NCBI GenBank assembly: GCA_963663165.1
Contig: OY760175.1
Coordinates: 3,872,001 to 3,936,000, forward strand
Source: an uncultured Desulfospira sp.
GTDB lineage: Bacteria; Desulfobacterota; Desulfobacteria; Desulfobacterales; Desulfobacteraceae
Length of the DNA: 64,000 nt
Reading direction: 5' to 3'
Shown here: positions 1 to 64,000 of the stretch, piece by piece
Position numbering within the stretch: the first letter of the stretch is position 1
Layout: every line of letters begins with the position of its first letter
Translations under genes and position numbers: made by a program
The notes under the pieces: model-generated
What the model was told of the DNA's origin: nothing
Databases searched by the model: none
What the model saw: only the letters and a program-made list of their open reading frames with translations

Positions 1-152
1 TCGAATGACACTTGATCACCCTCATTGAGAGTTTTAAAACCAGTTGCATTGATGCCTGAATGATGGACAAATACATCTTTGCCACCACCTGCATGTTCAA
101 TAAATCCAAAACCTTTTGACTCGTTAAACCATTTTACGATACCGTTTGCCAT
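1..152 (-). CDS. cspA: cold-shock protein (3' end runs off the window)
   Basis: Manual translation from CAT at 150-152: [50 protein letters not shown], with the RNP1 (KGFGFI) and RNP2 (VFVH) motifs; GGAG RBS upstream. Confidence 0.93.
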
Positions 153-986
153 GTAGGCGTTCTCCTAAATAAGAATAAAAATAAATCGTCTCGATCTTAA
201 AGAATAATCACTGATTTCTCGGGGAAAATATCTAAGGAAGAAACTCAAGCACTTCAAAATAGCGCAATGTTGGTCATTTTACAGATTACTGAGGAGAAGT
301 CAAGAAAAAAAATATTATTTCAAAATAACATTTTTTTTGCAACAATTTTGAGTAGGATTAGCAGGAATTGAAGTGTTATTTGCTATATATCAAAATATTG
401 TAATTATATATAATAAATCAAATTGTTAGAAGAGTTTCAAAAGCACTTTTTAGCACTTTTTGGTTAGAATGAAACCCTAAATTACGATTAAATGAAATGG
501 CAAATCCACTACTTTATATTTAATTCAGTTGCAATTCTTACCCAATGTTGTATGCTGTTTATAAAATAAATCAGCCAGAGTAAATTCCCCCTTGGTTAGA
601 CTAAATCACTTAGGCGGTCCTCGCTACTTAATCTTTACCCTATCTTGTATATTTTTGTCTGATTTTTTATTGATTATCACAAAAGTTGATTAGCTGTTTG
701 ATTAATCATTAACACCTTAAATTTAAACCCAAATTCGAATCCTTAAGTTGTTTTGGATGTTGTTTGGTACTTTCGGATGAGATTACAGGAAAGGATTGGA
801 AATGCAAAAGAAACCTAAATCGAAGTATGGATACAGTAAGAGTGAGTTGATTGAAATTATAAATGAAATTGATGCCGACCGACATCAAATGAGAATTAGA
901 ACCGAAAATCCGAACACTCATAGGAGAAGCAATCGCCCCCATTTGGTTTTGAGAAATGAAAAATAGTCAGAATTAACTTACATACA

Positions 987-1193
987 TTGAAGAGCCCAAA
1001 TATGACTGATAGCCTTGATCAATCAACAGTTTCGTCCAATAATAATTACGAATTACCGATTGATGTTTGTGATCATATGATTTCCACATCGCTTAGAGAC
1101 TTGAGAAAAAAGTATTCGGATTTACGTATCAAGAAATCGTCTGATGCTGATATAGAAGGAAAAACGTTAAAAAAAGAAGAAGAACCAGACTGA
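987..1193 (+). CDS. small hypothetical protein
   Basis: 68-aa ORF directly upstream of and co-oriented with the methyltransferase; no recognisable motif. Confidence 0.3.
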   Translation: MKSPNMTDSLDQSTVSSNNNYELPIDVCDHMISTSLRDLRKKYSDLRIKKSSDADIEGKTLKKEEEPD

Positions 1194-1239
1194 AAACAAA
1201 CCTGGTGCTAAGTTAGAAGGAATTGAATAGGATTCGCTT

Positions 1240-1872
1240 ATGTCTGACATCCGGGTTCGCTATACCACATTGGAAGTTGGGAATATTGATATTCATATCC
1301 GTATGCTGAGGGATTTGCTTCAGTTCAGGGATAATGACGGTATTGCTAGAAGCCTTGGGATTTCTTCTGCCGCCTGGCCAATGTTCGGTGTGATCTGGCC
1401 TTCAGGTATGGTTCTGGCAAATCTGATGTTGGATTACAATGCCAAAGGGAAACGCGTTTTGGAGGTGGGGTGTGGAATCGCTTTGGCCAGTTTGGTTCTG
1501 AATGAGCGGTTAGCTGATATTACCGCAACGGACCATCACCCAGAAACAGGGGGTTTCCTCTTTTATAATGTAAGTCTGAATAACGGGAAAAACATTCCCT
1601 TTGTGCAAACTGGATGGGCTTATTCCGATATCGATCAACTTGGGACATTTGATCTTATTATCGGATCTGATCTCCTATACGAGGAACAGAATATTGAGCT
1701 TTTATCCACATTTATAGATAAGCATAGTCGACGTCAGTGCGAAGTGCTTATGGTTGATCCTGGCCGAGGATTGCATGCAAAATTTAGCAAAAAGATGGTG
1801 GGCCTTGGGTATTCGCATTCTCAAAAAAAACCAAACAATACAGACTATCCCTACAACGTGACTTATATTTAA
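1240..1872 (+). CDS. class I SAM-dependent methyltransferase (lysine/protein MTase family 16-like); native C-terminal 14 aa displaced by IS insertion
   Basis: Motifs FGVIWPSG, VLEVGCGIAL, ITATDH, DLIIGSDLLYE; the reading frame resumes after the IS at 3392-3436 (LNDGFKGWILNYTR*). Confidence 0.85.
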   Translation: MSDIRVRYTTLEVGNIDIHIRMLRDLLQFRDNDGIARSLGISSAAWPMFGVIWPSGMVLANLMLDYNAKGKRVLEVGCGIALASLVLNERLADITATDHHPETGGFLFYNVSLNNGKNIPFVQTGWAYSDIDQLGTFDLIIGSDLLYEEQNIELLSTFIDKHSRRQCEVLMVDPGRGLHAKFSKKMVGLGYSHSQKKPNNTDYPYNVTYI

Positions 1873-3387
1873 TATTATTGTTTTAGGTAACATAATCTGC
1901 TACACTCCGCAATATAACTTTTATATAGGAGGTAGAGTATGTTGCCTGAAATCCGAAAAGATGAGTACCTTTATCCTATCCCCAAATTTGATATCTGTGA
2001 AGGGGATGTAAAAAATTTTTTCAATGAACTTAAAGGGTTTCATGAAATTTTCCACGACTGTTTTCATCGTTCTGAGTCAAGGGAACATTTTTTCAGGTAT
2101 ATGGCTGGGCAATTTAGTGACCTGGAAAGAAAATCAATTGAACCCATTGCTCTGGCCGTTGAAGATGGCAATGTTAGGGCAATGCAGCGTTTTATTAGCG
2201 ATGCTGAATGGAATGACGCCAATATTATGGCCAAGTATCGTAATCTCATAAATGAAGATATGGGGACACCTGATGGCGTTCTTATTTTTGATGAAAGCGG
2301 TTTTGTTAAAAAAGGCAATGAATCCATCGGTGTTGCCAGACAATATTGCGGGAATGTCGGCAAGGTTGAAAACAGCCAAGTGGGTGTTTTTGCAGCCTAT
2401 GCTTCCCCAAAGGGCTACGGATTGATTGATAAACGACTGTTTATACCTGAACTATGGTTTAAAGACGATCACAAACAGGGAAGAAAAAAGTGCAAACTGC
2501 CTGAGTCTGTTTCGTTTAAGACAAAACCGCAATTGGCTTCCGAAATGTTGAACGAACTCGCAGAAGAAGCCATCGTGCCGTTTAAGTATGTTACCGCGGA
2601 TTCATTGTATGGCAACAGTGATGATTTTATTGAAGCTGTTGAGCAACATCCGGATTTGACCTATTTTGTAGAAGTTCCTTGTAATACTCAATGCTGGTTT
2701 AACAGACCTATTACCGTTGAAAAAACTTACAAATACAAAGGAGAGCAGCGTACAAAAATAGTTGTTGAAAAATCCTCCAAAAAGCCGGTCGATGTCAAAA
2801 CTATCGCAAAAAATATAAATGATTTTTTCTGGTACCGCCGGAAAGTATCTGAAGGTACCAAAGGACCTATTGAATATGAATTTACCAAAAGACGAGTGGT
2901 ACTTTCCAAAGGAAACACGCCTACAAAATCGGTGTGGCTGATCATGAGGCGAACCCTTGGGAAATCCCCGGATTATAAATTTTTCCTTAGCAATGCCGGG
3001 GTTAGTGCCAGATTAAAGCTTTTTGTATGGCTTAGTGGTATTCGTTGGGCAATTGAACAGTGTTTTGAGGAAACCAAGACTGAACTCGGCATGGATCATT
3101 ATGAGGTCCGTAAATACCCAGGCTGGAATCATCATATAATAACGTGCATGCTTGCACATTTTTTCTTGTGGCACCTGAAAATCAGGATGGGAAAAAAAAG
3201 CTCCATCCATTACAGTGTCGCAGCTTAGAATACTAATGGAGGTGGTTTTGCCATTGAGACCTTGTCGTTTTCATACCGTTATGCAATCGGTTTTGTATTA
3301 CCAAAGGCGCAATCACGCTGCATATCTATCGCATCGAAAAAGGAGGCTTCTTGATAGAAAGAATACGCACTAAGTTACGTTGTAGGG
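1849..3387 (+). mobile_element. IS701-family insertion sequence, complete
   Basis: 17-bp terminal inverted repeats CCCTACAACGTGACTTA (1849-1865) and TAAGTTACGTTGTAGGG (3371-3387), one mismatch; 4-bp target duplication CTAT (1845-1848, 3388-3391). Confidence 0.92.
1939..3373 (+). CDS. IS701-family DDE transposase (main ORF ends 3228; C-terminal tail in the +1 frame after an A8 run, ending 3373)
   Basis: Motifs LIFDESGFVKKG..SIGVARQYCG.GK.ENSQVGV, TADSLYG, RWAIEQCFEE.KTELGMDHYEVR; +1-frame tail APSITVSQLRIL...RRNHAAYLSHRKRR. Confidence 0.92.
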
Positions 3388-3944
3388 CTATTTGAATGAT
3401 GGATTTAAAGGCTGGATTCTTAACTATACCAGATAGCCAAAATTAAGATAATTCACGTGTATCAATTTTGATTTTGACAGGCAGCGCTTAACAATCAAAT
3501 CCTCCAACTTCTTTCTTCTTTGTTTCTGATCATCAAGGCAGAGTGTACCCTTTCCGAAATGAGTGAAGCCAAAGTCCGCAATAATGGTGTCCCCTGATCC
3601 CCAATCTGAATTCAGATACCATATCTTGTGGTCCGGTTCAAATCTCCAGATTACATTTTATATATTAAACTCCTGACTCTGATGGAATCTCTGAAAAAGA
3701 GACCCATACGTCCATGATCTGTCGTTTGGAACACGGATTCTGAAGCAACAATATATTATTAACCTTGGCCATCTCCGGCAAAATTAAATTTTATAATCCG
3801 TATCCCATTCAACATCGACATCAGACTTAACGCCAGTTTCAACCGGTTTCCCAGAGCCGAATGCATAAGAAGTATTGACGTCATGTTCAACATCCCCTAT
3901 ATATTTGTGCATTATGAAAATAATTTATGAAATTGGAGATATGT

Positions 3945-4463
3945 ATGTTAAAACCCGTTCAATCTATTCTGTTTGCAACCAACCTGAATAAAACCTGCAT
4001 TCCGGCCTTTGAAATGGCCGCGTCCCTCGCTGCCCGGCATCAGGCCACCCTCGTGCTGATCCATGTGGTGCAGCAGATGCCTGAATACGTGGAAAACCGC
4101 CTCAAAGGGCTGTTCGGGGAGCAGGGATACGAGGATATGGTCCAGAAAAAATCCAACACTGCCCGTGCGGCCCTGATCGGCAAACGGTCCTCTTCTGACC
4201 TGGTACGCGACGCCCTTGAACAATTTTGTGCCAATGTCGGCATAGATGATGACTCTTGTGATTACCAGACCAAAGAAATCGTTGTTACCAGCGGAAATCT
4301 AGAAGATGAAATTCTGGCCGCCGCTAAAAAGTACAATTGCGGCCTCATTGTCATGGGCGCAAGGGAAGGATTTATCAGCGACAATTCCATCGGCCACACC
4401 ATTAAAACCATCATGCGCCGGTCCAGCATTCCGGTGATGATGGTGCCCCCGCCCGAAGAATAA
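3945..4463 (+). CDS. universal stress protein (UspA family)
   Basis: Motifs SILFATNL, LVLIHVV, LIVMGAREG..SIGHT..IMRRSSIPVMMVP; GGAG RBS before ATG 3945. Confidence 0.9.
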   Translation: MLKPVQSILFATNLNKTCIPAFEMAASLAARHQATLVLIHVVQQMPEYVENRLKGLFGEQGYEDMVQKKSNTARAALIGKRSSSDLVRDALEQFCANVGIDDDSCDYQTKEIVVTSGNLEDEILAAAKKYNCGLIVMGAREGFISDNSIGHTIKTIMRRSSIPVMMVPPPEE

Positions 4464-4521
4464 TCCGGCTGTATATTGCGGACGGGCATATTGAATTTGG
4501 CCGTCCCAAAAACTTAAAAAT

Positions 4522-4561
4522 AAGAAAACCGCTTTTTGTTTCAAAAAGCGGTTTTCTTTTT
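4522..4561. terminator. bidirectional intrinsic terminator
   Basis: AAGAAAACCGCTTTTTG-ttt-CAAAAAGCGGTTTTCTT hairpin with A/T tails between convergent genes. Confidence 0.8.
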
Positions 4562-4586
4562 GTTGTAAAATAAAAACGGCCCGGAA

Positions 4587-5081
4587 TTACCCGGCAACAA
4601 GTCCGGAAAACACCTTCCTTAAATACTCCTGGGGAACCGGGGTTAAATAAGGCTCATCATCCATTTCAAATTCAGCAGGAATCGATTCACGGCTGCGACC
4701 CCCGGTCTGGTCCTGGACATGAACGCCTACTATGTCAAAAGCGTCCATGCTCAAGGCCCTTTTATGGGGTCTTTTCTTGGAATTCTGGTCAAACCAGGCG
4801 TCACAACTTTCGTGATCTCCCACATGCATCACATAAATGGCCCTCCGGGTTTTGATACAAATCAACCTGAACCCTGATCCGAGATCAAACTTTTTGCTGT
4901 CTTTGACCCGCTTGTCAGATCTTGACCTGAGCAGCCCGGGAGATTCCGTCTCCTGGCCCTGGATCAGGGCATCAATGATCTTTCTGGCCCGGCCTGCGGC
5001 AATAGAAGGGGCATTGGCCTGTTTTTCCATGGCCGTCAGCTGCTTTTCAATTTTGGGATGAATCTGGACCTGGTCTGCCAT
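4587..5081 (-). CDS. hypothetical protein, possible RelE/HigB-like fold
   Basis: GGGGG RBS before ATG 5081; segment KFDLGSGFRLICIK..IYVMHVGDH resembles the RelE-superfamily beta-sheet. Confidence 0.55.
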   Translation of the reverse strand: MADQVQIHPKIEKQLTAMEKQANAPSIAAGRARKIIDALIQGQETESPGLLRSRSDKRVKDSKKFDLGSGFRLICIKTRRAIYVMHVGDHESCDAWFDQNSKKRPHKRALSMDAFDIVGVHVQDQTGGRSRESIPAEFEMDDEPYLTPVPQEYLRKVFSGLVAG

Positions 5082-5092
5082 AATCCCCCCTT

Positions 5093-5410
5093 TTAGCTGC
5101 CGCAGCAGGAACCGCTGCTGCCGCATGAAGAGCAGCCGCCGCCAAGGCTGAGGTTTGAATCCAGGGCAAATCCCATGCCCGTAAAATCCACCTTTACCGG
5201 GGTGGCCTTGGCCATCAGGTCTTTCTCCATGATGTATTCCACCCCGTCGTAAACAAAACCGTCGTCGGTGTCCTTTTTTTCATCCAAGGCCATGGCCAGG
5301 GACGGTCCGCCGCAGCCCATATTATTGACAAAAATTCTGACGGGCTGCACCTCTTTGCCATTAAAATACTCTCTTACCTGCTCCTGGGCAGCCTCTGTAA
5401 CACTGATCAT
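5093..5410 (-). CDS. IscA/HesB-family Fe-S carrier-like protein
   Basis: MISVTEAA..VRIFV..GCGGPSLAMALDE..V.VDF; Cys-rich C-terminus GCSSCGSSGSCC. Confidence 0.88.
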   Translation of the reverse strand: MISVTEAAQEQVREYFNGKEVQPVRIFVNNMGCGGPSLAMALDEKKDTDDGFVYDGVEYIMEKDLMAKATPVKVDFTGMGFALDSNLSLGGGCSSCGSSGSCCGS

Positions 5411-5507
5411 CTTAATCTCCTCTTTAAAGCTGTTAGCCTTTAGCTGTTAGTTGTTTGCCTTCAGCCGTTCAAAAAAGCCAAAGGCTGATAATCCTTCTTG
5501 TTTTTTT

Positions 5508-5582
5508 GTGTTTGGACGAGAATTTGCTTGAGAGGCAAACTTTCCTGCAACGCAGCAGATGGGTGAATTCTCGTTCAAACAC
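5508..5582 (+). repeat. MITE-like intergenic repeat, short copy
   Basis: GTGTTTGGACGAGAA...GCAACGCAGCAGATGGGTGAATTCTCGTTCAAACAC; related to 61073-61146 and 62976-63100. Confidence 0.8.
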
Positions 5583-5585
5583 ATG

Positions 5586-6431
5586 TTAATATTCTCCTGG
5601 TGTCTTTTGTAATTCTTCCAGCGTAAACACCGGGCCGTCTTTGCAGACCAGTTCCCGGCCGATATTGCACCGGCCGCACATGCCGAATCCGCACTTCATC
5701 CGGTTCTCAAGGCTCATAATAATATCAGAGTCGGTATAGCCCAGATCCTGAAGCACGGGCCGGGTGAACTTGATCATAATGGGCGGACCGCAGACAATGG
5801 CCAAGGTGGACCCGTCTGCTTTGGGGGCGCACTCCCCGGTCACCGTGGGAACAAATCCCGTGTGATAGGCCCAGTCAGGATCATCAGTGCCGTCAACGGT
5901 GATGTGCATGTTGATGTCATCGCGTTTTTCCCATTCCACCAACTCGTCCCTGTAAAGCAGCATGCCCGGATGCCGGGCCCCGTATACCACGTCAATGTTG
6001 CCGAACCGTTTCCGGTTTTGGGGGTCCAGCATCATGTGGACGGTGGACCGCAGTGTGGTAAAGGCAAACCCGCCGCCAATCACCAGCAGGTTTTTTCCCT
6101 CTATCCGGTCCATGGGGAACCCGTTTCCCATGGGACCCCGAAGCCCCATGAAATCGCCTTCTTTCATGTTATGAAGATGACGGGTGACTTTCCCGGTCTT
6201 GAACACCGTGAACTTGATAATGGGTTTTTCCAGGGGAGAGGATGCAATCCCGATGGGAATCTCGCCCACCCCGGGGATGGACAGCATGCCGAACTGGCCG
6301 CAGTTAAAGTCAAAGGCTTTCTCGTCTGCCGGGTCATCAAAGGCAAAGGTAAATGTTTTCAAAGAAGCATCACTGGTTTCCGTGGTGATTTTCTGTATTT
6401 TGACCGGGTAAGGTTTGTACGGATTTATCAT
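5586..6431 (-). CDS. FAD/NAD(P)-binding oxidoreductase, FlxA/AsrB/PyrK-like
   Basis: Motifs GQF..GEIPIGIASSP, GLRGPMGNGFP, GGG, CGPPIM, SLENRMKCGFGMCGRC..CKDGPVF (2Fe-2S). Confidence 0.9.
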   Translation of the reverse strand: MINPYKPYPVKIQKITTETSDASLKTFTFAFDDPADEKAFDFNCGQFGMLSIPGVGEIPIGIASSPLEKPIIKFTVFKTGKVTRHLHNMKEGDFMGLRGPMGNGFPMDRIEGKNLLVIGGGFAFTTLRSTVHMMLDPQNRKRFGNIDVVYGARHPGMLLYRDELVEWEKRDDINMHITVDGTDDPDWAYHTGFVPTVTGECAPKADGSTLAIVCGPPIMIKFTRPVLQDLGYTDSDIIMSLENRMKCGFGMCGRCNIGRELVCKDGPVFTLEELQKTPGEY

Positions 6432-7516
6432 GATGCCACCTCCCCTTGTTTCTTGTTTCCTGTTTCTTGTATCTTGTCCAAGGTGGTGATGATGTCCCTG
6501 ATGTCGATGTTGACCGGGCAGGCCGATACGCACCGTCCGCACCCCACGCACATGATGCCCTTTTCATATTTATCGCTGAAATATTTGAGCTTGTGCATGA
6601 ACCGGTTCCTGAAGCGCTGGGCCCCTTTTTCCCGGGGGTTATGGCCCGAGGCATGGGCTGAGTAAAGATCGCTCATGCAGGTGTCCCACAACCGCACCCT
6701 TATCCCCTTGTCTCTTTTCACCTCGTCCTGGATGTCAAAGCACCAGCAGGTGGGGCAGGAAAAGGTACAGGTGCCGCAGTTGATACAGGCAAAGGCTAAG
6801 GCATCCCAGTCCGTGTCATTGTAAAGGGACAGGGTGTCGGCCTTTAAGATATTGTCAAAAGCAGGCCCTTCGGGAATAAGCTTTTCGGCCGCTTCCTTGA
6901 GCTGGGCCATCTGCTGTTCAATGGCTTGGTCCCCTTCTTCAAACCCGGCTGCCTTTGAAAATGCCTCGCCCTTAGGGGTTAAGACCTTGCCGATAAACCC
7001 GTCTCCAACTTCCGCCAGGAGGATGTCCAGGCTTGATTCGTCAAAGGGGCCGGTGCCGCAGGCCAGAGAAAAATTGGTGGCATCCGGCTGATTTTCAGCA
7101 AGCCCGATCAGGGTTAAGGCCTCAATGCGCCGGATAAAGTAGGGGTCTTTGTACTCGCTGGTATCAAAGTTGAGTTTAAGCAGGTCAAAGGCCCTGGCAT
7201 CATAGGGCCGTATCCCCACAACTGCCAGGGGGGCATTGTCCGGCTCAATGGCGGTCAGGCTCAGGGACCTGGGGGCATCGACGGTTTCCTTTTTGACCTG
7301 GACCGGATAGGAGAATAAGGGCTCAACTGGGGGAAAAACCAGGGATTTGGGGGACAGACTTGTTTTTTTGTATGACAGATCCGGGGTTTCATTCGCTTGA
7401 AGACGCCGGAATTCGAAAGCCTCGCCTGTCCGGACAGGTCCTGCCAGAGCATAACTTTGCCTTGCCTTTGCCATGGCAGCGGCCAGATCCTGTTTTGAAA
7501 ATCTGATATATTTCAT
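6428..7516 (-). CDS. 4Fe-4S dicluster protein, FlxB/AsrA-like
   Basis: CINCGTCTFSCPTCWCFD, RFRNRFMHK, CVGCGRCVSACP. Confidence 0.88.
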   Translation of the reverse strand: MKYIRFSKQDLAAAMAKARQSYALAGPVRTGEAFEFRRLQANETPDLSYKKTSLSPKSLVFPPVEPLFSYPVQVKKETVDAPRSLSLTAIEPDNAPLAVVGIRPYDARAFDLLKLNFDTSEYKDPYFIRRIEALTLIGLAENQPDATNFSLACGTGPFDESSLDILLAEVGDGFIGKVLTPKGEAFSKAAGFEEGDQAIEQQMAQLKEAAEKLIPEGPAFDNILKADTLSLYNDTDWDALAFACINCGTCTFSCPTCWCFDIQDEVKRDKGIRVRLWDTCMSDLYSAHASGHNPREKGAQRFRNRFMHKLKYFSDKYEKGIMCVGCGRCVSACPVNIDIRDIITTLDKIQETGNKKQGEVAS

Positions 7517-7586
7517 GGAGGTTCCTCTTTGAGAGCTGTTAGCTGTTAGCTGTTAGCCGTTAGCTTTTAACGGCGTTCAGACGCAA

Positions 7587-8549
7587 TCACCGGATAAATT
7601 CGTTGGGATCCTTTAAGCTGAACTGGTCCAGGGCCGGCCGGCTGTCGGGATTCATTCCCGTTTCCCAGCCATAGGCCTGTTTACAGTCATAAATGGTCTT
7701 TCGGGTAAAGGCCCGCATTTTAATATCCATGGGACAGGCGGCCTCACACGCCCCGCAGTCCGTACAGCGGCCCGCGTCGTGAAAGGCACGGACCAGGTGA
7801 AAGGTCATCACGTCGGTGGGGTCACAGGTCTTGCCCACCCATTGGGGCGCTGACTCGTCCACAAAACAGGTGGGACAGTAGCACAGGGGGCAGGCGCTGC
7901 GGCAGGCATAGCACCGGATACACGAAGAGACCATATCGGCAAAAAAGGCCTTTCTTTTTTCCGTGTCCATGGCCGTAATGCCGGTCACGTCTTTGAACCG
8001 GTCCTCTCCCATGTCAAGCTCATCCACTTTTTCCCCGACAAGCTCATCAAACATCACCGGATTCCGGCTGATACAGGTTTTACAGTTGTCCTGGAGCAGA
8101 TCGGCCCTGGCCAGGCGTTTTTCGCCGGTGGCAAGGGTAAGCACCAATTCCTCTCCTTGTTCTGTCATGGAAAGGATGTCCCCGCCGGCCTGTTTAAAAA
8201 GCCTGGTTTTATCCACCATTCCCGTACAGGGAAGGCCAATGATATGAATCTGTTCCCGGCGGTACCGGTTTTCCTGGATCTGAGTGACCATGTTACGGCT
8301 GTCACATCCCTTGGCAAAGACGGCTATGCGGCCCGTTTCCCCCTTGAACCGGTCCGGGTTCAAATAGGCGGCAAGGTTCATCCGGCAATGGGCGTTAAAC
8401 ATCAGTTTCTTTGCCTGTTCAGGGGTTCTGGCCATAAAGGGCTGGGTCATCCAGGGCAGGCTGCCCCGGCAGTAGCCGATAACGGCATCCACCTCTCCTT
8501 TTTCCAACAGGCCGGCGGCCATACTTTGAATGTCCTGGTTGGTTGTCAT
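7587..8549 (-). CDS. 4Fe-4S protein, FlxC/FrhB-FdhB-like
   Basis: KGCDSR, IIGLPC.G, CIRCYACRSACPLCYCPTC, AGRCTDCGACEAACP. Confidence 0.85.
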   Translation of the reverse strand: MTTNQDIQSMAAGLLEKGEVDAVIGYCRGSLPWMTQPFMARTPEQAKKLMFNAHCRMNLAAYLNPDRFKGETGRIAVFAKGCDSRNMVTQIQENRYRREQIHIIGLPCTGMVDKTRLFKQAGGDILSMTEQGEELVLTLATGEKRLARADLLQDNCKTCISRNPVMFDELVGEKVDELDMGEDRFKDVTGITAMDTEKRKAFFADMVSSCIRCYACRSACPLCYCPTCFVDESAPQWVGKTCDPTDVMTFHLVRAFHDAGRCTDCGACEAACPMDIKMRAFTRKTIYDCKQAYGWETGMNPDSRPALDQFSLKDPNEFIR

Positions 8550-8980
8550 ATGGCCACCTCCGGCAGTTTTTTAATCAGATGGGTGGCAGGCCCTAAGGCG
8601 GCAACCTCAGCAATGACCTGCCGGGCCACTTCGGAAAACTTGACCCCTTCGGCCGAGGAGATCCAGGAGAACTGGAGACGGCCCGGTTCCAGGCCCGTAT
8701 ACTCTAACAGCTCTTTTAAGAGATGAAATTTTCTGCGGGCATAATAATTGCCCTCAATATAATGACAGTCTCCGGGATGGCACCCGGAAATCCAGACCCC
8801 GTCGGCCCCGTTCCGGATAGCATGAAGGATCATCTTGGCCGACACCCTGCCCGAGCAGGGAACCCGGACAATCCGCATGTTGGGCGGATATTGAAACCGG
8901 CTCACCCCGGCCAGATCGGCAGCACCGTATGAACACCAGTTGCACAGAAACGTTACAATTTTCGGTTCGAATTCAGTCAT
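8546..8980 (-). CDS. mvhD: hydrogenase iron-sulfur subunit MvhD/FlxD-like
   Basis: FLCNWCSYGAADLAG, RVPCSGRV, GCHPGDCHY.EGN, WISSAEG. Confidence 0.92.
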   Translation of the reverse strand: MTEFEPKIVTFLCNWCSYGAADLAGVSRFQYPPNMRIVRVPCSGRVSAKMILHAIRNGADGVWISGCHPGDCHYIEGNYYARRKFHLLKELLEYTGLEPGRLQFSWISSAEGVKFSEVARQVIAEVAALGPATHLIKKLPEVAI

Positions 8981-8992
8981 TTTAATTCCTTA

Positions 8993-9081
8993 TGGGGTAT
9001 GGGATTTGGGATATGGGACTTGGGGCCGTTATACACTTTCTGTTTCTCAAACCCCAAGTCCCAAATCTCAAGTCCCAAGTC
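8993..9081. repeat. 7-bp-periodic tandem arrays forming an inverted pair
   Basis: (TGGGAYW)n followed by (CCCAAGT)n between hdrA and mvhD; similar array at 37481-37541. Confidence 0.7.
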
Positions 9082-9087
9082 TAATAT

Positions 9088-12000
9088 CTAACAGGCAAAA
9101 TCCACCATAGCCATAATCTGGGACTCCTCAAACCCGGCAAGCCCGGCGGCACCGGAGCGGCAGGAAGACACGCACAGGCCGCATCCCTTGCAAAGCACCG
9201 GATTGACGGCGGCCTTGCCGGCAAACCGTCCCTCTTCGATAAAGTAAGGGGCATTGTAGGGACAGACCGCCACGCAGACCCCGCAGGAACTGCACAGGTT
9301 GACATCCACCGATGCGGTGTTGCCAAGGGTCTTGATTTCGGTTTTGGCAAACAGCCGGCACACACCAGCAGCGGCGGCCTGGGCCTGGGCAATGGATTCG
9401 TCAATGGGCTTGGGATAATGGGCAAGGCCGGCCAGGAATACCCCGTCCACGGCAAAGTTGGACGGTGCCAGCTTAACATGGGCTTCGGCAAAGAACCCGT
9501 CACTGTCCATGGGCACCTTGAACATTTTGGCCAGTTCCTCGTCCCTTGTGGAAACCACGGCCGATGCCAGGATCAGAAGATCGGTTTCAATCTCTATGGG
9601 CTGTCCCAGGACATGGTCTGTGACCTGAACGGCTAAGGTGTTCCCTTTATCTGAAACCACCGGCTTATCCGATACATTGTACCGAATAAAGATCACCCCA
9701 AGCTCCCGGGCCTTCTGGTATAGCAGCTCTTTTTCCCCGTAGGTCCGGATATCCCGGTACAGGATATATACGTCCATGTCCGGGGTTTTCTCCTTGAGAT
9801 GGATGGCCGAGGAAATGGAATGGGAACAGCAGACCCTGGAGCAGTATGGCCGGTCCGGTTCTCTTGACCCCACACACTGGATAAAGACCGCCGTCTCAGC
9901 CTTTTCAACCAGATCGGTCTTGTCCATGATCTGCCGGTCAAGCTCCAGGCTGGTCACCACCCGGCTGTCCTGGCCGTAAAGGTACTCGGCAGGTTTGTAC
10001 TCCTCACCGCCCACGGCAATAATGGCGGCCCCGTGACGGATCTTGGCCGGTGCAGGCCCGTCAATGGTGGTATCAAAGTTGCCCACAAAGCCTTGAACTT
10101 CATCAAGGACACTGGACAGGTGAACCGTGATCCCGGAATGGTCCGTCACCTTCTGACACAGGTCGGCCAGTTCTTTTTGAACATCCACACCCGTGGCGGT
10201 CTGATATATATTGAGGGCGTTGCCGCCCAGGCGGTCTGATTTTTCCACCAGGTCCACTTTATACCCCTGGTCGGCCAGGGACAGGGCCGAGGCCATGCCG
10301 GTGATGCCGCCGCCCACTACCAAAAGGCCCTTGTCAATGGAGAGGCTCTCCTCTTTCAGGGGCTTAAACAGCGCCACCTTGGCCACGGCCATGGCCACAG
10401 AGTCCATGGCCTTCTGGGTGGCTTTTCCCGGGGTGTCCTTGTGGACCCAGGAGTTATGGTTTCGAATATTGACCATCTCAAACAGGTACTTGTTGATGCC
10501 GGCGGCGGCCAGGGTTTCCTGGAACAGCGGGTCATGGGTCCGGGGACTGCACGCTGCCACAATCACCCGGTTCAATCCCTTTTCACGAATGAGTGCTGCA
10601 ATCTTGTCCTGGGTATCCTGGGAACAGGAGTAAAGGTTGTTGTCGGCAAACTCCACAAAGGGAAGGGTGGCCGCAAAATCCCGCACTGCCGGGACATCCA
10701 CCACAGACCCGATGTTAATGCCGCAGTGACAGACAAATACACCGATCCGGGGCACATCCGCAGATACATCCCGTTCTTCGGGCGGGACTATGGTCTTGAC
10801 CAGGGTCCCCCGGCTTTCGGCAATAGCGGATCCGGCAGACAGGGCAGCGGCACCGGCTTCAATGACCGACTGGGGGATATCCTTGGGTCCCTGGAAAGCG
10901 CCGCACACATAAATGCCGTCCCTGGATGTGGCCGTGGGGGTAAAACTCAATGTTTTACAGAACCCCTGTTCGGTCAGGTCAATGCCGATTTTCCCGGCCA
11001 GGGCACGGGTTTCTTCATGGATCTCCATGCCTACGGAGAGGACCACCAGGTCGAACTGTTCCTGGTCCAGGGTCTGGTTTTGCTCGTCAAAATAGGTAAT
11101 GGTCTGGTTGGGCTGGCCCGGGTTCTGGTGAACCGAATGGACCCGGCACCGGACAAACTTGATGCCGTGCTTTTCTTTTGCCTCGTTATAGCAGGCTTCA
11201 AACCCTTTGCCGTGGGTTCTCATGTCCATGTAAAAAATGGTACAGTCCAGGGACGGATCATGTTCCTTGGCAATAATGGCCTGCTTGATGGCATACATAC
11301 AGCAAACTGAAGAACAGTGGCGGTTATCACATTTGTTCATGTCCCTTGAGCCCACGCACTGGAGCCAGGCAATGGCCTTGGGCTCGGCATGGTCGGACAG
11401 TCTTATCACATGCCCCATATGGGGGCCTGAAGCCGATAAAAGCCGTTCAAATTCCAGGGAGGTGACCACGTCCGGCGTGGTGTTCCAGCCGTAGACCTGA
11501 GAATTCCCGGGATGATAGGGCTTGAACCCCGGGGCCAGGATAACGGCACCCGCGTTCAGGGTAAAGGTCTTGTCCCGGTCCTGGTAGTTGACGGCCCGGG
11601 CCGGACAGACATTTTCGCAGATACCGCACCGTTCCATGTTCAGCTGGATACACTGGGCGGGATCAATACAGAACTTTAAGGGAACCGCCTGGGCATAGGG
11701 AACATAAATGGCCTTTCGTTTGGCCAGCCCCTCATTGTACATATCGATCACTGTTTTGGGGCATTTTTCCGCGCAGAACCCGCAGGCCACACATTTGTCC
11801 GGGTCCACGTACCGGGCTTTCTGGAAAATCTCAACTTGAAAATTTCCCTTTTCACCTTTGATATCCTTGATATCGGCCAGGGTGACCAGCTCAATGTTGA
11901 TGTGCCGTCCTACTTCAACCAGCTTGGGGGACATGATACACATGGAACAGTCATTGGTCGGAAAGGTCTTGTCCAGTTGGGCCATGACCCCGCCAATGGC

Positions 12001-12117
12001 AGGGCTTTTCTCCACCATGTACACATAATATCCGGAATCGGCCAGATCCAGGGCCGCCTGAATGGCTGCGATGCCGCCTCCGGCTATCAGTACCGAGCCC
12101 AAGGGTTTGTCAGTCAT
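9088..12117 (-). CDS. hdrA: heterodisulfide reductase subunit A-like flavoprotein (large, two FAD modules)
   Basis: GGGIAA, AQLDKTFPTNDCSMC, QCVGSRD..CSSVCCMYA, GPKDIPQSV, VFVCHCG.NI, AACSPRTH, second GGGITG and QCVGSRE..CSRVCC, C-terminal ferredoxin motifs. Confidence 0.93.
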   Translation of the reverse strand: MTDKPLGSVLIAGGGIAAIQAALDLADSGYYVYMVEKSPAIGGVMAQLDKTFPTNDCSMCIMSPKLVEVGRHINIELVTLADIKDIKGEKGNFQVEIFQKARYVDPDKCVACGFCAEKCPKTVIDMYNEGLAKRKAIYVPYAQAVPLKFCIDPAQCIQLNMERCGICENVCPARAVNYQDRDKTFTLNAGAVILAPGFKPYHPGNSQVYGWNTTPDVVTSLEFERLLSASGPHMGHVIRLSDHAEPKAIAWLQCVGSRDMNKCDNRHCSSVCCMYAIKQAIIAKEHDPSLDCTIFYMDMRTHGKGFEACYNEAKEKHGIKFVRCRVHSVHQNPGQPNQTITYFDEQNQTLDQEQFDLVVLSVGMEIHEETRALAGKIGIDLTEQGFCKTLSFTPTATSRDGIYVCGAFQGPKDIPQSVIEAGAAALSAGSAIAESRGTLVKTIVPPEERDVSADVPRIGVFVCHCGINIGSVVDVPAVRDFAATLPFVEFADNNLYSCSQDTQDKIAALIREKGLNRVIVAACSPRTHDPLFQETLAAAGINKYLFEMVNIRNHNSWVHKDTPGKATQKAMDSVAMAVAKVALFKPLKEESLSIDKGLLVVGGGITGMASALSLADQGYKVDLVEKSDRLGGNALNIYQTATGVDVQKELADLCQKVTDHSGITVHLSSVLDEVQGFVGNFDTTIDGPAPAKIRHGAAIIAVGGEEYKPAEYLYGQDSRVVTSLELDRQIMDKTDLVEKAETAVFIQCVGSREPDRPYCSRVCCSHSISSAIHLKEKTPDMDVYILYRDIRTYGEKELLYQKARELGVIFIRYNVSDKPVVSDKGNTLAVQVTDHVLGQPIEIETDLLILASAVVSTRDEELAKMFKVPMDSDGFFAEAHVKLAPSNFAVDGVFLAGLAHYPKPIDESIAQAQAAAAGVCRLFAKTEIKTLGNTASVDVNLCSSCGVCVAVCPYNAPYFIEEGRFAGKAAVNPVLCKGCGLCVSSCRSGAAGLAGFEESQIMAMVDFAC

Positions 12118-12852
12118 GGGATACTCCTTTGATAATTGGTGAGTTGGGGGGAATTAAGGAAGACAGGGGCAGATAGAGGGCAGCACCCATTGCCCAGGTG
12201 ATACCGGCACTGAAACCGTCGCCCGGGAGCAATGGTTCCAACTGGTCCCTGATGCCGATAGCGTTACAAACATTTTTCAGGGCATTTTGCATAAGCCCGT
12301 TTCCTCTTAAATTTACCGCATGAAACAGCAACCACATGTTACTTTATGATAAGGGGAAACCGGCTGGTTTCTAATGGCTGTCGGCAGGCGATTTCCCCGT
12401 TATATCTTGCACCAGCCGGTCACGGGCGGTGCGTGCTAAGCTGCCTCAGTGTCTGTTGGGAAAATCAGCCATAAGCGCCTTTTTCTAAAAGCTTTTGTTA
12501 TGTTGCGGCCCTGAAAATAAGCCGTTTAAACTTTAAAAAATTATAAGAAATCAATAGGTTTGGCAAATTGATAATTCTTATGCCCTCTTATTTGCGACAT
12601 CGAAATATTCAATTTGTTTGATTTGTGACGGAGGGGTGGACGCATTTAATATCAAATGCGTTGTTTAACCCGTGTGGCAGGGGCAAATTAAAGCAGTAAA
12701 AGAAGAATTGATTTCAGCATTCTTTGAATAACATTTTTAATAGCATCATGGGAAAGCCGGCCAATAATTTGGGCATCCCAACTGCTTTTCAAGGATGAAT
12801 GTACCGGTGTCCCATCTCATCAGGTTGGGGTGTGGAAAGCATGAATTATTTT

Positions 12853-13707
12853 TCAGTTGGCTGATTTTATATCTTTAATCAGTGTTTTTATCTCAGAGGA
12901 GATCACATTCTGTTCTTTTATCATTTTTGCGAGGTTATATCGGTGGTCATCTTTGAGTTCATATTTTGATTGAAGTCTTAAAATCAATCGTTTGCCGTCA
13001 ATAATGCGGCTAAGACGCCAATATTGATCAAGGTTGTTGTTGCCATCGCAAAAGGCTAATAATCGCGTAGATACACTTTCGAAGTCGCATTCAACATGGC
13101 GTTTATCCAGATGTTCAATGCATTTGGCTTTTATTTGTGCCGGATTGTTCTCTCCGGAAACAAAGTGTGGGACCAACGCTTTTTCACCGGCCATATGCAA
13201 GCAAATATTGGTGGCTGTCACAGGGACAAGATTTTGAGATTGTTGTAAAAGCTGATCTGAAAGCAAATCGTTATCTATACCATCCGGAGAATATTTCCCG
13301 TAATCGGTAAGGAGGGCAAAAATAACTTTTGGATTTAAGAGGTAGTTTTCAATTTCCCATCGGCCAAGGGGTCTGATGTAATCCCCAAAAGGCCTGCTCC
13401 TCTGATAAATTCGATCATCATTTTCCCAAAACAAATCCCACGCATTTTCACGCATCAAGGCATCTCGATCAACGATTCCAAATGAGGGGATCCCCATGGA
13501 ACGATCTTTATCCACAAATCCCACCACTGTTGCACATCCCCCGGACCCGCCATTTTTACTGGATAAAAATTCAATGAATTCACCTTCGTCAAAAAACCAG
13601 CGCTGGAAAATTGCCAGATCAGTTTTAGATTCAAGATAAATCAGTTTGCGTCCGGAATACTTGCCGTCAACCGTATCAGATTTATTTAATGACTTGAATG
13701 TCGCCAT
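12853..13707 (-). CDS. TOPRIM (OLD/DUF4435, AriB-like) putative nuclease
   Basis: IYLESKTD (conserved Glu), GGC..V, GIVDRD (DxD), WEIENYLL, IDGK; directly follows an ABC ATPase. Confidence 0.72.
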   Translation of the reverse strand: MATFKSLNKSDTVDGKYSGRKLIYLESKTDLAIFQRWFFDEGEFIEFLSSKNGGSGGCATVVGFVDKDRSMGIPSFGIVDRDALMRENAWDLFWENDDRIYQRSRPFGDYIRPLGRWEIENYLLNPKVIFALLTDYGKYSPDGIDNDLLSDQLLQQSQNLVPVTATNICLHMAGEKALVPHFVSGENNPAQIKAKCIEHLDKRHVECDFESVSTRLLAFCDGNNNLDQYWRLSRIIDGKRLILRLQSKYELKDDHRYNLAKMIKEQNVISSEIKTLIKDIKSAN

Positions 13708-13722
13708 GAAAAATTTCCGATC

Positions 13723-14871
13723 TTATAAATTTTCTTCAATTATGTGTCCGCCTTTTCTCAATCCGGCTTCTTTTGTTTCAAACTCAAAGCCTTTAAGAAT
13801 TTCCCTTGAATGAGTCGTCGCAATAACATGTATTCCAGGCGTTTCAACCACAATTTGTTTTAGAATGTTCAAAATCCGATGCTGCCATTTGGGATGAAGA
13901 TGAACATCCACTTCATCAATCACAATCCAGGTATTCCGGGTCATATGTGCCCCGATCCGAAGCATCATCTGGGCCAGGCTTTTTTCTCCACTGCTCAGCC
14001 GGTCCAGCCTGTGCCTGGACCCTTTATTTGAAATCACGGCCTGTGGCGGATCCTTTTCAACCTCCTCAAGACGCTTATGGGTCCCTTTAAATACCCACTG
14101 GTTGACGTCTTCTATGGCCCTCTGGAAACGATCTTCGTCAATCCACTTGAGCCAGATCAGAAGATTATCAAGGGAATGGTTCCATTCTGCCCTTGAGAGA
14201 AACGGCTTAACCGGACGGTATCTCCAATCTTCCGGTGCTACAATTGCCCTGTCATAGTCTTCAATTTTAGGGATATCCCTGTATGCAGAAAAGTAGAGCA
14301 AAGTCGGTTCGGCAACCCCGCTGTCTCCAAATCCGTCAGGAGGAACGGACATCTGGTTTTGAATGGACCCCAGAAGGTCCTGAATAAAGGTATCACTGGC
14401 TCCGATTTTTTCCATTCGCCCGGAGAAATGGCGCCTGTAGCCGAAGCGATTCCAGGACCCTGCACCGGCAGATTTTAATTCAGAGTCTGTCCAGGCCCGG
14501 ATTGAAGCGGTGTCTTTGGGGCCTGCAATCAGGGACAGAACGGCACTTTGCTGTTCCTGGTTCTGATAGAACCTTACCAAAATATCAAGCTGAGCCCGGG
14601 AGGGGTCTTTTCCCAACATCTCAACCCGGTCAAGGTCTTCATGCCCGAAGGATGTCGGATTCTCCTTTTCAAGCATCCCCATCAGGGTCACCATTACATC
14701 CAGTAATGTCGTCTTTCCCTGCCCGTTTTCGGAAATAAGGAGAAACATATTGCAGGGATCTCCATTTCCATCTGTAAAATCCAGCTCAAACCTATCCCTG
14801 AAAGGGCCGATATTTTCCACCCACATGCGGATGGGCTCAAATCCCTGAATGCTAAAATCACCTGCAGGCAT
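13723..14871 (-). CDS. ABC-type ATPase (AAA_15/AAA_21, AriA-like)
   Basis: Walker A SENGQGKT, signature LSSGEK, Walker B/D-loop IVIDEVDVHLHPKWQ, H-loop ATTHS; no transmembrane segments apparent. Confidence 0.88.
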   Translation of the reverse strand: MPAGDFSIQGFEPIRMWVENIGPFRDRFELDFTDGNGDPCNMFLLISENGQGKTTLLDVMVTLMGMLEKENPTSFGHEDLDRVEMLGKDPSRAQLDILVRFYQNQEQQSAVLSLIAGPKDTASIRAWTDSELKSAGAGSWNRFGYRRHFSGRMEKIGASDTFIQDLLGSIQNQMSVPPDGFGDSGVAEPTLLYFSAYRDIPKIEDYDRAIVAPEDWRYRPVKPFLSRAEWNHSLDNLLIWLKWIDEDRFQRAIEDVNQWVFKGTHKRLEEVEKDPPQAVISNKGSRHRLDRLSSGEKSLAQMMLRIGAHMTRNTWIVIDEVDVHLHPKWQHRILNILKQIVVETPGIHVIATTHSREILKGFEFETKEAGLRKGGHIIEENL

Positions 14872-14873
14872 CT

Positions 14874-16364
14874 TTATTTCCTTTTTAAAGTTCTGACCGC
14901 CTCTTCAATATGGCTTTGTTTTACATGATAGCCATGAACCCTGACAGGTTTTTGGCCTGATAATTTGACAATCATATCTCCATCTCCGGTCAAACCTTCA
15001 GCTCCGGTTTCATCCAGAATAATTTTAGACTCAGAGGCTTTTTGGACGGTTAAGGCAATTCTTGATGGGATATTTGAACGCAACAACCCGGTAAAGGTTT
15101 TGGCATCCGGGCGCTGTGTGGCTAAAACCATATGAATTCCTGAAGATCGCGCTTTCTGGGCCAGAAAAACCAATTGGGTTTCCGTATCCGGACTTCGAAG
15201 TACCAAATCTGCCAATTCATCAACGAAAACAATAATTCTTGGCAAGCTTTGAGCCCCTGAAGCATGATACTCATCTATATTTCTGACTTTTTGGGCGGCA
15301 AACAGCTTTTCACGTTTTTCCATTTCCATGCAAAGCTCCCCCAACGTTTTGGTCACATCTTCGGGTTCTGAAATTATGGGCTGGTAGAGAAAATTTTCCA
15401 GGTCATTATAATCGTTAAATTCCACCCGCTTGGCATCAATAAAACAAAACCGCAGTGACTGAGGGGTGTTTGTTGTCAGCAAAGAGAGAATAAGCGCATG
15501 AATGCATATACTTTTACCACTGCCCGTAGTTCCACCGATCAAAAGATGGGGGGTCTTTGCCAGATCAAAAATAAAAGGATCTCCCATAATATCCACACCT
15601 GGACAGACCGGCAAGTGCCCCTTTCCTACATCCGGAGTCAAACCTGAAAAATCGATCTCAATTTTTTTCCAGGAAGTTTTTTTACGGGGAATATCAATTC
15701 CGATCAGTCTTGGCTCATTTGTTCTGCTAAGAACCAGAGACCCGGTATCTTTTCCCAAGGAAAACGCCAATTTATCAAGATTTTTTTCAAGCCGTTCAAG
15801 GTCCTGAAGGTTCTCCAGATACACAAGATAACGGGACAGCCTTACCCCTTCTATCTCATTTTGGATTTTTCCGGTAACACCGATCTCAGGCAAGACAGAT
15901 GAAAGGTCAGCGGTATCATCCGGTTCCACCGATGTCACCGGCCTGTCCGGTCCGTCGGAAAATAAATCATAAGCCAGAAAAGAATGAAAATCATGCCCAT
16001 CCTTCCAGGATGTGCGGATTTCATGAAGCCCCCTTCGAACGTGGCGCTGCATATATCTCCGGAAAAGCTCCGGATCAGCAAACAGGTCTTCTTCATAATA
16101 GGCACTTAGAACAGCACAGAAGACATCGGTATAATCATCCTCCTGCCGCTCCCCGGTCAATTGTTCAAAACTGTATTCACTGCCCCCTTCTGACCGGTCT
16201 TCAATTTTCTCCCATCCCTGTTCCGGATATTCGGGGATTTTAAGGGAAAGGGCCAGGGCCAGCCTCAATGATACCCATTTGGGAAGGCCTTTAACCCCTA
16301 ACCCTTTGGAGATGATCTGGTCGATGATTTTTTCATCTGAATGGCCGGTATATATTTTTGCCAT
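14874..16364 (-). CDS. DndE-like N-terminal domain fused to an FtsK/SpoIIIE DNA translocase motor
   Basis: N-terminus RLALALSL..GSEY.FEQLTGE..HVRRGL resembles DndE; C-terminus DLAKTPHLLIGGTTGSGKS, IDAKRVEF, IIVFVDELADL, KARSSGIHMVLATQRP, IILDETGAEGLTGDGDM is an FtsK motor. Confidence 0.85.
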   Translation of the reverse strand: MAKIYTGHSDEKIIDQIISKGLGVKGLPKWVSLRLALALSLKIPEYPEQGWEKIEDRSEGGSEYSFEQLTGERQEDDYTDVFCAVLSAYYEEDLFADPELFRRYMQRHVRRGLHEIRTSWKDGHDFHSFLAYDLFSDGPDRPVTSVEPDDTADLSSVLPEIGVTGKIQNEIEGVRLSRYLVYLENLQDLERLEKNLDKLAFSLGKDTGSLVLSRTNEPRLIGIDIPRKKTSWKKIEIDFSGLTPDVGKGHLPVCPGVDIMGDPFIFDLAKTPHLLIGGTTGSGKSICIHALILSLLTTNTPQSLRFCFIDAKRVEFNDYNDLENFLYQPIISEPEDVTKTLGELCMEMEKREKLFAAQKVRNIDEYHASGAQSLPRIIVFVDELADLVLRSPDTETQLVFLAQKARSSGIHMVLATQRPDAKTFTGLLRSNIPSRIALTVQKASESKIILDETGAEGLTGDGDMIVKLSGQKPVRVHGYHVKQSHIEEAVRTLKRK

Positions 16365-16374
16365 GAAAATTCCT

Positions 16375-18392
16375 TTAGCTGTCCGGGTACATTTGCTTCA
16401 GTCTGGGTTCAGTGGACTCTCCGTCCCAATTCTCCAGTTGGTATTCTTTGTATATGTGTGGGCAGAGCAGCCTGTATTTTTCCTCATCCAGTTCAGAGTC
16501 CGTGGGCAAAAGGATGACCTGCTTTCCCACGCTTGGGTAATAATTTTTCAGCAAGCTTCTTTGATTTACCGCATCCAGCCTTCCTAAAGGAGTATCTATG
16601 ACAACCGGAACCTCCTTTCTTGAAACTGTTTTTAAGGCCCATAATAGGGCCGTAGCAACCAGTTGTTTATTGCCCGAAGAAAGGTTGGTCCGTCCAATCT
16701 CATCCCCGGAATCATCCAGATAGGTTAATTCAAAGGTGTCCGATACCGATATCTTTTTGACCTGGGGGAGATTTGAGATCAATATCTTTGTGTACTTATC
16801 CAAAGTCTCCTCTACATCCCCCCTTTTTAATATTTTCAGATCCTGTTTATACTGGTTGAAAAATTTGCGAAGACCTTTTGCCAGATCAACCTTTTTCCTG
16901 GTCCTTTTGCTCAGTTCAACCTGTTTCTCCTGGTCCCGGATCTCTTTTTTTAATTGCTGGATATGTCTTTGTCTGATTTCTTTCTCAGTCTGGGATTTTT
17001 GAATTTCCTTTTTTATTCCTCCCCGCTCTTCGATTTGCCTTTTAGTTCCTCTGAAAGAAAATTAATTCGTTCCCGCTCTTCATCGGTCAGCCCTGCTGCC
17101 TCGGAAATATCGAAATCAATGCCTGCTATTTCCCGATTAAAGTCATGAATCTGTGCCAGGGTTCGTTTGATCTCCTCCCTGGCCCTGTTTAAGCCCCTAT
17201 ACTGAATAAATTGTTCATGCAATTGTTTGGCCGTTTTGAGGTCCAGTGATACCACGCCTGAATCCATATCCGGTATCCTTGCATCGATCAGGCCAATAAG
17301 ACGTTTTTTCAAGAATCGTTTCTGGCCGGGTTCCAGCTCAGGATTTGGATAGGGCGGCTCATCCAGCAGTCCCGGTACCAGGCTCTTTTTCAGGCTTTCC
17401 AATATTTCGGCCGCTTCACCCAGTTTGCTGCCGGCTGCTTTTTCAATATATTTTTCAGCTTTTTCTACAAGGCCGGGATTGGCCAGCAACGGGGATTCTT
17501 TGCGGATCAGATCCGCAAACAGGGCCTCCCTTTTTTCTTTTTCCGCGACGGCTATCTCACGGGAAGTATTCAAACGCCCAATGTCCTGACGATTCCGGAG
17601 ATATTCCAGTTTTTTCAGTTCATTTTCAATCTCATTGACCTCATGGTCCAGATCCATTTTCTGGTCTTCCCAATCCCGTTGTTTTTCATTTTCCTCTGCA
17701 ATGGCCAATTCATCTTTCTTTAACTGGTCCTGGGTTTCATATAGAATTCGTCTTTTTTCTTCCTCCATAGCATCCTGCTGCCACTCTTTTACCACTGTTT
17801 TAAGCTCTGAACGAAGGTAGTCAATGGGGGCAATATCCAAAAGCCTTTCCATATCCGTTTTAAAGGATTCTTGATCTGTGGATTCCACAAGACGTTCAAT
17901 CTGTTCACTGTCAAAAAAGAAAAACGGAATATAAGCCGGTGGCAGGCGTTGTTCAATAAATTCCCTGGCGTCTTTATCCTGAAGCCGGTTTCCATTATGG
18001 ATAATTTCCAATTCCCCGAAAAAATTTTTGCCATTCAGATCCCATGACCGTTCAGCCAAAACCACTGAACCGGCTTCGGTCCATTCAATGGACACACTGC
18101 ACCGGGTATCCCCCCTCTGAACAGCCTTCCGGTTCACGATTCCCAGCCAGGTTCTACCGTCTCCAATGACAAACCGTTTTTGACCCAGAGGCCGGCCGGT
18201 AATATCCACGGCCAAAGATTCCGTGGTACCGGCAAACAGCAGTTTGAGACTGCGGATAAAGCTGGTTTTCCCGTATCCGTTTCTCCCTGAAATTAAAACG
18301 ATATTTGCCTGTTCACTTCCTCCTGTCAGGTCAAATTCAACCGGGCCAAAATAGGAAAATAGATTGTTGAGGATGATTTTATTGAATTTCAT
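16375..18392 (-). pseudogene. dndD: DNA sulfur modification ATPase DndD (SMC-like), split by a single frameshift between 17013 and 17061
   Basis: 5' ORF 17013-18392: NLFSYFG..FDL, SGRNGYGKTS, FFFFDSEQI, coiled coil; the -1 frame is open from about 17061 to 16375 and carries LSSGNKQL, VVIDTPLGRLD, QVILLPTDSE; joined product about 672 aa. Confidence 0.85.
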
Positions 18393-19723
18393 GCGTCAGC
18401 TGTCTCTTGCTGGACCACGGATCGTTCCAGCATTTTTTTTATTTCCCGGGTCAATTGCTTTTTGGCCCCGTAGGTATTCAACGTGGGAAGCTGCTCTTTA
18501 ACCATGTCTAAAAGACTTCGAATCAATTCAGGCGGTAATTCCTCGTAACTTGGCAGCAGTTCATCCAAGAGCCGGTCTTCCTCTGAAGTGCGAAAACTCT
18601 GTTTCATTTCAGATACCTCCCTGTTATATTGAGCGGCAATTTTCAGTGCTGAATCCTGAAAATCAATTTCTTTGGTCCATGTGTCATGTATATAAGCGAT
18701 TTCCATATCAGAAATCAATTGTCGTCCCATCTGCTGTTCTATTTCCAGCAAGTAGTTAAAGATTTCTTTACGGGTATCAAATGTGAAAGGCCCTATGCCT
18801 TTTGAACCGTCCCGTCTGAAAGGCATCCTCCTGCCAGGTTCTTCCCGGATCTGCTTGATCCAGTCCCTGAATTCATTAAGCGGCTTCATCCAGGCTTCCC
18901 CGGTTTGGATAAAACCCTGCATGGAAATATCTTTTTTTACAACCGTACATGTCCAGCAGCCAAACCGGCTTCCACCACAGGAAGGGGACAGCATGTCAAA
19001 AATCATATGACATTCATTCCCTGTAGCTTTGCTGTAGAGTGAGATCAGGTCGTTATGATTGCTTCCCCATGGCGATGGCCTGGTTTGTAAATATTCCCAT
19101 ACCTGATCCGTAGTCCACTCCGCGATCGGAGTTGAAACCAGTGCATTGGAGATTTCATGATGTGGATTTAGCCCCCGATAGCTTTTTTCCCGCCCATTCA
19201 TTCGATTCCGCCGCTCGGAACTCTCATCCATCCGGGTCCCCAAGAGAAGGATAACGCTTCCTTTTTCTCTTGTTATTCTTTCAATTACCTTACGGGTAGG
19301 CCGGATTTTAAGACTGCTGGTACACCAGCGAAACCATCTTGTGGGTGCCGGATACCCCTTTCCAATAAGTTTGGCCCAGAAGGTGGATTCAACTTCCGGT
19401 ACCACGACTTTTACCTGAATGGGCAGCAATCGTTTCTCAACATCCTTTTTAATACAATCAATGGTTTCATGTAAATAAGCTGCAATGTTGGGTGGTTCCA
19501 CACCAGTATCGGAATATATGATATAGACAGGCTTTAGCTTTGAAGGGTCCGTGTCTATCAACATGTGATACACCAATTCCAAAAGGAGTGTGGAATCTTT
19601 GCCCCCTGAAAAGGCAACAACCCATGGGCGCATGTCTTTTTTATATTCTTTTGACAGTTGCTGAATAGTATTTTGGGCAATCGACCCTATGCGGTCTATG
19701 GATATTAAATTTGAATTCATCAT
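18389..19723 (-). CDS. dndC: DNA phosphorothioation sulfurtransferase DndC (PAPS reductase family)
   Basis: PWVVAFSGGKDST, SDTGVE.P, IGKGYPAP..FRWCT..LKI.P, LGTR..ES..R, SCGGSRFGCWTCTVV. Confidence 0.93.
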   Translation of the reverse strand: MMNSNLISIDRIGSIAQNTIQQLSKEYKKDMRPWVVAFSGGKDSTLLLELVYHMLIDTDPSKLKPVYIIYSDTGVEPPNIAAYLHETIDCIKKDVEKRLLPIQVKVVVPEVESTFWAKLIGKGYPAPTRWFRWCTSSLKIRPTRKVIERITREKGSVILLLGTRMDESSERRNRMNGREKSYRGLNPHHEISNALVSTPIAEWTTDQVWEYLQTRPSPWGSNHNDLISLYSKATGNECHMIFDMLSPSCGGSRFGCWTCTVVKKDISMQGFIQTGEAWMKPLNEFRDWIKQIREEPGRRMPFRRDGSKGIGPFTFDTRKEIFNYLLEIEQQMGRQLISDMEIAYIHDTWTKEIDFQDSALKIAAQYNREVSEMKQSFRTSEEDRLLDELLPSYEELPPELIRSLLDMVKEQLPTLNTYGAKKQLTREIKKMLERSVVQQETADA

Positions 19724-20021
19724 AATTATGGTTAGGTGGTAATTGTTTTAAATTTTAAATGTATACACATTTTTCCAGGTCATGTCTGCATGTTTTCATT
19801 TAAAAAAGTTGTGTTTGGCAATTAAAGTTTTAGTTTTCTTGCTCGTTGGCGGCAGAAAAGAGGCGGAAAAATTAAAATGAAATAGATAAAAAGTGCCTTA
19901 AGGCCGGAACCACCTATTCTCGGTTTTCTACAGATTCAGAGGGTAACGTCAAAATGCTTTGTGACAGTTTTTCATGCCCGGATTGACAAGAAACAGGGTC
20001 TTGGCCTACAACTGTTCAATC

Positions 20022-21353
20022 ATGAATTCCGGACCAGACAATGTGGAGTACCAAACCCTGATGGAATGCCTGCCCGAAGGCGTTTTTGCCATCAATACCA
20101 AATGGCAGGTGGCTTTTTTTAACCGGGCTGCTGAAGACATTACCGGATATAAACGGCATGAAGTGCTGGGCCGGTACTGCCATGAGGTGTTTCAATCGGA
20201 TCTTTGCGAGCTGGGCTGTCCCTTTAAGGCGGTTCTTGAAACCGGCCGGGAGGCTGAACCCCAGGCGGTCCGGATTTTGTCCAGGGACAGGGTCCTGAAA
20301 ACCATTCTGGTGAATGCCGGGGCGTTGCGGGATGATTCAGGGGCCATGGCCGGTGCGGTCGGAACCTTCAGGACTTTGGGCAGGGAGGAGCAGTCGTCGA
20401 CCACACCAAGGGTGTCCCAGGCCACTTCCCGGATTATCGGGAAAAGCCCGGCCATCCGCCGGCTGTTCAGCATTCTCGGGGATGTCTGTGCCAGTCAGGC
20501 CAATGTGTTTCTCACCGGGGAGAGCGGGACCGGAAAGGAGTTGTTTGCCCGGACCATTCACCAGAACTCTGCCCGTGCCAAACATCCGTTTATGGCCGTT
20601 AACTGCTCTGCCCTGGCCGAGACCCTGCTGGAGTCGGAATTGTTCGGCCATGAAAGATTTGCCTTTACCGGTGCGGTTAAGGCCAAGGCCGGCCGGTTTG
20701 AACTGGTGAAACAGGGCACCCTGTTCCTGGATGAAATCGGGGACCTTAAACCCGGACTTCAGGTTAAACTGCTCCGGGTGCTGGAACAAAGGGAATTTGA
20801 ACGGGTGGGCGGCATCTGTCCTATCCCTCTTGAGGCCCGGATTATCTGCGCCACCAACCGGGATCTGTCCCGGGCACTGGCGGACGGCTCCTTTAGAAAG
20901 GACTTTTATTACCGGTTACAGACGGTTCCCCTGGTGATCCCGCCCCTTCGCCGGCGCAAAGAGGACATCCCCCTGCTGGTCGATTTTTTTATCCGGACCT
21001 TCAATGTTTCATTTAAAAAAAAGGTGAAAGGGGTGGCCCCGGAGGTAATGACATTTTTTGCCCAATACCACTGGCCCGGCAATGTAAGGGAGCTTGAACG
21101 GACCATTGAACATGCCTTTGTGTTTGTAAAGAGCGATGTGATTGGTCTGGAAAACCTGCCCTCCCGTGATATGTTCAGCCCGGAACCGGCCCCAAGGCCG
21201 GCAGCGGACAGCCGTAAAATCGAACTGACCATGGACGAAATTTCCAGTGCCCTTGAGCAGGCCGGCGGCAGAAAAGAAAAAGCGGCTGAACTTCTCGGCA
21301 TCAGCCGGACATCCCTGTGGCGGAAAATAAAGGCCTTTCCTCCTCTCGAGTAG
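20022..21353 (+). CDS. PAS-domain sigma-54-dependent transcriptional activator
   Basis: PAS, GESGTGKE, LLESELFGHE, FAFTGA, TLFLDEIG, WPGNVREL, C-terminal HTH; an alternative start lies at 19974. Confidence 0.92.
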   Translation: MNSGPDNVEYQTLMECLPEGVFAINTKWQVAFFNRAAEDITGYKRHEVLGRYCHEVFQSDLCELGCPFKAVLETGREAEPQAVRILSRDRVLKTILVNAGALRDDSGAMAGAVGTFRTLGREEQSSTTPRVSQATSRIIGKSPAIRRLFSILGDVCASQANVFLTGESGTGKELFARTIHQNSARAKHPFMAVNCSALAETLLESELFGHERFAFTGAVKAKAGRFELVKQGTLFLDEIGDLKPGLQVKLLRVLEQREFERVGGICPIPLEARIICATNRDLSRALADGSFRKDFYYRLQTVPLVIPPLRRRKEDIPLLVDFFIRTFNVSFKKKVKGVAPEVMTFFAQYHWPGNVRELERTIEHAFVFVKSDVIGLENLPSRDMFSPEPAPRPAADSRKIELTMDEISSALEQAGGRKEKAAELLGISRTSLWRKIKAFPPLE

Positions 21354-21553
21354 GCCCGTTCCAGCAAGAATGTTTCAAACGTTTCAAGCGTTTCAACACT
21401 TAAACACATTTCGATTGCTTATGTAAATTCAAATTGTTATAGTGAAACGCTCGCCTCGTCGGTTTAAATAATGTTTCAATTTAACCCGGGCCAGAGGGCC
21501 AGCTGACTCCCGGATCGTCTGCATTATCAGTAATTCAGACAAGATATGCCGGC

Positions 21554-21569
21554 TGGCCTGATTTTTGCT
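21554..21569 (+). promoter_or_regulatory. sigma-54 -24/-12 promoter
   Basis: TGGCCTGATTTTTGCT = GG-N10-GC, between two enhancer-binding-protein genes, with GTTTCA repeats about 75-185 bp upstream. Confidence 0.65.
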
Positions 21570-21661
21570 GTCCATGAATAAGGCCCGGAAGAGGAACACA
21601 TCAATCAAAGAGAGCTGACACATGATGCCGAACCGCCGCACCACAAAGGGGATCAACACCA

Positions 21662-23017
21662 ATGCCTGACAGACCGGGGATTAGAAAAACGGTCCGGGGG
21701 CTATCCTTTCTTCCCCGCATGGATTACCCGGACCTGTTTGACGGTCTGCCCCTTGGGGTTTTTGCCGTTGACCGGAACCAGCGGATCACGGCATTCAATA
21801 AACAGGCCCAGAAACTTACGGGGGTGACGCCCCAGGAGGCGGTCGGCGCCCCTTGCAGCAAAATCTTCCAGGGCGGTGACTGCCGTCATGAGTGTCCCTT
21901 CACAGACCTGTTTGACAACCACCTCCCCCCTTCAAGAAAAGAGATGACCCTTCAAAATACCCGGGGTGTCCCCCTCAGGGTCAGCATGAAAACCGCTGCA
22001 CTGACAGACAGTTTTGGACAGATCACCGGCGGGATTGCAAGCTTTGGCAGATCTTTGGGGCCGTTGAGCCGGACCATGCCGTTAAACGGGCCGGATACCT
22101 TTGAGGGAATGGTGGGCCGGAGCCCGGCCATGAAATCCATTTTTGAAAAACTGCCCGACATTGCCCAAAGCCCTGTCAGCGTTTTGATAACCGGCGAAAG
22201 CGGCACGGGAAAGGACATGGTGGCCAGGGCCATCCACAACCTGTCCGACAGAAAGGAAAACCCCTTTCAGGTGGTCAACTGTTCGGCCCTGTCCGAGACC
22301 CTGCTGGAGTCCGAACTGTTCGGCCACGAAAAAGGCGCCTTTACAGACGCGGCCTATGCCAAGCCCGGCCGGTTTGAATTAGCGGCCGGCGGCACCTTTT
22401 TCCTGGATGAAATCGGGGACATGAAACCCTCCCTTCAGGTCAAGTTTTTAAGGGTACTGGAACAAAAAGAGTTTGAACGGGTGGGATCGGACCGGACATT
22501 AAAAATGACCGCCCGGATCATTGCGGCCACCCACCACAATTTAGAGCATAAAGACAGCGGTTTCAGGCCGGATCTCTATTACCGGTTAAGGACCATCCCC
22601 CTTCATCTGCCGCCCTTAAGGGAACGCAAAGAAGACATCCCTCGGCTGGTAGACCATTTTATCACAGCCTTTAACCACCAGTATAACAAACAGGTAAGGC
22701 TGCTGGACCCGGCGGTCCAGTCCATATTTTTAGACTATGACTGGCCCGGCAACGTCCGGGAACTTTCCCGGGTCATGGAACACGCCTTTGTTTTTGTCAA
22801 AGGGCCCATTATTTTTCTTCGGTATCTGCCGGAAAACCCGGCCTTTACTCGGGGCAGGGGCCGGAAAAAATCAGGCGCCCGTCCCATATCTGAAAAAGAA
22901 AGGATCACCAGAGCATTGGAAAAAACCGGCCGGAAAAGAGCGGCTGCCGCGCAGCTCTTAGGCATAAGCCGGTCTACATTATGGCGTAAAATGAAACACT
23001 TCGGCCTGCAGGGCTAA
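21662..23017 (+). CDS. PAS-domain sigma-54-dependent transcriptional activator
   Basis: PAS, GESGTGKD, GAFTDA, FFLDEIG, WPGNVREL, HTH LGISRSTLWRKM. Confidence 0.92.
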   Translation: MPDRPGIRKTVRGLSFLPRMDYPDLFDGLPLGVFAVDRNQRITAFNKQAQKLTGVTPQEAVGAPCSKIFQGGDCRHECPFTDLFDNHLPPSRKEMTLQNTRGVPLRVSMKTAALTDSFGQITGGIASFGRSLGPLSRTMPLNGPDTFEGMVGRSPAMKSIFEKLPDIAQSPVSVLITGESGTGKDMVARAIHNLSDRKENPFQVVNCSALSETLLESELFGHEKGAFTDAAYAKPGRFELAAGGTFFLDEIGDMKPSLQVKFLRVLEQKEFERVGSDRTLKMTARIIAATHHNLEHKDSGFRPDLYYRLRTIPLHLPPLRERKEDIPRLVDHFITAFNHQYNKQVRLLDPAVQSIFLDYDWPGNVRELSRVMEHAFVFVKGPIIFLRYLPENPAFTRGRGRKKSGARPISEKERITRALEKTGRKRAAAAQLLGISRSTLWRKMKHFGLQG

Positions 23018-23074
23018 GCTATCCTGACAGGTGAACACCAATTTTGTTCAATACCATATTAAAGGAGATCATCC

Positions 23075-23572
23075 ATGAAAGCATCCATGCAACCTATTGA
23101 TGAATTGCTGGATAAATATCCGGCCAAGCCGGAGTACCTGATCGGGCTGCTTCAGGATATCCAGGCACAGCAGGGCTACATCTCATATGATGCCATGCGC
23201 CTGGCCAGCGAACACACCCGGGTCCCCTTAACCCGGGCCTATTCGGTGGCGACCTTTTACCAGTCTTTCAGGCTGGATCCCCCGGGCGAGCATGAAATCA
23301 AGGTCTGCCTGGGAACCGCCTGCCACCTTAAAGGCGGACAGCAGCTGGTGGAAGGGGTGGCCCGTAAACTTGGGGTCGAGCCCGGAGAGACCACCGGTGA
23401 CATGATGTTTACATTGAGTACGGTCAACTGTGTGGGGGCCTGCGCCATTGCACCGGTGGCCATTGTGGATGAGGAGTACCACCCCAAATCCACCATTCAG
23501 AAGGTTGAAAAAGAGATCAACAAAATCCTGGATCCTTCATCAGACAGTGAAAAAGGAGACCCCAATGAATAG
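23075..23572 (+). CDS. NuoE/HydC-like 2Fe-2S subunit
   Basis: LQDIQ..GYIS, VATFY..F, VCLGTACHLKGG, NCVGACAIAP. Confidence 0.92.
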   Translation: MKASMQPIDELLDKYPAKPEYLIGLLQDIQAQQGYISYDAMRLASEHTRVPLTRAYSVATFYQSFRLDPPGEHEIKVCLGTACHLKGGQQLVEGVARKLGVEPGETTGDMMFTLSTVNCVGACAIAPVAIVDEEYHPKSTIQKVEKEINKILDPSSDSEKGDPNE

Positions 23573-25466
23573 TCAAGCGATTGCTGTAAGAAAAAGCCCT
23601 GGAAGGCTTCAATCCCTGGATGACCTGAACAAGCTTCAAGAACAGATTAAGGCAGGGATTGATCCGGACCGGACCCAGATTCTGGTATGCCACGGAAACG
23701 GCTGTCTGGCCAGCGGCGCTGAAAAGGTGACCCAGGCCCTTAAGGCGGCCCTGGAGGAATCCGGGGCAGACGCCAAGGTCATGGCCGGGATCAAAACCAC
23801 CGGATGCCAGGGATTCTGCTCAAAGGGTCCCTTGCTGGTCATCGAGCCCAAGGGCATTTTTTACCAGAAGGTCAAGCCCAAAGACGCTAAAGAAATTGTT
23901 GAAAAGACCATTCAAAACGGCGAGATCATCGACCGGCTGCTGTATGTCGATCCCAATACCGGGGAAAAGATTCCCCTTGAAGATGACATCCCCTTTTACA
24001 AACACCAGGACCAGAAAGTCCTTCGCAATATTGGCAAAATTGACCCCACCGAGATTGACGACGCCATCATGACCGGCGCCTATCAGGCCCTGGCAAAGGC
24101 CTTGACCTCCATGACCCCGGAAGAGGTGGTCAAAGAGGTGGAGATTTCAGGCCTCAGGGGCCGGGGCGGGGCCGGGTTCCCCACCGGGCGCAAATGGCGC
24201 AGCGCACTCCAGGCCATAGAAAAGAAGGGACGGCCTGTTTATGTGGTGGTCAACGGGGATGAGGGTGATCCCGGGGCCTTCATGGACGGCGCCATTATGG
24301 AAGGCGATCCCCACGCCGTGGTGGAAGGCCTGATCCTCGGGGCCTATGCCTTAGGGGCCAGCCAGGGGTTCCTCTATGTCAGGGCGGAATATCCCCTGGC
24401 CATTAAACACCTGGAAAGGGCCATGGCACAGGCCCGGGAGTACGGGCTTCTCGGCGACAACATCCTCAATTCCGGATTTTCCTTTGACGCCCGGATCGCC
24501 CGGGGCGCCGGGGCCTTTGTCTGCGGGGAATCCACAGCCTTGTTTACCTCCATTGAAGGCAAACCCGGCAACCCGAGACCCAAGTATGTCCGTTCCGTTG
24601 AAGAGGGCTTGTGGAACCGGCCCACGGTATTGAACAATGTGGAAACCTGGGCCAATATCCCCATGATTATCTCCAACGGCGGGGAATGGTACAGCAAAAT
24701 CGGCGCCCCCCACAGCACCGGCACAAAGGTGTTCTCCCTGGTGGGCAAGGTCAACAACGTCGGCCTTGTGGAGGTTCCCATGGGCCGTCCGCTGTCGGAA
24801 ATCGTTGAGACCATCGGCGGCGGCATCCCGGGCGGGGGAAATTTCAAAGCGGTTCAAACCGGCGGTCCTTCCGGCGGCTGTATGCCCTACCACCTCAAAG
24901 ATACGCCCGTGGACTTTGACTCTCTGACCAAGGCCGGCTCCATGATGGGGTCCGGGGCCATGATCGTCATGGACGATACCGACTGCGTGGTTGACTTAGG
25001 CCGGTATTTCCTGCGGTTCCTGGAAGAGGAGTCCTGCGGCAAGTGCATGCCCTGCCGGCTAGGGCTGTCCAGGATGCGCGAAATCCTGGACAACTTCAGT
25101 GAAGGCAAGGGAACAAGGGCCGATATTGATGATTTAAAGAGCCTGGCCCAGGCCATCCAGGATGGGGCTCTGTGCGCCCTTGGCACCAGCGCGCCCAACC
25201 CGGTGCTGACCACCATCCGGTATTTCGAGGACGAGTATATCGCCCATGTGGAGGACCATAAATGCCCGGCCGGCGTGTGCAAGAGCCTGATTACCTACGA
25301 AATTGATCCGGACAAGTGTACGGGCTGTACCAGCTGTGCCAGAAAATGTCCGGTGGGCTGTATTACGGGAGACAAGAAAGAACCCCATACCATTAATGCC
25401 GATGAATGTATCCGGTGCGGCATCTGCAGGCAGTCCTGTAAATTTGATGCCATCCGGGTCATATAA
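23565..25466 (+). CDS. NuoF/HydB-like FMN/NADH-binding subunit
   Basis: GLRGRGGAGFPTG.KW, NGDEGDPGAFMD, GAGAFVCGESTAL, GGPSGG, ESCGKC.PCR, C-terminal 2x[4Fe-4S]; ATG 23565 with GGAG RBS. Confidence 0.93.
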   Translation: MNSQAIAVRKSPGRLQSLDDLNKLQEQIKAGIDPDRTQILVCHGNGCLASGAEKVTQALKAALEESGADAKVMAGIKTTGCQGFCSKGPLLVIEPKGIFYQKVKPKDAKEIVEKTIQNGEIIDRLLYVDPNTGEKIPLEDDIPFYKHQDQKVLRNIGKIDPTEIDDAIMTGAYQALAKALTSMTPEEVVKEVEISGLRGRGGAGFPTGRKWRSALQAIEKKGRPVYVVVNGDEGDPGAFMDGAIMEGDPHAVVEGLILGAYALGASQGFLYVRAEYPLAIKHLERAMAQAREYGLLGDNILNSGFSFDARIARGAGAFVCGESTALFTSIEGKPGNPRPKYVRSVEEGLWNRPTVLNNVETWANIPMIISNGGEWYSKIGAPHSTGTKVFSLVGKVNNVGLVEVPMGRPLSEIVETIGGGIPGGGNFKAVQTGGPSGGCMPYHLKDTPVDFDSLTKAGSMMGSGAMIVMDDTDCVVDLGRYFLRFLEEESCGKCMPCRLGLSRMREILDNFSEGKGTRADIDDLKSLAQAIQDGALCALGTSAPNPVLTTIRYFEDEYIAHVEDHKCPAGVCKSLITYEIDPDKCTGCTSCARKCPVGCITGDKKEPHTINADECIRCGICRQSCKFDAIRVI

Positions 25467-25477
25467 GGGAGGTTGTC

Positions 25478-26080
25478 GTGATCAAATTTAACATAAACGA
25501 TAAGCAGGTAGAGGCCCAGGAAGGCTGGACCGTTCTGGAGACGGCAAAAGAATACGGCATCGACATCCCGACCCTGTGCCATCACCCGGCGGTGGCGCCT
25601 TCCGGGGCCTGCCGGATGTGCATGGTGGAAATGAGGGAAGGCGACTGGTCAAAGCTGGTGGCATCCTGTATCTATCCCGTAAAAGAGGGGCTCAATATCT
25701 ATACGGAAACCCCCAGGGTTCATAATGTCCGCCGGTGGATTCTTGAAATGCTGCTGTCTGAATGCCCGGCAAGCCAGCAGGTCCGGGACATGGCCAAAGC
25801 CCATGGCGTGGAAACCACCCGCTTCCCGGTGAAAAATCCCCTTCAAAGCTGCCTGATCTGCGGGCTGTGCCAGAGGGTATGCGAGGAAGTTGTCGGTCTG
25901 TCCGCCATTTCCATCATCGACCGCGGTGTTCACAAAAAAGTAGGCGCGCCGTACTTGAGGCCCACGGATTTTTGTGTGGCATGCGGATCATGCGTGACGA
26001 TTTGTCCTACTGATGCCATGGCTGCCATTTTTGACATGGTCCGGGGTAAACCTGAAGTGGAAATGGCCCCGTTGGTCTGA
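25478..26080 (+). CDS. NuoG/HydA N-terminal-like Fe-S subunit, no catalytic domain
   Basis: IPTLCHH..GACRMC.VE..ASC, CLICGLCQRVC, CVACGSCVTICPT. Confidence 0.88.
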   Translation: MIKFNINDKQVEAQEGWTVLETAKEYGIDIPTLCHHPAVAPSGACRMCMVEMREGDWSKLVASCIYPVKEGLNIYTETPRVHNVRRWILEMLLSECPASQQVRDMAKAHGVETTRFPVKNPLQSCLICGLCQRVCEEVVGLSAISIIDRGVHKKVGAPYLRPTDFCVACGSCVTICPTDAMAAIFDMVRGKPEVEMAPLV

Positions 26081-26096
26081 ATCAAGGAGAGATATC

Positions 26097-28376
26097 ATGA
26101 ATACAACAGCAAGAACCGGAATTTTTCTTTGCAAATGCGGCGAGAATATTGAGCCGCTGATTGATCTGAACAGCCTTGAAGGCGCTCTCAAGGCCGACGC
26201 AGCCCATTGCGAAATCCTGGCCTGGTCCTGTTTAAAACCAGGCATGGACCGGATCATGTCGGCGGTTTCAGAACATGACCTTAACCGTGTGATTATTGCC
26301 GGGTGTGACGGCCGGATCATGTGCAAAAAGTTTGAAGAGGCCCTGGAGCCATCCGGAATCCTCAAGGGGCAGATCAGCATGGTCAACCTGCGCGGCCATG
26401 TAGCCGCCGTATCCGACGCCCCCATGGAGCAGAAAACCAAAAAATCGGAAAAACTGATCCGGGCGGCCATGGCGGAGATGGAAACCTTGAATCCCACCCC
26501 GAAAAAAGCCATGAAACTCAAAGGGACGGTGGCCATTGCCGGCAACGGCATCGGTGCCTTCCCCGCGGCCTGGAATCTGGTCCAGGCGGGCGTTGAGTGT
26601 GTCCTGTGTACGGATACCACCGACCCGAATGAAATTATAAAAAAGCTCCCCCTGGTCTATCCCGGGGAACGGAACCAATATGACCGGGTCAGGGCCATCA
26701 TTGAAAAGGTGCTGGAAAGCGACAAAGTCACGGTAAAGGAAACCAGCGGCGTGGATGCGCTGTTGGGCATCACCGGTGCCTATACCCTGATGACCCTGGA
26801 CCCTTCAGGGGAAAAACAGCCGGTTAAGGCTGACCTGGTGATCGCGGCCCTGGATGCCGAGCTGTTTGCCCCGGAACCTGAATTTGGGTATGACGGGAAC
26901 CGGGTGCTGATCCAGCCTGAGATGGAAGTGCAGATGGATGAATATGGCATTCCCAAAAAGGATGTGGTGTTCTGGGTGAGCGACCATGAATACGGGGATG
27001 GTGATTTTGCGCAGCTTTCCGCCAAAGCCGCCTGGAACATGGCCCGCCATATCAGAAAGGCATCGCGCAGCTCCCGGGTGGTCATCCTCCATAACCAGAT
27101 GATGCCCGTCCCCCTGTCTGCCGCTGAACGGGGAATCAACCGGGAACTTGGCATCGAGTGGATCGCCTACGATAAGACGGTCCGGCCCATTGTTCAGGAC
27201 GGGTATATCACCTATTGCAATTTAGAAGATCATATTGAACATGAAATCAACTGGGAATTCCTGGTGCTCTCCCCCAAAAGAGGGCTCAGAGGGGAGACCC
27301 TCGCAGCCGCCAGGGCTTTGGGCATGATCCAGGGACCCACCCGGTTTCTGACGGTGCACCAGGCAAAGGTCAGGCCTGAGATGGTGGGCCGGCAGATGAA
27401 CTGCATCGTGGGCAGCGCCAAATTCCCCTGCGATCTCCAGGAGACCATCAACCAGGGCCGGGAAGCCGGCAACAAAAATGCGGACATGATCGAACTGTCA
27501 AAACAGGGGCAATTGTTTATCCCGCGCCATGTCTCCTGGGTTGACCCGGAAAAATGCGTGGGCTGCGGCCGGTGCCAGGAGCTTTGCGACTGCAATGCCA
27601 TCGGCAGCATGGACTACCCCGGGGGCGGCCTGTCCAGAATTGTCGATCCCATGCTCTGCACCGGCGGGGGAACCTGCGCGGCGGCCTGTCCTGAAAACGC
27701 CATGGAGATCCGGAACAACAACACCGCCCAGCGGGAAGCCGGGATTGCCCAGCTGTCACAGGCCATGGATGCTGAAGAAATCGTCTGCATGGCCTGCGTA
27801 TGGGGCGGACTGCCCGCGGCGGACCATGCCGGCCACAAAAAGCTTGCCTATGATCCCGGGGTTCACATCATCGGGGTTCCCTGTGTGGGCCAGATTGACC
27901 CGTCGGTCATGGCCCGGGCCTTTGTGGAAGGCGCTTCGGGCCTGATTCTGACGGGATGCCTGCCGGACAGCTGCCACCATTCCTTCGGGGTGGACCATAC
28001 CTGGACCCGGGTGGCCATGATCAAGAAACTGTTCACCCTGTGCGGGTTTGACCGCCGAAGAATCGCTCTGGCCCATGCGGACCTGAACAAACCCGAAGAG
28101 TTTGTTAAAACCGTGAATGCCTTCAGCGACCAGATCCGGGCGCTGGGCACTATTGAGAAGACCAAAGCCAACCAGGACAAGCTTGCGGCCATTTATGACC
28201 TGTGCAAGAACAACACAAGGATCAGGACCCTTCTGGCCGTCAGCCTGCGCCGGGCCAAAGAAACCACCTTCAGGGGCGACCAGCTTTATGCCCCGGCCTT
28301 TGACCGAGACTTCACCCAGGCCCTGGAAGAAGAGTATGATTTTCCCGAGAGCGCTCTGTTTGAAGCCGTGGAATAA
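26097..28376 (+). CDS. degenerate HdrA-like protein fused to ferredoxin and MvhD domains
   Basis: GIFLCKCGENI, IIAGC, GNGIGA, CVGCGRCQELC, CTGGGTCAAACP, then MvhD-like ACVWGG..AAD, VPCVGQID, GCLPDSCHH. Confidence 0.8.
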   Translation: MNTTARTGIFLCKCGENIEPLIDLNSLEGALKADAAHCEILAWSCLKPGMDRIMSAVSEHDLNRVIIAGCDGRIMCKKFEEALEPSGILKGQISMVNLRGHVAAVSDAPMEQKTKKSEKLIRAAMAEMETLNPTPKKAMKLKGTVAIAGNGIGAFPAAWNLVQAGVECVLCTDTTDPNEIIKKLPLVYPGERNQYDRVRAIIEKVLESDKVTVKETSGVDALLGITGAYTLMTLDPSGEKQPVKADLVIAALDAELFAPEPEFGYDGNRVLIQPEMEVQMDEYGIPKKDVVFWVSDHEYGDGDFAQLSAKAAWNMARHIRKASRSSRVVILHNQMMPVPLSAAERGINRELGIEWIAYDKTVRPIVQDGYITYCNLEDHIEHEINWEFLVLSPKRGLRGETLAAARALGMIQGPTRFLTVHQAKVRPEMVGRQMNCIVGSAKFPCDLQETINQGREAGNKNADMIELSKQGQLFIPRHVSWVDPEKCVGCGRCQELCDCNAIGSMDYPGGGLSRIVDPMLCTGGGTCAAACPENAMEIRNNNTAQREAGIAQLSQAMDAEEIVCMACVWGGLPAADHAGHKKLAYDPGVHIIGVPCVGQIDPSVMARAFVEGASGLILTGCLPDSCHHSFGVDHTWTRVAMIKKLFTLCGFDRRRIALAHADLNKPEEFVKTVNAFSDQIRALGTIEKTKANQDKLAAIYDLCKNNTRIRTLLAVSLRRAKETTFRGDQLYAPAFDRDFTQALEEEYDFPESALFEAVE

Positions 28377-28460
28377 GGCGGCACCGCGCTGAACATGATA
28401 AGCCCATAACCCATTGCTGGGCCGCCTTTTTCGGCGGCCCGGCAACATCTAAAAGCAGCA

Positions 28461-28865
28461 ATGACCGACAAAAACAATCCGCCCTACTCAGAAAATTACA
28501 TCCGGATGGCCTTTGGAAGCAAAATGCCAGACCGGCCGGATCACCCTGACGGATACGGCACCCGGACCGGGGAATGCGGCGATACCGTGGCCATGTTTTT
28601 AAAAGGGGACAAGGCCATGATCCGGTCGGTTTCCTTTGATATCAAGGGCTGCATCAACACGGTGGCCTGCTGCCATACCGTGGCCCATCTGGCAACGGGC
28701 CGGTCCCCTGAGGAAGCCTGGGACATAGACCCGGAACAGGTCATTGATTTTTTAGAAACCCTGGAACCCGCATATCATCACTGTGCCGAGCTGGCGGTCG
28801 GGGCCTTTTACCTGGCCCTGTCAGACATGATGAACTCGTCCCTTACCGCCTGTTATCGAAAATAG
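28461..28865 (+). CDS. NifU/IscU-like Fe-S scaffold protein
   Basis: GECGDTV, GCINTVAC, HHCAELA (three conserved Cys). Confidence 0.85.
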   Translation: MTDKNNPPYSENYIRMAFGSKMPDRPDHPDGYGTRTGECGDTVAMFLKGDKAMIRSVSFDIKGCINTVACCHTVAHLATGRSPEEAWDIDPEQVIDFLETLEPAYHHCAELAVGAFYLALSDMMNSSLTACYRK

Positions 28866-28872
28866 CCTCGTT

Positions 28873-29721
28873 TTGAACCCGGATAAAGTCATCAGAGAAC
28901 AGGTCACGAAGCTGACGGACCTGCCCAATATCGGTCCGGCCATGGCAAGGGACCTGATGGCCATCGGCATCGTTGCGCCCGACAAGCTTTGGGGCAGATC
29001 TGCCCATGAGATGTACGAAACCCTTTGCCGGGTAACCGGGGTGCGGCATGACCCCTGCGTGCTGGATGTGTTTCTTTCCATCACCCGGTTTATGGAGGGA
29101 AATGACCCTAAGCCCTGGTGGCATTACACCCGGGAAAGAAAAGAATATCTTAACGGGCGCCATCTGCTGGCGGTTACCGATATCTTCGGCCGCACCGGCA
29201 GTTTTGATGACCTGTTAAGGCAGATCGCGGGGAATTATATATCCGTGGAAGTCATAGACCCTTATGGCGGAGCCGATTTAAACTTTGAAAATGAGACTGA
29301 AGCCTATGCCTGTTTTCAACGGAAGATGGGGTTAAACGAATATATTCGGAAAGTATCCGATACGCTTTCAACCAGGCGATTTTTAAACCAGACCCTGCTC
29401 GGGTTCAGTGTGGGCGCTTCGGCAATCTGGGCCGTGTCGGGGAATTTATCCGGATTTGACCACACCCGGGCGGTCTGTTTTTACAGCTCCCAGATCAGAC
29501 AGTTCCCGGACGTCTCTCCTGCAATCAAGACAGATCTGTACTTTTCAAAATCAGAACCGGCATATGATGTTGAGAAGATAATGGCCTGCCTGTCGGAAAA
29601 AGCCAATGTCCGGTGCATTAAAACGGGATACATGCACGGGTTCATGAACCAAAAATCCCAAAACTTTGACCAACAGGGCTATGCCGAACACTTAAAAAGG
29701 CTAAAACACCGGCAGGGGTAA
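28873..29721 (+). CDS. Cdd1/TfoX-C-like helix-hairpin-helix domain fused to a dienelactone-hydrolase-like domain
   Basis: LTDLPNIGPAMARDL..IGI..HDPCVLDVF..PWW; then VTDIFG, GFSVGA, FYSSQIR, HGFMN. Confidence 0.72.
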   Translation: MNPDKVIREQVTKLTDLPNIGPAMARDLMAIGIVAPDKLWGRSAHEMYETLCRVTGVRHDPCVLDVFLSITRFMEGNDPKPWWHYTRERKEYLNGRHLLAVTDIFGRTGSFDDLLRQIAGNYISVEVIDPYGGADLNFENETEAYACFQRKMGLNEYIRKVSDTLSTRRFLNQTLLGFSVGASAIWAVSGNLSGFDHTRAVCFYSSQIRQFPDVSPAIKTDLYFSKSEPAYDVEKIMACLSEKANVRCIKTGYMHGFMNQKSQNFDQQGYAEHLKRLKHRQG

Positions 29722-30060
29722 AGCGGATCTATCTTCGTTCCAGGGTCGGCGAAATAAAGCCTTTTACCGGGCGACGACACTATTGCAAAAACGGCTTGAC
29801 ACCCCTGCAGGACCTCAACTTGGGCGGTGATGGCCGGTAATATACCGATTTATTGGTGAAAGCCCGGCAATTTAATTTTAATTAAGGGCTGGATAATGTG
29901 GTGAATAGTTGTTATTTTAGCCTTTATAAGCTGCGGTATCCGGCATGAGGGTGGGTACACCGTTGCTTTTTTTACAACTTTGAGCATTGAAAGCCGGCTT
30001 AAAATTAACGTCCCTTATGATTGGGGAATGATACCGGAGGCCGGCGATCAAGGAGGATCC

Positions 30061-30510
30061 ATGCAGAATCGTTTCACCTTAACATTAAGTGTTGTACTGA
30101 CCATAATTATGTTCACTGCCACGGCATTTGCCCAGGAGACAAAGGTCGGGTTTATCAAATCGGTTACAGGAGATGTGACCATCAAGCGCGGGGAGTCCCT
30201 TGTTGCCGCGAATAAAGGGGATCAGCTCTATAAATCAGATGGGTTGGTCACACAGAGCAACAGTTCCGCCGGCATCATGTTTACGGACGGCACCACCTTT
30301 GCTGTGGACCAGGATACGGAAGTCAACGTCAAAGACTATCTGTTTCAACCCGAGTCCAATGCTTATGCCTTTGATCTCTATCTAAAAAAGGGAAAGGCCA
30401 TCTACAGCTCAGGCAGAATTGAAAAGCTCGCACCGGACAAAGTGTGCCTGTCCACACCCAAGGCGACCGTCGGTGTCAGGGGAACGCATCTCATTGTCCA
30501 GGTAGATTAA
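30061..30510 (+). CDS. exported FecR-domain protein
   Basis: Signal peptide (AFA/QE), G.IKSVTGDV, F.DGT, TPKATVGVRGT; GGAGG RBS. Confidence 0.85.
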   Translation: MQNRFTLTLSVVLTIIMFTATAFAQETKVGFIKSVTGDVTIKRGESLVAANKGDQLYKSDGLVTQSNSSAGIMFTDGTTFAVDQDTEVNVKDYLFQPESNAYAFDLYLKKGKAIYSSGRIEKLAPDKVCLSTPKATVGVRGTHLIVQVD

Positions 30511-30566
30511 CCTTCAGTTCCCCATAATTCATTAAACATAAATTGATATTCCGTCTTGCCTTTAAC

Positions 30567-30623
30567 TTAATCTTGCTCCTGACGCCTGCCCGAAACCGTG
30601 AATTCAGTCAGGAGCAAGATTAA
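30567..30623. repeat. perfect 17-bp inverted repeat with 23-nt spacer
   Basis: TTAATCTTGCTCCTGAC ... GTCAGGAGCAAGATTAA. Confidence 0.8.
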
Positions 30624-30673
30624 CAGGTTCCAATCATCTGTTGCAGACGCCAACCAAAGCAAAGGAAACAAAA

Positions 30674-31270
30674 ATGATACGCTGGTATTTTTTTATTGTC
30701 GGGACGCTGTTCCTTTTTTCGTGCGGTGCCGGCCATAAAACCACGGTGATCCTTCTGCCGGATCAGGACGGCCGTACCGGTGCGGCAACCGTTAAAAACG
30801 ATACCTCCTCAGTGATGCTCCAGGAGCCCTATGCCGCAGCAAAGGTCACTGATGAGCAGTCAGACGTGAGTGCGGAAACCCTCCAAAGAAATGATGTTCT
30901 GGAGGGTTACCAGATACTGCTTCAGACAGAACCCCCAAAGCCGGTCTCTTTTCTTCTATATTTTGAGTACGGGTCAGACCGTTTGAAACCGGAATCGGCC
31001 GCACTCATTCCCGAAGTGCTTAAAGTGGCAAAAGAACGGGAACCCTCAGAGATAAGCATTATCGGGCATTCCGACACCAAAGGGGATGACCAGTACAATT
31101 ATGAGCTTGCACTGGAGCGGGCCAAAGCTGTGGAAAAATGTTTAGATACGTCACATCTCGAATTAATCGGGCTTTCGGTGACCTCACACGGTGAAAACGA
31201 TCCCCTTGTCGATACCGGGGACAATGTATCTGAAGAAAAAAATCGCAGGGTTGAAATAATGATCCGGTAA
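30674..31270 (+). CDS. OmpA-family peptidoglycan-binding lipoprotein
   Basis: Lipobox LFSC; LYFE..SD.L, IIGHSDTKG..N.ELALERA, SHGE..P, NRRVEI. Confidence 0.88.
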   Translation: MIRWYFFIVGTLFLFSCGAGHKTTVILLPDQDGRTGAATVKNDTSSVMLQEPYAAAKVTDEQSDVSAETLQRNDVLEGYQILLQTEPPKPVSFLLYFEYGSDRLKPESAALIPEVLKVAKEREPSEISIIGHSDTKGDDQYNYELALERAKAVEKCLDTSHLELIGLSVTSHGENDPLVDTGDNVSEEKNRRVEIMIR

Positions 31271-31281
31271 ATGGGGCCCCT

Positions 31282-33291
31282 TTGAAAATTGATTCTGAAA
31301 GCTATCTGCGGTTCCAACCATCAAAACTAAGGCTATTCATATCTGTGTTATCGGTCACCCTTGTCCTGGGTTCCGGATTATATTTTCAACACCCCCTATT
31401 TAAAACAGTAGATGACTTTTTTTATGATACCTTCCTTAAACTAAGCGCAACCGGAGAGGTCTCTGATCAGATCACCATTGTTGATATCGATGAAACAAGC
31501 CTGGCCGCCGTAGGGCAATGGCCCTGGCCCCGATATCTTTTGGCAAAGATTGTCAAGGAGTTGTCCGACCACCAGCCGGCCGCCATGGGAATTGATATCC
31601 TGCTGCCGGAGACGGACCGGACCTCCTTGAAAAATATTCACCGGCAGTTTGAAAAAGACTTTGGCCTTGACCTTGGGTTTACCGGGGTTCCGCCGGCATT
31701 GCAGGATAACGATGCATACCTGGCACATATTTTCAAGAGTACTGAAATGGTGGGGGCCCGGTATTTTTATTTTGACTATATCAACCAGAACCCGGTCCAT
31801 TTATTTACCCCCTTCACCATAACCGATGAATCCGGACAGCTCAAACTCAATGAATCCGTAGGGGTCATGACCAACACCCCCCAGATTGAAAAAGCCCTCC
31901 GGTTTACCGGATTTCTCAACAACCAATCAGACATGGACGGTCTGATGCGGTCCACCCCTGTTTTAATCTCCTATAGTGACCGAATATTTACCAACCTGTC
32001 CCTGTCCACATTGTTTAAAGCCCATGATATAAAAAAAGCTGAGATCAAACGGAACTTTCTAGGCCTTTATCTCCAGGCAGGCAGCTTCCAGATCCCCATA
32101 ACAGAGAATGGATATGTCCCCATTCGGTTCAACGCTGCCGCCAAAGCCCATACCTATATCTCTGCCGTTGATATCTTAAACCAGGACTATACCCCGGCCG
32201 ACATTCAGGGCAAGATCATTTTCATCGGGTCATCTGCGGCAGGGTTGAATGATATTCATCAAACGGTTTTTGATCCCTATTTTCCCGGGATAGAGGTTCA
32301 CGCCGCTGTTCTAAGCAGTATTTACAACCACTGTCAAATTATCAAACCCATCTGGTCAAGGCATTTCACAGCAGGTGTCTGTTTATTAACCGGGGCTGCC
32401 ATGATCATCCTGCTGTCCCTTTCTTCGGCCCCCCTGGTGCTGGCCTGGGGAAGCCTGGCCATCATCTGTGTCCTGTTGATGTCAAGCCTGCTTTGCTTTG
32501 CGCAATTTTCTGTATTTGTTTCTCCGGGGCTGCCGGTCATCATTACATTTTTCACCTTTATTCTCGCCTCTTTTGTCCGGTTTAACCGGTTCAGAAAAGC
32601 CTCTTTTGCCTGGTTAAAAAAGCTGTCCCAGGCCCAGCAGGTGACCATCGAGACGGTGATCAACCTGGTTGAAACCCGGGACCCGGAAACCGGCCAGCAT
32701 GTGGTCCGGACCCAGCACTATGCCAGGGCCCTGGTTCTTCAGTTACGGCAGGAGGGGTTATTTTCAGATATCCTGACCGATGAGTATATAGAAATGCTGT
32801 ACACCTCTACTCCGCTGCACGACATCGGCAAAGTCGGCATACCGGACAGGGTTCTTTTAAAACCCGGCAAACTGGATGACGACGAATTTGAAATCATGAA
32901 GACCCATACCTCTCTGGGAAGGGATCTGCTTGAAAAAGCCCGAAAAGATAATAAGGATAATTTTTACCTTGAAATGGGGGCCATGATTGCCGGCACCCAT
33001 CATGAAAAGTGGAACGGCAAAGGCTATCCGGACGGGCTTTGTGAAGATGAAATCCCCCTTTGCGGCCGAATCATGTCCATCTGTGATGTCTATGATGCCC
33101 TGATCAGCCAGCGATGCTATAAGCCCCCGTTTCCCCACGAAAAGGCCATGAAAATCATTCTTGAAGAAAAAGGGGTTATGTTTGATCCCCGGCTGGTGGA
33201 GGCCTTTCAGGCCATAGAGGAGACCATCCGGTCTATTGCATCCAAATTCCAGGATTCCACAGAAGAAGACGCCCCTATAGCCACGGGGTAG
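31282..33291 (+). CDS. CHASE2-domain membrane HD-GYP c-di-GMP phosphodiesterase
   Basis: IVDIDE.SL..GQWPWPR, PGIEVHA, three TM helices, ETGQHV.R, LHDIGKVGIPD, HHEKWNGKGYP, DVYDAL.S.R.YK. Confidence 0.92.
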   Translation: MKIDSESYLRFQPSKLRLFISVLSVTLVLGSGLYFQHPLFKTVDDFFYDTFLKLSATGEVSDQITIVDIDETSLAAVGQWPWPRYLLAKIVKELSDHQPAAMGIDILLPETDRTSLKNIHRQFEKDFGLDLGFTGVPPALQDNDAYLAHIFKSTEMVGARYFYFDYINQNPVHLFTPFTITDESGQLKLNESVGVMTNTPQIEKALRFTGFLNNQSDMDGLMRSTPVLISYSDRIFTNLSLSTLFKAHDIKKAEIKRNFLGLYLQAGSFQIPITENGYVPIRFNAAAKAHTYISAVDILNQDYTPADIQGKIIFIGSSAAGLNDIHQTVFDPYFPGIEVHAAVLSSIYNHCQIIKPIWSRHFTAGVCLLTGAAMIILLSLSSAPLVLAWGSLAIICVLLMSSLLCFAQFSVFVSPGLPVIITFFTFILASFVRFNRFRKASFAWLKKLSQAQQVTIETVINLVETRDPETGQHVVRTQHYARALVLQLRQEGLFSDILTDEYIEMLYTSTPLHDIGKVGIPDRVLLKPGKLDDDEFEIMKTHTSLGRDLLEKARKDNKDNFYLEMGAMIAGTHHEKWNGKGYPDGLCEDEIPLCGRIMSICDVYDALISQRCYKPPFPHEKAMKIILEEKGVMFDPRLVEAFQAIEETIRSIASKFQDSTEEDAPIATG

Positions 33292-33304
33292 TGCGGTTTA
33301 CCAA

Positions 33305-34129
33305 TCATTCAACGATGATGGTCTGGCCCGTGGCAATCTTTTCAGCGCCAAGTTCGGTGTGAAACCGGCACAGGGCATCAAAGCCCGTGCAGTGCATGGG
33401 CAGCAGGCGGTCTACGGGATGGGCCTTGAAATATTCAACGGTCCGGTCCAGCTGTTCCCCGGGGGACAGCAGATGGAACCCGCCCATGACCATGTGAAGA
33501 TGGTCCAGGCCCGTAACAGCTTTGGCATGTTCACAGATATTGCAGATCCCGGCATGGGCGCATCCGGCAATGACCACCAGCCCCCGGGGCGTGGCGACGG
33601 CCAGGGCCGTATCGTCTTCAAGAAATTCCGGCGATTTTTCTTTCTGTTCTATCTTATAAAAAGGCGTGTCAACAGACTCAAAATCATTGGCCCGGGGGAT
33701 CTGTCCCAAAAAACAGACGGTGGGCGTCAGCTGTTTTGGCCCTTGGGACAGTTCCAGGTCAAAAGAGGCCTCAAGGTCTTCTTTGGACAGGGCCATGCCG
33801 TTGAATTCTCCCGTGGGCTTATGCCGGTCGGAAAATACGGCCGGGTGGGCAATCAGTTTGGTTTTTTTAATCCGCTTGGCCAGAAAGGCAAGGCCGTCGG
33901 CATGGTCCCAGTGGCCGTGGCTTAAAGCAATCCAGCTAAGGGTGTTAAGGTCCACCCCCATCAGATCGGCATTTTCAAGAAACACATCTGAAGGACCGGC
34001 ATCCAAAAGGATATTCTGTTCCGCCCGGATAAACAGGGAAAGCCCATGGGCCCCTTTGAAAATCCGGTCTTTGAACCCCATCACCACCTGGTCCTCAAGC
34101 AACAGGCTGATCTCCAGTTTGGTAGTCAT
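33305..34129 (-). CDS. MBL-fold metallo-hydrolase
   Basis: HGLSL, LLDAG, LSHGHWDHADGL, GCAHAG, GGFHL, PMHCTG. Confidence 0.88.
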   Translation of the reverse strand: MTTKLEISLLLEDQVVMGFKDRIFKGAHGLSLFIRAEQNILLDAGPSDVFLENADLMGVDLNTLSWIALSHGHWDHADGLAFLAKRIKKTKLIAHPAVFSDRHKPTGEFNGMALSKEDLEASFDLELSQGPKQLTPTVCFLGQIPRANDFESVDTPFYKIEQKEKSPEFLEDDTALAVATPRGLVVIAGCAHAGICNICEHAKAVTGLDHLHMVMGGFHLLSPGEQLDRTVEYFKAHPVDRLLPMHCTGFDALCRFHTELGAEKIATGQTIIVE

Positions 34130-34151
34130 ATTGTTTACCCCCGTATCTATT

Positions 34152-34892
34152 TTATTTATCGTAAGGCTCATCCATCACCCTGCCCAGAAACTGCCGGGTC
34201 CGATCATGGGCCGGTGCCAGGAAAAAATCCCGGGCATTATTTTTTTCCACGATCCGCCCCTTGTCCATAAACACGATTTCATGGGCCGCCCTTCTGGCAA
34301 ACCCCATCTCGTGGGTGACCACCACCATGGTCATGCCCGACCGGGTAAGCCCGCCCATTACCTCCAGCACCTCTTTGATCATTTCCGGGTCCAGGGCCGA
34401 TGTGGGTTCGTCAAACAGCATGACCGCCGGCTCCATGGCCAGGGCCCGGGCAATGGCGGCCCGCTGCTGCTGTCCGCCGGAAAGGGTGGCCGGGAACTTG
34501 TGGGCCTGGTCTGAAATTCCTACCTGGTCCAGAAGGGCCATGCCCTTTTCCTTTGCTTTGGCCGGGGCCATTTTTTTTACTTTTACCGGAGCAAGGGTCA
34601 GGTTGTCCAGCACGGTTTTATGGGGATAAAGTTCAAAATGCTGAAACACCATACCAATGCGGGACCGCAAAGCATAGATATCCGTATCGGCATGCTGGAC
34701 AGGCACTTTGTCCACATAGACCTGTCCTTCCTGGAATTGCTCCAGGCCGTTGATACACCGAAGCAATGTGGATTTCCCCGACCCGGACGGGCCGCAGACC
34801 ACCAGGGTCTGTCCCTTTTCAACGGTGACGGATACATCGGCCAGGGCCTGATGGCTGCCGTAGGAAAGTCCCAGATGTCTGATGTCGATCAT
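34152..34892 (-). CDS. polar amino-acid ABC transporter ATP-binding protein
   Basis: GPSGSGKST, LSGGQQQR, LFDEPTSALDPE, VVTHEMGFA; start MIDIRH at 34892. Confidence 0.93.
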   Translation of the reverse strand: MIDIRHLGLSYGSHQALADVSVTVEKGQTLVVCGPSGSGKSTLLRCINGLEQFQEGQVYVDKVPVQHADTDIYALRSRIGMVFQHFELYPHKTVLDNLTLAPVKVKKMAPAKAKEKGMALLDQVGISDQAHKFPATLSGGQQQRAAIARALAMEPAVMLFDEPTSALDPEMIKEVLEVMGGLTRSGMTMVVVTHEMGFARRAAHEIVFMDKGRIVEKNNARDFFLAPAHDRTRQFLGRVMDEPYDK

Positions 34893-35548
34893 GACACGTC
34901 CTTTGCCCCGGGCCGGCCTTCCAGGTATCGGCCCAGAAAGGTTCCCAGGGTGCATAAGATAAAATAAACACAAGCCGCAAACAGATAAAGCTCCACGGAC
35001 CGGGCCTCCCTGGCATCCACCAGGTTGACCCGTCTTAAAAATTCTCTTAACCCGATCACATAGGCCAGAGAAGTATCCTGGAAAACCACCACACAATGGG
35101 TCACCAGGGCCGGCACCATCTTTTTCAGGGCCTGGGGCAGGATCACGTGGCAGGCCAGCTGCCAGGGCCGAAGACCTGTGGCAAGCCCCGCCCGTTTCTG
35201 CCCTAAAGGGACCGCCTGGATGCCGGATCTGACGATTTCCGCAAAATAAGCCGCCTCGTAAAGAACAAAAGAAAGAACCACCGCGGACAGCTGCCCCATA
35301 GAGCGGCCTAAGAGTACCGGCATCAAAAAATAAATCCAGAAAATCACCAGGATTAAGGGAATCCCCCTGAAAAAGTGGATATAAAGGCTGGCCGGATAAT
35401 AGACCGCCCGGATAGAAGAAAGCCGGCCAAGCCCCAGGACGATTCCCCAGGCAAGCCCCCCGGATACGGCCATGACCGCGATTTCAAGGGTCAGCCAAAG
35501 TCCGCCGGCCATATACCCCAGGTTGTCTAAAATTACGGAAAAATCCAT
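34889..35548 (-). CDS. polar amino-acid ABC transporter permease
   Basis: FRGIPL, AYFAEIVRSGIQAVP.GQ, ILPQA, QDTSLA. Confidence 0.92.
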   Translation of the reverse strand: MDFSVILDNLGYMAGGLWLTLEIAVMAVSGGLAWGIVLGLGRLSSIRAVYYPASLYIHFFRGIPLILVIFWIYFLMPVLLGRSMGQLSAVVLSFVLYEAAYFAEIVRSGIQAVPLGQKRAGLATGLRPWQLACHVILPQALKKMVPALVTHCVVVFQDTSLAYVIGLREFLRRVNLVDAREARSVELYLFAACVYFILCTLGTFLGRYLEGRPGAKDVS

Positions 35549-35559
35549 AATGATCCGCC

Positions 35560-36297
35560 TTAGGCCCCCCGCCGGATCAGGCCGGGAACAGCCAGCCGTT
35601 TTTCAACACGCCACATGAAAAGGGCCACCATCTGGGCAATAGCAAGATAGCACAGGCTCGCGGCCGTGGTGGTTTCCAGGCCGTGCCAGGTAAAAGAGTC
35701 GATGACATAGGCAGTGTGGGTAATTTCCATAACCCCGATGGTCATGGCCAGGGCCGAATTCTTAAAACAGGTGAGAAACTCTGTGGTAAATGCCGGGATA
35801 ATGATCCTGAAAGCATAGGGCAGGACCACATGGCCGTATACCTGGGCCGGCCTTAAGCCTGTGGCATAGGCGGCCCGGTACTGGTCTTTGGGGATGGCCA
35901 GCAGCCCGGCCCGAAACTGTTCGGCCACCCGTGATGCCGTATACATGCCAAGCCCCACGCAGCCGCACCAGAAGGCATAATCAGGAATCGTATCATAGAG
36001 CCAGGCCTGGGCGGATTTTGGCAACAGCAGGGGGGCGGCAAAATACCAGAAAAACAGCTGGACCAGGAACGGAATATTTCTGAACACCAGGACATAGCCG
36101 AACCCCAGGGCCCGGCAGCCCCGGTTGGGATACACCCTGCAGGCGGCAATGATGATGCCGATAACCACGGCCAGGCACCAGGCCGTAAGAGAGATGCTCA
36201 AGGTGGTCCAGATCCCCTTGAGCATCATGGCCCCGTATGGCTGGCGCCAGAGGACGGTCCAGTCAAAGGTATAGTTCAGCAAATCGCTCCTGTTCAC
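35560..36297 (-). CDS. polar amino-acid ABC transporter permease
   Basis: FRNIPFLVQLFFWYF, AEQFRAGL.AIP..Q, KNSALA.TIGV.E. Confidence 0.92.
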   Translation of the reverse strand: MNRSDLLNYTFDWTVLWRQPYGAMMLKGIWTTLSISLTAWCLAVVIGIIIAACRVYPNRGCRALGFGYVLVFRNIPFLVQLFFWYFAAPLLLPKSAQAWLYDTIPDYAFWCGCVGLGMYTASRVAEQFRAGLLAIPKDQYRAAYATGLRPAQVYGHVVLPYAFRIIIPAFTTEFLTCFKNSALAMTIGVMEITHTAYVIDSFTWHGLETTTAASLCYLAIAQMVALFMWRVEKRLAVPGLIRRGA

Positions 36298-36341
36298 CAG
36301 GGACGATCTGTTCTATTCCATCGCCCCCGGTTTGGTTCCGG

Positions 36342-37244
36342 TTATTCTGGATAACTTAAGGATTTAAGCAGCACCTTGTATTCGTCGGTCATGGGCAGGG
36401 GCACCACCCCGTCAGGACCGAACCACTTGGTATACAGGGTCTCAAATCTGCCGTCCTTGATCATGTGAATCAGGGATTCGTTAACAAAGTCCCGCCATTC
36501 TCCCTGGTTTTCCGGCAGGATCATGCCGTAGGGTTCATAGGTCAGGTATTTGCCCACGATTTTCCAGTCCTGGGGATTGGCGGCCTTGGCCTGCATCCCG
36601 GCCAGCTGGCTGGCATCGGTAAAATAGGCATCAATTTTACCCTGCTGCAGGGCCAGAAAACCCTTGTTGTGTTCCTCAAACAACACCTTCTGGCAGGCCG
36701 GTTTCACCAGGCCCCGGGCAATGGCCAGATCCATTCCTTTTATATTGGCCGTGGAACCGGACCCCATGCCCACCCGTTTGCCCCCGATATCGGCAAATCC
36801 GGTGATGGGACTGTCCTTGGGCACCAGAAGCCGGGTTCCCGTCAGGAAATAGGGAAGGCTGAAGTCCACCACCTGCTCTCTGGCAAGAGTGATGGTAGTG
36901 GAGCCGATGCCCATGGCCACCATGCCGTTGGCCACCATGGTAATCCGGGTTTTGGGGTTCATGGGGTGCTTGACCAGCTTGATGGGCTTATTGAATTTTT
37001 TTTCAAGATCTTTAGCCACTTCAGTGCCCAGATCAATGCCAAACCCTACCCAGGACCCGTCCTTGTCAATAAATCCAAAGGGCACAGACCCTTCCCTGAA
37101 GCCCATGTGAACCTCACCGGATTTTTCAATGGCCTCCAGCAAATTTTCAGTTCCAGCCTCCCCATAGCCGGGGATGCTGATCAGCCCCAAAAACATAACC
37201 ACATAAATAAGCGCTGAAACGCCGGACCGCATCATTTTTTTCAT
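36342..37244 (-). CDS. amino-acid ABC substrate-binding protein (GltI-like, Glu/Asp)
   Basis: Signal peptide; GFREGSVPFGF, STTITLAREQVVDFSLPYF, EPYG, Y.KWF. Confidence 0.9.
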   Translation of the reverse strand: MKKMMRSGVSALIYVVMFLGLISIPGYGEAGTENLLEAIEKSGEVHMGFREGSVPFGFIDKDGSWVGFGIDLGTEVAKDLEKKFNKPIKLVKHPMNPKTRITMVANGMVAMGIGSTTITLAREQVVDFSLPYFLTGTRLLVPKDSPITGFADIGGKRVGMGSGSTANIKGMDLAIARGLVKPACQKVLFEEHNKGFLALQQGKIDAYFTDASQLAGMQAKAANPQDWKIVGKYLTYEPYGMILPENQGEWRDFVNESLIHMIKDGRFETLYTKWFGPDGVVPLPMTDEYKVLLKSLSYPE

Positions 37245-37755
37245 GTTCTCTCCTTTTTAAATTTTATTATATGCCGATAACCGTAACAAAGAACCCTCCC
37301 AAAAAGGCTTGCTTCAGCCTATGGAGGCATATGGGAATGTTCCCTGTCGCTTTCACCGAAAGTCAGGGCTTACATGGCATGAGGGCGATTTAAAATCCAA
37401 TAGTTATTCGTGATATATAGATCGACAGGGTATATGGGTTTTCTATAATGATACCTCGTGAATTCAAAATGTAAAAAATCGGGACTTGGGGAGGCCACTG
37501 ATGCTGCAAGCCCCAAGCCCCATATCCCAAGTCCCAAGTCCATTTTATTATCCTTAATTTCCAATTCTGGAATCGCATGTTTTTACTGGCGACGGCCAAA
37601 CCCATTGACACATCCTATCTGATCTGCCATAAGCCAACAACAGGAGGAAAGCTTCGTGGCCGATACGCTATTTCCCCTGTTTGACAACCTTTTCCGGCAA
37701 CCGGGAGTCCTGGGGCGCAAAGCCCTGAGCCGAATTCAAAAAATAAAAAAGGATA

Positions 37756-38976
37756 ATGAATATGACACAAAAAACCCATAAACGAATTCACATGGCCGGA
37801 ATGGTTGCGACCGCCATGGCGGTCATGGTTACCATGATGGGCTGTGCCGCGATCCCCGAACGGTCTCCGGTTCCGGCACAACTGACCACAAAGGTTGAAA
37901 TCCCGGGAATTCCCCATGCCCGTTTCTGGGGGGATGAATGGCCGTCATGGTCAAAACAGGGAATCGAATCCCTTACACCGGAACAGCTGCCCCAATATTT
38001 CCCAGGGGTTTATAACACGCCCCACCATTACCTGGCCATCTCCGGCGGCGGCGCCAACGGGGCTTTCGGGGCAGGACTTCTGGCCGGATGGTCGGCTTCG
38101 GGCACCCGGCCCGAGTTCACCATGGTCACCGGCATCAGCACCGGGGCACTGACCGCCCCCTTTGCCTTTCTGGGTTCAGATTATGATGACACCTTAAAAA
38201 CCATCTATACCACCACATCTACCCAGAATCTGGTCAAAAAGAAAAACGCCCTTTCTGCCCTATTCAGCGACTCCATCGTGGACACGGCGCCTTTAAAGGC
38301 CATGATCGACAAATATGTGGACGCCAAAATCATTGCTGCCATTGCCAGAGAACACAAAAAAGGGCGGCAGCTGTATATCGGCACCTTTAACCTGGACGCC
38401 GGCCGGTCCGTTATATGGAATATCGGCACCATCGCATCCAGTGACTATCCCGATAAAATCCCATTAATCCATAACATTCTCAGGGCTTCAGCCGCCATTC
38501 CGGTGGCGTTCCCCCCGGTGCTGATCCCGGTTGAGAGCAACGGGGAACAGTTTGACGAACTCCATGTGGATGGCGGAACAGGGTCCCAGGTTTTTGTTTA
38601 TCCGGCCGCCGTAGACTGGAAAAAAATCACTGAAAAATTGAAAGTCAAGGGAACACCCAACGTCTTTGTGATCCGCAACTCTTTTCTGGAACCGGATGTC
38701 AATGGCGTCACCCCCCAGATCGTCCCCATTGCGGCCCGGTCCATATCTTCCCTTATCCGGACCCAGGGAATCGGTGATTGCTACCAGATCTATGCGTTGT
38801 GCCAAAGGGACGGGAACCAGTTTAATCTTGCCTTTATCCCCCCGGATTTCACAGAAGAATCCTCCGAAGGGTTTGATCCGGTTTATATGGGCAAATTATT
38901 TGACCGGGGCTATGAGATGGCCTTAAAGGGATACCCATGGGAAAATGCCCCGGCGGGTTTTATGGTTAATCCGTAA
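37756..38976 (+). CDS. patatin-like phospholipase lipoprotein
   Basis: Lipobox MMGC; SGGGANGAFGAG, GISTG, ASAAIP, HVDGG. Confidence 0.9.
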   Translation: MNMTQKTHKRIHMAGMVATAMAVMVTMMGCAAIPERSPVPAQLTTKVEIPGIPHARFWGDEWPSWSKQGIESLTPEQLPQYFPGVYNTPHHYLAISGGGANGAFGAGLLAGWSASGTRPEFTMVTGISTGALTAPFAFLGSDYDDTLKTIYTTTSTQNLVKKKNALSALFSDSIVDTAPLKAMIDKYVDAKIIAAIAREHKKGRQLYIGTFNLDAGRSVIWNIGTIASSDYPDKIPLIHNILRASAAIPVAFPPVLIPVESNGEQFDELHVDGGTGSQVFVYPAAVDWKKITEKLKVKGTPNVFVIRNSFLEPDVNGVTPQIVPIAARSISSLIRTQGIGDCYQIYALCQRDGNQFNLAFIPPDFTEESSEGFDPVYMGKLFDRGYEMALKGYPWENAPAGFMVNP

Positions 38977-39079
38977 CCAAGGGAGACCGGAAACCGCAGA
39001 CCGGAGGGGGAACCCAGAAATTTAAACCTTCCGGTTTCACGTCTCCGATCTCCTTTCTTCCGGCCTCCATCACATCCCG

Positions 39080-39730
39080 CTAGCCCAGTTTCTTTTGCCC
39101 GTAAGTCTTGAATTTCTCACAGACCACGTCCATTTCTGAATCCGGTAAAATAACGGGTTTGCCGATGCTCAGGGTCTGGTAATAAATCCGGGCCACAAAT
39201 TCGATTTCTTCAGCAGCGGCAAAGGCCGTATCCATGTTTGAGCCCACGGCCAAAAGGCCATGGTTGGCCAGCAGCAGGGCATTGTAATTCCCGATATTCT
39301 CTGACACACTCTGGGCCAGTTCCGGGGTTCCAAAGGTCTCATAGGGGGCAATGGGCACTTTTTTGCCGGCAAAGCCCACCAGGTAGTGAACCGCCGGAAT
39401 TTCCATCCCTAAGCAGGCCATGGTTGTGGCATAGGGAGAGTGGGTGTGTACCACGGCCTGAACATCCTTGCGCTGACGGTATACGGACAGATGAAACTCA
39501 AGTTCACTGGTGGGCTTGAGATCGCCATCCAGAACCTTTCCGTCCAGATCGGTGAGGACCACATCGCCGGGCTGCAGGATTTTATATTCAATGCCGCTGG
39601 GGGTGACGGCCACCCGGCCCGAATTCCGGTCCAGAATGCTCAGATTGCCGCCGGTGCCGGTGGTCAGGCCGGACTCGACCATTTTAACGCCAAAACGGAC
39701 AGTGGTTTCTCGTTCTGCTTCCATCTGCAT
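39080..39730 (-). CDS. fucA: class II aldolase (L-fuculose-phosphate aldolase-like)
   Basis: GTGGNLS, TPSG, PTSE..FH, VVHTHS, LLANHG. Confidence 0.85.
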   Translation of the reverse strand: MQMEAERETTVRFGVKMVESGLTTGTGGNLSILDRNSGRVAVTPSGIEYKILQPGDVVLTDLDGKVLDGDLKPTSELEFHLSVYRQRKDVQAVVHTHSPYATTMACLGMEIPAVHYLVGFAGKKVPIAPYETFGTPELAQSVSENIGNYNALLLANHGLLAVGSNMDTAFAAAEEIEFVARIYYQTLSIGKPVILPDSEMDVVCEKFKTYGQKKLG

Positions 39731-39771
39731 ATAAATACCTCCTTGGGGGGAATAATAATTTAATCTTTTTT

Positions 39772-39807
39772 GTAACTATTCAGCTAATGCTGAAAACTAA
39801 GCAAAAC
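39772..39807 (+). repeat. 36-bp repeat element end
   Basis: GTAACTATTCAGCTAATGCTGAAAACTAAGCAAAAC; exact reverse complement at 55797-55832. Confidence 0.85.
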
Positions 39808-39815
39808 CTGGGTCC

Positions 39816-39923
39816 GTAACTGTTCATCAGTGCTTCATATTTGTTTAGTCAGGACTTCGTAGCATACTTTTGCTATGTGAGAAGGCCTGAATGAGCGAAG
39901 ATGGGGCACTGCTGAACAGTTAC
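39816..39923. repeat. MITE-like element with GTAACTGTTCA terminal inverted repeats
   Basis: GTAACTGTTCATCAGTGC ... GCACTGCTGAACAGTTAC; right end overlaps the TAA stop of the DUF169 gene. Confidence 0.7.
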
Positions 39924-40693
39924 CCTTTTTTGAATACAATCAGCGGACAGTTCTTGCAGATATCTGCGCCGGGGAACCCGTCCCCCGGGCGGGTAATGGC
40001 ACCGCTGCCGTATTCTTCCTTTCGTCTTAGAAGCTGTTCTACCATTGGGCCAAGATGTTTTTCCGGCAGGATAAAATTAATCTCGCCCCGTTCGGTCTTG
40101 CCGGCATTGTAAGACCCTGAACAGGCCGGCAGCATGTTGGCCATCTGTTCGTTATAGGCATAGACATTGCCGCAGCAGGCCGACGAATTGACCGTTATGT
40201 TGGACCGCATGGGGATAATGTCGGTTGCCGCCATCCAGTCCACGGCAAGGTGGTAGGCCTGCATGGTATCGCAGTAAAAATGAATGGTGTCGGCGGTAAA
40301 TCTGGCATCGCCAAGGGGGGCCACGGCAACGCCCATAAGGCCGGGTTTAAGGCGCGGCTTTGCCTCAACCGCTTTTTTGGCCTGGGCCTTGTCCTTGACA
40401 TATTTCAAGTGGCTTTTGATTTCTCCGTCATCGAGTTCTTTCCAGCCAAACCCGTACATGGCATTGGAGCATCCAAGCCCCGCTTTATCGGCAAAAACAA
40501 CCTGCCCCTTCATGCGGGCGGCTATTTCCCACTGGCAAAAGGTCATGGGTTTTACAGGGGTATAGAATTCGTGTGCCTGTTTAAATTCATCAATCTCCTC
40601 CTGATCAAAAAAGAATTTAACCGCCACCGGAAAATGGTATAGCCGCAATTCTGCCATGAGGGTGTGTTGTATTTCTTTGTATGAGAGTGTCAT
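39920..40693 (-). CDS. DUF169-family protein
   Basis: PVAVKF, FCQ...AR, GCSNA..FG, SSACCG, ACSGSYNAG. Confidence 0.75.
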   Translation of the reverse strand: MTLSYKEIQHTLMAELRLYHFPVAVKFFFDQEEIDEFKQAHEFYTPVKPMTFCQWEIAARMKGQVVFADKAGLGCSNAMYGFGWKELDDGEIKSHLKYVKDKAQAKKAVEAKPRLKPGLMGVAVAPLGDARFTADTIHFYCDTMQAYHLAVDWMAATDIIPMRSNITVNSSACCGNVYAYNEQMANMLPACSGSYNAGKTERGEINFILPEKHLGPMVEQLLRRKEEYGSGAITRPGDGFPGADICKNCPLIVFKKG

Positions 40694-40968
40694 AACATCT
40701 CCTTTATTATGCATTCAGCTTTAAACCGGGTCCGCCCCGGATAATCGCACCGCTCATGGTAAAATATTTTCCCTAAAGACAAAAGTCTATTTAAAAAATG
40801 GAAACCGGAGACCGGAAACGGGAGACCGGATATTGCGACCTTTTCAGGTATACGCATTCCGGTCTGCGGTCTCCCGCTTCCGGTCTTCATTTAAAATTCT
40901 AATATCAATCCAAAAACATATTTGATTTTTCGTTTTGACAAGAAAAAACCTGTTTTTATAATTGTCAA

Positions 40969-41802
40969 ATGATGTGCTTCAACTCCCCAAAAATTGAAAT
41001 CCAGTCCATCCTTGAAAAGGGAACCGCCATCGCCAATGAAGACTGCCTGGTGATCCAGGACAATATCTTCGGTGTCTTTGACGGGGCCACCAGCCTGGAC
41101 AAACAAACATTCGGCCAGGGTGAGACCGGGGGAAAAATCGCCTCAGCCACGGCCCGGTCGGTGTTCCGGCAGAACCATTTTCCCCTTGCCCGGCTCGCCC
41201 GTCAGGCCAACCGGGAAATCAGGGAACAGATGATCCTCAACGGGGTGGATATTTCCAGAAAGGAAAATCTCTGGAGTACCAGCGCGGCGGTGGTCCGGAT
41301 CACTGAGGAGGGCATGGAATGGGTCCAGACCGGGGATGCCATGATCCTGCTGGTTTATGACAACGGCGGTCACAAGGTGCTGGTAGACAGACAGGACCAT
41401 GATTTTGAGACCCTGACCCTGTGGAAAGAACTGGTCAGAACCCAGATCAAACCGGACCCTAAAACCCTGGCCCCCCAGATCCGGAAGGTCCGGCTCGGGA
41501 TGAACCAGACCTATGGGGTCCTTAACGGGGAAAAAGAGGCGGAAACATTCCTTAACCAGGGAACCCAGCGTCTGGACAATGTCCGGCACATCCTGCTGTT
41601 CACGGACGGTCTGTCCATCCCCTGTGAAGATGTTACCCTCCATAAAAATTATGCGCCCCTGGTTAAGGCGTTCCTTTCCCTTGGCCTTGAAGGGATGAAG
41701 GATCAGATTAGAAAAACAGAACAAAAAGACCCCCGCTGCATGGCCTTTCCCCGGTTTAAATGCCATGACGATATTGCGGCTATTGCCTTGACCTTTTCAT
41801 AA
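40969..41802 (+). CDS. PP2C-like phosphatase domain protein
   Basis: NED, GVFDGAT, QTGDA, LLFTDGL, PRFK.HDDIAAI. Confidence 0.82.
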   Translation: MMCFNSPKIEIQSILEKGTAIANEDCLVIQDNIFGVFDGATSLDKQTFGQGETGGKIASATARSVFRQNHFPLARLARQANREIREQMILNGVDISRKENLWSTSAAVVRITEEGMEWVQTGDAMILLVYDNGGHKVLVDRQDHDFETLTLWKELVRTQIKPDPKTLAPQIRKVRLGMNQTYGVLNGEKEAETFLNQGTQRLDNVRHILLFTDGLSIPCEDVTLHKNYAPLVKAFLSLGLEGMKDQIRKTEQKDPRCMAFPRFKCHDDIAAIALTFS

Positions 41803-43015
41803 TAGCCCCATACGCTCTTTCCATACGCGAAAACACATTTTCCCAGGTGCAGGACCGGATAATGTCATCCAGGCCGGAAAAATCCGGCTGCCGATCGGCC
41901 AATACTTTATGGATACTGTGGCCCAGGGCCTTTGCCAGGTCGTCTTCAAGGCCGGGCAGGTCTGATTCAAAGGGGGTATCAACGGTTTGAAGGGGCGGCA
42001 GGTCCAGAAGATCCACCATATCCGATTGAACATCCCCCAAAATTTCCCGGGTCCCGGGAAGAGCCGTGGTCAGAATCCGGCAGCCCGAGGACAACGCCTC
42101 CATAAGCACCAGGGGCAGTCCCTCAAAAAAAGAGGGAAGGACAAACAGATGGGATTGCCGCATCAATTGTGAAAGCGTTTCATGGGACAGGGGACCGTGG
42201 ACCACCACCTGATCCCCCAGGGATTGGGCCAGTTCCAGGCACTCGTCTTTTTCCCGGCCGGAACCGGAACCGGCCAGGTGGAGCCGAAAGTTTTGGACCG
42301 AAAGCTTTTTAAGAGACCGCAGCAGCCAGACAACCCCTTTGGACCGGCTCAGTTTTCCGGCATAGACCATTTCCACCGGGCCTTCCAACGGTTTGGGCCC
42401 TGGATAAAACAGATCCTTTTCAAACCCCGCCCCCACCACATGAAGGTTGTCAGGCAACACCCCGTGAGCCTTCCTGACCTCATCTTTCTGGTGCCGGCTC
42501 AAGCAGAGGATCCCATCCATCTGCCTGACCCACGGCCCCATCTGAGAGCCCATCAAGGGACAAAGGGAGGCCTGGCGCAAACAGGTGCCGTGGCAGGAGG
42601 TGACCATGGGAAGGTCTGAGCAGACTTTCCGGGCGATTTTTGAGACAATCCACAGGTGGTGGGAATGAACGATGTCCGGGGAAAACCGGTCTTTCGCCCA
42701 TTGGACAGCCTTTTCAAAGGCGGCCTCATATTGGCTGATCTGTTCGGGCCCCATTGAGGAAAACACCGTACTCGGGTAAGGCATGACATCGCTCATGCCC
42801 GGCAGCCTGAAATCCAGATCCCCGCCGCCGTTAAACCGGACAAACCGGGTCTGATCTGCCGGCACCAGAGCAGGATCAAAGTAAAAATCATCCTGGATCC
42901 CGGCCACCAGAAAATTGTCATGCCCTTTTGCCCGGGCCTGCCGGATAATGGCCTGGATGGTTTTTCCCGATCCCGTAAAATCGGGCATCTGGCTGAGGAT
43001 GTGGAGAATCTTCAA
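41780..43015 (-). CDS. glycosyltransferase family 4 (GT-B)
   Basis: TGSG, HSHHLW, YAGKL.R.KG, FVLPSFFEGLPLVLMEA. Confidence 0.88.
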   Translation of the reverse strand: MKILHILSQMPDFTGSGKTIQAIIRQARAKGHDNFLVAGIQDDFYFDPALVPADQTRFVRFNGGGDLDFRLPGMSDVMPYPSTVFSSMGPEQISQYEAAFEKAVQWAKDRFSPDIVHSHHLWIVSKIARKVCSDLPMVTSCHGTCLRQASLCPLMGSQMGPWVRQMDGILCLSRHQKDEVRKAHGVLPDNLHVVGAGFEKDLFYPGPKPLEGPVEMVYAGKLSRSKGVVWLLRSLKKLSVQNFRLHLAGSGSGREKDECLELAQSLGDQVVVHGPLSHETLSQLMRQSHLFVLPSFFEGLPLVLMEALSSGCRILTTALPGTREILGDVQSDMVDLLDLPPLQTVDTPFESDLPGLEDDLAKALGHSIHKVLADRQPDFSGLDDIIRSCTWENVFSRMERAYGAIMKRSRQ

Positions 43016-43734
43016 CTGGCCCTGGTTTCCTGTTCAAGGGGGGTTAATTTCCGGTTGCTCAAGACAAACTGCTGATCGGCAATCCGCCTTACCTGGTCCA
43101 TATAATGGGAAACCATGATAATGGTACACCGGGTTTTCAAATCTCCAAGCAGGTCTTCAATAACCTGAACCGAGGTTTCGTCAAGGGAGGAAGTGGGCTC
43201 ATCCAGCAGCAGGACCTGGGGCTCCAGGATCAGGGCCCTGGCCAGGCAGAGCCGCTGCTGTTGGCCGCCGGACAACAGGCGTGCATCATCGGTGAGCCGG
43301 TCCTTGACCTCGTTCCACAGGTATGCCCTTTTAAGGGCCTGCTCTACCTTGGCTTTAATGGTCTCTTTGTTTTTTTCGCCGGCCAGTTTAAGGGGAAACG
43401 CGATGTTTTTATAGATGCTCACAGGCAGGGGGTTGGGGGTTTGGAACACCATGCCCACCTTTTTCCTGAGCCGGGGAAGGGAATAATCTTTTTGAAAGAT
43501 ATCCTCAAACCCGCTGCCGAAATCCATCTGGACCTGCCCCTTTACCCTGGCGCCTTCCATGCTGTGGCACAGCCGGTTCAGTATGGTTAAAAAAGAGGAT
43601 TTGCCCTGTCCTGAAGGCCCGGTGATGGAGGTGATGGTGTGCTCATGAATATCAATATCAATGTCTTCTAAAACGGCCCGGGCCTTATAGTAGAACCAGA
43701 GCTGCCGGACTTTAATTTTAACCGGGTTTCCCAT
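43012..43734 (-). CDS. pstB: phosphate ABC transporter ATP-binding protein
   Basis: GPSGQGKS, LRKKVGMVFQ.PNP.P.SIY.N, LW.EVKDRL, LSGGQQQRLC. Confidence 0.92.
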   Translation of the reverse strand: MGNPVKIKVRQLWFYYKARAVLEDIDIDIHEHTITSITGPSGQGKSSFLTILNRLCHSMEGARVKGQVQMDFGSGFEDIFQKDYSLPRLRKKVGMVFQTPNPLPVSIYKNIAFPLKLAGEKNKETIKAKVEQALKRAYLWNEVKDRLTDDARLLSGGQQQRLCLARALILEPQVLLLDEPTSSLDETSVQVIEDLLGDLKTRCTIIMVSHYMDQVRRIADQQFVLSNRKLTPLEQETRAS

Positions 43735-43743
43735 GGGGTATAT

Positions 43744-44625
43744 TTACATGAATCCTGTCTGGTGATCAATTCGGATCTTGATTAAATGGGCAATGACAAA
43801 CAAAACAGAACAGATCAGCAGCAGGATAAGGGCAGCCCCGTATCCTTTCATCAGCTCCGAGGGATCTGAATATTCCGATGCCATATAGTAAATGTAGAAC
43901 GGCAGGGCCTCAAAACTTGAAAACACGGATTTGGGGACACCGGCCGTGGCCACCACACCGGTGAGCATGATCACCGCCGTATCTTCGGCACACCGGCCAA
44001 TGGCCAGCACCACCCCGGAAACCATATCGGAAAGGGCCATGGGAACCAGAACCAGGAAGATGTTCTGAAGCTTGGACGCCCCTAAACCCGGCGCGGTAAG
44101 CCGGGTTAAAAGGGGGAGGTCTTCAATGGCGCCCTGGGTGGTCTTGATAATATAGGGCAGGACCAGAAACGCCAGGGACAAGGCGGAAATCAGCAGGCAC
44201 GGAAAAATCCGGCTGTTGTAGAAATGGTGCAGAAAAATGGTGATGGAAAACCCGAACAGCCCCACCACAATAGAGGGGATTCCGGCCAGCAGGTCCACCA
44301 TAAAGCCGAACAGTTTTTTGGGGCCTGACGGTGCGTATTCGGCCAGATAAATTCCGGCACAAACACCTAATGGCAATGCGATCCCCACGGAAAGCAGGAC
44401 CAGTAAAAAAGTACCGGCCATGGCCGGGAACAGGCCGCCAAACACCTGTTTTCGGAGCAGGATAGCGTCCAGGGGGCGGGTATGGCCGAAAATCAACCCG
44501 CTGTTCAGGGTTGATGCCCCCTTCAAGATCAAAAAACCGATAATGCAGGCCACCCCGGCCACCAGGGTCACGGTGCAGGCCCATGAAAAGACCGACAACA
44601 GCCTGTCCGGAGTTCGGCCCGGCAT
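43744..44625 (-). CDS. pstA: phosphate ABC transporter permease
   Basis: GIYLAEYA, LAGIPSIVVGLFG, LAIGR..EDTA. Confidence 0.88.
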   Translation of the reverse strand: MPGRTPDRLLSVFSWACTVTLVAGVACIIGFLILKGASTLNSGLIFGHTRPLDAILLRKQVFGGLFPAMAGTFLLVLLSVGIALPLGVCAGIYLAEYAPSGPKKLFGFMVDLLAGIPSIVVGLFGFSITIFLHHFYNSRIFPCLLISALSLAFLVLPYIIKTTQGAIEDLPLLTRLTAPGLGASKLQNIFLVLVPMALSDMVSGVVLAIGRCAEDTAVIMLTGVVATAGVPKSVFSSFEALPFYIYYMASEYSDPSELMKGYGAALILLLICSVLFVIAHLIKIRIDHQTGFM

Positions 44626-45473
44626 TATAAGGCCCTCCGGTCGGAAAGCCGGGCGGCCAGGATTCCCAGGGCCGTCATCACATAAAGGACAGTGCCGCTA
44701 AGAAAAATGGTTCTAAACTCAACACTGTCAAAATCCGCGGCAATGACCATGGCAATATGAGCGGTCAGGGTTCTGGCCGAATCCAGAATCGAAGCGGGCA
44801 GCATGACGCTGTTTCCGCTGAGCATTAACGCCACCAGGGTATCCCCCATGGCCCGGCCGAACGCCAGGACCAGGCCGGTCAGAACCCCTGGCCATGCCCG
44901 GGGAAGGATCACGTAAAACAGCCTTTGGAAAGGGGTTGCCCCCAGGGCATCCGCGGCATCGGTGTATGTTTTGGGCACCCGGGCAAAGCTCTGAGAAAAA
45001 AACAGGATCATGGTCGGGGAAATGAGCAGGGCCAGCATAATGGACGCCGATAAAATGCTCATGCCCGACCCGCGGGAAAACAGATTGCGGACCAGGGGGA
45101 CCAGCAAAAACACCCCCACAAACCCGTAGATAACCGTGGGGATGGCGGTCATGAACTGAACAATTTTTTTCAACCATTGGCCCGGCCTGCCCGGGCGGGT
45201 CACCTGGATGAAAAATGAGCAGCCAAGGCTTAAGGGGAACCCGATCACAAGGCTTAAGGATGCGATATAAAAGGTTCCTGCAATCATGGGCAGAATACCG
45301 AACTTGCCGTGGTCAGGAGACCAGGACTGGGTCAGAATCTCCCAGATCATGCCGCTTTGGAGTACAGGCAGGCTCAAAATGACCATGAACCCGAGGACAC
45401 AGAAGGTGGCTGCGGCACATAAAAAAGATGCACCGGCGAAAACCGCCGGTGCCAGTTTTTCTTTTAGCGGCAT
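44625..45473 (-). CDS. pstC: phosphate ABC transporter permease
   Basis: FGILPMIAGT, AIPTVIYGF, ALGAT, GRAMGDT, GN, TLTAHIA. Confidence 0.9.
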   Translation of the reverse strand: MPLKEKLAPAVFAGASFLCAAATFCVLGFMVILSLPVLQSGMIWEILTQSWSPDHGKFGILPMIAGTFYIASLSLVIGFPLSLGCSFFIQVTRPGRPGQWLKKIVQFMTAIPTVIYGFVGVFLLVPLVRNLFSRGSGMSILSASIMLALLISPTMILFFSQSFARVPKTYTDAADALGATPFQRLFYVILPRAWPGVLTGLVLAFGRAMGDTLVALMLSGNSVMLPASILDSARTLTAHIAMVIAADFDSVEFRTIFLSGTVLYVMTALGILAARLSDRRAL

Positions 45474-46309
45474 CAGTTAACCGGGATAAATCCCTTTTCG
45501 GAAACGATTTTCTGGCCCTGGGGACTTAGCAGAAAAGCGATCAGTTTTTTGGCAAGGCCTGTATATTCGCCTTTGGTATTGCTGTAAAGCCCTCTGGCCA
45601 CCTTGTATTCTCCGGACTGTACGGTCCTGATGGTCGGGGCAACCCCGTCCAGGGCAACCGGTGAAACAGATGAATCCATATATCCCACAGAGACATATCC
45701 AATGGCATAGGGGTTATTGGTCACAGCCGACTTCATGGCCCCGTTGGATGCCACAAAATTGGCTTTCTCGGAGATATCCCCCTTTTGCAGGGCTTTTTTC
45801 CAGAATACGTCCCGGGTCCCGGAGGATTTGTCCCTTGTGTAGATATTGATGGGCCGGTCCTCGCCGCCAAGCTCTTTCCAGTTGACGATCTTTCCGGCAT
45901 AAATATTCTGAAGCTGTGCCGTAGACAGCATCGTGACCGGATTTGACGGATGGACAACCACACCAACACCGTCAATGGCCCATTTGTACAGGGAAAGATT
46001 GTATTTGGCGATCTCCTCATCCGTGGGTTTCCGGCCGGAGTTGCCGATATCCACCAGGCCTTCTCCCACCTGTTTAATCCCGGCCCCGGACCCGCCACCG
46101 GCAATGGTGATCTGGATATCCGGATTAATTTCCATGATCAGCTTTGCCGCTTCTTTCATCACCGGGATATGGGCGGTTCCACCGGCAACCCTCACGATCC
46201 CGTTTTCACCCTTAAAAGCATCAAGCCCTGATGCAAAGCAGGTTCCAGCGGCTAACGCCGCAACCAAAAACACCACCAACACACTGTAAATCTGGACACA
46301 TCTTTTCAC
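45473..46309 (-). CDS. pstS: phosphate ABC transporter substrate-binding protein
   Basis: Signal peptide; GGGSGAGI, DIGNSGR, AIDG, RDKSSGTR, IGYVS. Confidence 0.9.
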   Translation of the reverse strand: MKRCVQIYSVLVVFLVAALAAGTCFASGLDAFKGENGIVRVAGGTAHIPVMKEAAKLIMEINPDIQITIAGGGSGAGIKQVGEGLVDIGNSGRKPTDEEIAKYNLSLYKWAIDGVGVVVHPSNPVTMLSTAQLQNIYAGKIVNWKELGGEDRPINIYTRDKSSGTRDVFWKKALQKGDISEKANFVASNGAMKSAVTNNPYAIGYVSVGYMDSSVSPVALDGVAPTIRTVQSGEYKVARGLYSNTKGEYTGLAKKLIAFLLSPQGQKIVSEKGFIPVN

Positions 46310-46576
46310 AATCTTTCCTCCTTGGTTACAAATAATCTTTATTTGCCATCCATCGCCAACTTTGCCGAAAAGCCTTCATCCATACTGTTTTTTAAATTTC
46401 AAATATTGGGGGTCATTCCATATAGTTAATTCCAAAGGGGCATCTATTTCAAATTGATTACACTAATTAAGACCCGGATACAAATTGGATATCCCAATGA
46501 GTTGTGTAACGATCCGGCCAGTGCTGAATCGTTACGCTTTAAACCCATTTCCCACGGCCGGTGTCGCCGCTGTCGT

Positions 46577-47188
46577 TTATGTTGCGCTTCCAGCCAGACC
46601 GATGATGGCTTTTGACGTATACTCCCCCACATCGGCCAGGCCGTCCACGGGCAGGAACAACCCGGCGTTATTGGAATACAAGCAGGTGGCCGATGCCGGA
46701 AAATCTTCGTCGGCTTCGTAAAAGATATAACACAGGGCCACCTTGGGCAGGGGCCGGACCAGCATGGCAAAATCGCCGCCGGCGCCTTTGGGGGATATTT
46801 CCCCGTCAAGGGTTTCCACTATGGCGGGCATGGCGGCCTTAATTTTCTCAACATGGGGAACCAGCACCTGCTCGGTGTGGGTCACAAAAGCCCCGGTATA
46901 GGGCATGGAATCGGGAATTTCTTTAAACGCTTTGAAAGGCTCAAGGATACAGGCATCGGGAGCCGCATTCAGGGCATAAAGGGAGACCAGTATCCCCAAT
47001 ATGGGTGCCACAGCCTCGCCGCCGAGCAGGATCTGTCCCGGGCCGATTTCACACGTCTCTCCAAAGGCTTTAAAAAAGAACCGGTCCCCCTCCCTGGTGG
47101 CGCCCATGTTCGCTTCAAGGGTATCCGGCAGGTCCTGGTAAAGTTTTGCCAGGTTATTTTCAACAAGCTTCATGTAGTTATCGGTCAT
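46577..47188 (-). CDS. DUF3786-like protein
   Basis: FKEIPDSMPY.GAF..HTE, GD....RPLPKV....Y.ADEDFPA.ATCL, D.LADV. Confidence 0.72.
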   Translation of the reverse strand: MTDNYMKLVENNLAKLYQDLPDTLEANMGATREGDRFFFKAFGETCEIGPGQILLGGEAVAPILGILVSLYALNAAPDACILEPFKAFKEIPDSMPYTGAFVTHTEQVLVPHVEKIKAAMPAIVETLDGEISPKGAGGDFAMLVRPLPKVALCYIFYEADEDFPASATCLYSNNAGLFLPVDGLADVGEYTSKAIIGLAGSAT

Positions 47189-47216
47189 GGTCTTTATATC
47201 CCAACGTTAAACGGTT

Positions 47217-48962
47217 TTATGGGTCAAGGCTAAGCCAGGCAAAGCCATAGGGACCAAGAGACAGGATGCTTTCAAAGGAAACCCGGTTTCCCGTTATCAC
47301 ATCCGTTGCCCTGGAAGTTGTGCCACATTCCCCAGTCATCTCCGGCATCTTTATATCAACGGGTTTATCGCAAATATTGTACAGGCATAAAATGGCCTGG
47401 GCATCCGGGCCGGAGGCTGTTTTTCTCACCACGGCAAGGGTTTGAGGGGTTGTCTCCAGGACCGCCTGGGCCGCGTCCGGATGAAAGGCCGGCTGTTTTT
47501 TTCTTAACAGGACCAGATCCCTGATCCGGGAAAAAACCTTGTGGTGGTGATCTTCAGTGTCGGCCAGGGCCTTTTTAAGGTCTTCATACGCCCAGATATG
47601 GCGGTTAACGGCCCGGTTGGACTGCAGGTTGTCCCGCCGGTCATAGTCGTTTTCCGTTCCCAGGAGGCTGTGGATATAGATGGCCGGAATGCCCTGAAGG
47701 CTAAGCATGACGGCGTGGGCGCAGACAAACCGGGGAAGCTGCCAGGGGTCAGGCCCCGTTTCAACGGTTCCTTTCATGGCGTCCCAGAGGCTGATATTGA
47801 TCTCGTAGGGGTTGTCCTGGTGATCGTTGAGGGCCCTTGTGGAAATCCTGGCCCCAAAGGTTTTCATGCAGGTGATCAGCCGGTCCATGTCAAGGTCGGA
47901 CAAAAGCCCCTCTACGGGGCGCAGGCCAATGCCGTCATGGGAGGCGATGAAATTTAAAAACGTGGTGTTGGCCATGACAGGGGGCAGGGTTTTCAGCCAG
48001 TGGGTCAGGGCCCCACTGTCCCCGGACACCATGGTATGGAGCAGCAGGGGCGGCAACGGAAAGTTATAGACTGCCTGGGCCTCGTCCCCCTGGCCGAGAT
48101 AGGCCAGGTTTTCGCTGCTGGGCACATTGGTCTCAGTGATGATCAACGCCCGGGGGGAACCTTCCCCTAAAAGGGTTCGAAACAATTTAATGATCTCATG
48201 GGTCTGGGCCAGGTGGAGGCAGGTGGTGCAGGCCTCTTTCCATAAAAAGGCCACGGCATCCAGCCTGAAAATTTCCACGCCCTTGTCCAGGTAATACCGG
48301 ATAATGGCCAGAAACTCGAACAGCACTTCCGGATTCTTAAAGTCCAGGTCCACCTGGTCATGGCTGAAGGTACACCAGACATGGCGGGGGCCGTCCGGGG
48401 TGGGCACCTCTCTGAGCAGCGGGCTGGTCCGGGGCCGGACCACCTGGGACAGGTCGCACTCGGGCGCCACCGTAACAAAATAATCTTTTCCCGGATCCAG
48501 TCCTTTTTTAAAATTCTCAAACCAGTAGGACCTGGACGAAGTATGGTTGAGGACCAGATCCGACATGAGGCGGCAGCGCTGTGAAATTCTTGTCACATCC
48601 TCCCAGTTTCCCAGGGCCGGGTTCACCCGGTAATAGTCCATGACCGCAAACCCGTCATCGGAAGAATAAGGAAAAAAGGGAAGAATATGAACAATGGAAA
48701 ACCCTTTGTTGAGATAGGTGTCAAGAAAATGGTCCAGGGTTTTTAAGGGCCGCTGGTCCGGTTCCGTGATGCTGTTGCCGTAGGTGATCAGGGCGATGTC
48801 TTCCTGGGACCAGGCCTCGGTGTTATCCGCCTCAGGGAAAGAAAAAGAGGGGTCATCCAGCTTGAAAACGCTGACGGCCCGCTCTGCCAGGGATTTGCTG
48901 TCTTTATCCGGGTAGATTTTTTCCAGGTGGGACTGAACCCGGGAGAAAAGAGCGGGGGGCAT
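47217..48962 (-). CDS. GH13_18 sugar phosphorylase (glucosylglycerate/sucrose phosphorylase-like)
   Basis: LITYG, VHILPFFPYSSDDGF, DLVLNH, WCTFSHDQVDL, RLDAVAFLWK, ITETNVP, ASHDGIG; start MPPALF at 48962. Confidence 0.9.
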   Translation of the reverse strand: MPPALFSRVQSHLEKIYPDKDSKSLAERAVSVFKLDDPSFSFPEADNTEAWSQEDIALITYGNSITEPDQRPLKTLDHFLDTYLNKGFSIVHILPFFPYSSDDGFAVMDYYRVNPALGNWEDVTRISQRCRLMSDLVLNHTSSRSYWFENFKKGLDPGKDYFVTVAPECDLSQVVRPRTSPLLREVPTPDGPRHVWCTFSHDQVDLDFKNPEVLFEFLAIIRYYLDKGVEIFRLDAVAFLWKEACTTCLHLAQTHEIIKLFRTLLGEGSPRALIITETNVPSSENLAYLGQGDEAQAVYNFPLPPLLLHTMVSGDSGALTHWLKTLPPVMANTTFLNFIASHDGIGLRPVEGLLSDLDMDRLITCMKTFGARISTRALNDHQDNPYEINISLWDAMKGTVETGPDPWQLPRFVCAHAVMLSLQGIPAIYIHSLLGTENDYDRRDNLQSNRAVNRHIWAYEDLKKALADTEDHHHKVFSRIRDLVLLRKKQPAFHPDAAQAVLETTPQTLAVVRKTASGPDAQAILCLYNICDKPVDIKMPEMTGECGTTSRATDVITGNRVSFESILSLGPYGFAWLSLDP

Positions 48963-48963
48963 G

Positions 48964-50187
48964 TCAGGCGCTGTACTCCTTGTAATCGGCTTCAACGGCT
49001 TTCTTGATCTGCTCCATAATGTCCGGAATGGCGCTTTTAACCCGGTTCCATGCCGGGATAAAGGGGACGGTGTGGGGCTCTTCCAGGTAGATCTGGCCCG
49101 CAGCCAGGATGTTCTGGGCAAACAGCTCCACAGCCTGCTCTTCTTTGTGCCGGTCCAGGACAAGCCCGTTCATCTTGGCATCGTTGTGGTAGATCTCTAC
49201 AAAATCAAGGGCTTTGCGGTAATAGGTGGCCTTGATGGTCCTGAATTTTTCCATGGAAAATTCAAACCCCTCTGTGGCCAGTTTCCTGAATATGGCCCGG
49301 GAGATGTCAATGCTCATCTTGGACAGGCCCGAATCCGAGTCATCCCGGCTCAACGGCTGATGCTTGTGGTCGTAGGTATCGGCAATGTCTACCTGGCAGA
49401 GCCGGTTATTGGAGTAGTTCCGCTTCATTTCATAAAGGATGCCGACCTCCAGGCCCCAGTCCGTGGGCATTCTCAAATCATTGAGAACCTCGGTCCGCAT
49501 GGAAAATTCCCCGGCCAGAGGGTATCTGAAGCTTTCCAGATAATCCAGGGATTCGCTGCAGCCGCAAATCATTTTAAGGGCGGAAAGCAGTGGAGAGACC
49601 AGCAGCCGGCTGACCCGTCCGTTGACCTTGGATTCGGTAAACCGTGCATAATATCCCTTGCAAAAATAATAGGAAAAATCCGGATGGGCCACCGGATAGA
49701 TGAGCCGGGCCAGAAGGGACCGCTCATAGGTCAGGATATCACAGTCATGAAGGGCTACGGCATCGGTCATGCCTGAGGCCATGACATAGCCGAAGCAGTA
49801 CCATACGTTTCTGCCTTTTCCGGGTTCTGTGGGGGCCAGCTTTATCTGGGATAATTTCTCATCAATGGCCCTTAACCGTGGGCCGTCGTTCCATAAAATC
49901 CGGTGGTGCTGGGGCAGCCTTGAAAAAAATTTGAGGGCATGCCGGAACTGATCTTCATCCGCCCGGTCCAGCCCGATGACAATCTGGTTGAGGTAGTTGA
50001 CCTTGGCCAGTTTTTTGACAATTTCTTCTAGCGCATCGCCCTCCAGTTCGCTGTAAAGGGACGGCAGTACCAGCCCCAACCGACGGGTTTTTGAAAAGGT
50101 CTCAAGCTGGGCCTCAAGTTCTTCCACGGGCTGCCGGGCCAGGTTGTGGAGGATGGTGATAATCCCGTTTTGATGAAAGTCTCCCAC
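48964..50187 (-). CDS. glucosyl-3-phosphoglycerate synthase-like glycosyltransferase
   Basis: MGDFHQNG.I..LH.L, LPSLYSELEG, GKGRNVW, HDCDI, KGYY.R, GRV.RL, YPLAGEF, DWGLEVG, YDHKHQ. Confidence 0.82.
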   Translation of the reverse strand: MGDFHQNGIITILHNLARQPVEELEAQLETFSKTRRLGLVLPSLYSELEGDALEEIVKKLAKVNYLNQIVIGLDRADEDQFRHALKFFSRLPQHHRILWNDGPRLRAIDEKLSQIKLAPTEPGKGRNVWYCFGYVMASGMTDAVALHDCDILTYERSLLARLIYPVAHPDFSYYFCKGYYARFTESKVNGRVSRLLVSPLLSALKMICGCSESLDYLESFRYPLAGEFSMRTEVLNDLRMPTDWGLEVGILYEMKRNYSNNRLCQVDIADTYDHKHQPLSRDDSDSGLSKMSIDISRAIFRKLATEGFEFSMEKFRTIKATYYRKALDFVEIYHNDAKMNGLVLDRHKEEQAVELFAQNILAAGQIYLEEPHTVPFIPAWNRVKSAIPDIMEQIKKAVEADYKEYSA

Positions 50188-50250
50188 GCAAATTTCTCCT
50201 TTTAAAAGCCGTTAGCGATTTATCATCTCCGCTTTCCGGTCTCCCGTCTC

Positions 50251-51108
50251 CTATTCTTCCCATTCCGGTTCAAAAATCTCTTTAATGGCCTGGTTCCAGC
50301 CTTTAGGACCGGGTTCAAGGGTTCTGATGATTTTATCATCCGGGCGATCAAGCTGAACCTGGTCCGACCGGGCGGATTTGACCACAACAGCCATATCCAT
50401 CATATTCAGCATGGCCTGATCGTTGGGGCTGTCACCCAGGCCAATGGTAACAAAGGGACAGCGCCTGTCAAGTTCATATAGCTCCATGAGCAGCCGGACC
50501 CCGTCTTTTTTATCAAACGGACGGGAAATGGAAACAAACCGGCCGCCCTGAACCCAGGCAAGGCCTGCGTCTGAGAGATCTGCAGCAAAATCGGCCCACT
50601 GGTCCTCACTTCCCTGCCAGAGAATGGGTTCGGTACTTAACCGCTCTTTGGCCAGGGCGGCTGACGCCTGGGAAAGACCGGTATATTGGCAAATTTCTGA
50701 AAGATCCATGTCGGCAAAACCGGTAAAGGCATATTTTTTTTCTTCCCGGATGGTGTTTAAAATATCAAGCAGCTCCTGCCTGGAACCGCCCAACCGCTTA
50801 ACCCACTGCCCCTTTAGCCATTCGAACCCCCATTCTTCCAGCAGTGTTTTTGAAAAATACCCGTCTTCCACCCCCACCACAGACCCGTTTTCCGAAATAA
50901 AGGGATGAGGATTTCTCATTTGGGCCTTAAGGCGGCAGATTTCTTCCAGGGTCTTGCTGGAATTAAGTACCAGGGGAATCTTTCGTTTCTCAAGGAAATC
51001 CAGGGCCGGTTGTGCCGGTTCGTACCCATAGGTATCATGGTCCAGCAGGGTACCGTCAAGGTCAGTAAATATAATTGGCATATCGCCGGGCAGAATATTC
51101 ATGGGCAT
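50251..51108 (-). CDS. HAD-IIB mannosyl/glucosyl-3-phosphoglycerate phosphatase
   Basis: FTDLDGTLLD, NSSKT, ISENG, GGRF, DK, GLGDSPND..ML, GPKGW. Confidence 0.88.
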   Translation of the reverse strand: MPMNILPGDMPIIFTDLDGTLLDHDTYGYEPAQPALDFLEKRKIPLVLNSSKTLEEICRLKAQMRNPHPFISENGSVVGVEDGYFSKTLLEEWGFEWLKGQWVKRLGGSRQELLDILNTIREEKKYAFTGFADMDLSEICQYTGLSQASAALAKERLSTEPILWQGSEDQWADFAADLSDAGLAWVQGGRFVSISRPFDKKDGVRLLMELYELDRRCPFVTIGLGDSPNDQAMLNMMDMAVVVKSARSDQVQLDRPDDKIIRTLEPGPKGWNQAIKEIFEPEWEE

Positions 51109-51112
51109 GCTC

Positions 51113-51622
51113 TTAAGATTGGACTGAAAGGGTTTTAAGGGTTTGGATATAAGTTTCCTGAATAATAAAGGCATCGGTGGATGCCCTGTGGCGGGTGGCA
51201 TGAAGGGTTTGAATCAGGCTGTCTTTGGTCGCATGCCAGATGTCCATCTGCTGCTCGGAAAGAATCCGTTCCAGGGGGCTGATTCGAAAAAGCCTTCTTA
51301 CCCCTGCCGTATCAAAAAGCCGGTTGATCCAGGGTTTGTCAACCACCCAGCCATCGGTATAGACCGTACGGTCTCCTAAAAGATCGTTCAGCTCCACCGC
51401 AGCCTGGTCCGGCGGGATCCCGTTTTCAAATAAAATCTCCCGCCTGATCCCGTGGGTGGCTTCGGCCTTTTCGTCCCAATGGATCCAGTTCCCGGCCGGG
51501 ACAATGAGCCGGCAGTACCGGCTCCCCTTTTCCAGGGCCAGGCCGACTTCAATAGGATATCCGTCCGGGCCGAATCCAGAGGCTTCAACATCAATAATGA
51601 AAGGGCGAAGTGGTCTATTCAT
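51113..51622 (-). CDS. DEDDh 3'-5' exonuclease-like protein
   Basis: IIDVEASG, PIEVG, HGI, D.....D..W, HRAS.DA. Confidence 0.7.
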   Translation of the reverse strand: MNRPLRPFIIDVEASGFGPDGYPIEVGLALEKGSRYCRLIVPAGNWIHWDEKAEATHGIRREILFENGIPPDQAAVELNDLLGDRTVYTDGWVVDKPWINRLFDTAGVRRLFRISPLERILSEQQMDIWHATKDSLIQTLHATRHRASTDAFIIQETYIQTLKTLSVQS

Positions 51623-51759
51623 CACATTTTGGCGGTTAACAGGTGAACAAAGAAAAACTTTTTTTGCAACTGTCCGGTATTGTAACACACCATTGGCAGG
51701 GGACAAAGAAAAATATCCCCGGCATCGTAACCTAACCGCCCACTATGCCCCTTTATTCA

Positions 51760-52092
51760 TTAAAATATTTTTCCAAAATCAGCGGCGGCAGCACCCACTC
51801 CGGGATCGGTTTCGCCGTCCTCAAGGTTGCTGATCAGCCTGGCCAGGTCCTTGCCGTCCACATCCCGGTCCCGGTCAAGGTCCGTGCTCAGCCCCACCAG
51901 GACAGGGCTGGCCATTTCACTCTCATTGCCGAAATCATCATAAGCCCTGATCCCGACAAAGTAGTTGTCCCACCCAAGGCCCAGCACCTGAAAATCCGTC
52001 AGCCCCACATCCCCCATGTCCGTCATGCCGGAAGCCGTTTCGCCCTTGAATATCCGGTATCCGGCCGCCCAGCCCGAATGACAGCCCGGCGC
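51760..52092 (-). pseudogene. C-terminal remnant of a secreted fibronectin-III/dockerin-like protein
   Basis: AGYRIF.G...YFVGIRAYD..GNESE (FnIII end) and DLDRDRDVDGKDLA (dockerin/EF-hand-like); no 5' part, adjacent to an IS relic. Confidence 0.55.
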
Positions 52093-52216
52093 TTACCTTG
52101 AAATCCAGTTCGATTTCAAACATCTGCTGCTCAATGTCATTAACTTAAGAGTTTTCATCACTAAAAGTTAGGACGGCTCTTATTAATCTCAAAACAAGCG
52201 TGAGATAAGTAATAAA

Positions 52217-52375
52217 ATGGCATATAATATTCTTGCCGGTGGCACCTGCCTTCAGGATATTGAGCTGCTCAGAAACAATGAAGCCTGGTTGAATGCTCTG
52301 GATGCAGAAATTATCCCCGATCCCACTACAGCCGGAGACTTTTTGCGCCGGTTTTCCAAGGAAGATATCATAACA
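52217..52375 (+). pseudogene. IS1380-family transposase fragment
   Basis: AYNILAGG.CL.DIELLRNNEA.LNAL.A..IPDPTTAGDF.RRF resembles the IS1380 N-terminal region; the ORF continues to 52471 in unrelated-looking sequence. Confidence 0.75.
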
Positions 52376-52735
52376 GGGAATTTAAGCAATGAACCACAAC
52401 ACAATCGGCAGTATTCCAAAAAACATCAGGACTCGTGCGTCTGTTTGATGGAAATTGGAGACACAAAATAATAGCTCGGGTCGCCGATTGCTTATGAGAA
52501 ATTCATTCCCAACAACACCGCCACATCCGGTCTCCTTTTTTTACATCAAACAATCGGCAGATTACACACGATCACCCTGTTCCCGCAGGATACCCTGTGC
52601 GGCCGGATGGATGTCTGTTGTTTTTACACCCTGAAAAGAAAATTGATACGAGGTTAACTTTCCCGGGCTCATGTTAAAGTGGAAAAATTAACCAACGCCC
52701 TGTGCACAAAGGGTTTGAACAAATTGACCCGACCC

Positions 52736-52751
52736 AGGCACGAAAGGTGCA
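52736..52751 (+). promoter_or_regulatory. putative sigma-54 -24/-12 promoter of the TRAP operon
   Basis: AGGCACGAAAGGTGCA = GG-N10-GC with GGCACG core, about 47 bp before the dctM ATG. Confidence 0.5.
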
Positions 52752-52797
52752 TTTGCAAAAACCAGTGCCATATATTGAATATCCAAAGGGGGTGTTA

Positions 52798-54105
52798 ATG
52801 GATCCAATTCTCATCGGGATTATCGGTATCATCTGCCTGATCATTTTACTGTTCATGGGAACTGAAGTCGGCATGTCCATGCTGGTTGTCGGATTTTTCG
52901 GGTTTGCCGCCGTTGTCAATTTCAAAGGGGCCATGGGTATATTAAAAACCGTTTTCTACAGTACCGGTACCAATTACACGTTAACGGTTATTCCTCTTTT
53001 TGTACTGATGGGCCAGTTCGCCTTTCACTCCGGCCTGAGCAAACAGCTTTATAATGCCTGTTATAAGCAGCTAGGGCGCCTCCCCGGTGGGCTTGGGGTC
53101 GCCACTGTGGGCGCCTGTGCTTTTTTTTCGGCCATATGCGGTTCAAGCACGGCAACGGCTGCCACCTTCGGCTCGGTCGCCCTTCCCGAAATGAAACGGT
53201 ATGGCTATGACCCGGGCATATCCACCGGTGCTGTTGTGGCCGGGGGTACGCTTGGCATCCTCATTCCGCCAAGTGTGGGGTTTATCGTTTATGGGGTCAT
53301 TGCCGAGCAGTCCATTGGTAAATTGTTTGCCGCAGGAATTTTGCCGGGAGTCGTCCTCTGCCTGTGCTATATGTCCGTTATCATTATACAATGCATTTAC
53401 AACCCCAAGCTTGGCCCCAAAAGCGAGCGTTTTGCCTTTTCGGAAATCTGCAAATCAATCATCAGCATCATTCCTGTTTTTGTTCTGTTCCTTGTTGTCA
53501 TTGGCGGCATTTTTTTAGGCATTTTTACGGCCAACGAGGGGTCTGCCGTCGGCGCCTTTTGCTCATTGCTGTACATGATCTGGAGACGGTCTGCCACACT
53601 AGAAAATATCACCAAATCCCTGACAGACACCGCCAAAACAACGGCCATGATTTTTTTGATCATTATTGGTGCCAACACCTTTGGCTATTTCCTGGCCACC
53701 ACCCAGATCCCCATGACACTTGCAGCCGCCATCTCGGATATGAATGTCAACCGCTACCTGATTCTGGCCACGATCCTGATCCTTTATGTGTTCATGGGCA
53801 TGCTCATGGATTCATTATCCATGATTATGCTGACCGTTCCCATCTTTCTGCCCGTAATTCATGTTCTGGAGTTTAATCCCATCTGGTTTGGAGTTCTGAT
53901 GGTCTTGATGCAGGAAATGGGGCAGATATCGCCTCCGGTTGGGATGAATATTTTTGTCATCAAAGGCATTGTGGGCCGTTCCATACCGACGTCCAAAATC
54001 TTTAAAGGCGTTATCCCCCATGTCATAGCACTGATTGCGGCCATCATTATCATGATCATTTTTCCGCAAATTCCCATGTTTTTACCTGATCTTCTGTATC
54101 AATAA
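52798..54105 (+). CDS. dctM: TRAP transporter large permease
   Basis: IPLFVLMG, LPGGL, AICGSSTATAA, GGTLGILIPPS, PPVGMN; many TM helices. Confidence 0.92.
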   Translation: MDPILIGIIGIICLIILLFMGTEVGMSMLVVGFFGFAAVVNFKGAMGILKTVFYSTGTNYTLTVIPLFVLMGQFAFHSGLSKQLYNACYKQLGRLPGGLGVATVGACAFFSAICGSSTATAATFGSVALPEMKRYGYDPGISTGAVVAGGTLGILIPPSVGFIVYGVIAEQSIGKLFAAGILPGVVLCLCYMSVIIIQCIYNPKLGPKSERFAFSEICKSIISIIPVFVLFLVVIGGIFLGIFTANEGSAVGAFCSLLYMIWRRSATLENITKSLTDTAKTTAMIFLIIIGANTFGYFLATTQIPMTLAAAISDMNVNRYLILATILILYVFMGMLMDSLSMIMLTVPIFLPVIHVLEFNPIWFGVLMVLMQEMGQISPPVGMNIFVIKGIVGRSIPTSKIFKGVIPHVIALIAAIIIMIIFPQIPMFLPDLLYQ

Positions 54106-54123
54106 TAATTAGAAGGGGGCGAG

Positions 54124-54645
54124 ATGAAGCCACTTTATGCCATAACTCAAAAAATCAGCAAAATAATGGTGCTCGTCAGTTCTGCGGCCATCTTATTGAT
54201 GATGCTGCTGATGCTTGCGGATATCACGCTGCGCCTGATTCTAAACAAACCCATTATCGGTTCTTTTGAAATTATTGAACAAATGATGGTAATCATCGTC
54301 TTCTTTGCTTTCGGATACACCCAGATAGAAAAAGGGCATATCTGTGTCGATGTGGTGACCACTGCGGTGCCGGAAAAGGTGCGTGATATCCTCAATGTCA
54401 TTACTTCCTGTATCGGTGTAACAATGATGGGGCTTGCCTCCTATGCAAGCTCCCAACAGATTATAAAGGAGTTTACAAAACAATCGACCACATCAACATT
54501 GCTGATACCGCTTTATCCGTTTCTGGCCATTGTTTCACTAGGCGTTTTTTTTCTTGGATTGTGCATGCTGCTGGACTTGATCACCGCTTTTGCGGATTTA
54601 TTCGGCAAAGGTGATTGGGGTTTCGATAATGGCGATAATGCCTAA
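54124..54645 (+). CDS. dctQ: TRAP transporter small permease
   Basis: Four TM helices, PI.GS.E, GHI.VD. Confidence 0.88.
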   Translation: MKPLYAITQKISKIMVLVSSAAILLMMLLMLADITLRLILNKPIIGSFEIIEQMMVIIVFFAFGYTQIEKGHICVDVVTTAVPEKVRDILNVITSCIGVTMMGLASYASSQQIIKEFTKQSTTSTLLIPLYPFLAIVSLGVFFLGLCMLLDLITAFADLFGKGDWGFDNGDNA

Positions 54646-54666
54646 AAACCAAAAGGAGAGAAAAAT

Positions 54667-55713
54667 ATGAAAAGTATAAACCGTATGGTGACCCACCTGC
54701 TTCTCGTTGGATTCCTGGCAACGTCTGTATTTCTTGTGGGAAGCAGCCCAGACTGCCAGGCCGCCGACAAGGTCATAAAGTTTAAACTGCATCACCACGA
54801 CCCCCTGACCGCAACCGTGGCAAGGGATATTGACCGCTGGGTCAAAAAGGTTGAACAGAATGGCAACGGAAAAATCAAGATCACGATCTATCCTTCGGCA
54901 ACCCTTGGTTCCCCAAAAGATGCCTATGACATGGTAGAGAACGGGGTCTGCGACATTGCCTGGGGATTTACCGGATTCATGGCCGGGGTTTTCCCCGTCA
55001 GCGAGGGCCTTTCCCTGCCCATGCAAGGCCTTAAGAACTGCGAACACGGCACCAAGGTATTGATGGATATGTATGAAAATACCGATATGCTAAAGCCCGA
55101 ATATGAAAAGATACATCTCATATTCATCCATGCGCTGTCGGCCTATCCCATCGGTACAAAAAAGAAACAAATTACCACTTTTGAGGATTTAAAAGGACTC
55201 AAGCTCCGGGTTCCCGGCGGGCCTCCCACCAGTTATATGATTCATGCCGGTGCGTCACCCATGAATATTGTCACGCCGGAACTTTACACCTCCCTGGAGC
55301 GCAGGGTCATCGACGGCGTTGCCTTTGACTGGACCGGACTGGTCAGTTTCAAACTTTATGAGCAGCTTGATCACGTTCTGGACTGCGGCCTGGCAACAGG
55401 GGTCTCCTGGTTTGCCGTGAACAAGGAAAAATGGGCATCCCTGCCGGATGATGTCAAGGCCGCATTTGATAAAGAAAGCGGTTTCAAAGGGGCCCAGGAG
55501 TTTGCCCAGTTCTGGGACAATGATACCAGAAAATTTATGGAGTCCTCTTTTAAAGGTAAAATTAATACCCTGTCAGACGCCGAACAGGCCAAATGGCAGG
55601 CAAATGCGGACCAGGAAGCGCAGAACTGGATTAAGGACATGAACGCAAAAGGATATGACGGACAGGCCATTTACAACAAATACAAAGAGTTGATCGCCAA
55701 ATACGCAAAATAA
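54667..55713 (+). CDS. dctP: TRAP transporter substrate-binding protein
   Basis: Signal peptide; GKIKI.IYP..TLG, DLKGLKLR, ELY.SLER.VIDG, W.SLPDD. Confidence 0.9.
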   Translation: MKSINRMVTHLLLVGFLATSVFLVGSSPDCQAADKVIKFKLHHHDPLTATVARDIDRWVKKVEQNGNGKIKITIYPSATLGSPKDAYDMVENGVCDIAWGFTGFMAGVFPVSEGLSLPMQGLKNCEHGTKVLMDMYENTDMLKPEYEKIHLIFIHALSAYPIGTKKKQITTFEDLKGLKLRVPGGPPTSYMIHAGASPMNIVTPELYTSLERRVIDGVAFDWTGLVSFKLYEQLDHVLDCGLATGVSWFAVNKEKWASLPDDVKAAFDKESGFKGAQEFAQFWDNDTRKFMESSFKGKINTLSDAEQAKWQANADQEAQNWIKDMNAKGYDGQAIYNKYKELIAKYAK

Positions 55714-55756
55714 AAGGAAACCGTAAACTTTTTCCACTCGATAGCCTGAAAACGAC

Positions 55757-55801
55757 AACAGCGCTTCTTTTCATTGCCGTGAAGAGAAGCGCTGTTGTTT
55801 T
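55757..55801 (+). terminator. intrinsic terminator after dctP
   Basis: AACAGCGCTTCTTTTCA...TGAAGAGAAGCGCTGTT followed by a T-rich tail. Confidence 0.7.
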
Positions 55802-55832
55802 GCTTAGTTTTCAGCATTAGCTGAATAGTTAC
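55797..55832 (-). repeat. 36-bp repeat element end, second copy
   Basis: Exact reverse complement of 39772-39807. Confidence 0.85.
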
Positions 55833-56021
55833 ATCTTTCTTTCGAAAAAAGGAGGGGGCTTTATCACGTTGGCGTTTATTGCCCAATTTAAAGCTATTCA
55901 TAATATGATTCTTAAATTAAGTCATAATAATTAATAAGTCATTAAATATATTTACAATTATCAAAATATTATTTATGATAAAAGCTATTCATATTATTAA
56001 CCATTAATTATTATACACCCC

Positions 56022-57338
56022 ATGACATCAATTACCGATTACTTAACCAGAGGCCCTTGTTCATCAAAAGAACTCCAACGGGCTGTTGGGTTAAGCCAAA
56101 GCTCTATTTCCAGGGCACTTCAGCAACTGGGGGATTCGATTGTCTCTGTGCAGGAAGGCCGGACCGTTAAATATGCCGCCACATGCAATGCCTTTGGGGT
56201 GAATGACAAAATCCCTTTGAGTGTCATAAATGAAAATGGGCAATGTCGGCGGATTGCCTATGTCCGGCCGTTGAACTGCGGTTATTTTTATGTGGATCCC
56301 GCCCATCCCCCGGATTTCCCTTTGGCATTGTCAGGGGAAAACCGCCTCGGGCTATACAAAGACCTCCCTTATTTCCTTTTTGATTTAAGGCCCCAGGGAT
56401 TTCTTGGCCGGCAAATAGCCAAAACAATCGGTGCGTATAATTCTGAGTTTCCGCCGGACCCTCAAAAGTGGAACACGAATCATATCGGCCGGTATCTGAT
56501 TTTCAACGGCGAGGACACCCCGGGCAATATCATATTGGGGGAACAGCTGTTTTCAAGCCCGAGGCAACCTCCTGTCCCTGTTTCGCTGTCCCAATACCCC
56601 CAATGGGCCGAAAAAATCCTGAAAGGGGAACACCCGGGATCTTCCGCCGGCGGGGAACAGCCCAAATTCGCAGTCTTTAACAAAGAATCATTTTCCCATG
56701 TCATTGTTAAATTTTCCCCTCAGGGGGAGAACGAGATCGCCCAAAGATGGAAAGATATCCTGATAACCGAATATTATACCTGTGCTGTTCTTTCCAAAAA
56801 TGGTTACCCGGCCCCTGATTTACAGCTCATGGAAATGGAAGGCCGGTTGTTTCTGCAGTCCCGGCGATTTGACCGGCACGGGGAATTTGGCCGGTCCTCC
56901 ATGCTCAGCCTGGATATTCTGGACAGGGAATTTTCAGGAATTGGAAATGATTGGGCCAGGGTGGCAGGGGAACTGTTCAATCAGGGATGGGTGAACCGGC
57001 AGGACATGGAGACGGTCAAAGAGCTGTCCTGTTTCGGCAGACTTATCCATAATACGGATATGCACCTGGGGAATCTGAGTTTTGCCATGGAACAGGACTC
57101 TTTTAGGTTGCTGCCAATATATGATATGTGTGCCATGGGATTTGCCCCCCAAAGCGGAGAACTCCTGCCGTTTGAGTTCCAATGCACCAGGGATTTTAAC
57201 GAAAACTTAACAACCGGCCAAATGGATAAGGTTCAAAAAATGGCATTTGATTTCTGGGAAGCCCTTGCCCTTGATCACAGAATTTCAAATGGGTTTAAAA
57301 ATTATCTGAATCAAGGCAATCCTGTAAACGGCGGTTGA
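56022..57338 (+). CDS. yjjJ: HipA-like kinase toxin with N-terminal HTH (YjjJ family)
   Basis: N-terminal HTH (GLSQSSISRAL), DLRPQGFLGR, GSSAGGEQPKF, VIVKFS, RFDR, FG.LI.NTDMHLGN, P.YDM. Confidence 0.87.
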   Translation: MTSITDYLTRGPCSSKELQRAVGLSQSSISRALQQLGDSIVSVQEGRTVKYAATCNAFGVNDKIPLSVINENGQCRRIAYVRPLNCGYFYVDPAHPPDFPLALSGENRLGLYKDLPYFLFDLRPQGFLGRQIAKTIGAYNSEFPPDPQKWNTNHIGRYLIFNGEDTPGNIILGEQLFSSPRQPPVPVSLSQYPQWAEKILKGEHPGSSAGGEQPKFAVFNKESFSHVIVKFSPQGENEIAQRWKDILITEYYTCAVLSKNGYPAPDLQLMEMEGRLFLQSRRFDRHGEFGRSSMLSLDILDREFSGIGNDWARVAGELFNQGWVNRQDMETVKELSCFGRLIHNTDMHLGNLSFAMEQDSFRLLPIYDMCAMGFAPQSGELLPFEFQCTRDFNENLTTGQMDKVQKMAFDFWEALALDHRISNGFKNYLNQGNPVNGG

Positions 57339-57369
57339 TCTGAACCCGAATTCCGGTGACGGTTCAGGG

Positions 57370-57729
57370 CTATGTGTTCAGTTCAAATACAACCCTTAAC
57401 GCCTGGTTAATTTCCTGGACTTTGTCCATTGACAGTTTCCCCCTGATTTTGACCAGTCGATGGCGATGATCTATTGGACGTGTCTGAAGGCAATCGGCTA
57501 TGGATTTTTTAGACAGGCCATTATCGGATGAGGGATAGATTTCAACATTGGTTGTGACCCGGGCTTTTTTCGCGCTCCATTCGGTCACCGGAACAACCTG
57601 GACAACCGGAACCCTTGCATTATAAATATCGTTGGTCGCCACCACACACGGCCTGATTTTTCCGGTTTCCGAACCTTTTGTGGGATCAAGGTTGACGTCA
57701 ATAATCATGCCTCTTTTAAGCACCATCAT
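57370..57729 (-). CDS. mazF: PemK/MazF-family endoribonuclease toxin
   Basis: KRG.I..VNLDP..GSE.GK.RP.VV..ND, VP.T, GL.K.S....Q.R.ID..RL. Confidence 0.9.
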   Translation of the reverse strand: MMVLKRGMIIDVNLDPTKGSETGKIRPCVVATNDIYNARVPVVQVVPVTEWSAKKARVTTNVEIYPSSDNGLSKKSIADCLQTRPIDHRHRLVKIRGKLSMDKVQEINQALRVVFELNT

Positions 57730-57959
57730 TCCGGCCATCCGTTCAATGCCGTTTCTGTCAGGTCTTTTAAATCATCGTCCTCAGAATAGATTTCAGAATA
57801 CAACTCAGCAGATTTTTTAAGGCGTTCAAGTTCCATTTCCTTTTTGAAAAGCTCTATGGCCTCACGAAGCATGGCGCTTTTGTCCTTAAATCCATAGGCC
57901 TTAAAATCATTCAAAAACTGAACTTGAGCTTCCTCAACACTGAATTTCGCCTGTAACAT
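57726..57959 (-). CDS. putative antitoxin (RHH-like)
   Basis: 77 aa, DKSAMLREAI helix, acidic tail, ATGA overlap with the toxin gene. Confidence 0.78.
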   Translation of the reverse strand: MLQAKFSVEEAQVQFLNDFKAYGFKDKSAMLREAIELFKKEMELERLKKSAELYSEIYSEDDDLKDLTETALNGWPE

Positions 57960-58030
57960 TTGGCCCCCTTTCAGGCCCCTATATTGGGACCTTATTCACA
58001 GGCATATTATAGGGGCTGATATGCTGAGAG

Positions 58031-59563
58031 TCAATGTAGGGATTTGCTTTTTCGAATGAGGCCGGCTAAAAATTCGGTAAAGGGTTTTATATTCTTTTTT
58101 ACGCTGGCCTGTTCTAAGGCGGCCATGTACTCGCTGCGGGTTTCAAGGGGAATAACCGTCCATGGATAGCCGCCGCCGGCCAGCATAACATTCATGAGAA
58201 ATCTTCCCATGCGGCCGTTTCCGTCGGTATAGGGATGGATATAGACAAAGAAAAAATGGCCCAGAACCGCTCTTACAGCAGACTCTTCTTCGTTTTTCAA
58301 AAGCGTGAAGAATGCGGGCATGAGATCCTGCACAGCGTCGCTGCGCGGCGGTACATGCTTTGATTTTTGAATATATACCGACTGGTCACGGTAACCGGCA
58401 AGGTCAGAGGCGGCAAGAATACCTGCGCTGACACTCGGGGCAAACAATTCTCTATACCATGTGGCATGATCGTTGTGGACCACCTCGCCCGGACAGTTCT
58501 TATCCAGAATTTTTTTAAGGCTTTTTTTCACCGCCTGAAACGCCTGCCAGTAACCACGGGCAGCCAGGGCGTCTGCATACGCTTTGTCTTTAGGGTTTGT
58601 GTCCGGGTCCCAGTTTCCTGAGCGGCCCCGCTCAATAAGTTGTTCACTGACACGATATCCCTCAATGGAAAGTGAATGATAGGCATCACTCAGATAAGTA
58701 TCATCCACCTGCCTGAGGTATGTGTCAGCTTTTTGGCACGATGGGGGGGCGGGCAAAAAATTTTCCAGGACAACCCCGCGCATATCGGCCCAGTCCATCC
58801 GGATCCGGTTGACATATGGGGAAAGTTCCCGCCCACTGAAGCGTATGGCCGGCTTTTTTTCAAAGGGGTCATTTTCCGTAATGGTATACCCGGCAGCCCT
58901 CATGGCCTCAAGGATATCATCGGCAATGCCGGTTTTCCCAATGTTTTTAAAGGCGCCGGCAAGCCTTCCGGCGACGGTGCTGTGCCCGCCTTCAAGGAGT
59001 TTGCGCAACACCAGGGAAGCATCACCAATCATGCACAAGGAAGCCCGGGCCTCCACCGCATAATTTAAAAAAAAGCCCGGGGCACATGAAACCAACGCCG
59101 CGGGCAGTGTCATCACCCGCAGGTTTTCTTTGGTTTCCATATCATTTTTGTCCGGCAATTTCAGGCGGACGTCCATTATCGAGGTTCCATAGGGAAGCGA
59201 TGTGGGTTTATTCCCCCCTTTAGGCGTCCGGACGAAAAGTTGTCCGGGTACGGTCCAGTTCCCGCTGTGAATGTTCAATGACTGCTCAGGCGATAGGCAC
59301 CACTGATCATTGAATCGTGATTCAAGGTATTCCGCGCAAAATTCCCAAAACGAGGCATACCAGGCCGTGCTTTCCCCGGCCGGGTCTTCAGGCCGCCCCG
59401 GAATATACCACCCCTTCATCACTTCTTTTATAAATCCGTTTTTAACGAGGCGTTCCCGGTGGGTGCGGGTCATATGCTTTGTATGAATGGCAACCGCGCC
59501 TTTGTTTTGAAGCTTTTTCAAAACAGCAAGGGACTGTGCGAGTTTTTCCCGGGGCAAGGCCAT
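58031..59563 (-). CDS. Fic-family protein with long N-terminal extension
   Basis: Canonical Fic motif HPYTDGNGRMGR; YHSLSIEG inhibitory-helix-like motif. Confidence 0.9.
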   Translation of the reverse strand: MALPREKLAQSLAVLKKLQNKGAVAIHTKHMTRTHRERLVKNGFIKEVMKGWYIPGRPEDPAGESTAWYASFWEFCAEYLESRFNDQWCLSPEQSLNIHSGNWTVPGQLFVRTPKGGNKPTSLPYGTSIMDVRLKLPDKNDMETKENLRVMTLPAALVSCAPGFFLNYAVEARASLCMIGDASLVLRKLLEGGHSTVAGRLAGAFKNIGKTGIADDILEAMRAAGYTITENDPFEKKPAIRFSGRELSPYVNRIRMDWADMRGVVLENFLPAPPSCQKADTYLRQVDDTYLSDAYHSLSIEGYRVSEQLIERGRSGNWDPDTNPKDKAYADALAARGYWQAFQAVKKSLKKILDKNCPGEVVHNDHATWYRELFAPSVSAGILAASDLAGYRDQSVYIQKSKHVPPRSDAVQDLMPAFFTLLKNEEESAVRAVLGHFFFVYIHPYTDGNGRMGRFLMNVMLAGGGYPWTVIPLETRSEYMAALEQASVKKNIKPFTEFLAGLIRKSKSLH

Positions 59564-59735
59564 GGTTCACCTGATCTCTGATTTTTAGGTTATTAAGCTT
59601 TAATATATTTAGGTTTTCGAGTCAAGTGATTTTTAGGTTTTTATGCTTTACAAAATTTGGGAAATTCAGCTGAAGGGGATTAGGCCGAAGGGGTTCACAG
59701 CCCTAAACCCCTTCAACCTTCAGTCTAAACCCCTT

Positions 59736-60998
59736 CTAAAGCATTTCCAGGGCACAGGCCATGGCCACGCCCCCGCCGCCGCAAAGGGTGGCAAGCCCTA
59801 AAGTGTCTCCGCGTTTTTTCATGGCATGGATCAACGTGACCATGATCCGTGCGCCGGTGGAGCCCACGGGATGGCCAAGGCCGATGCCGGAACCGTTGAC
59901 ATTGGTAATTTCCCGGTTCAGCCCCAAATCTTTTTCACACCCAATATACTGGGCCGCAAAGGCCTCGTTGACCTCAATGAGTTCAAAATCGTCAATGGCA
60001 AGGCCGGATCTTTCCATGAGGTTTTTTACGGCCGGCACCGGGGAGAGCCCCATGACACTGGGATGGCAGGCGCCCATGCCCGTGGCCTTAATCCGGGCGA
60101 TGGGGGTAAGGCCCAGCTCTTTGGCCTTGTCCATGGACATGATGATCATGCCCGTGGACCCGTCATTGATGCCCGAGGCGTTGCCGGCGGTGACCTTGCC
60201 GGTTTTGGGGACAAAGGCCGGCGGCAGGGCGGCCAGCTTTTCCATGGTCATGCCCGGCCTGAAATGTTCGTCCTTATCAAAAATAATGGGATCTTTTTTG
60301 CGCTGGGGAACCGTGATGGGAACGATTTCTTCGGCAAAGGAGCCGTCATTGGTAGCCCGCTCGGTGTTGTTGTGGCTCCTTAGGGCCACCTCATCCAATT
60401 CCTCCCGGCTGAGCCCCATGTGCTGGGCAATGAATTCTGCCGTGTGCCCCATGATATAGGGTTTGCCCACAAAATAGCTTGCCGGGGCCTGGGTGGTGTC
60501 TACCGGACTGGTTTCGTCCAGGGGCAGGATATAGGAACCGCAGTGCAGGGCATGGATCATGGCGTCCACAAACTGGGCATCCTGAAGCCGGCAGCCCCAC
60601 CGGGCCTTGGGCGCGGTATAGGGCACCCCGGACATGTGCTCCACCCCGCCTGCCAGGATGATATCGGCCATGCCGGCCTGGATCATGGCCATCCCTGACA
60701 GGACCGCCTCCATGCCGGAAATGCAGACCCGGTTGATGGTCACCGCCGGCACCGTATCCGGGATCCCGGCCATGAGGGCCGCCACCCGGGTGGTGTTCAG
60801 GGTGTCATGGTGTTCCACACAGGTGCCGTAACGGACATCGTCAATCATCGAAGGTTCAATGCCGGCCCGTTTGATGGCCTCTTTCATGGTAACCGACCCG
60901 ATGGTCGCGCCGTTCAAATCCCTTAAGGTTCCCCCGAATGCGCCAATGGCGGTTCTGCAGGCCGAAACAATTACAATATCTTTCATTTTATCGTTCAT
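59736..60998 (-). CDS. acetyl-CoA C-acyltransferase (thiolase)
   Basis: RTAIGAFGG, TINRVCISG, TAGNASGINDG, NEAFA, GHPVGSTG, LCGGGG. Confidence 0.95.
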   Translation of the reverse strand: MNDKMKDIVIVSACRTAIGAFGGTLRDLNGATIGSVTMKEAIKRAGIEPSMIDDVRYGTCVEHHDTLNTTRVAALMAGIPDTVPAVTINRVCISGMEAVLSGMAMIQAGMADIILAGGVEHMSGVPYTAPKARWGCRLQDAQFVDAMIHALHCGSYILPLDETSPVDTTQAPASYFVGKPYIMGHTAEFIAQHMGLSREELDEVALRSHNNTERATNDGSFAEEIVPITVPQRKKDPIIFDKDEHFRPGMTMEKLAALPPAFVPKTGKVTAGNASGINDGSTGMIIMSMDKAKELGLTPIARIKATGMGACHPSVMGLSPVPAVKNLMERSGLAIDDFELIEVNEAFAAQYIGCEKDLGLNREITNVNGSGIGLGHPVGSTGARIMVTLIHAMKKRGDTLGLATLCGGGGVAMACALEML

Positions 60999-61072
60999 CC
61001 TTAAATATTTTGTTATCATTCCTGATACTGACCGCTAAAGCTAACAGCCAATTCGTGTCTAAACGAAAACCC

Positions 61073-61146
61073 GCGTTTGGACGAAAAGTTGCCCAGATGC
61101 AAATTTTTATGCAACGCAGCAGATGGGTGACTTTTCGTTCAAACAC
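61073..61146 (+). repeat. MITE-like intergenic repeat, internally deleted copy
   Basis: GCGTTTGGACGAAAAGTTGCCCAGATGCAA...GCAACGCAGCAGATGGGTGACTTTTCGTTCAAACAC; extra partial end at 61055-61069. Confidence 0.85.
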
Positions 61147-61147
61147 C

Positions 61148-62956
61148 CTACCCGAACGCCTCGTCGGATATTTCCATGGCCGCCGCATCAGCCGCCTGGA
61201 TGGTCTCCATTTTGCCCCGGGAAACCGGCAGCACCGTGTTGATGAAAAACTGGGCGCTTTTCACCAGGCCTTCATAAAAGGCAATGTCTTTTTTCTTTGC
61301 CTTGCCCCCAAGTTTTTCAGTGGCAATAACAGCCCGCCAGAGCAGCATCCAGGCCATGAGGGTGTCTCCGGTAACATCCAGGAAGGGCCGGGCATAGGCA
61401 AAGGCGGTGATCATGTTGTCCGTGCCCAGATCTGTGCCCAGTTTCCGGGCGGTTTCCAGAAGCTTAGTCAGGGTCATGTCCAGGTTCTCGGCCAGGGGTG
61501 ACAGCCCCGCATCTTTCTGGGCCTCTTCAATGGTTCCCTGGACTTTGGCCACCAGGTCCATGAAGGCCTTGCCCTTGTTTAAGCCCAGCTTGCGGCCCAG
61601 AAGATCCATGGCCTGAATGCCGTTGGTGCCCTCATAAATCTGGGTGATTTTAACATCCCTGAGCAGCTGCTCCTGGGGGTATTCTTTGGTAAATCCGTAG
61701 CCGCCGAAAACCTCAAGGCCAAGGCCGCACAGCTCAAAGGCCCGGTCCGTGATATACCCTTTGGCCACCGGGATCAGCACGTCAATAATCCCCTGGCAAA
61801 GGGCTTTTTCCTCGTCGGTTGCGGCGGTCTTGATACAGTCTTCCATGAACCCCACGTAAAAGAGAATGGAGCGCATGCCTTCGGAATAGGATTTCATGGT
61901 CAGCAGTATCCGCCGGATGTCCGGGTGCTGGATAATGGGAACGCTTGGGGAGTCTTTGGCTGCGCCCAGGGCTTTTCCCTGGACCCTTTCCCGGGCATAG
62001 TTCAGGGCGTTGAGATAGGAGGCCGACACGCAGGCAAACCCCTGCATGCCCACATGAAGGCGGGCTTCATTCATCATGACAAACATGGCGCTCATGCCCT
62101 TGTTTTCCCTTCCCAGCAGGGTGCCCCGGCAGTTCCCCTTGCTTCCCAGGGACAAAGAGCAGGTGGGGGAACCGTGAATGCCCATTTTTTCCTCAATGCC
62201 GGTGCAGACCACATCGTTGAACTCTCCCATGGAGCCGTCGTCGTTGACCCAGTATTTGGGCACCAGGAACAGGGAGATCCCGGCCGTGCCCTCAGGCGCC
62301 CCTTCAATCCGGGCCAGAACCGGGTGGATGATGTTCTCTACCAGGTCGTTCTCCCCGGAGGAGATAAAGATCTTGTTGCCGGTGATGGAATAAGTGCCGT
62401 CATCGTTTTTGACCGCCTTGGTGGTCAACGCCCCCACGTCAGAGCCGGCATCGGGTTCGGTCAGGAGCATGGAGCCGCCCCACTTGCCCGTGTACATGTT
62501 TTTTAAGAATAATTTTTTCTGCTGGTCGGTACCGAATTTTTCCACCAGTTTGCCGGCCCCGTGGATCAGGATGCTGTGGAGCATAAACGGATAGTTGGAC
62601 CCGTTAAAATAGTTATTGGCCGCCAGGGCCACGGTGGCTGGCATGCCCTGTCCGCCCCATTGGGGGTCATCACACATGGCAATCCATTCGCCTTCTCTGA
62701 ACAGCTTGTTCAGGTCGTGGAACACCCCGGGCACCTTGACCTGCCCATTGGTAAAGGTACATCCCTCTTCGTCAGCCTCTTTCATGCAGGGGAGCATCTC
62801 TTTTAAGGCCAAATTCCGGGCCTCGGAAACCACCATGTCGATGGTTTTTTTGTTGAAATCCTCAAATGCCTCGTGTTCGCTGAACTGGGCCACGTTTAAC
62901 TGTTCGTGGAGGACAAAGTCGATGTCCCTTCTGTCTGCCACTTGTTGTTGAGCCAT
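61148..62956 (-). CDS. acyl-CoA dehydrogenase (about 600-aa type)
   Basis: GGQGMP, MLLTEPDAGSDVG, GNKIFISSGE, EEKMGIHGSPTC, MN.ARL, GGYGF..EYP, QIYEGTNGIQA.DLLGRK; start MAQQQ at 62956. Confidence 0.95.
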   Translation of the reverse strand: MAQQQVADRRDIDFVLHEQLNVAQFSEHEAFEDFNKKTIDMVVSEARNLALKEMLPCMKEADEEGCTFTNGQVKVPGVFHDLNKLFREGEWIAMCDDPQWGGQGMPATVALAANNYFNGSNYPFMLHSILIHGAGKLVEKFGTDQQKKLFLKNMYTGKWGGSMLLTEPDAGSDVGALTTKAVKNDDGTYSITGNKIFISSGENDLVENIIHPVLARIEGAPEGTAGISLFLVPKYWVNDDGSMGEFNDVVCTGIEEKMGIHGSPTCSLSLGSKGNCRGTLLGRENKGMSAMFVMMNEARLHVGMQGFACVSASYLNALNYARERVQGKALGAAKDSPSVPIIQHPDIRRILLTMKSYSEGMRSILFYVGFMEDCIKTAATDEEKALCQGIIDVLIPVAKGYITDRAFELCGLGLEVFGGYGFTKEYPQEQLLRDVKITQIYEGTNGIQAMDLLGRKLGLNKGKAFMDLVAKVQGTIEEAQKDAGLSPLAENLDMTLTKLLETARKLGTDLGTDNMITAFAYARPFLDVTGDTLMAWMLLWRAVIATEKLGGKAKKKDIAFYEGLVKSAQFFINTVLPVSRGKMETIQAADAAAMEISDEAFG

Positions 62957-62975
62957 GATTTTCTCCTTTTTGTCA

Positions 62976-63100
62976 GTGTTTGAACGAAAAGTCACCCATC
63001 TGCTGCGTTGCAGAAAAATTTGCAATCCTCACAACCCCAAGGTTGCTCCGGTTACAAATTTTTCTGCGCCTTGCATCTGGGCAACCTTTCGTCCAAACAC
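62976..63100 (-). repeat. MITE-like intergenic repeat, longest copy (125 bp)
   Basis: Termini GTGTTTGAACGAAA / TTTCGTCCAAACAC and internal palindrome GCAGAAAAATTTG...CAAATTTTTCTGC. Confidence 0.88.
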
Positions 63101-63177
63101 GGGGTTTCTTTCAGGAACTGGTTAGACTGTCAGGCTTACAGGGCTGACTTCAGTCTTCAGCCTTCAGTCTATCCACC

Positions 63178-64000
63178 TTATTTTGTATAATCGTAAAAAC
63201 CCTTGCCGCTTTTTCGCCCGTAATATCCGGCCCTGACCATCTTTCTGAGCAGGGGGGCGGGCCGGTACTTGTCTTCGCCAAGCTCCTTGTGGAACCCGTC
63301 CAGAACCAGGAGAATGGTGTCCAGGCCCACCATGTCGGCCAAGGCCAACGGCCCGATGGGATGGTTGGCGCCAAGGGTCATGCCCTTGTCAATGTCTTCG
63401 GCACTGGCAATGCCCTCGGCCAGGACAAAAATGGCTTCGTTGATCATGGGGCACAGAATCCGGTTCACGGCAAACCCCGGGGCTTCCTGAACTTCAATGG
63501 CGGTTTTCCCCAGTTTTTCCACAAAGTCCTTTGCAATGTTCAGGGTATCGTCACTGGTGGTGAACCCTCTGATGAGCTCCACGAGTTTCATCACCGGAAC
63601 GGGATTGAAAAAGTGCATGCCGATGAACTTGTCCGGCCGTGTGGTCACGCTGCCCATCTCCGTAATGGAAAGGCCCGAGGTGTTGGAGGCAATGAGGGTC
63701 TGGGAGGGGCAGATGTTGTCCAGTTCCGTGAACACCTGTTTTTTGATGTCCATGATCTCAATAATGGCTTCAATGACCAGGTCTGCATCCTGGGCGGCAA
63801 GGGTCAGGTCCGTGGTTCCCGTGATCCGCCCCAGGACGGCATCAGCCTTTTCCTGGTCCATCTTTCCTTTGGATACCGCCCTTGCAAGGTTGGTTTTAAT
63901 GGTGGTCAGGCCGTTTTCAACAAACCGGTCTTCCATGTCCCGGATGCTGACGGTAAAACCGGCCTGGGCCGCTGACTGGGCGATTCCGGCACCCATGATC
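63178..64000 (-). CDS. hbd: 3-hydroxybutyryl-CoA dehydrogenase (5' end outside the window)
   Basis: [63 protein letters not shown]. Confidence 0.93.

Follow-up and report, generated by a model that had tools for sequence, protein, structure and literature searches.

A cassette in an uncultured Desulfospira sp. joins DNA sulfur-marking genes to a PARIS-like effector pair, a combination that, judged from sequence, looks like a new form of bacterial immunity. The cassette lies within the 64,000-nucleotide stretch of contig OY760175.1 that was analysed (the window) and comprises five genes, all on the minus strand: dndC, dndD, a dndE/ftsK fusion, an ABC ATPase gene (gene 4) and a TOPRIM nuclease gene (gene 5). 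Their positions and their intergenic spacings of −4 (an ATGA overlap of dndC and dndD), 10, 2 and 15 bp agree with the co-oriented operon described in the initial annotation. The AT-richness claimed there is borne out by a GC content of 0.447, below that of the two flanks (0.54 and 0.55) and of the genome as a whole (0.50), and the proposed setting between the hdrA operon and sigma-54 regulators matches the flanking genes, which are of hdrA/mvhD type on one side and two sigma-54 activators on the other. The proposed gene identities are likewise supported by HMM and Pfam matches, motifs and the fold of gene 5; PADLOC and DefenseFinder were applied as individual HMMs without their system rules. 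Comparison with the same-genus genome G001 places the end of homology near 12735 and its restart near 19964, delimiting a variable cassette with a full extent of 12736–19963 (assigned to neither strand) between hdrA and a sigma-54 activator. At this site, a same-genus genome carries 3.3 kb of other genes in the cassette's place. No att-like repeat is seen at the cassette, scans for promoters, terminators and repeats gave nothing usable above chance level, and genome-wide motif avoidance was found for none of GAAC, GTTC, GATC and GGCC.

The first gene, dndC (18389–19723, minus strand), encodes a PAPS-reductase-like sulfurtransferase of 444 aa that scores 334 bits against TIGR03183 (cut-off 290). 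It retains the PP-loop SGGKDS, cysteines 134, 238, 249, 256 and 259, and a specificity-loop triplet T-R-W, with reference residues taken from PMC12193691; these motifs are kept in 29–31 of 31 sequences. The triplet is mostly T/S/N-R-W (26/31 sequences) and differs from published DndC proteins in matching none of the three published patterns. A PDB sequence search with DndC returned no DndC structure.

The adjoining dndD (16375–18392, minus strand) encodes a coiled-coil ABC ATPase and appears in the assembly as two ORFs, one of 459 aa and a C-terminal piece, both matched by TIGR03185 and by PADLOC PbeC/DndD models. Neither piece reaches the TIGR03185 cut-off, and scores are higher with PbeC models than with DndD models. 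Sequencing contigs from 4/4 runs, representing at most three samples and two studies, one of them possibly the source of this DNA, carry an extra T behind 17033; adding it restores a single 672-aa frame, close to the roughly 680 aa of homologues. Because the sequencing contigs contain the missing base, the frameshift is attributed to an assembly slip, and both a pseudogene and a programmed frameshift are ruled out, the more so as breaks occur in 7/62 homologues at differing places. The window's copy of the cassette is intact in the sequencing data and testable as it stands. Neither CxC nor CxxC occurs within DndD residues 150–520 in 30 homologues, which sets the cassette DndD, lacking the CxC zinc hook, apart from the PbeABCD/CxC clade.

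The third gene (14874–16364, minus strand) fuses DndE to a soluble FtsK motor in a protein of 496 aa (PF08870, E 2e-8; PF01580, E 9e-48). Walker A, Walker B and TQRP motifs are all kept in the motor, and the gamma domain motif was not found in the fusion. Walker B reads EE instead of DE in 23/29 FtsK domains, which could leave many members with a weak motor. The motor matches the genome's own FtsK at E 3e-62 and resembles cellular FtsK rather than the single DndH compared (L236). Two separate DndE–motor fusions are present in the sample, a HerA type, with a motor akin to that of a DndH (E 8e-30), and an FtsK type; the window's protein matches the HerA-type fusions at only E 8e-4 or worse, and in this sample the ATPase–TOPRIM pair accompanies the FtsK type and not the HerA type. 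In the accessible part of Rakesh, Aravind and Krishnan 2024 (PMC10853773), DndE–HerA/FtsK fusions constitute 'clade 3', which likewise joins DndE to a P-loop motor adjoining dndD; the paper's wording there fits the HerA type, which is probably what the clade denotes. DndEi of Riemerella (cited via PMC6435447) shares the same arrangement. The DndE motif has no occurrence in viral contigs.

Gene 4 (13723–14871, minus strand) encodes a 382-aa ABC ATPase of the AAA_21/AAA_15, PtuA/AriA family, assigned through Pfam and PADLOC matches, motifs and a structural model, with intact Walker A, Q-loop, LSSGE, Walker B and H-loop motifs. Its model (pLDDT 92.6) aligns to PtuA with Z 23.1 (rmsd 3.5, 302 aligned residues) and to AriA with Z 16.8 (rmsd 4.0, 251 aligned residues), so the predicted fold is nearer PtuA than AriA. 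Gene 5 (12853–13707, minus strand) encodes an AriB-like TOPRIM nuclease of the DUF4435 family, 284 aa long, identified by its model fold and invariant columns. The model (pLDDT 93.7; top Foldseek matches 8ux9_A and 8v46_D) aligns to AriB with Z 15.1 (rmsd 3.9, 238 aligned residues), and the next family is OLD at Z 8.4. The invariant acidic residues are E26, D30, D80, D82 and E118/E120, and the AriB metal ligands E26, D30, D88, E90 and E122 correspond to E26, D30, D80, D82 and E120. Pfam gives no match to the window's own protein, DUF4435 is matched by 59 of the 118 members of its family, and a PDB sequence search with gene 5 returned nothing significant. Among 43 dnd-group sequences the equivalents of AriB R28 and R31 are not kept: most carry an acidic or polar residue at position 28 (the window's protein has K), and position 31 varies. 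The AriA–AriB architecture originally proposed for the pair is supported for the nuclease, in fold and catalytic residues, and not for the ATPase, which looks more like PtuA; as the AriA-binding arginines of AriB are not kept, Ocr sensing is not to be assumed.

No further Dnd component accompanies these genes in the regions covered. Pfam matched no dnd family among the 47 other ORFs of the window, and 68 flanking ORFs contained no PbeA-type HKD-helicase. DndB is absent genome-wide in a search whose positive control was detected. The claimed absence of DndFGH agrees with the lack of dndF, dndG and dndH in the window and beside the cassette, and DndG and DndH models are silent genome-wide in a weak search whose controls gave no signal. 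Two full-length cysteine desulfurases are encoded elsewhere in the genome, both below the DndA cut-off.

Conservation analysis reveals that the five genes form a recurring unit, as the initial annotation had supposed. Anchored on DndE, the order dndE/ftsK–ATPase–TOPRIM is found in 42/44 clusters (95% identity) with enough flanking sequence and in 13 of 14 clusters at 60% identity; anchored on the nuclease, dndD–dndE/ftsK lies upstream in 15/20 loci; the pair occurs in 0/15 other DndE loci. These counts rule out chance neighbours. The loci span 29–67% GC and 25–54% ATPase identity with near-fixed order and tight spacing, and no other neighbour family recurs beyond 4/107 flanking ORFs. The five gene trees are congruent (rho 0.64–0.86 for ATPase or nuclease against Dnd trees, 0.68–0.82 among Dnd trees), a pattern that plain co-transfer would also produce. 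One rearranged locus (L091) has dndD on one side of the pair and an unfused dndE on the other. A single-query search of genomes for related loci found nothing, and an alignment query returned 78/80 housekeeping-type FtsK loci and 2/80 true ones. The nuclease profile matched 0/400 other genomes of the phylum and, in a search run without a positive control, 0/401 genomes of the class of G805; the nuclease had no match in plasmids.

The linkage has exceptions. Four of the 20 nuclease-anchored loci hold orphan ATPase–TOPRIM pairs without dnd genes, and G664 carries a dndC–dndD–dndE/ftsK set where a contig ends, its assembly containing no match to either the ATPase or the nuclease; the coupling is therefore not absolute. 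A FastTree phylogeny, inspected without a formal clade test, places the orphan pairs in at least three places nested inside the dnd-linked group, and for that reason they look like losses. Catalytic residues are intact in the orphan pairs L201, L205 and L208, as well as in L202, whose dndC an ISKra4 transposase interrupts, and L203, whose dndC is truncated, neither genome having a second dndC. The sister groups of the nuclease are stand-alone pairs or fusions, with 0/10 near dnd genes. As assembled, L201 carries its ATPase as a fusion with a type III-D CRISPR subunit.

The reading we favour, with confidence a little short of even, is that a Dnd scanning complex gates the pair, which on triggering acts as an abortive effector and probably cuts tRNA. 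The observed basis of this reading is the gene content with its conservation and co-inheritance, the intact active sites and the folds. DndC, DndD and the DndE domain very probably phosphorothioate (PT) host DNA, as family membership and residues indicate, with sulfur that would be supplied by a host IscS-type desulfurase. DndE would tether the FtsK motor to DndD, creating a complex that moves along DNA, while the ABC ATPase, coupled to this complex, would keep the TOPRIM nuclease inactive. A phage could disturb the complex through a bound DNA mimic or inhibitor, or by presenting the motor with unmarked or replicating DNA of its own, and the released nuclease would then cut host tRNA and cause abortive infection. 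AriB does cut tRNA once released from AriA (PMC11464382), in retron Eco7 a partner complex restrains PtuA (accessible part of PMC12640716), and phage antagonists of Dnd systems exist (as described in the available text of PMC12345140). For each half, the closest relatives with solved structures are abortive effectors that need a trigger, which counts in favour of gating, as do the linkage counts, the matching gene trees and the rearranged locus L091; the intact catalytic residues at L202, L203, L201, L205 and L208 are as expected of an auto-inhibited module. Counting against this reading are the AriB R28/R31 contacts that are not kept, the DNA-cutting precedent of MAD3–MAD4, the orphan pairs and G664, and the possibly weak motor of many members. 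In addition, gene 5 is the only nuclease present, which would leave a pure backup with no first-line restriction to stand behind. Within this gated reading, the cassette is tentatively regarded as a self-contained, horizontally moved, candidate anti-phage unit. A bolder version appears rather doubtful: the PT machine itself would be the sensor, with the DndD–DndE–FtsK translocase physically gating a PtuA-like ATPase and an AriB-like tRNase, so that the sulfur mark would control shut-off of host translation rather than cutting of foreign DNA, and the effector could be coupled to different surveillance complexes, L201 being an example.

The same proteins may instead perform PT-dependent restriction of the MADS/DndFGH kind, a possible but somewhat unlikely arrangement in which DndCDE–FtsK reads a motif and recruits the ATPase–TOPRIM pair to unmarked sites, and the cell survives. 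Gene 5 is the sole nuclease in a modification cassette without DndFGH, and MADS provides a precedent for pairing a DNA-marking enzyme with an ATPase–TOPRIM pair, MAD3–MAD4, that cleaves DNA (accessible part of PMC13662399). The window's FtsK matches PADLOC mad8 (E 2e-30) and SspH (E 3e-53), and DndFGH itself combines translocase and nickase activity (PMC11662687, in its available portion). Nevertheless, gene 5 resembles tRNA-cutting AriB far more than the DNases of OLD and Gabija (Z at most 8.4), although the structural matches listed included no MAD4 for comparison, and Pfam/HMM scans recognised no PT-reading domain in genes 4 and 5. Pairs that survive broken or absent dnd genes, including the intact orphans scattered over the tree, weigh against a nuclease that attacks unmarked DNA on its own; they are compatible with one that depends on the Dnd complex to find its targets. 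The MADS methylase gene could be deleted (accessible text of bioRxiv 2023.03.30.534895) and DndC is a proposed motif reader, so a cell without dndC could lose targeting and still live.

Orphan pairs with an intact nuclease frame, together with the stand-alone sister groups, also suit an autonomous PARIS-like pair that was captured once as a second line and senses phage proteins without any Dnd protein, and BREX loci recruit PARIS-like pairs as backups (available part of PMC12839542). This is unlikely given the near-fixed, tightly spaced order across divergent genomes, the nesting of the orphans as apparent losses, the absence of the pair from other DndE loci and the rarity of other recurring neighbours. 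A non-defence role, with the pair acting as an addiction module that retains a selfish PT cassette, is very improbable: patchy spread, exchange at a single site and the toxin–antitoxin behaviour of ATPase–nuclease pairs, as the accessible literature describes it, would fit, but both proteins have anti-phage effectors as their closest solved relatives, and dnd genes disappear from loci that keep the pair.

Comparison with known systems locates the cassette between several of them. With DndABCDE and IscS–DndBCDE it shares the DndC PP-loop and five cysteines, the DndD ABC ATPase, the DndE domain, gene order and a candidate sulfur donor outside the locus; unlike standard Dnd it has DndE fused to FtsK, and it differs from Dnd systems equipped with DndFGH, DndI or PbeABCD in lacking dndB, dndFGH, a dndI-like gene and a pbeA neighbour. 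PARIS shares the succession of an ABC ATPase gene and a DUF4435-family TOPRIM gene, as well as the AriB fold, E26, D30 and the downstream acidic ligands, whereas the cassette ATPase is shorter (382 aa against 464 aa for AriA) and nearer PtuA in fold, R28/R31 are not kept and the pair is embedded in a Dnd operon. PtuA of Septu and retron I-A PtuAB is the top structural match of the ATPase (Z 20–23), and a PtuA-type effector held by a partner complex offers a precedent, although the cassette nuclease is TOPRIM rather than HNH and the cassette contains no reverse transcriptase or HNH gene. MADS (mad1–8) has in common a DNA-marking enzyme with an ATPase–TOPRIM pair and a mad8 model that matches the FtsK domain; however, it uses adenine methylation instead of sulfur chemistry, the cassette has five genes, similarity to MAD3 is weak, and the N6 methylase, HsdS and MAD6–8 are absent, with only domain-level mad3 and mad8 matches. 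BREX with OLD-ABC/TOPRIM backups also houses a PARIS-like pair inside a modification system, but there the pair is auxiliary beside a primary effector (PMC12839542, accessible part), whereas the cassette pair is near-fixed and the sole nuclease. The five-gene unit was not met in the literature searched, whose coverage was incomplete, including for one key paper and one supplement. The novelty lies in bringing these elements together: every component has been published, as has the idea, from BREX, of PARIS-like backups within a modification system.

DndFGH is missing from most Dnd modification loci, and the purpose of the sulfur mark there is posed as an open question in PMC10853773. The cassette is a compact, clonable five-gene candidate answer, with an AriB-like protein as its only nuclease, and its DndC specificity loop, lying outside the three published patterns, may reveal a new PT sequence motif. 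If the reading is true, DNA backbone marking would be joined to a PARIS/PtuA-type effector, and the cassette lets one ask whether such effectors guard the modification machine or serve as its restriction arm.

The cassette occupies 12853-19723 on the minus strand as six open reading frames representing five genes. These are spaced by -4, 10, 2 and 15 bp and have a GC content of 0.447, against 0.54 and 0.55 in the flanks, bearing out the tightly packed, AT-rich operon of co-oriented genes described in the initial annotation. The core assignments made there also hold: gene 1 encodes DndC (TIGR03183, above cut-off), gene 2 a DndD-type ABC ATPase lying in two pieces in the assembly, both with DndD HMM matches, and gene 3 a single protein with DndE and FtsK domains. 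Gene 4 encodes an AAA_21/AAA_15 ABC ATPase, and gene 5, the TOPRIM nuclease, gives weak PADLOC AriAB/AriB matches (E ~1e-5) and no match in Pfam and NCBIfam scans. The break in dndD stems from an assembly error, because contigs from all four sequencing runs compared (at most three samples and two studies, one possibly the source of the window DNA) carry one more T behind 17033; with it, dndD reads as a single 672-aa frame. A same-genus genome (G001) holds 3.3 kb of unrelated genes between the corresponding flanks, and the cassette is therefore exchangeable cargo. In three runs (X1, X4, X6), contig depth on the cassette is far below that on the flank contigs (window 12500-20200), and at 12656 the flank contigs continue into different sequence, which hints weakly at other cargo in related strains at this site. 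Elsewhere in the window lie a small toxin-antitoxin cluster of HipA-like, PemK/MazF-like and Fic-domain genes (56022-59563) and an AT-rich stretch (1-3900) that encodes a methyltransferase and, at 1939-3228, a DDE transposase.

Conservation of the ATPase-TOPRIM pair beside dndCD-dndE/ftsK, the check proposed in the initial annotation, is evident in other genomes. A DndE-domain motif search, which selects one DndE clade and whose counts describe that clade, returned 83 metagenome matches, giving 85 mapped loci with L001 and L002 (25-59% identity to the window; locus GC 0.29-0.67). With loci of shorter flanks left out, dndE/ftsK-ATPase-TOPRIM is found in 50 of the 53 loci whose downstream flank reaches 4 kb or more (42/44 after clustering at 95% identity, 13/14 at 60%), and all five genes occur in order in 40 of 44 with both flanks (33/36 and 11/13, respectively). 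The exceptions to the conserved order are L145, which is decayed, L085, with an IS701-family transposase in the expected dndC position, and L091 and L158, where the ATPase has dndD on one side and an unfused dndE on the other, and only a 67-aa DndC tail precedes. In L091 (7947-12690) the nuclease gene also lies between these two, giving a rearranged form, seen too in L158, L119 and L136, with neither FtsK nor catalytic dndC adjacent. L158 differs in lacking the nuclease; a further AAA_21 gene, paired with DUF4276, comes next there. Flanking genes vary (the biggest family has four members among 107 flanking ORFs), neither DndB nor a desulfurase is encoded among the 68 flanking ORFs scanned, and named homologues fall in Desulfobacterales, Magnetococcales, gammaproteobacteria and betaproteobacteria. 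In L093 and L130, ahcY immediately precedes the cassette and metF follows, and ahcY likewise lies upstream in L094 and L122, which suggests a favoured insertion site. In L088 (166-5800) a stand-alone DndE is followed by two proteins of 624 and 446 aa lacking any Pfam or NCBIfam match and by a distantly related pair of AAA ATPase and DUF4435 protein.

Anchoring on the nuclease yields strong matches in 10 of 400 other genomes of the window's order: six place dndD-dndE/ftsK-ATPase-nuclease after a whole or broken dndC, three are orphan pairs, and one (L207) combines dndC, a dndD remnant and an HNH protein. This HNH protein (L207, 9410-10342) resembles PT-binding restriction enzymes (NF045808, below cut-off), and its gene occupies the site from which dndD and dndE/ftsK have largely disappeared. 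The class of G804, the genome of L002, has matches in 10 of 56 genomes; its nine new loci and G806 show dndD-dndE/ftsK upstream in nine and an orphan in one, bringing the nuclease-anchored total to 15 of 20, plus one remnant. Ten of 12 weak matches were inspected, and none lies near dnd genes. As a control, the same 401 genomes contain 22 DndE matches, 15 of other DndE types (10 long fusions, three of them checked as HerA-type, and five unfused); the pair accompanies 0/15 of these, some with short flanks. An FtsK-type locus in G664 stops at a contig edge, and neither effector gene finds a match in that assembly. The system is rare, with the nuclease found in 0/400 genomes of a phylum-wide draw. 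A second cassette, commoner in this order (L222-L224, L226-L230), consists of dndD and a 508-aa DndE-HerA fusion without dndC; N6-methylase/HsdS genes are found nearby, joined in some loci by a macro-domain gene.

Gene trees were compared for 30 complete loci, excluding split-gene loci and L109, in which the ORFs called as C and D come from a second cluster. Tree distances, uncorrected for the common ancestry of kin, correlate between effector and Dnd genes at rho 0.64-0.86 and among Dnd genes at 0.68-0.82, and each gene pair has 12-14 well-supported splits in common and 0-2 in conflict. Because kin share ancestry, this congruence points to co-transfer of the five genes rather than contact. 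The dnd-linked ATPases form one tree group (support 0.79), as do the dnd-linked nucleases bar L109 (0.90). Since the orphans L201, L205 and L208 sit at three places inside the dnd-linked group, orphan pairs look like losses. L109 (4847-15640) carries tandem Dnd cores: dndC-dndD-dndE, then a small gene, dndD, dndE/ftsK and a divergent ATPase-TOPRIM.

The PARIS AriA-AriB architecture initially assigned to the pair stands for the nuclease and less so for the ATPase. Among representatives at 50% identity, gene 5 finds 190 relatives, and DUF4435 matches 59 of 118 aligned family members. The structure model of gene 5 (pLDDT 93.7) finds PARIS AriB as top match (Foldseek E 1e-4; Z 15.1, rmsd 3.9, 238 aligned), against Z 8.4 for OLD nucleases. 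The AriB metal-site residues E26, D30, D88, E90 and E122 (PMC11464382) are matched by the invariant columns E26, D30, D82 and E120, whereas R28/R31 of AriB are not retained. The modelled gene 4 ATPase (pLDDT 92.6) is closer in fold to the PtuA of retrons and Septu (Z 23.1, rmsd 3.5, 302 aligned) than to AriA (Z 16.8, rmsd 4.0, 251 aligned).

DndC of the window retains SGGKDS together with all five of the cysteines described in DndC of E. coli B7A (PMC12193691), features kept in 29-31 of 31 DndC sequences. The proposed specificity triplet is TRW, SRW or NRW in 26/31, matching none of the three published patterns, and the PT motif is therefore not predictable. DndC is short (370-397 aa) in 8/28 complete loci (L002, L099, L121, L128, L138, L140, L141, L148); in L002 a separate gene of 71 aa encodes the C-terminal tail. 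The window's genome encodes two full-length cysteine desulfurases, and a model search found no DndB. The claim that the pair stands in the Dnd operon instead of DndFGH is upheld, since neither the window nor the neighbourhood of the cassette contains dndF, dndG or dndH; DndG and DndH models are silent genome-wide, as are their positive controls. The FtsK domains keep Walker A and TQRP in 29/29 and lack the gamma-domain motif in 29/29, with Walker B being EE in 23/29 and DE in the window; by analogy with DndEi (PMC6435447), the motor may serve modification. Two chromosome-type FtsK genes lie about 100 kb apart in the window's genome (G000:C1, 6157503 and 6257086), with motors 69% identical.

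Natural knock-outs bear on the proposal that the pair is either a PT-dependent effector attacking unmodified DNA or a guard. An ISKra4 transposase splits dndC in G738 (one contig, 97% complete) and dndC is truncated in G670; neither has a second dndC, and in both, dndD, dndE/ftsK and the two effector genes are complete and their active sites intact. Three genomes (G452, G744 and G491; 91, 98 and 80% complete) hold the pair with no match to dndC or dndE. Because an intact pair persists under these losses, a free nuclease of unmarked DNA is unlikely. A nuclease directed by the Dnd complex would still accord with the broken-dndC genomes, because the MADS methylase gene is deletable (bioRxiv 10.1101/2023.03.30.534895) and DndC may supply targeting. 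In L201 (1928-5173; G452), the cassette ATPase and a type III-D CRISPR RAMP protein (TIGR03986) share one 1081-aa frame, an apparent fusion or lost stop codon, after csx19 and before the TOPRIM gene.

Tentatively, and at slightly short of an even chance, the guard idea is retained as a Dnd scanning complex coupled to the pair, which would act as a triggered abortive effector. The reason for favouring this is that, for both halves, the closest relatives of solved structure behave in this way: AriB is released and then cuts tRNA (PMC11464382), and the retron complex keeps PtuAB inactive until a phage nuclease sets it free (PMC12640716), the reported target of PtuAB being tRNA (PMC12673091). Dnd systems have a known phage antagonist (PMC12345140). 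PT-dependent restriction targeted by the complex, the main rival, is less likely; it is suggested by gene 5 being the only nuclease of the cassette, by DNA cutting by MAD3-MAD4 (PMC13662399) and by the precedents of DndI and DndFGH (PMC11662687). An autonomous backup pair agrees with the orphan pairs and has a BREX precedent (PMC12839542), and it is improbable. In its predicted working, the cassette would be a Dnd/PARIS hybrid, yet it is not classed as PARIS.

Two distinct kinds of DndE fusion occur in the sample. One, the HerA type, is related to the motor of a DndH; the other, to which the window's protein belongs, has a chromosome-type FtsK and is the only one with the pair. Rakesh, Aravind and Krishnan (2024; PMC10853773) describe a DndE-HerA/FtsK fusion next to an ATPase related to DndD, a clade that is presumably the HerA type; HKD, HNH, REase, URI, HEPN and PIN nucleases, and not TOPRIM, are among those listed there near Dnd genes, and neither PARIS nor DUF4435 appears in its main text. 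No published description of the five-gene unit was found, judged mostly by search listings, and Krishnan 2020 or the 2024 supplement may list it. Collectively, the cassette is real, intact, conserved and co-inherited, and by its gene content it appears to be a new form of Dnd phosphorothioation system in which a predicted PtuA-like/AriB-like effector replaces DndFGH.

Follow-up and report, generated by a model that had tools for sequence, protein, structure and literature searches.

The window (the whole stretch of 64,000 nucleotides that was analysed) carries a tightly packed run of five genes on its minus strand, in the order dndC, dndD, a fusion of dndE to ftsK, an AriA-like ABC ATPase gene and an AriB-like Toprim gene, with 2 bases between the fusion and the ABC ATPase gene and 15 bases between the latter and the Toprim gene. 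The first-pass annotation of this DNA described the fusion, which is also our central finding, and missed the conserved five-gene operon around it, which is the more interesting object. The features are as follows:

12736..19963, no strand assigned: variable island holding the operon, with a GC content of 0.447 in its genes, the flanks having 0.545 and 0.558
18389..19723, minus strand: dndC, PAPS-reductase-family sulfurtransferase of 444 aa (TIGR03183, 334 bits against a cut-off of 290)
16375..18392, minus strand: dndD-type coiled-coil ABC ATPase without a CxC hook, seemingly split near 17033 (two frames match full-length homologues)
14874..16364, minus strand: dndE::ftsK fusion gene, an ORF of 496 aa
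15987..16364, minus strand: DndE domain, residues 1-126, from Pfam, fold comparison and secondary structure
15915..15959, minus strand: acidic and proline-containing linker, residues ~136-150
14877..15914, minus strand: FtsK alpha (residues ~151-230) and RecA-like beta motor (~248-496), from fold comparison, conservation and residues mapped by hand; Walker A 278-285, Walker B 379-383, arginine finger R406, sensor Q417, pore residues R418, G426, R429 and K447
13723..14871, minus strand: AriA/PtuA-like ABC ATPase of 382 aa, with Walker A, LSSGE signature, DE Walker B and H-loop
12853..13707, minus strand: AriB-like Toprim nuclease of 284 aa, with E26, D30, D80, D82, E118, E120 and K239

The DndE-FtsK fusion is genuine: at least 120 full-length homologues of 44-92% identity were recovered, which rules out a chance fusion or an artefact. 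Pfam DndE matches residues 28-119 with 34.7 bits against a cut-off of 25 (E 2.3e-8). A sequence profile of this domain found nothing meaningful among PDB sequences and a fold search was required, for which an AlphaFold model built from 120 homologues was used (mean pLDDT 91, falling below 50 in the low-confidence linker at residues 139-146). Among 48,161 chains searched, residues 1-126 of the model resembled DndE 7x4e (Z 12.4, 112/114 residues aligned, rmsd 3.3) and residues 1-117 resembled DndE 5wtu (Z 10.4). The predicted strands at 3-5 and 63-65, the helices and the long C-terminal helix at 98-119 match the tandem ribbon-helix-helix fold with C-terminal helix of DndE, and the DndE-like N-terminus proposed in the first-pass annotation therefore passed the check on fold similarity. 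The rest of the protein had been read as an FtsK alpha-like segment followed by a RecA-like motor, and every motif quoted for it was found: residues 146-496 align with the E. coli FtsK alpha/beta structure 2ius (Z 41.4, 345 aligned, rmsd 2.8), FtsK takes first place in Foldseek, and HerA and TdpAB structures reach only Z 15-20 against the motor. Pfam FtsK_SpoIIIE covers residues 248-419, while FtsK_alpha has no match on the window's fusion protein and is given for 26/120 fusion homologues (a hand count among the matches listed).

A membrane anchor is absent from the fusion, in which the highest 19-residue hydropathy is 1.17 and the N-terminus is DndE, and the gamma (PF09397) and 4TM (PF13491) domains occur in 0/120 fusion homologues among the matches listed. 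Since the tail beyond G478 measures just 11-25 aa in 120/120 of those listed, there is no room for gamma. The earlier statement that transmembrane helices and gamma are missing was thus borne out. The idea built on it, that DndE replaces the targeting module, stood in one respect, the loss of anchor and gamma; DndE, though, occupies the anchor and linker end, N-terminal to alpha, and not the end of gamma.

By alignment, the fusion motor retains the catalytic and most of the DNA-gripping residues of FtsK. Walker A, R406, Q417, R418, G426 and R429 are invariant in 120/120 fusion homologues, and the K447 position holds K or R in all of them (among the matches listed). The set R406/R418/G426/R429/K447 was mapped by hand, from an alignment, onto P. 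aeruginosa FtsK R620, R632, G640, K643 and R661, residues named in the available part of PMC7321959. Deviations are also evident. The FtsK pore lysine K657 is replaced by S, A, G or T in 119/120 fusion homologues, the lysine one position earlier (K442) being kept in 119/120 (both among the matches listed), and FtsK S634 has become an invariant D in the fusion family. Walker B reads DE in the window's fusion and its clade and in 20/29 divergent family members, and EE in 108/120 homologues (among the matches listed). In 3/48 long relatives scanned (P0179, P0187, P0191) a decayed motor without catalytic motifs stands behind DndE. Because of the EE Walker B in 108 of the 120 listed and these three decayed motors, ATP-driven translocation may be weak or dispensable. 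Elsewhere, at L189:8779-10278, lies another DndE fusion whose FtsK motor lacks the catalytic motifs.

The first-pass annotation called the motor FtsK-type rather than HerA-type, and BLAST and trees against cellular FtsK and DndE-HerA agree on this with the fold comparisons. Among the long-protein matches listed, classical FtsK/SpoIIIE scored best, 119/120 carrying FtsK_alpha and the other being EccC-like, at 36-45% identity between the motor and cellular FtsK. In an unrooted tree, from which 27/97 rows had been dropped (10 long-branch or outgroup, 17 near-duplicates), 41 DndE-FtsK motors split from 29 cellular and plasmid FtsKs with an SH-aLRT of 100. A quick rooted tree that also took in HerA, EccC, DndH and decayed motors contained long-branch joins and its root is unsure; for this reason it does not give the direction of capture. 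The alpha domain and the ubiquity of FtsK nevertheless suggest that the motor was captured from the cellular FtsK family. In the rooted tree a single DndH fell, with weak grouping, among divergent family members, yet BLAST scored it higher against cellular FtsK (143 versus 132 bits). A scan for DndE in 401 genomes of the phylum found five, namely the window's fusion, one standalone protein and three DndE-HerA fusions (L262-L264). The latter, with DUF87/HerA_C, lack an alpha domain, form a separate branch and give a best BLAST hit to the window's fusion of E 0.026. As they are barely similar to DndE-FtsK, DndE is fused to two motor types, and on at least two occasions it has acquired a DNA motor, once of the HerA and once of the FtsK type. 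In the same three loci dndC, dndD and a DndB/DGQHR gene lie alongside. The window's own genome (G000) contains two other FtsK genes, of the cellular type, separated by about 100 kb (G000:C1:6157440 and 6257134).

DndE-motor fusions as such are not new. In DndEi the extra domain is a DUF87/HerA domain. DndEi and the clade-3 fusions share with the window's protein an N-terminal DndE, an ATPase of the HerA/FtsK superfamily, a neighbouring dndD and a length of about 500 aa. We rejected the identity of the fusion with DndEi on the motor type, since L262-L264 have a HerA/DUF87-type ATPase and no FtsK-alpha; DndEi of R. anatipestifer was compared by description only. Loss of helicase activity in that DndEi abolished DNA phosphorothioation (PT), according to the available part of a review (PMC6435447). 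The clade 3 of Rakesh, Aravind and Krishnan 2024, in the part of PMC10853773 available, includes DndE-fused HerA/FtsK domains (citing Krishnan 2020), and the same text confines FtsK-alpha to cellular FtsK, clade-2 DndH and Orc/Cdc6-linked systems. The description of a DndE-fused domain beside a DndD-related ABC fits the window's fusion, but the FtsK-alpha restriction does not. The alpha-bearing form is absent from the main-text sections of that paper, the supplement of which may list it; Toprim, DUF4435 and PARIS are likewise absent from its main text as Dnd-linked nucleases, and its supplement may bear on novelty here too. Our literature search returned no paper on the five-gene operon and PMC10853773 alone as joining DndE and FtsK; a supposed dndD and DUF4435 paper (PMC9255913) was, in the part available, an unrelated proteomics list. 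What the locus adds is another type of DndE-motor fusion, the second, with a motor of FtsK type and set in a conserved operon of PT and PARIS-like genes. Should the fusion family be listed in published supplements, its architecture would be known already, and the PARIS-like link and the subfamily pattern would be what is new. No longer form of canonical DndE was found among 266 candidates (a weak search).

The surroundings of the fusion were assessed in 72 stretches found in a species-level genome collection with a DNA pattern derived from the DndE domain, a single motif that returned loci partly akin to one another; an earlier locus scan had been swamped by chromosomal FtsK (2/80 family loci). 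All 72 carry a gene of the fusion family, mostly in Gamma- and Betaproteobacteria, Magnetococcales and Desulfobacterota. Where there was room for them, dndD was present in 71/71 loci, placed immediately ahead of the fusion as is usual for a DndE, the ABC ATPase in 70/71, the Toprim gene in 67/68 and dndC in 62/65, while the remaining 3/65 (L088, L117, L143) have motor and pair but no dndC. The suggested association with a PT machine is therefore upheld by conserved dndC and dndD partners. No further general neighbour was seen among the 72 loci, including dndA, dndB and PbeA, although a PT-associated putative methyltransferase cluster touches 10 of them. In the genome itself (one genome, 96.7% complete) DndB was not found, and neither TIGR04095 (PbeA) nor DptH matched above cut-off, the DptH result being weak as its control was silent too; away from the locus it has two genes that are strong class-V aminotransferase (IscS-like) matches. 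With DndABCDE the operon shares dndC, a DndD-type ABC ATPase and DndE, in that order, and intact DndC cysteines, but it has no dndA or dndB as conserved neighbours, both of which are dispensable in such clusters.

DndC cysteines C134, C238, C249, C256 and C259 are invariant in 33/33 sequences. The final ~72 aa of DndC form a "small protein" domain (18389-18607, minus strand), fused in 46/63 loci and encoded by a separate ORF in 17/63. In the window it has an in-frame ATG of its own (M373, 18607) behind a GGAGG-like site, and a methionine with a Shine-Dalgarno-like site is present in 29/42 fused copies. Where separate, it is annotated as "DNA modification system-associated small protein"; one such copy weakly matches profiles of the DndC C-terminus, and the small protein may therefore have arisen as a DndC domain that split off. 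For dndD, we considered and rejected a pseudogene: contigs from 4/4 runs (3 samples, 2 studies) have one extra base near 17033, and the frameshift is most likely a one-base assembly slip, a check made on contigs only and including one run that is possibly the source of the window's DNA. An intact dndD homologue passes TIGR03185. The best PADLOC models for this ABC ATPase are those of PbeC, a likeness to CxC/PbeABCD, but a CxC zinc hook at the coiled-coil apex was found in 0/63 DndD-type proteins, and in place of an HKD-SF2 helicase-nuclease the operon has the motor and the PARIS-like pair.

For the ABC and Toprim genes of PARIS, the published rule asks for AAA_15 with at least 32 or AAA_21 with at least 27 bits and an adjacent DUF4435 with at least 27 bits (PMC9122126, available part). 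The window's ABC ATPase exceeds the AAA_15/AAA_21 thresholds (46.2 and 58.9 bits), among solved sequences it comes nearest to PtuA/retron ATPases and AriA, and K53, S293-S294-E296, D319-E320 and H354 are invariant in 48/48. On the window's Toprim protein Pfam gives no match, and DUF4435 is detected in 28/51 relatives at E <= 0.01, the window's copy excepted, with the PADLOC AriB model matching 45/51. Its sequence profile found nothing meaningful among PDB sequences, so that a fold search was required here as well. The model (pLDDT 92.5) came closest to AriB 8v46_D with Z 15.3, followed by OLD nucleases at 8.2 or less. E26, D30, D80, D82, E118, E120 and K239 are invariant in 51/51; by motif, E26, D30, D80, D82 and E118/E120 correspond to the metal-binding acidic residues E26, D30, D88, E90 and E122 of AriB (PMC11464382, available part). 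The AriA-contacting R28/R31 of AriB are not conserved, Toprim positions 28 and 31 (matched by motif position only) being variable. The pair thus seems to resemble PARIS as far as anatomy goes, in the order of an AAA_15/21 ABC ATPase and a Toprim protein, putatively of DUF4435 type, the predicted AriB fold and the acidic metal ligands, and falls short of full membership. It differs from PARIS in being fixed inside a dnd operon, as against the reported independence of PARIS from any RM system (PMC9122126, available part), in the length of the ATPase (382 versus 464 aa) and in the interface arginines. We regard it as likely to be an anti-phage suicide nuclease pair. A complex prediction for the fusion and the ABC ATPase scored 0.00, which speaks neither for nor against contact.

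GC below that of the flanks, together with the same-genus genome G012, in which both flanks are kept and 3.3 kb of other DNA lies between them, indicates that the block is a horizontally acquired island. We take this site in G012 to hold a different, RelE/ParE-like pair. The DndE N-terminal domain was found in 0/150 other genomes of the host family. Integrase, relaxase and repeats are absent at the locus, and searches for repeats, promoters and terminators there gave chance level only. Short stretches at 12522-12734 of the window match high-depth contigs that diverge from the window in three runs, possibly marking a repeat end at the island edge; these stretches are single copy in G000. In the flanks (5586-12117 and 19974-28376) redox genes and two PAS sigma-54 activators are found, the former presumably heterodisulfide-reductase/hydrogenase-like and NADH-dehydrogenase-like.

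A looser pattern gave 69 stretches, 62 of them new, and 16 of the 62 were chance matches. Among the others, 14 fusions have the complete pair, in 2 the ABC gene is broken or partial, and 2 are split. In 9 fusions (8 Helicobacter, 1 Mariprofundaceae) the pair is missing, and 8 of these have room for it (7 Helicobacter, 1 Mariprofundaceae), giving dndC-dndD-dndE::ftsK minus the ABC and Toprim genes. A further 16 have DndE without motor or pair, 15 from an Arcobacter/Sulfurimonas-type standalone clade and 1 at a contig end; in this sister clade of dndC-dndD-standalone dndE, 10 loci have dndC. Three loci (L202, L212, L176) have no motor and no dndC in view and keep one or both pair genes, although as close relatives they may represent one event. 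Three plasmids carry, without the pair, a dndC-small protein-dndD-dndE::ftsK arrangement whose DndE is more distant, and on a Mesorhizobium plasmid the whole module stands behind a complete dndA-C-D-E set. Since fusions without the pair and pair genes without the motor both occur, motor and nuclease pair can be separated, and dndC is a steadier companion of the motor than the pair is, three exceptions apart. This weakens the earlier suggestion that the motor delivers the downstream nuclease, which is moreover one half of a PARIS-like pair.

Several loci showed features of their own. A TusA-family sulfur carrier lies 3' of dndE::ftsK on two alphaproteobacterial plasmids (L161:13854-14090, L224:9260-9463). 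At L176:4492-6729 (minus strand), DndE is fused to an unannotated region of ~600 aa; this gene lies downstream of the one for the Toprim protein, and a DEAH/DpdJ-like helicase is close by. In Methylobacter luteus dndE::ftsK is interrupted by an inserted element (L120:7358-11176), presumably IS21-like. Lone dndC-like genes occur on plasmids without dndD/E (L159:8935-10278, L156:8866-10695), and similar PAPS-reductase matches are found on many Bacillota plasmids.

We suggest, tentatively and at somewhat less than an even chance, that the PT machine uses the motor as its scanning engine, a plausible idea already raised in the first-pass annotation, and that the PARIS-like pair serves as a separable abortive back-up. 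In a first layer, DndC, the DndD-type ABC ATPase and DndE::FtsK would form a DNA-modifying machine that produces the PT mark, a housekeeping cysteine desulfurase supplying the sulfur. The FtsK alpha/beta part, presumably a descendant of the cellular FtsK/SpoIIIE family that has lost anchor and gamma, would assemble into a soluble ring moving on double-stranded DNA. Target sites would be read, or used for loading, by the double ribbon-helix-helix domains of DndE, which would also link the ring to DndCD. The motor would play the role of the HerA-type domain in DndEi through an independent capture. In a second layer, the AriA-like ATPase would keep the AriB-like Toprim nuclease inactive until the detection of a phage protein, for instance a DNA mimic or one that inhibits the Dnd machine, whereupon the nuclease would be released onto its target and abortive infection would follow.

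This scanning-engine reading draws on the fold and the conserved catalytic and DNA-contact residues, the classical FtsK/SpoIIIE matches of the motor and the tree split, the conservation of the operon, the separability of the layers, the precedent of DndEi, and a genome in which DndB was not found and IscS-like genes lie away from the locus. Several observations speak against it: a motor is dispensable for dndCDE generally, as the sister clade with standalone dndE demonstrates, 3/65 loci keep motor and pair without dndC, and the EE Walker B, the decayed motors and the K657/S634 substitutions question the activity of the ring. As to the second layer, the AriA-binding arginines of AriB are not conserved, and the related MAD3-MAD4 pair cuts DNA. 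A bolder version, in which the motor, domesticated from chromosome segregation, patrols DNA for the sulfur mark through its DndE reader and is guarded by, or directly switches on, the PARIS-type nuclease, an undescribed PT immune system, strikes us as rather unlikely. If motor and nuclease were coupled in this manner, DNA phosphorothioation would for the first time be tied to PARIS in hard-wired form, and the fusion would be a naturally occurring soluble FtsK with sequence-dependent loading.

TdpABC works through a DNA mark, a HerA/FtsK-class motor and a nuclease. Counterparts of all three are predicted at our locus, but TdpABC has a single PT gene and no DndD/DndE, and TdpA is HerA-like (Z 15.9 to the fusion motor). 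Tdp PT needs tdpC only, according to the available part of PMC12914056. MADS shares the ABC and Toprim pair, and its PADLOC mad8 model matches the fusion motor; adenine (m6A) methylation and an eight-gene operon set it apart from the window's locus, which has neither. By analogy with TdpAB or the MADS modules, a single restriction machine could be envisaged, in which a DndE::FtsK ring translocates on PT-lacking DNA and hands it to, or activates, a DNA-cutting ABC and Toprim pair, which corresponds to the nuclease delivery suggested in the first-pass annotation. The pair directly follows the fusion in the window and is kept in nearly all loci with room, the genome has no DptH or PbeA match above cut-off (with the silent DptH control noted above), MAD3-MAD4 is reported to cleave DNA and not tRNA (PMC13662399, available part), and the PADLOC SspH model, like mad8, matches the motor. 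Yet the fusion occurs without the pair in 8 loci and 3 plasmids, pair genes persist without the motor in 3 loci, and the nuclease fold is nearer to the tRNase AriB than to the OLD DNases, and we consider a single machine distinctly unlikely.

It appears improbable that the FtsK part serves chiefly as sensor, decoy or scaffold, so that a guarded complex, once engaged by DNA mimics, phage replication or packaging DNA or inhibitors aimed at cellular FtsK, trips a PARIS-like effector, with translocation being secondary. Such a role would accommodate the EE Walker B of most listed homologues and the decayed motors kept behind DndE, and captured HerA/FtsK domains have been proposed to intercept invader DNA (PMC10853773, available part); against it stand the Walker A, arginine finger, sensor Q and pore residues invariant in all 120 listed and the canonical DE in the window's clade and in most divergent members. 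A selfish, addiction-type cassette of PT mark and toxin pair with no anti-phage role, or a motor that moves or segregates the island, is very improbable, the patchy spread, the low GC and the variable site with a different pair in G012 being set against the absence of integrase, relaxase and repeats and the origin of every component from families with shown defence roles.

DndFGH is missing from many PT-modifying bacteria, and the purpose of their mark is described as open in the available part of PMC10853773. The five-gene block offers both a candidate effector, the PARIS-like pair, and a candidate scanning engine, the FtsK motor, which could be separated by point mutants. That DndE captured a motor at least twice suggests that translocation helps the search for PT targets. 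Relative to cellular FtsK/SpoIIIE, with which it shares the alpha/beta motor, Walker A/B, the arginine finger, the sensor Q and most pore residues, the window's fusion lacks membrane anchor, long linker and gamma, carries DndE at its N-terminus and falls in a separate clade; an FtsK motor in which a small, exchangeable DNA-reading domain replaces anchor and gamma would be of interest for motor biophysics. In a separate instance of an FtsK motor in another setting, a protein annotated as topoisomerase III on a Paenibacillus plasmid (L258:173-3781) has such a motor at its C-terminus.
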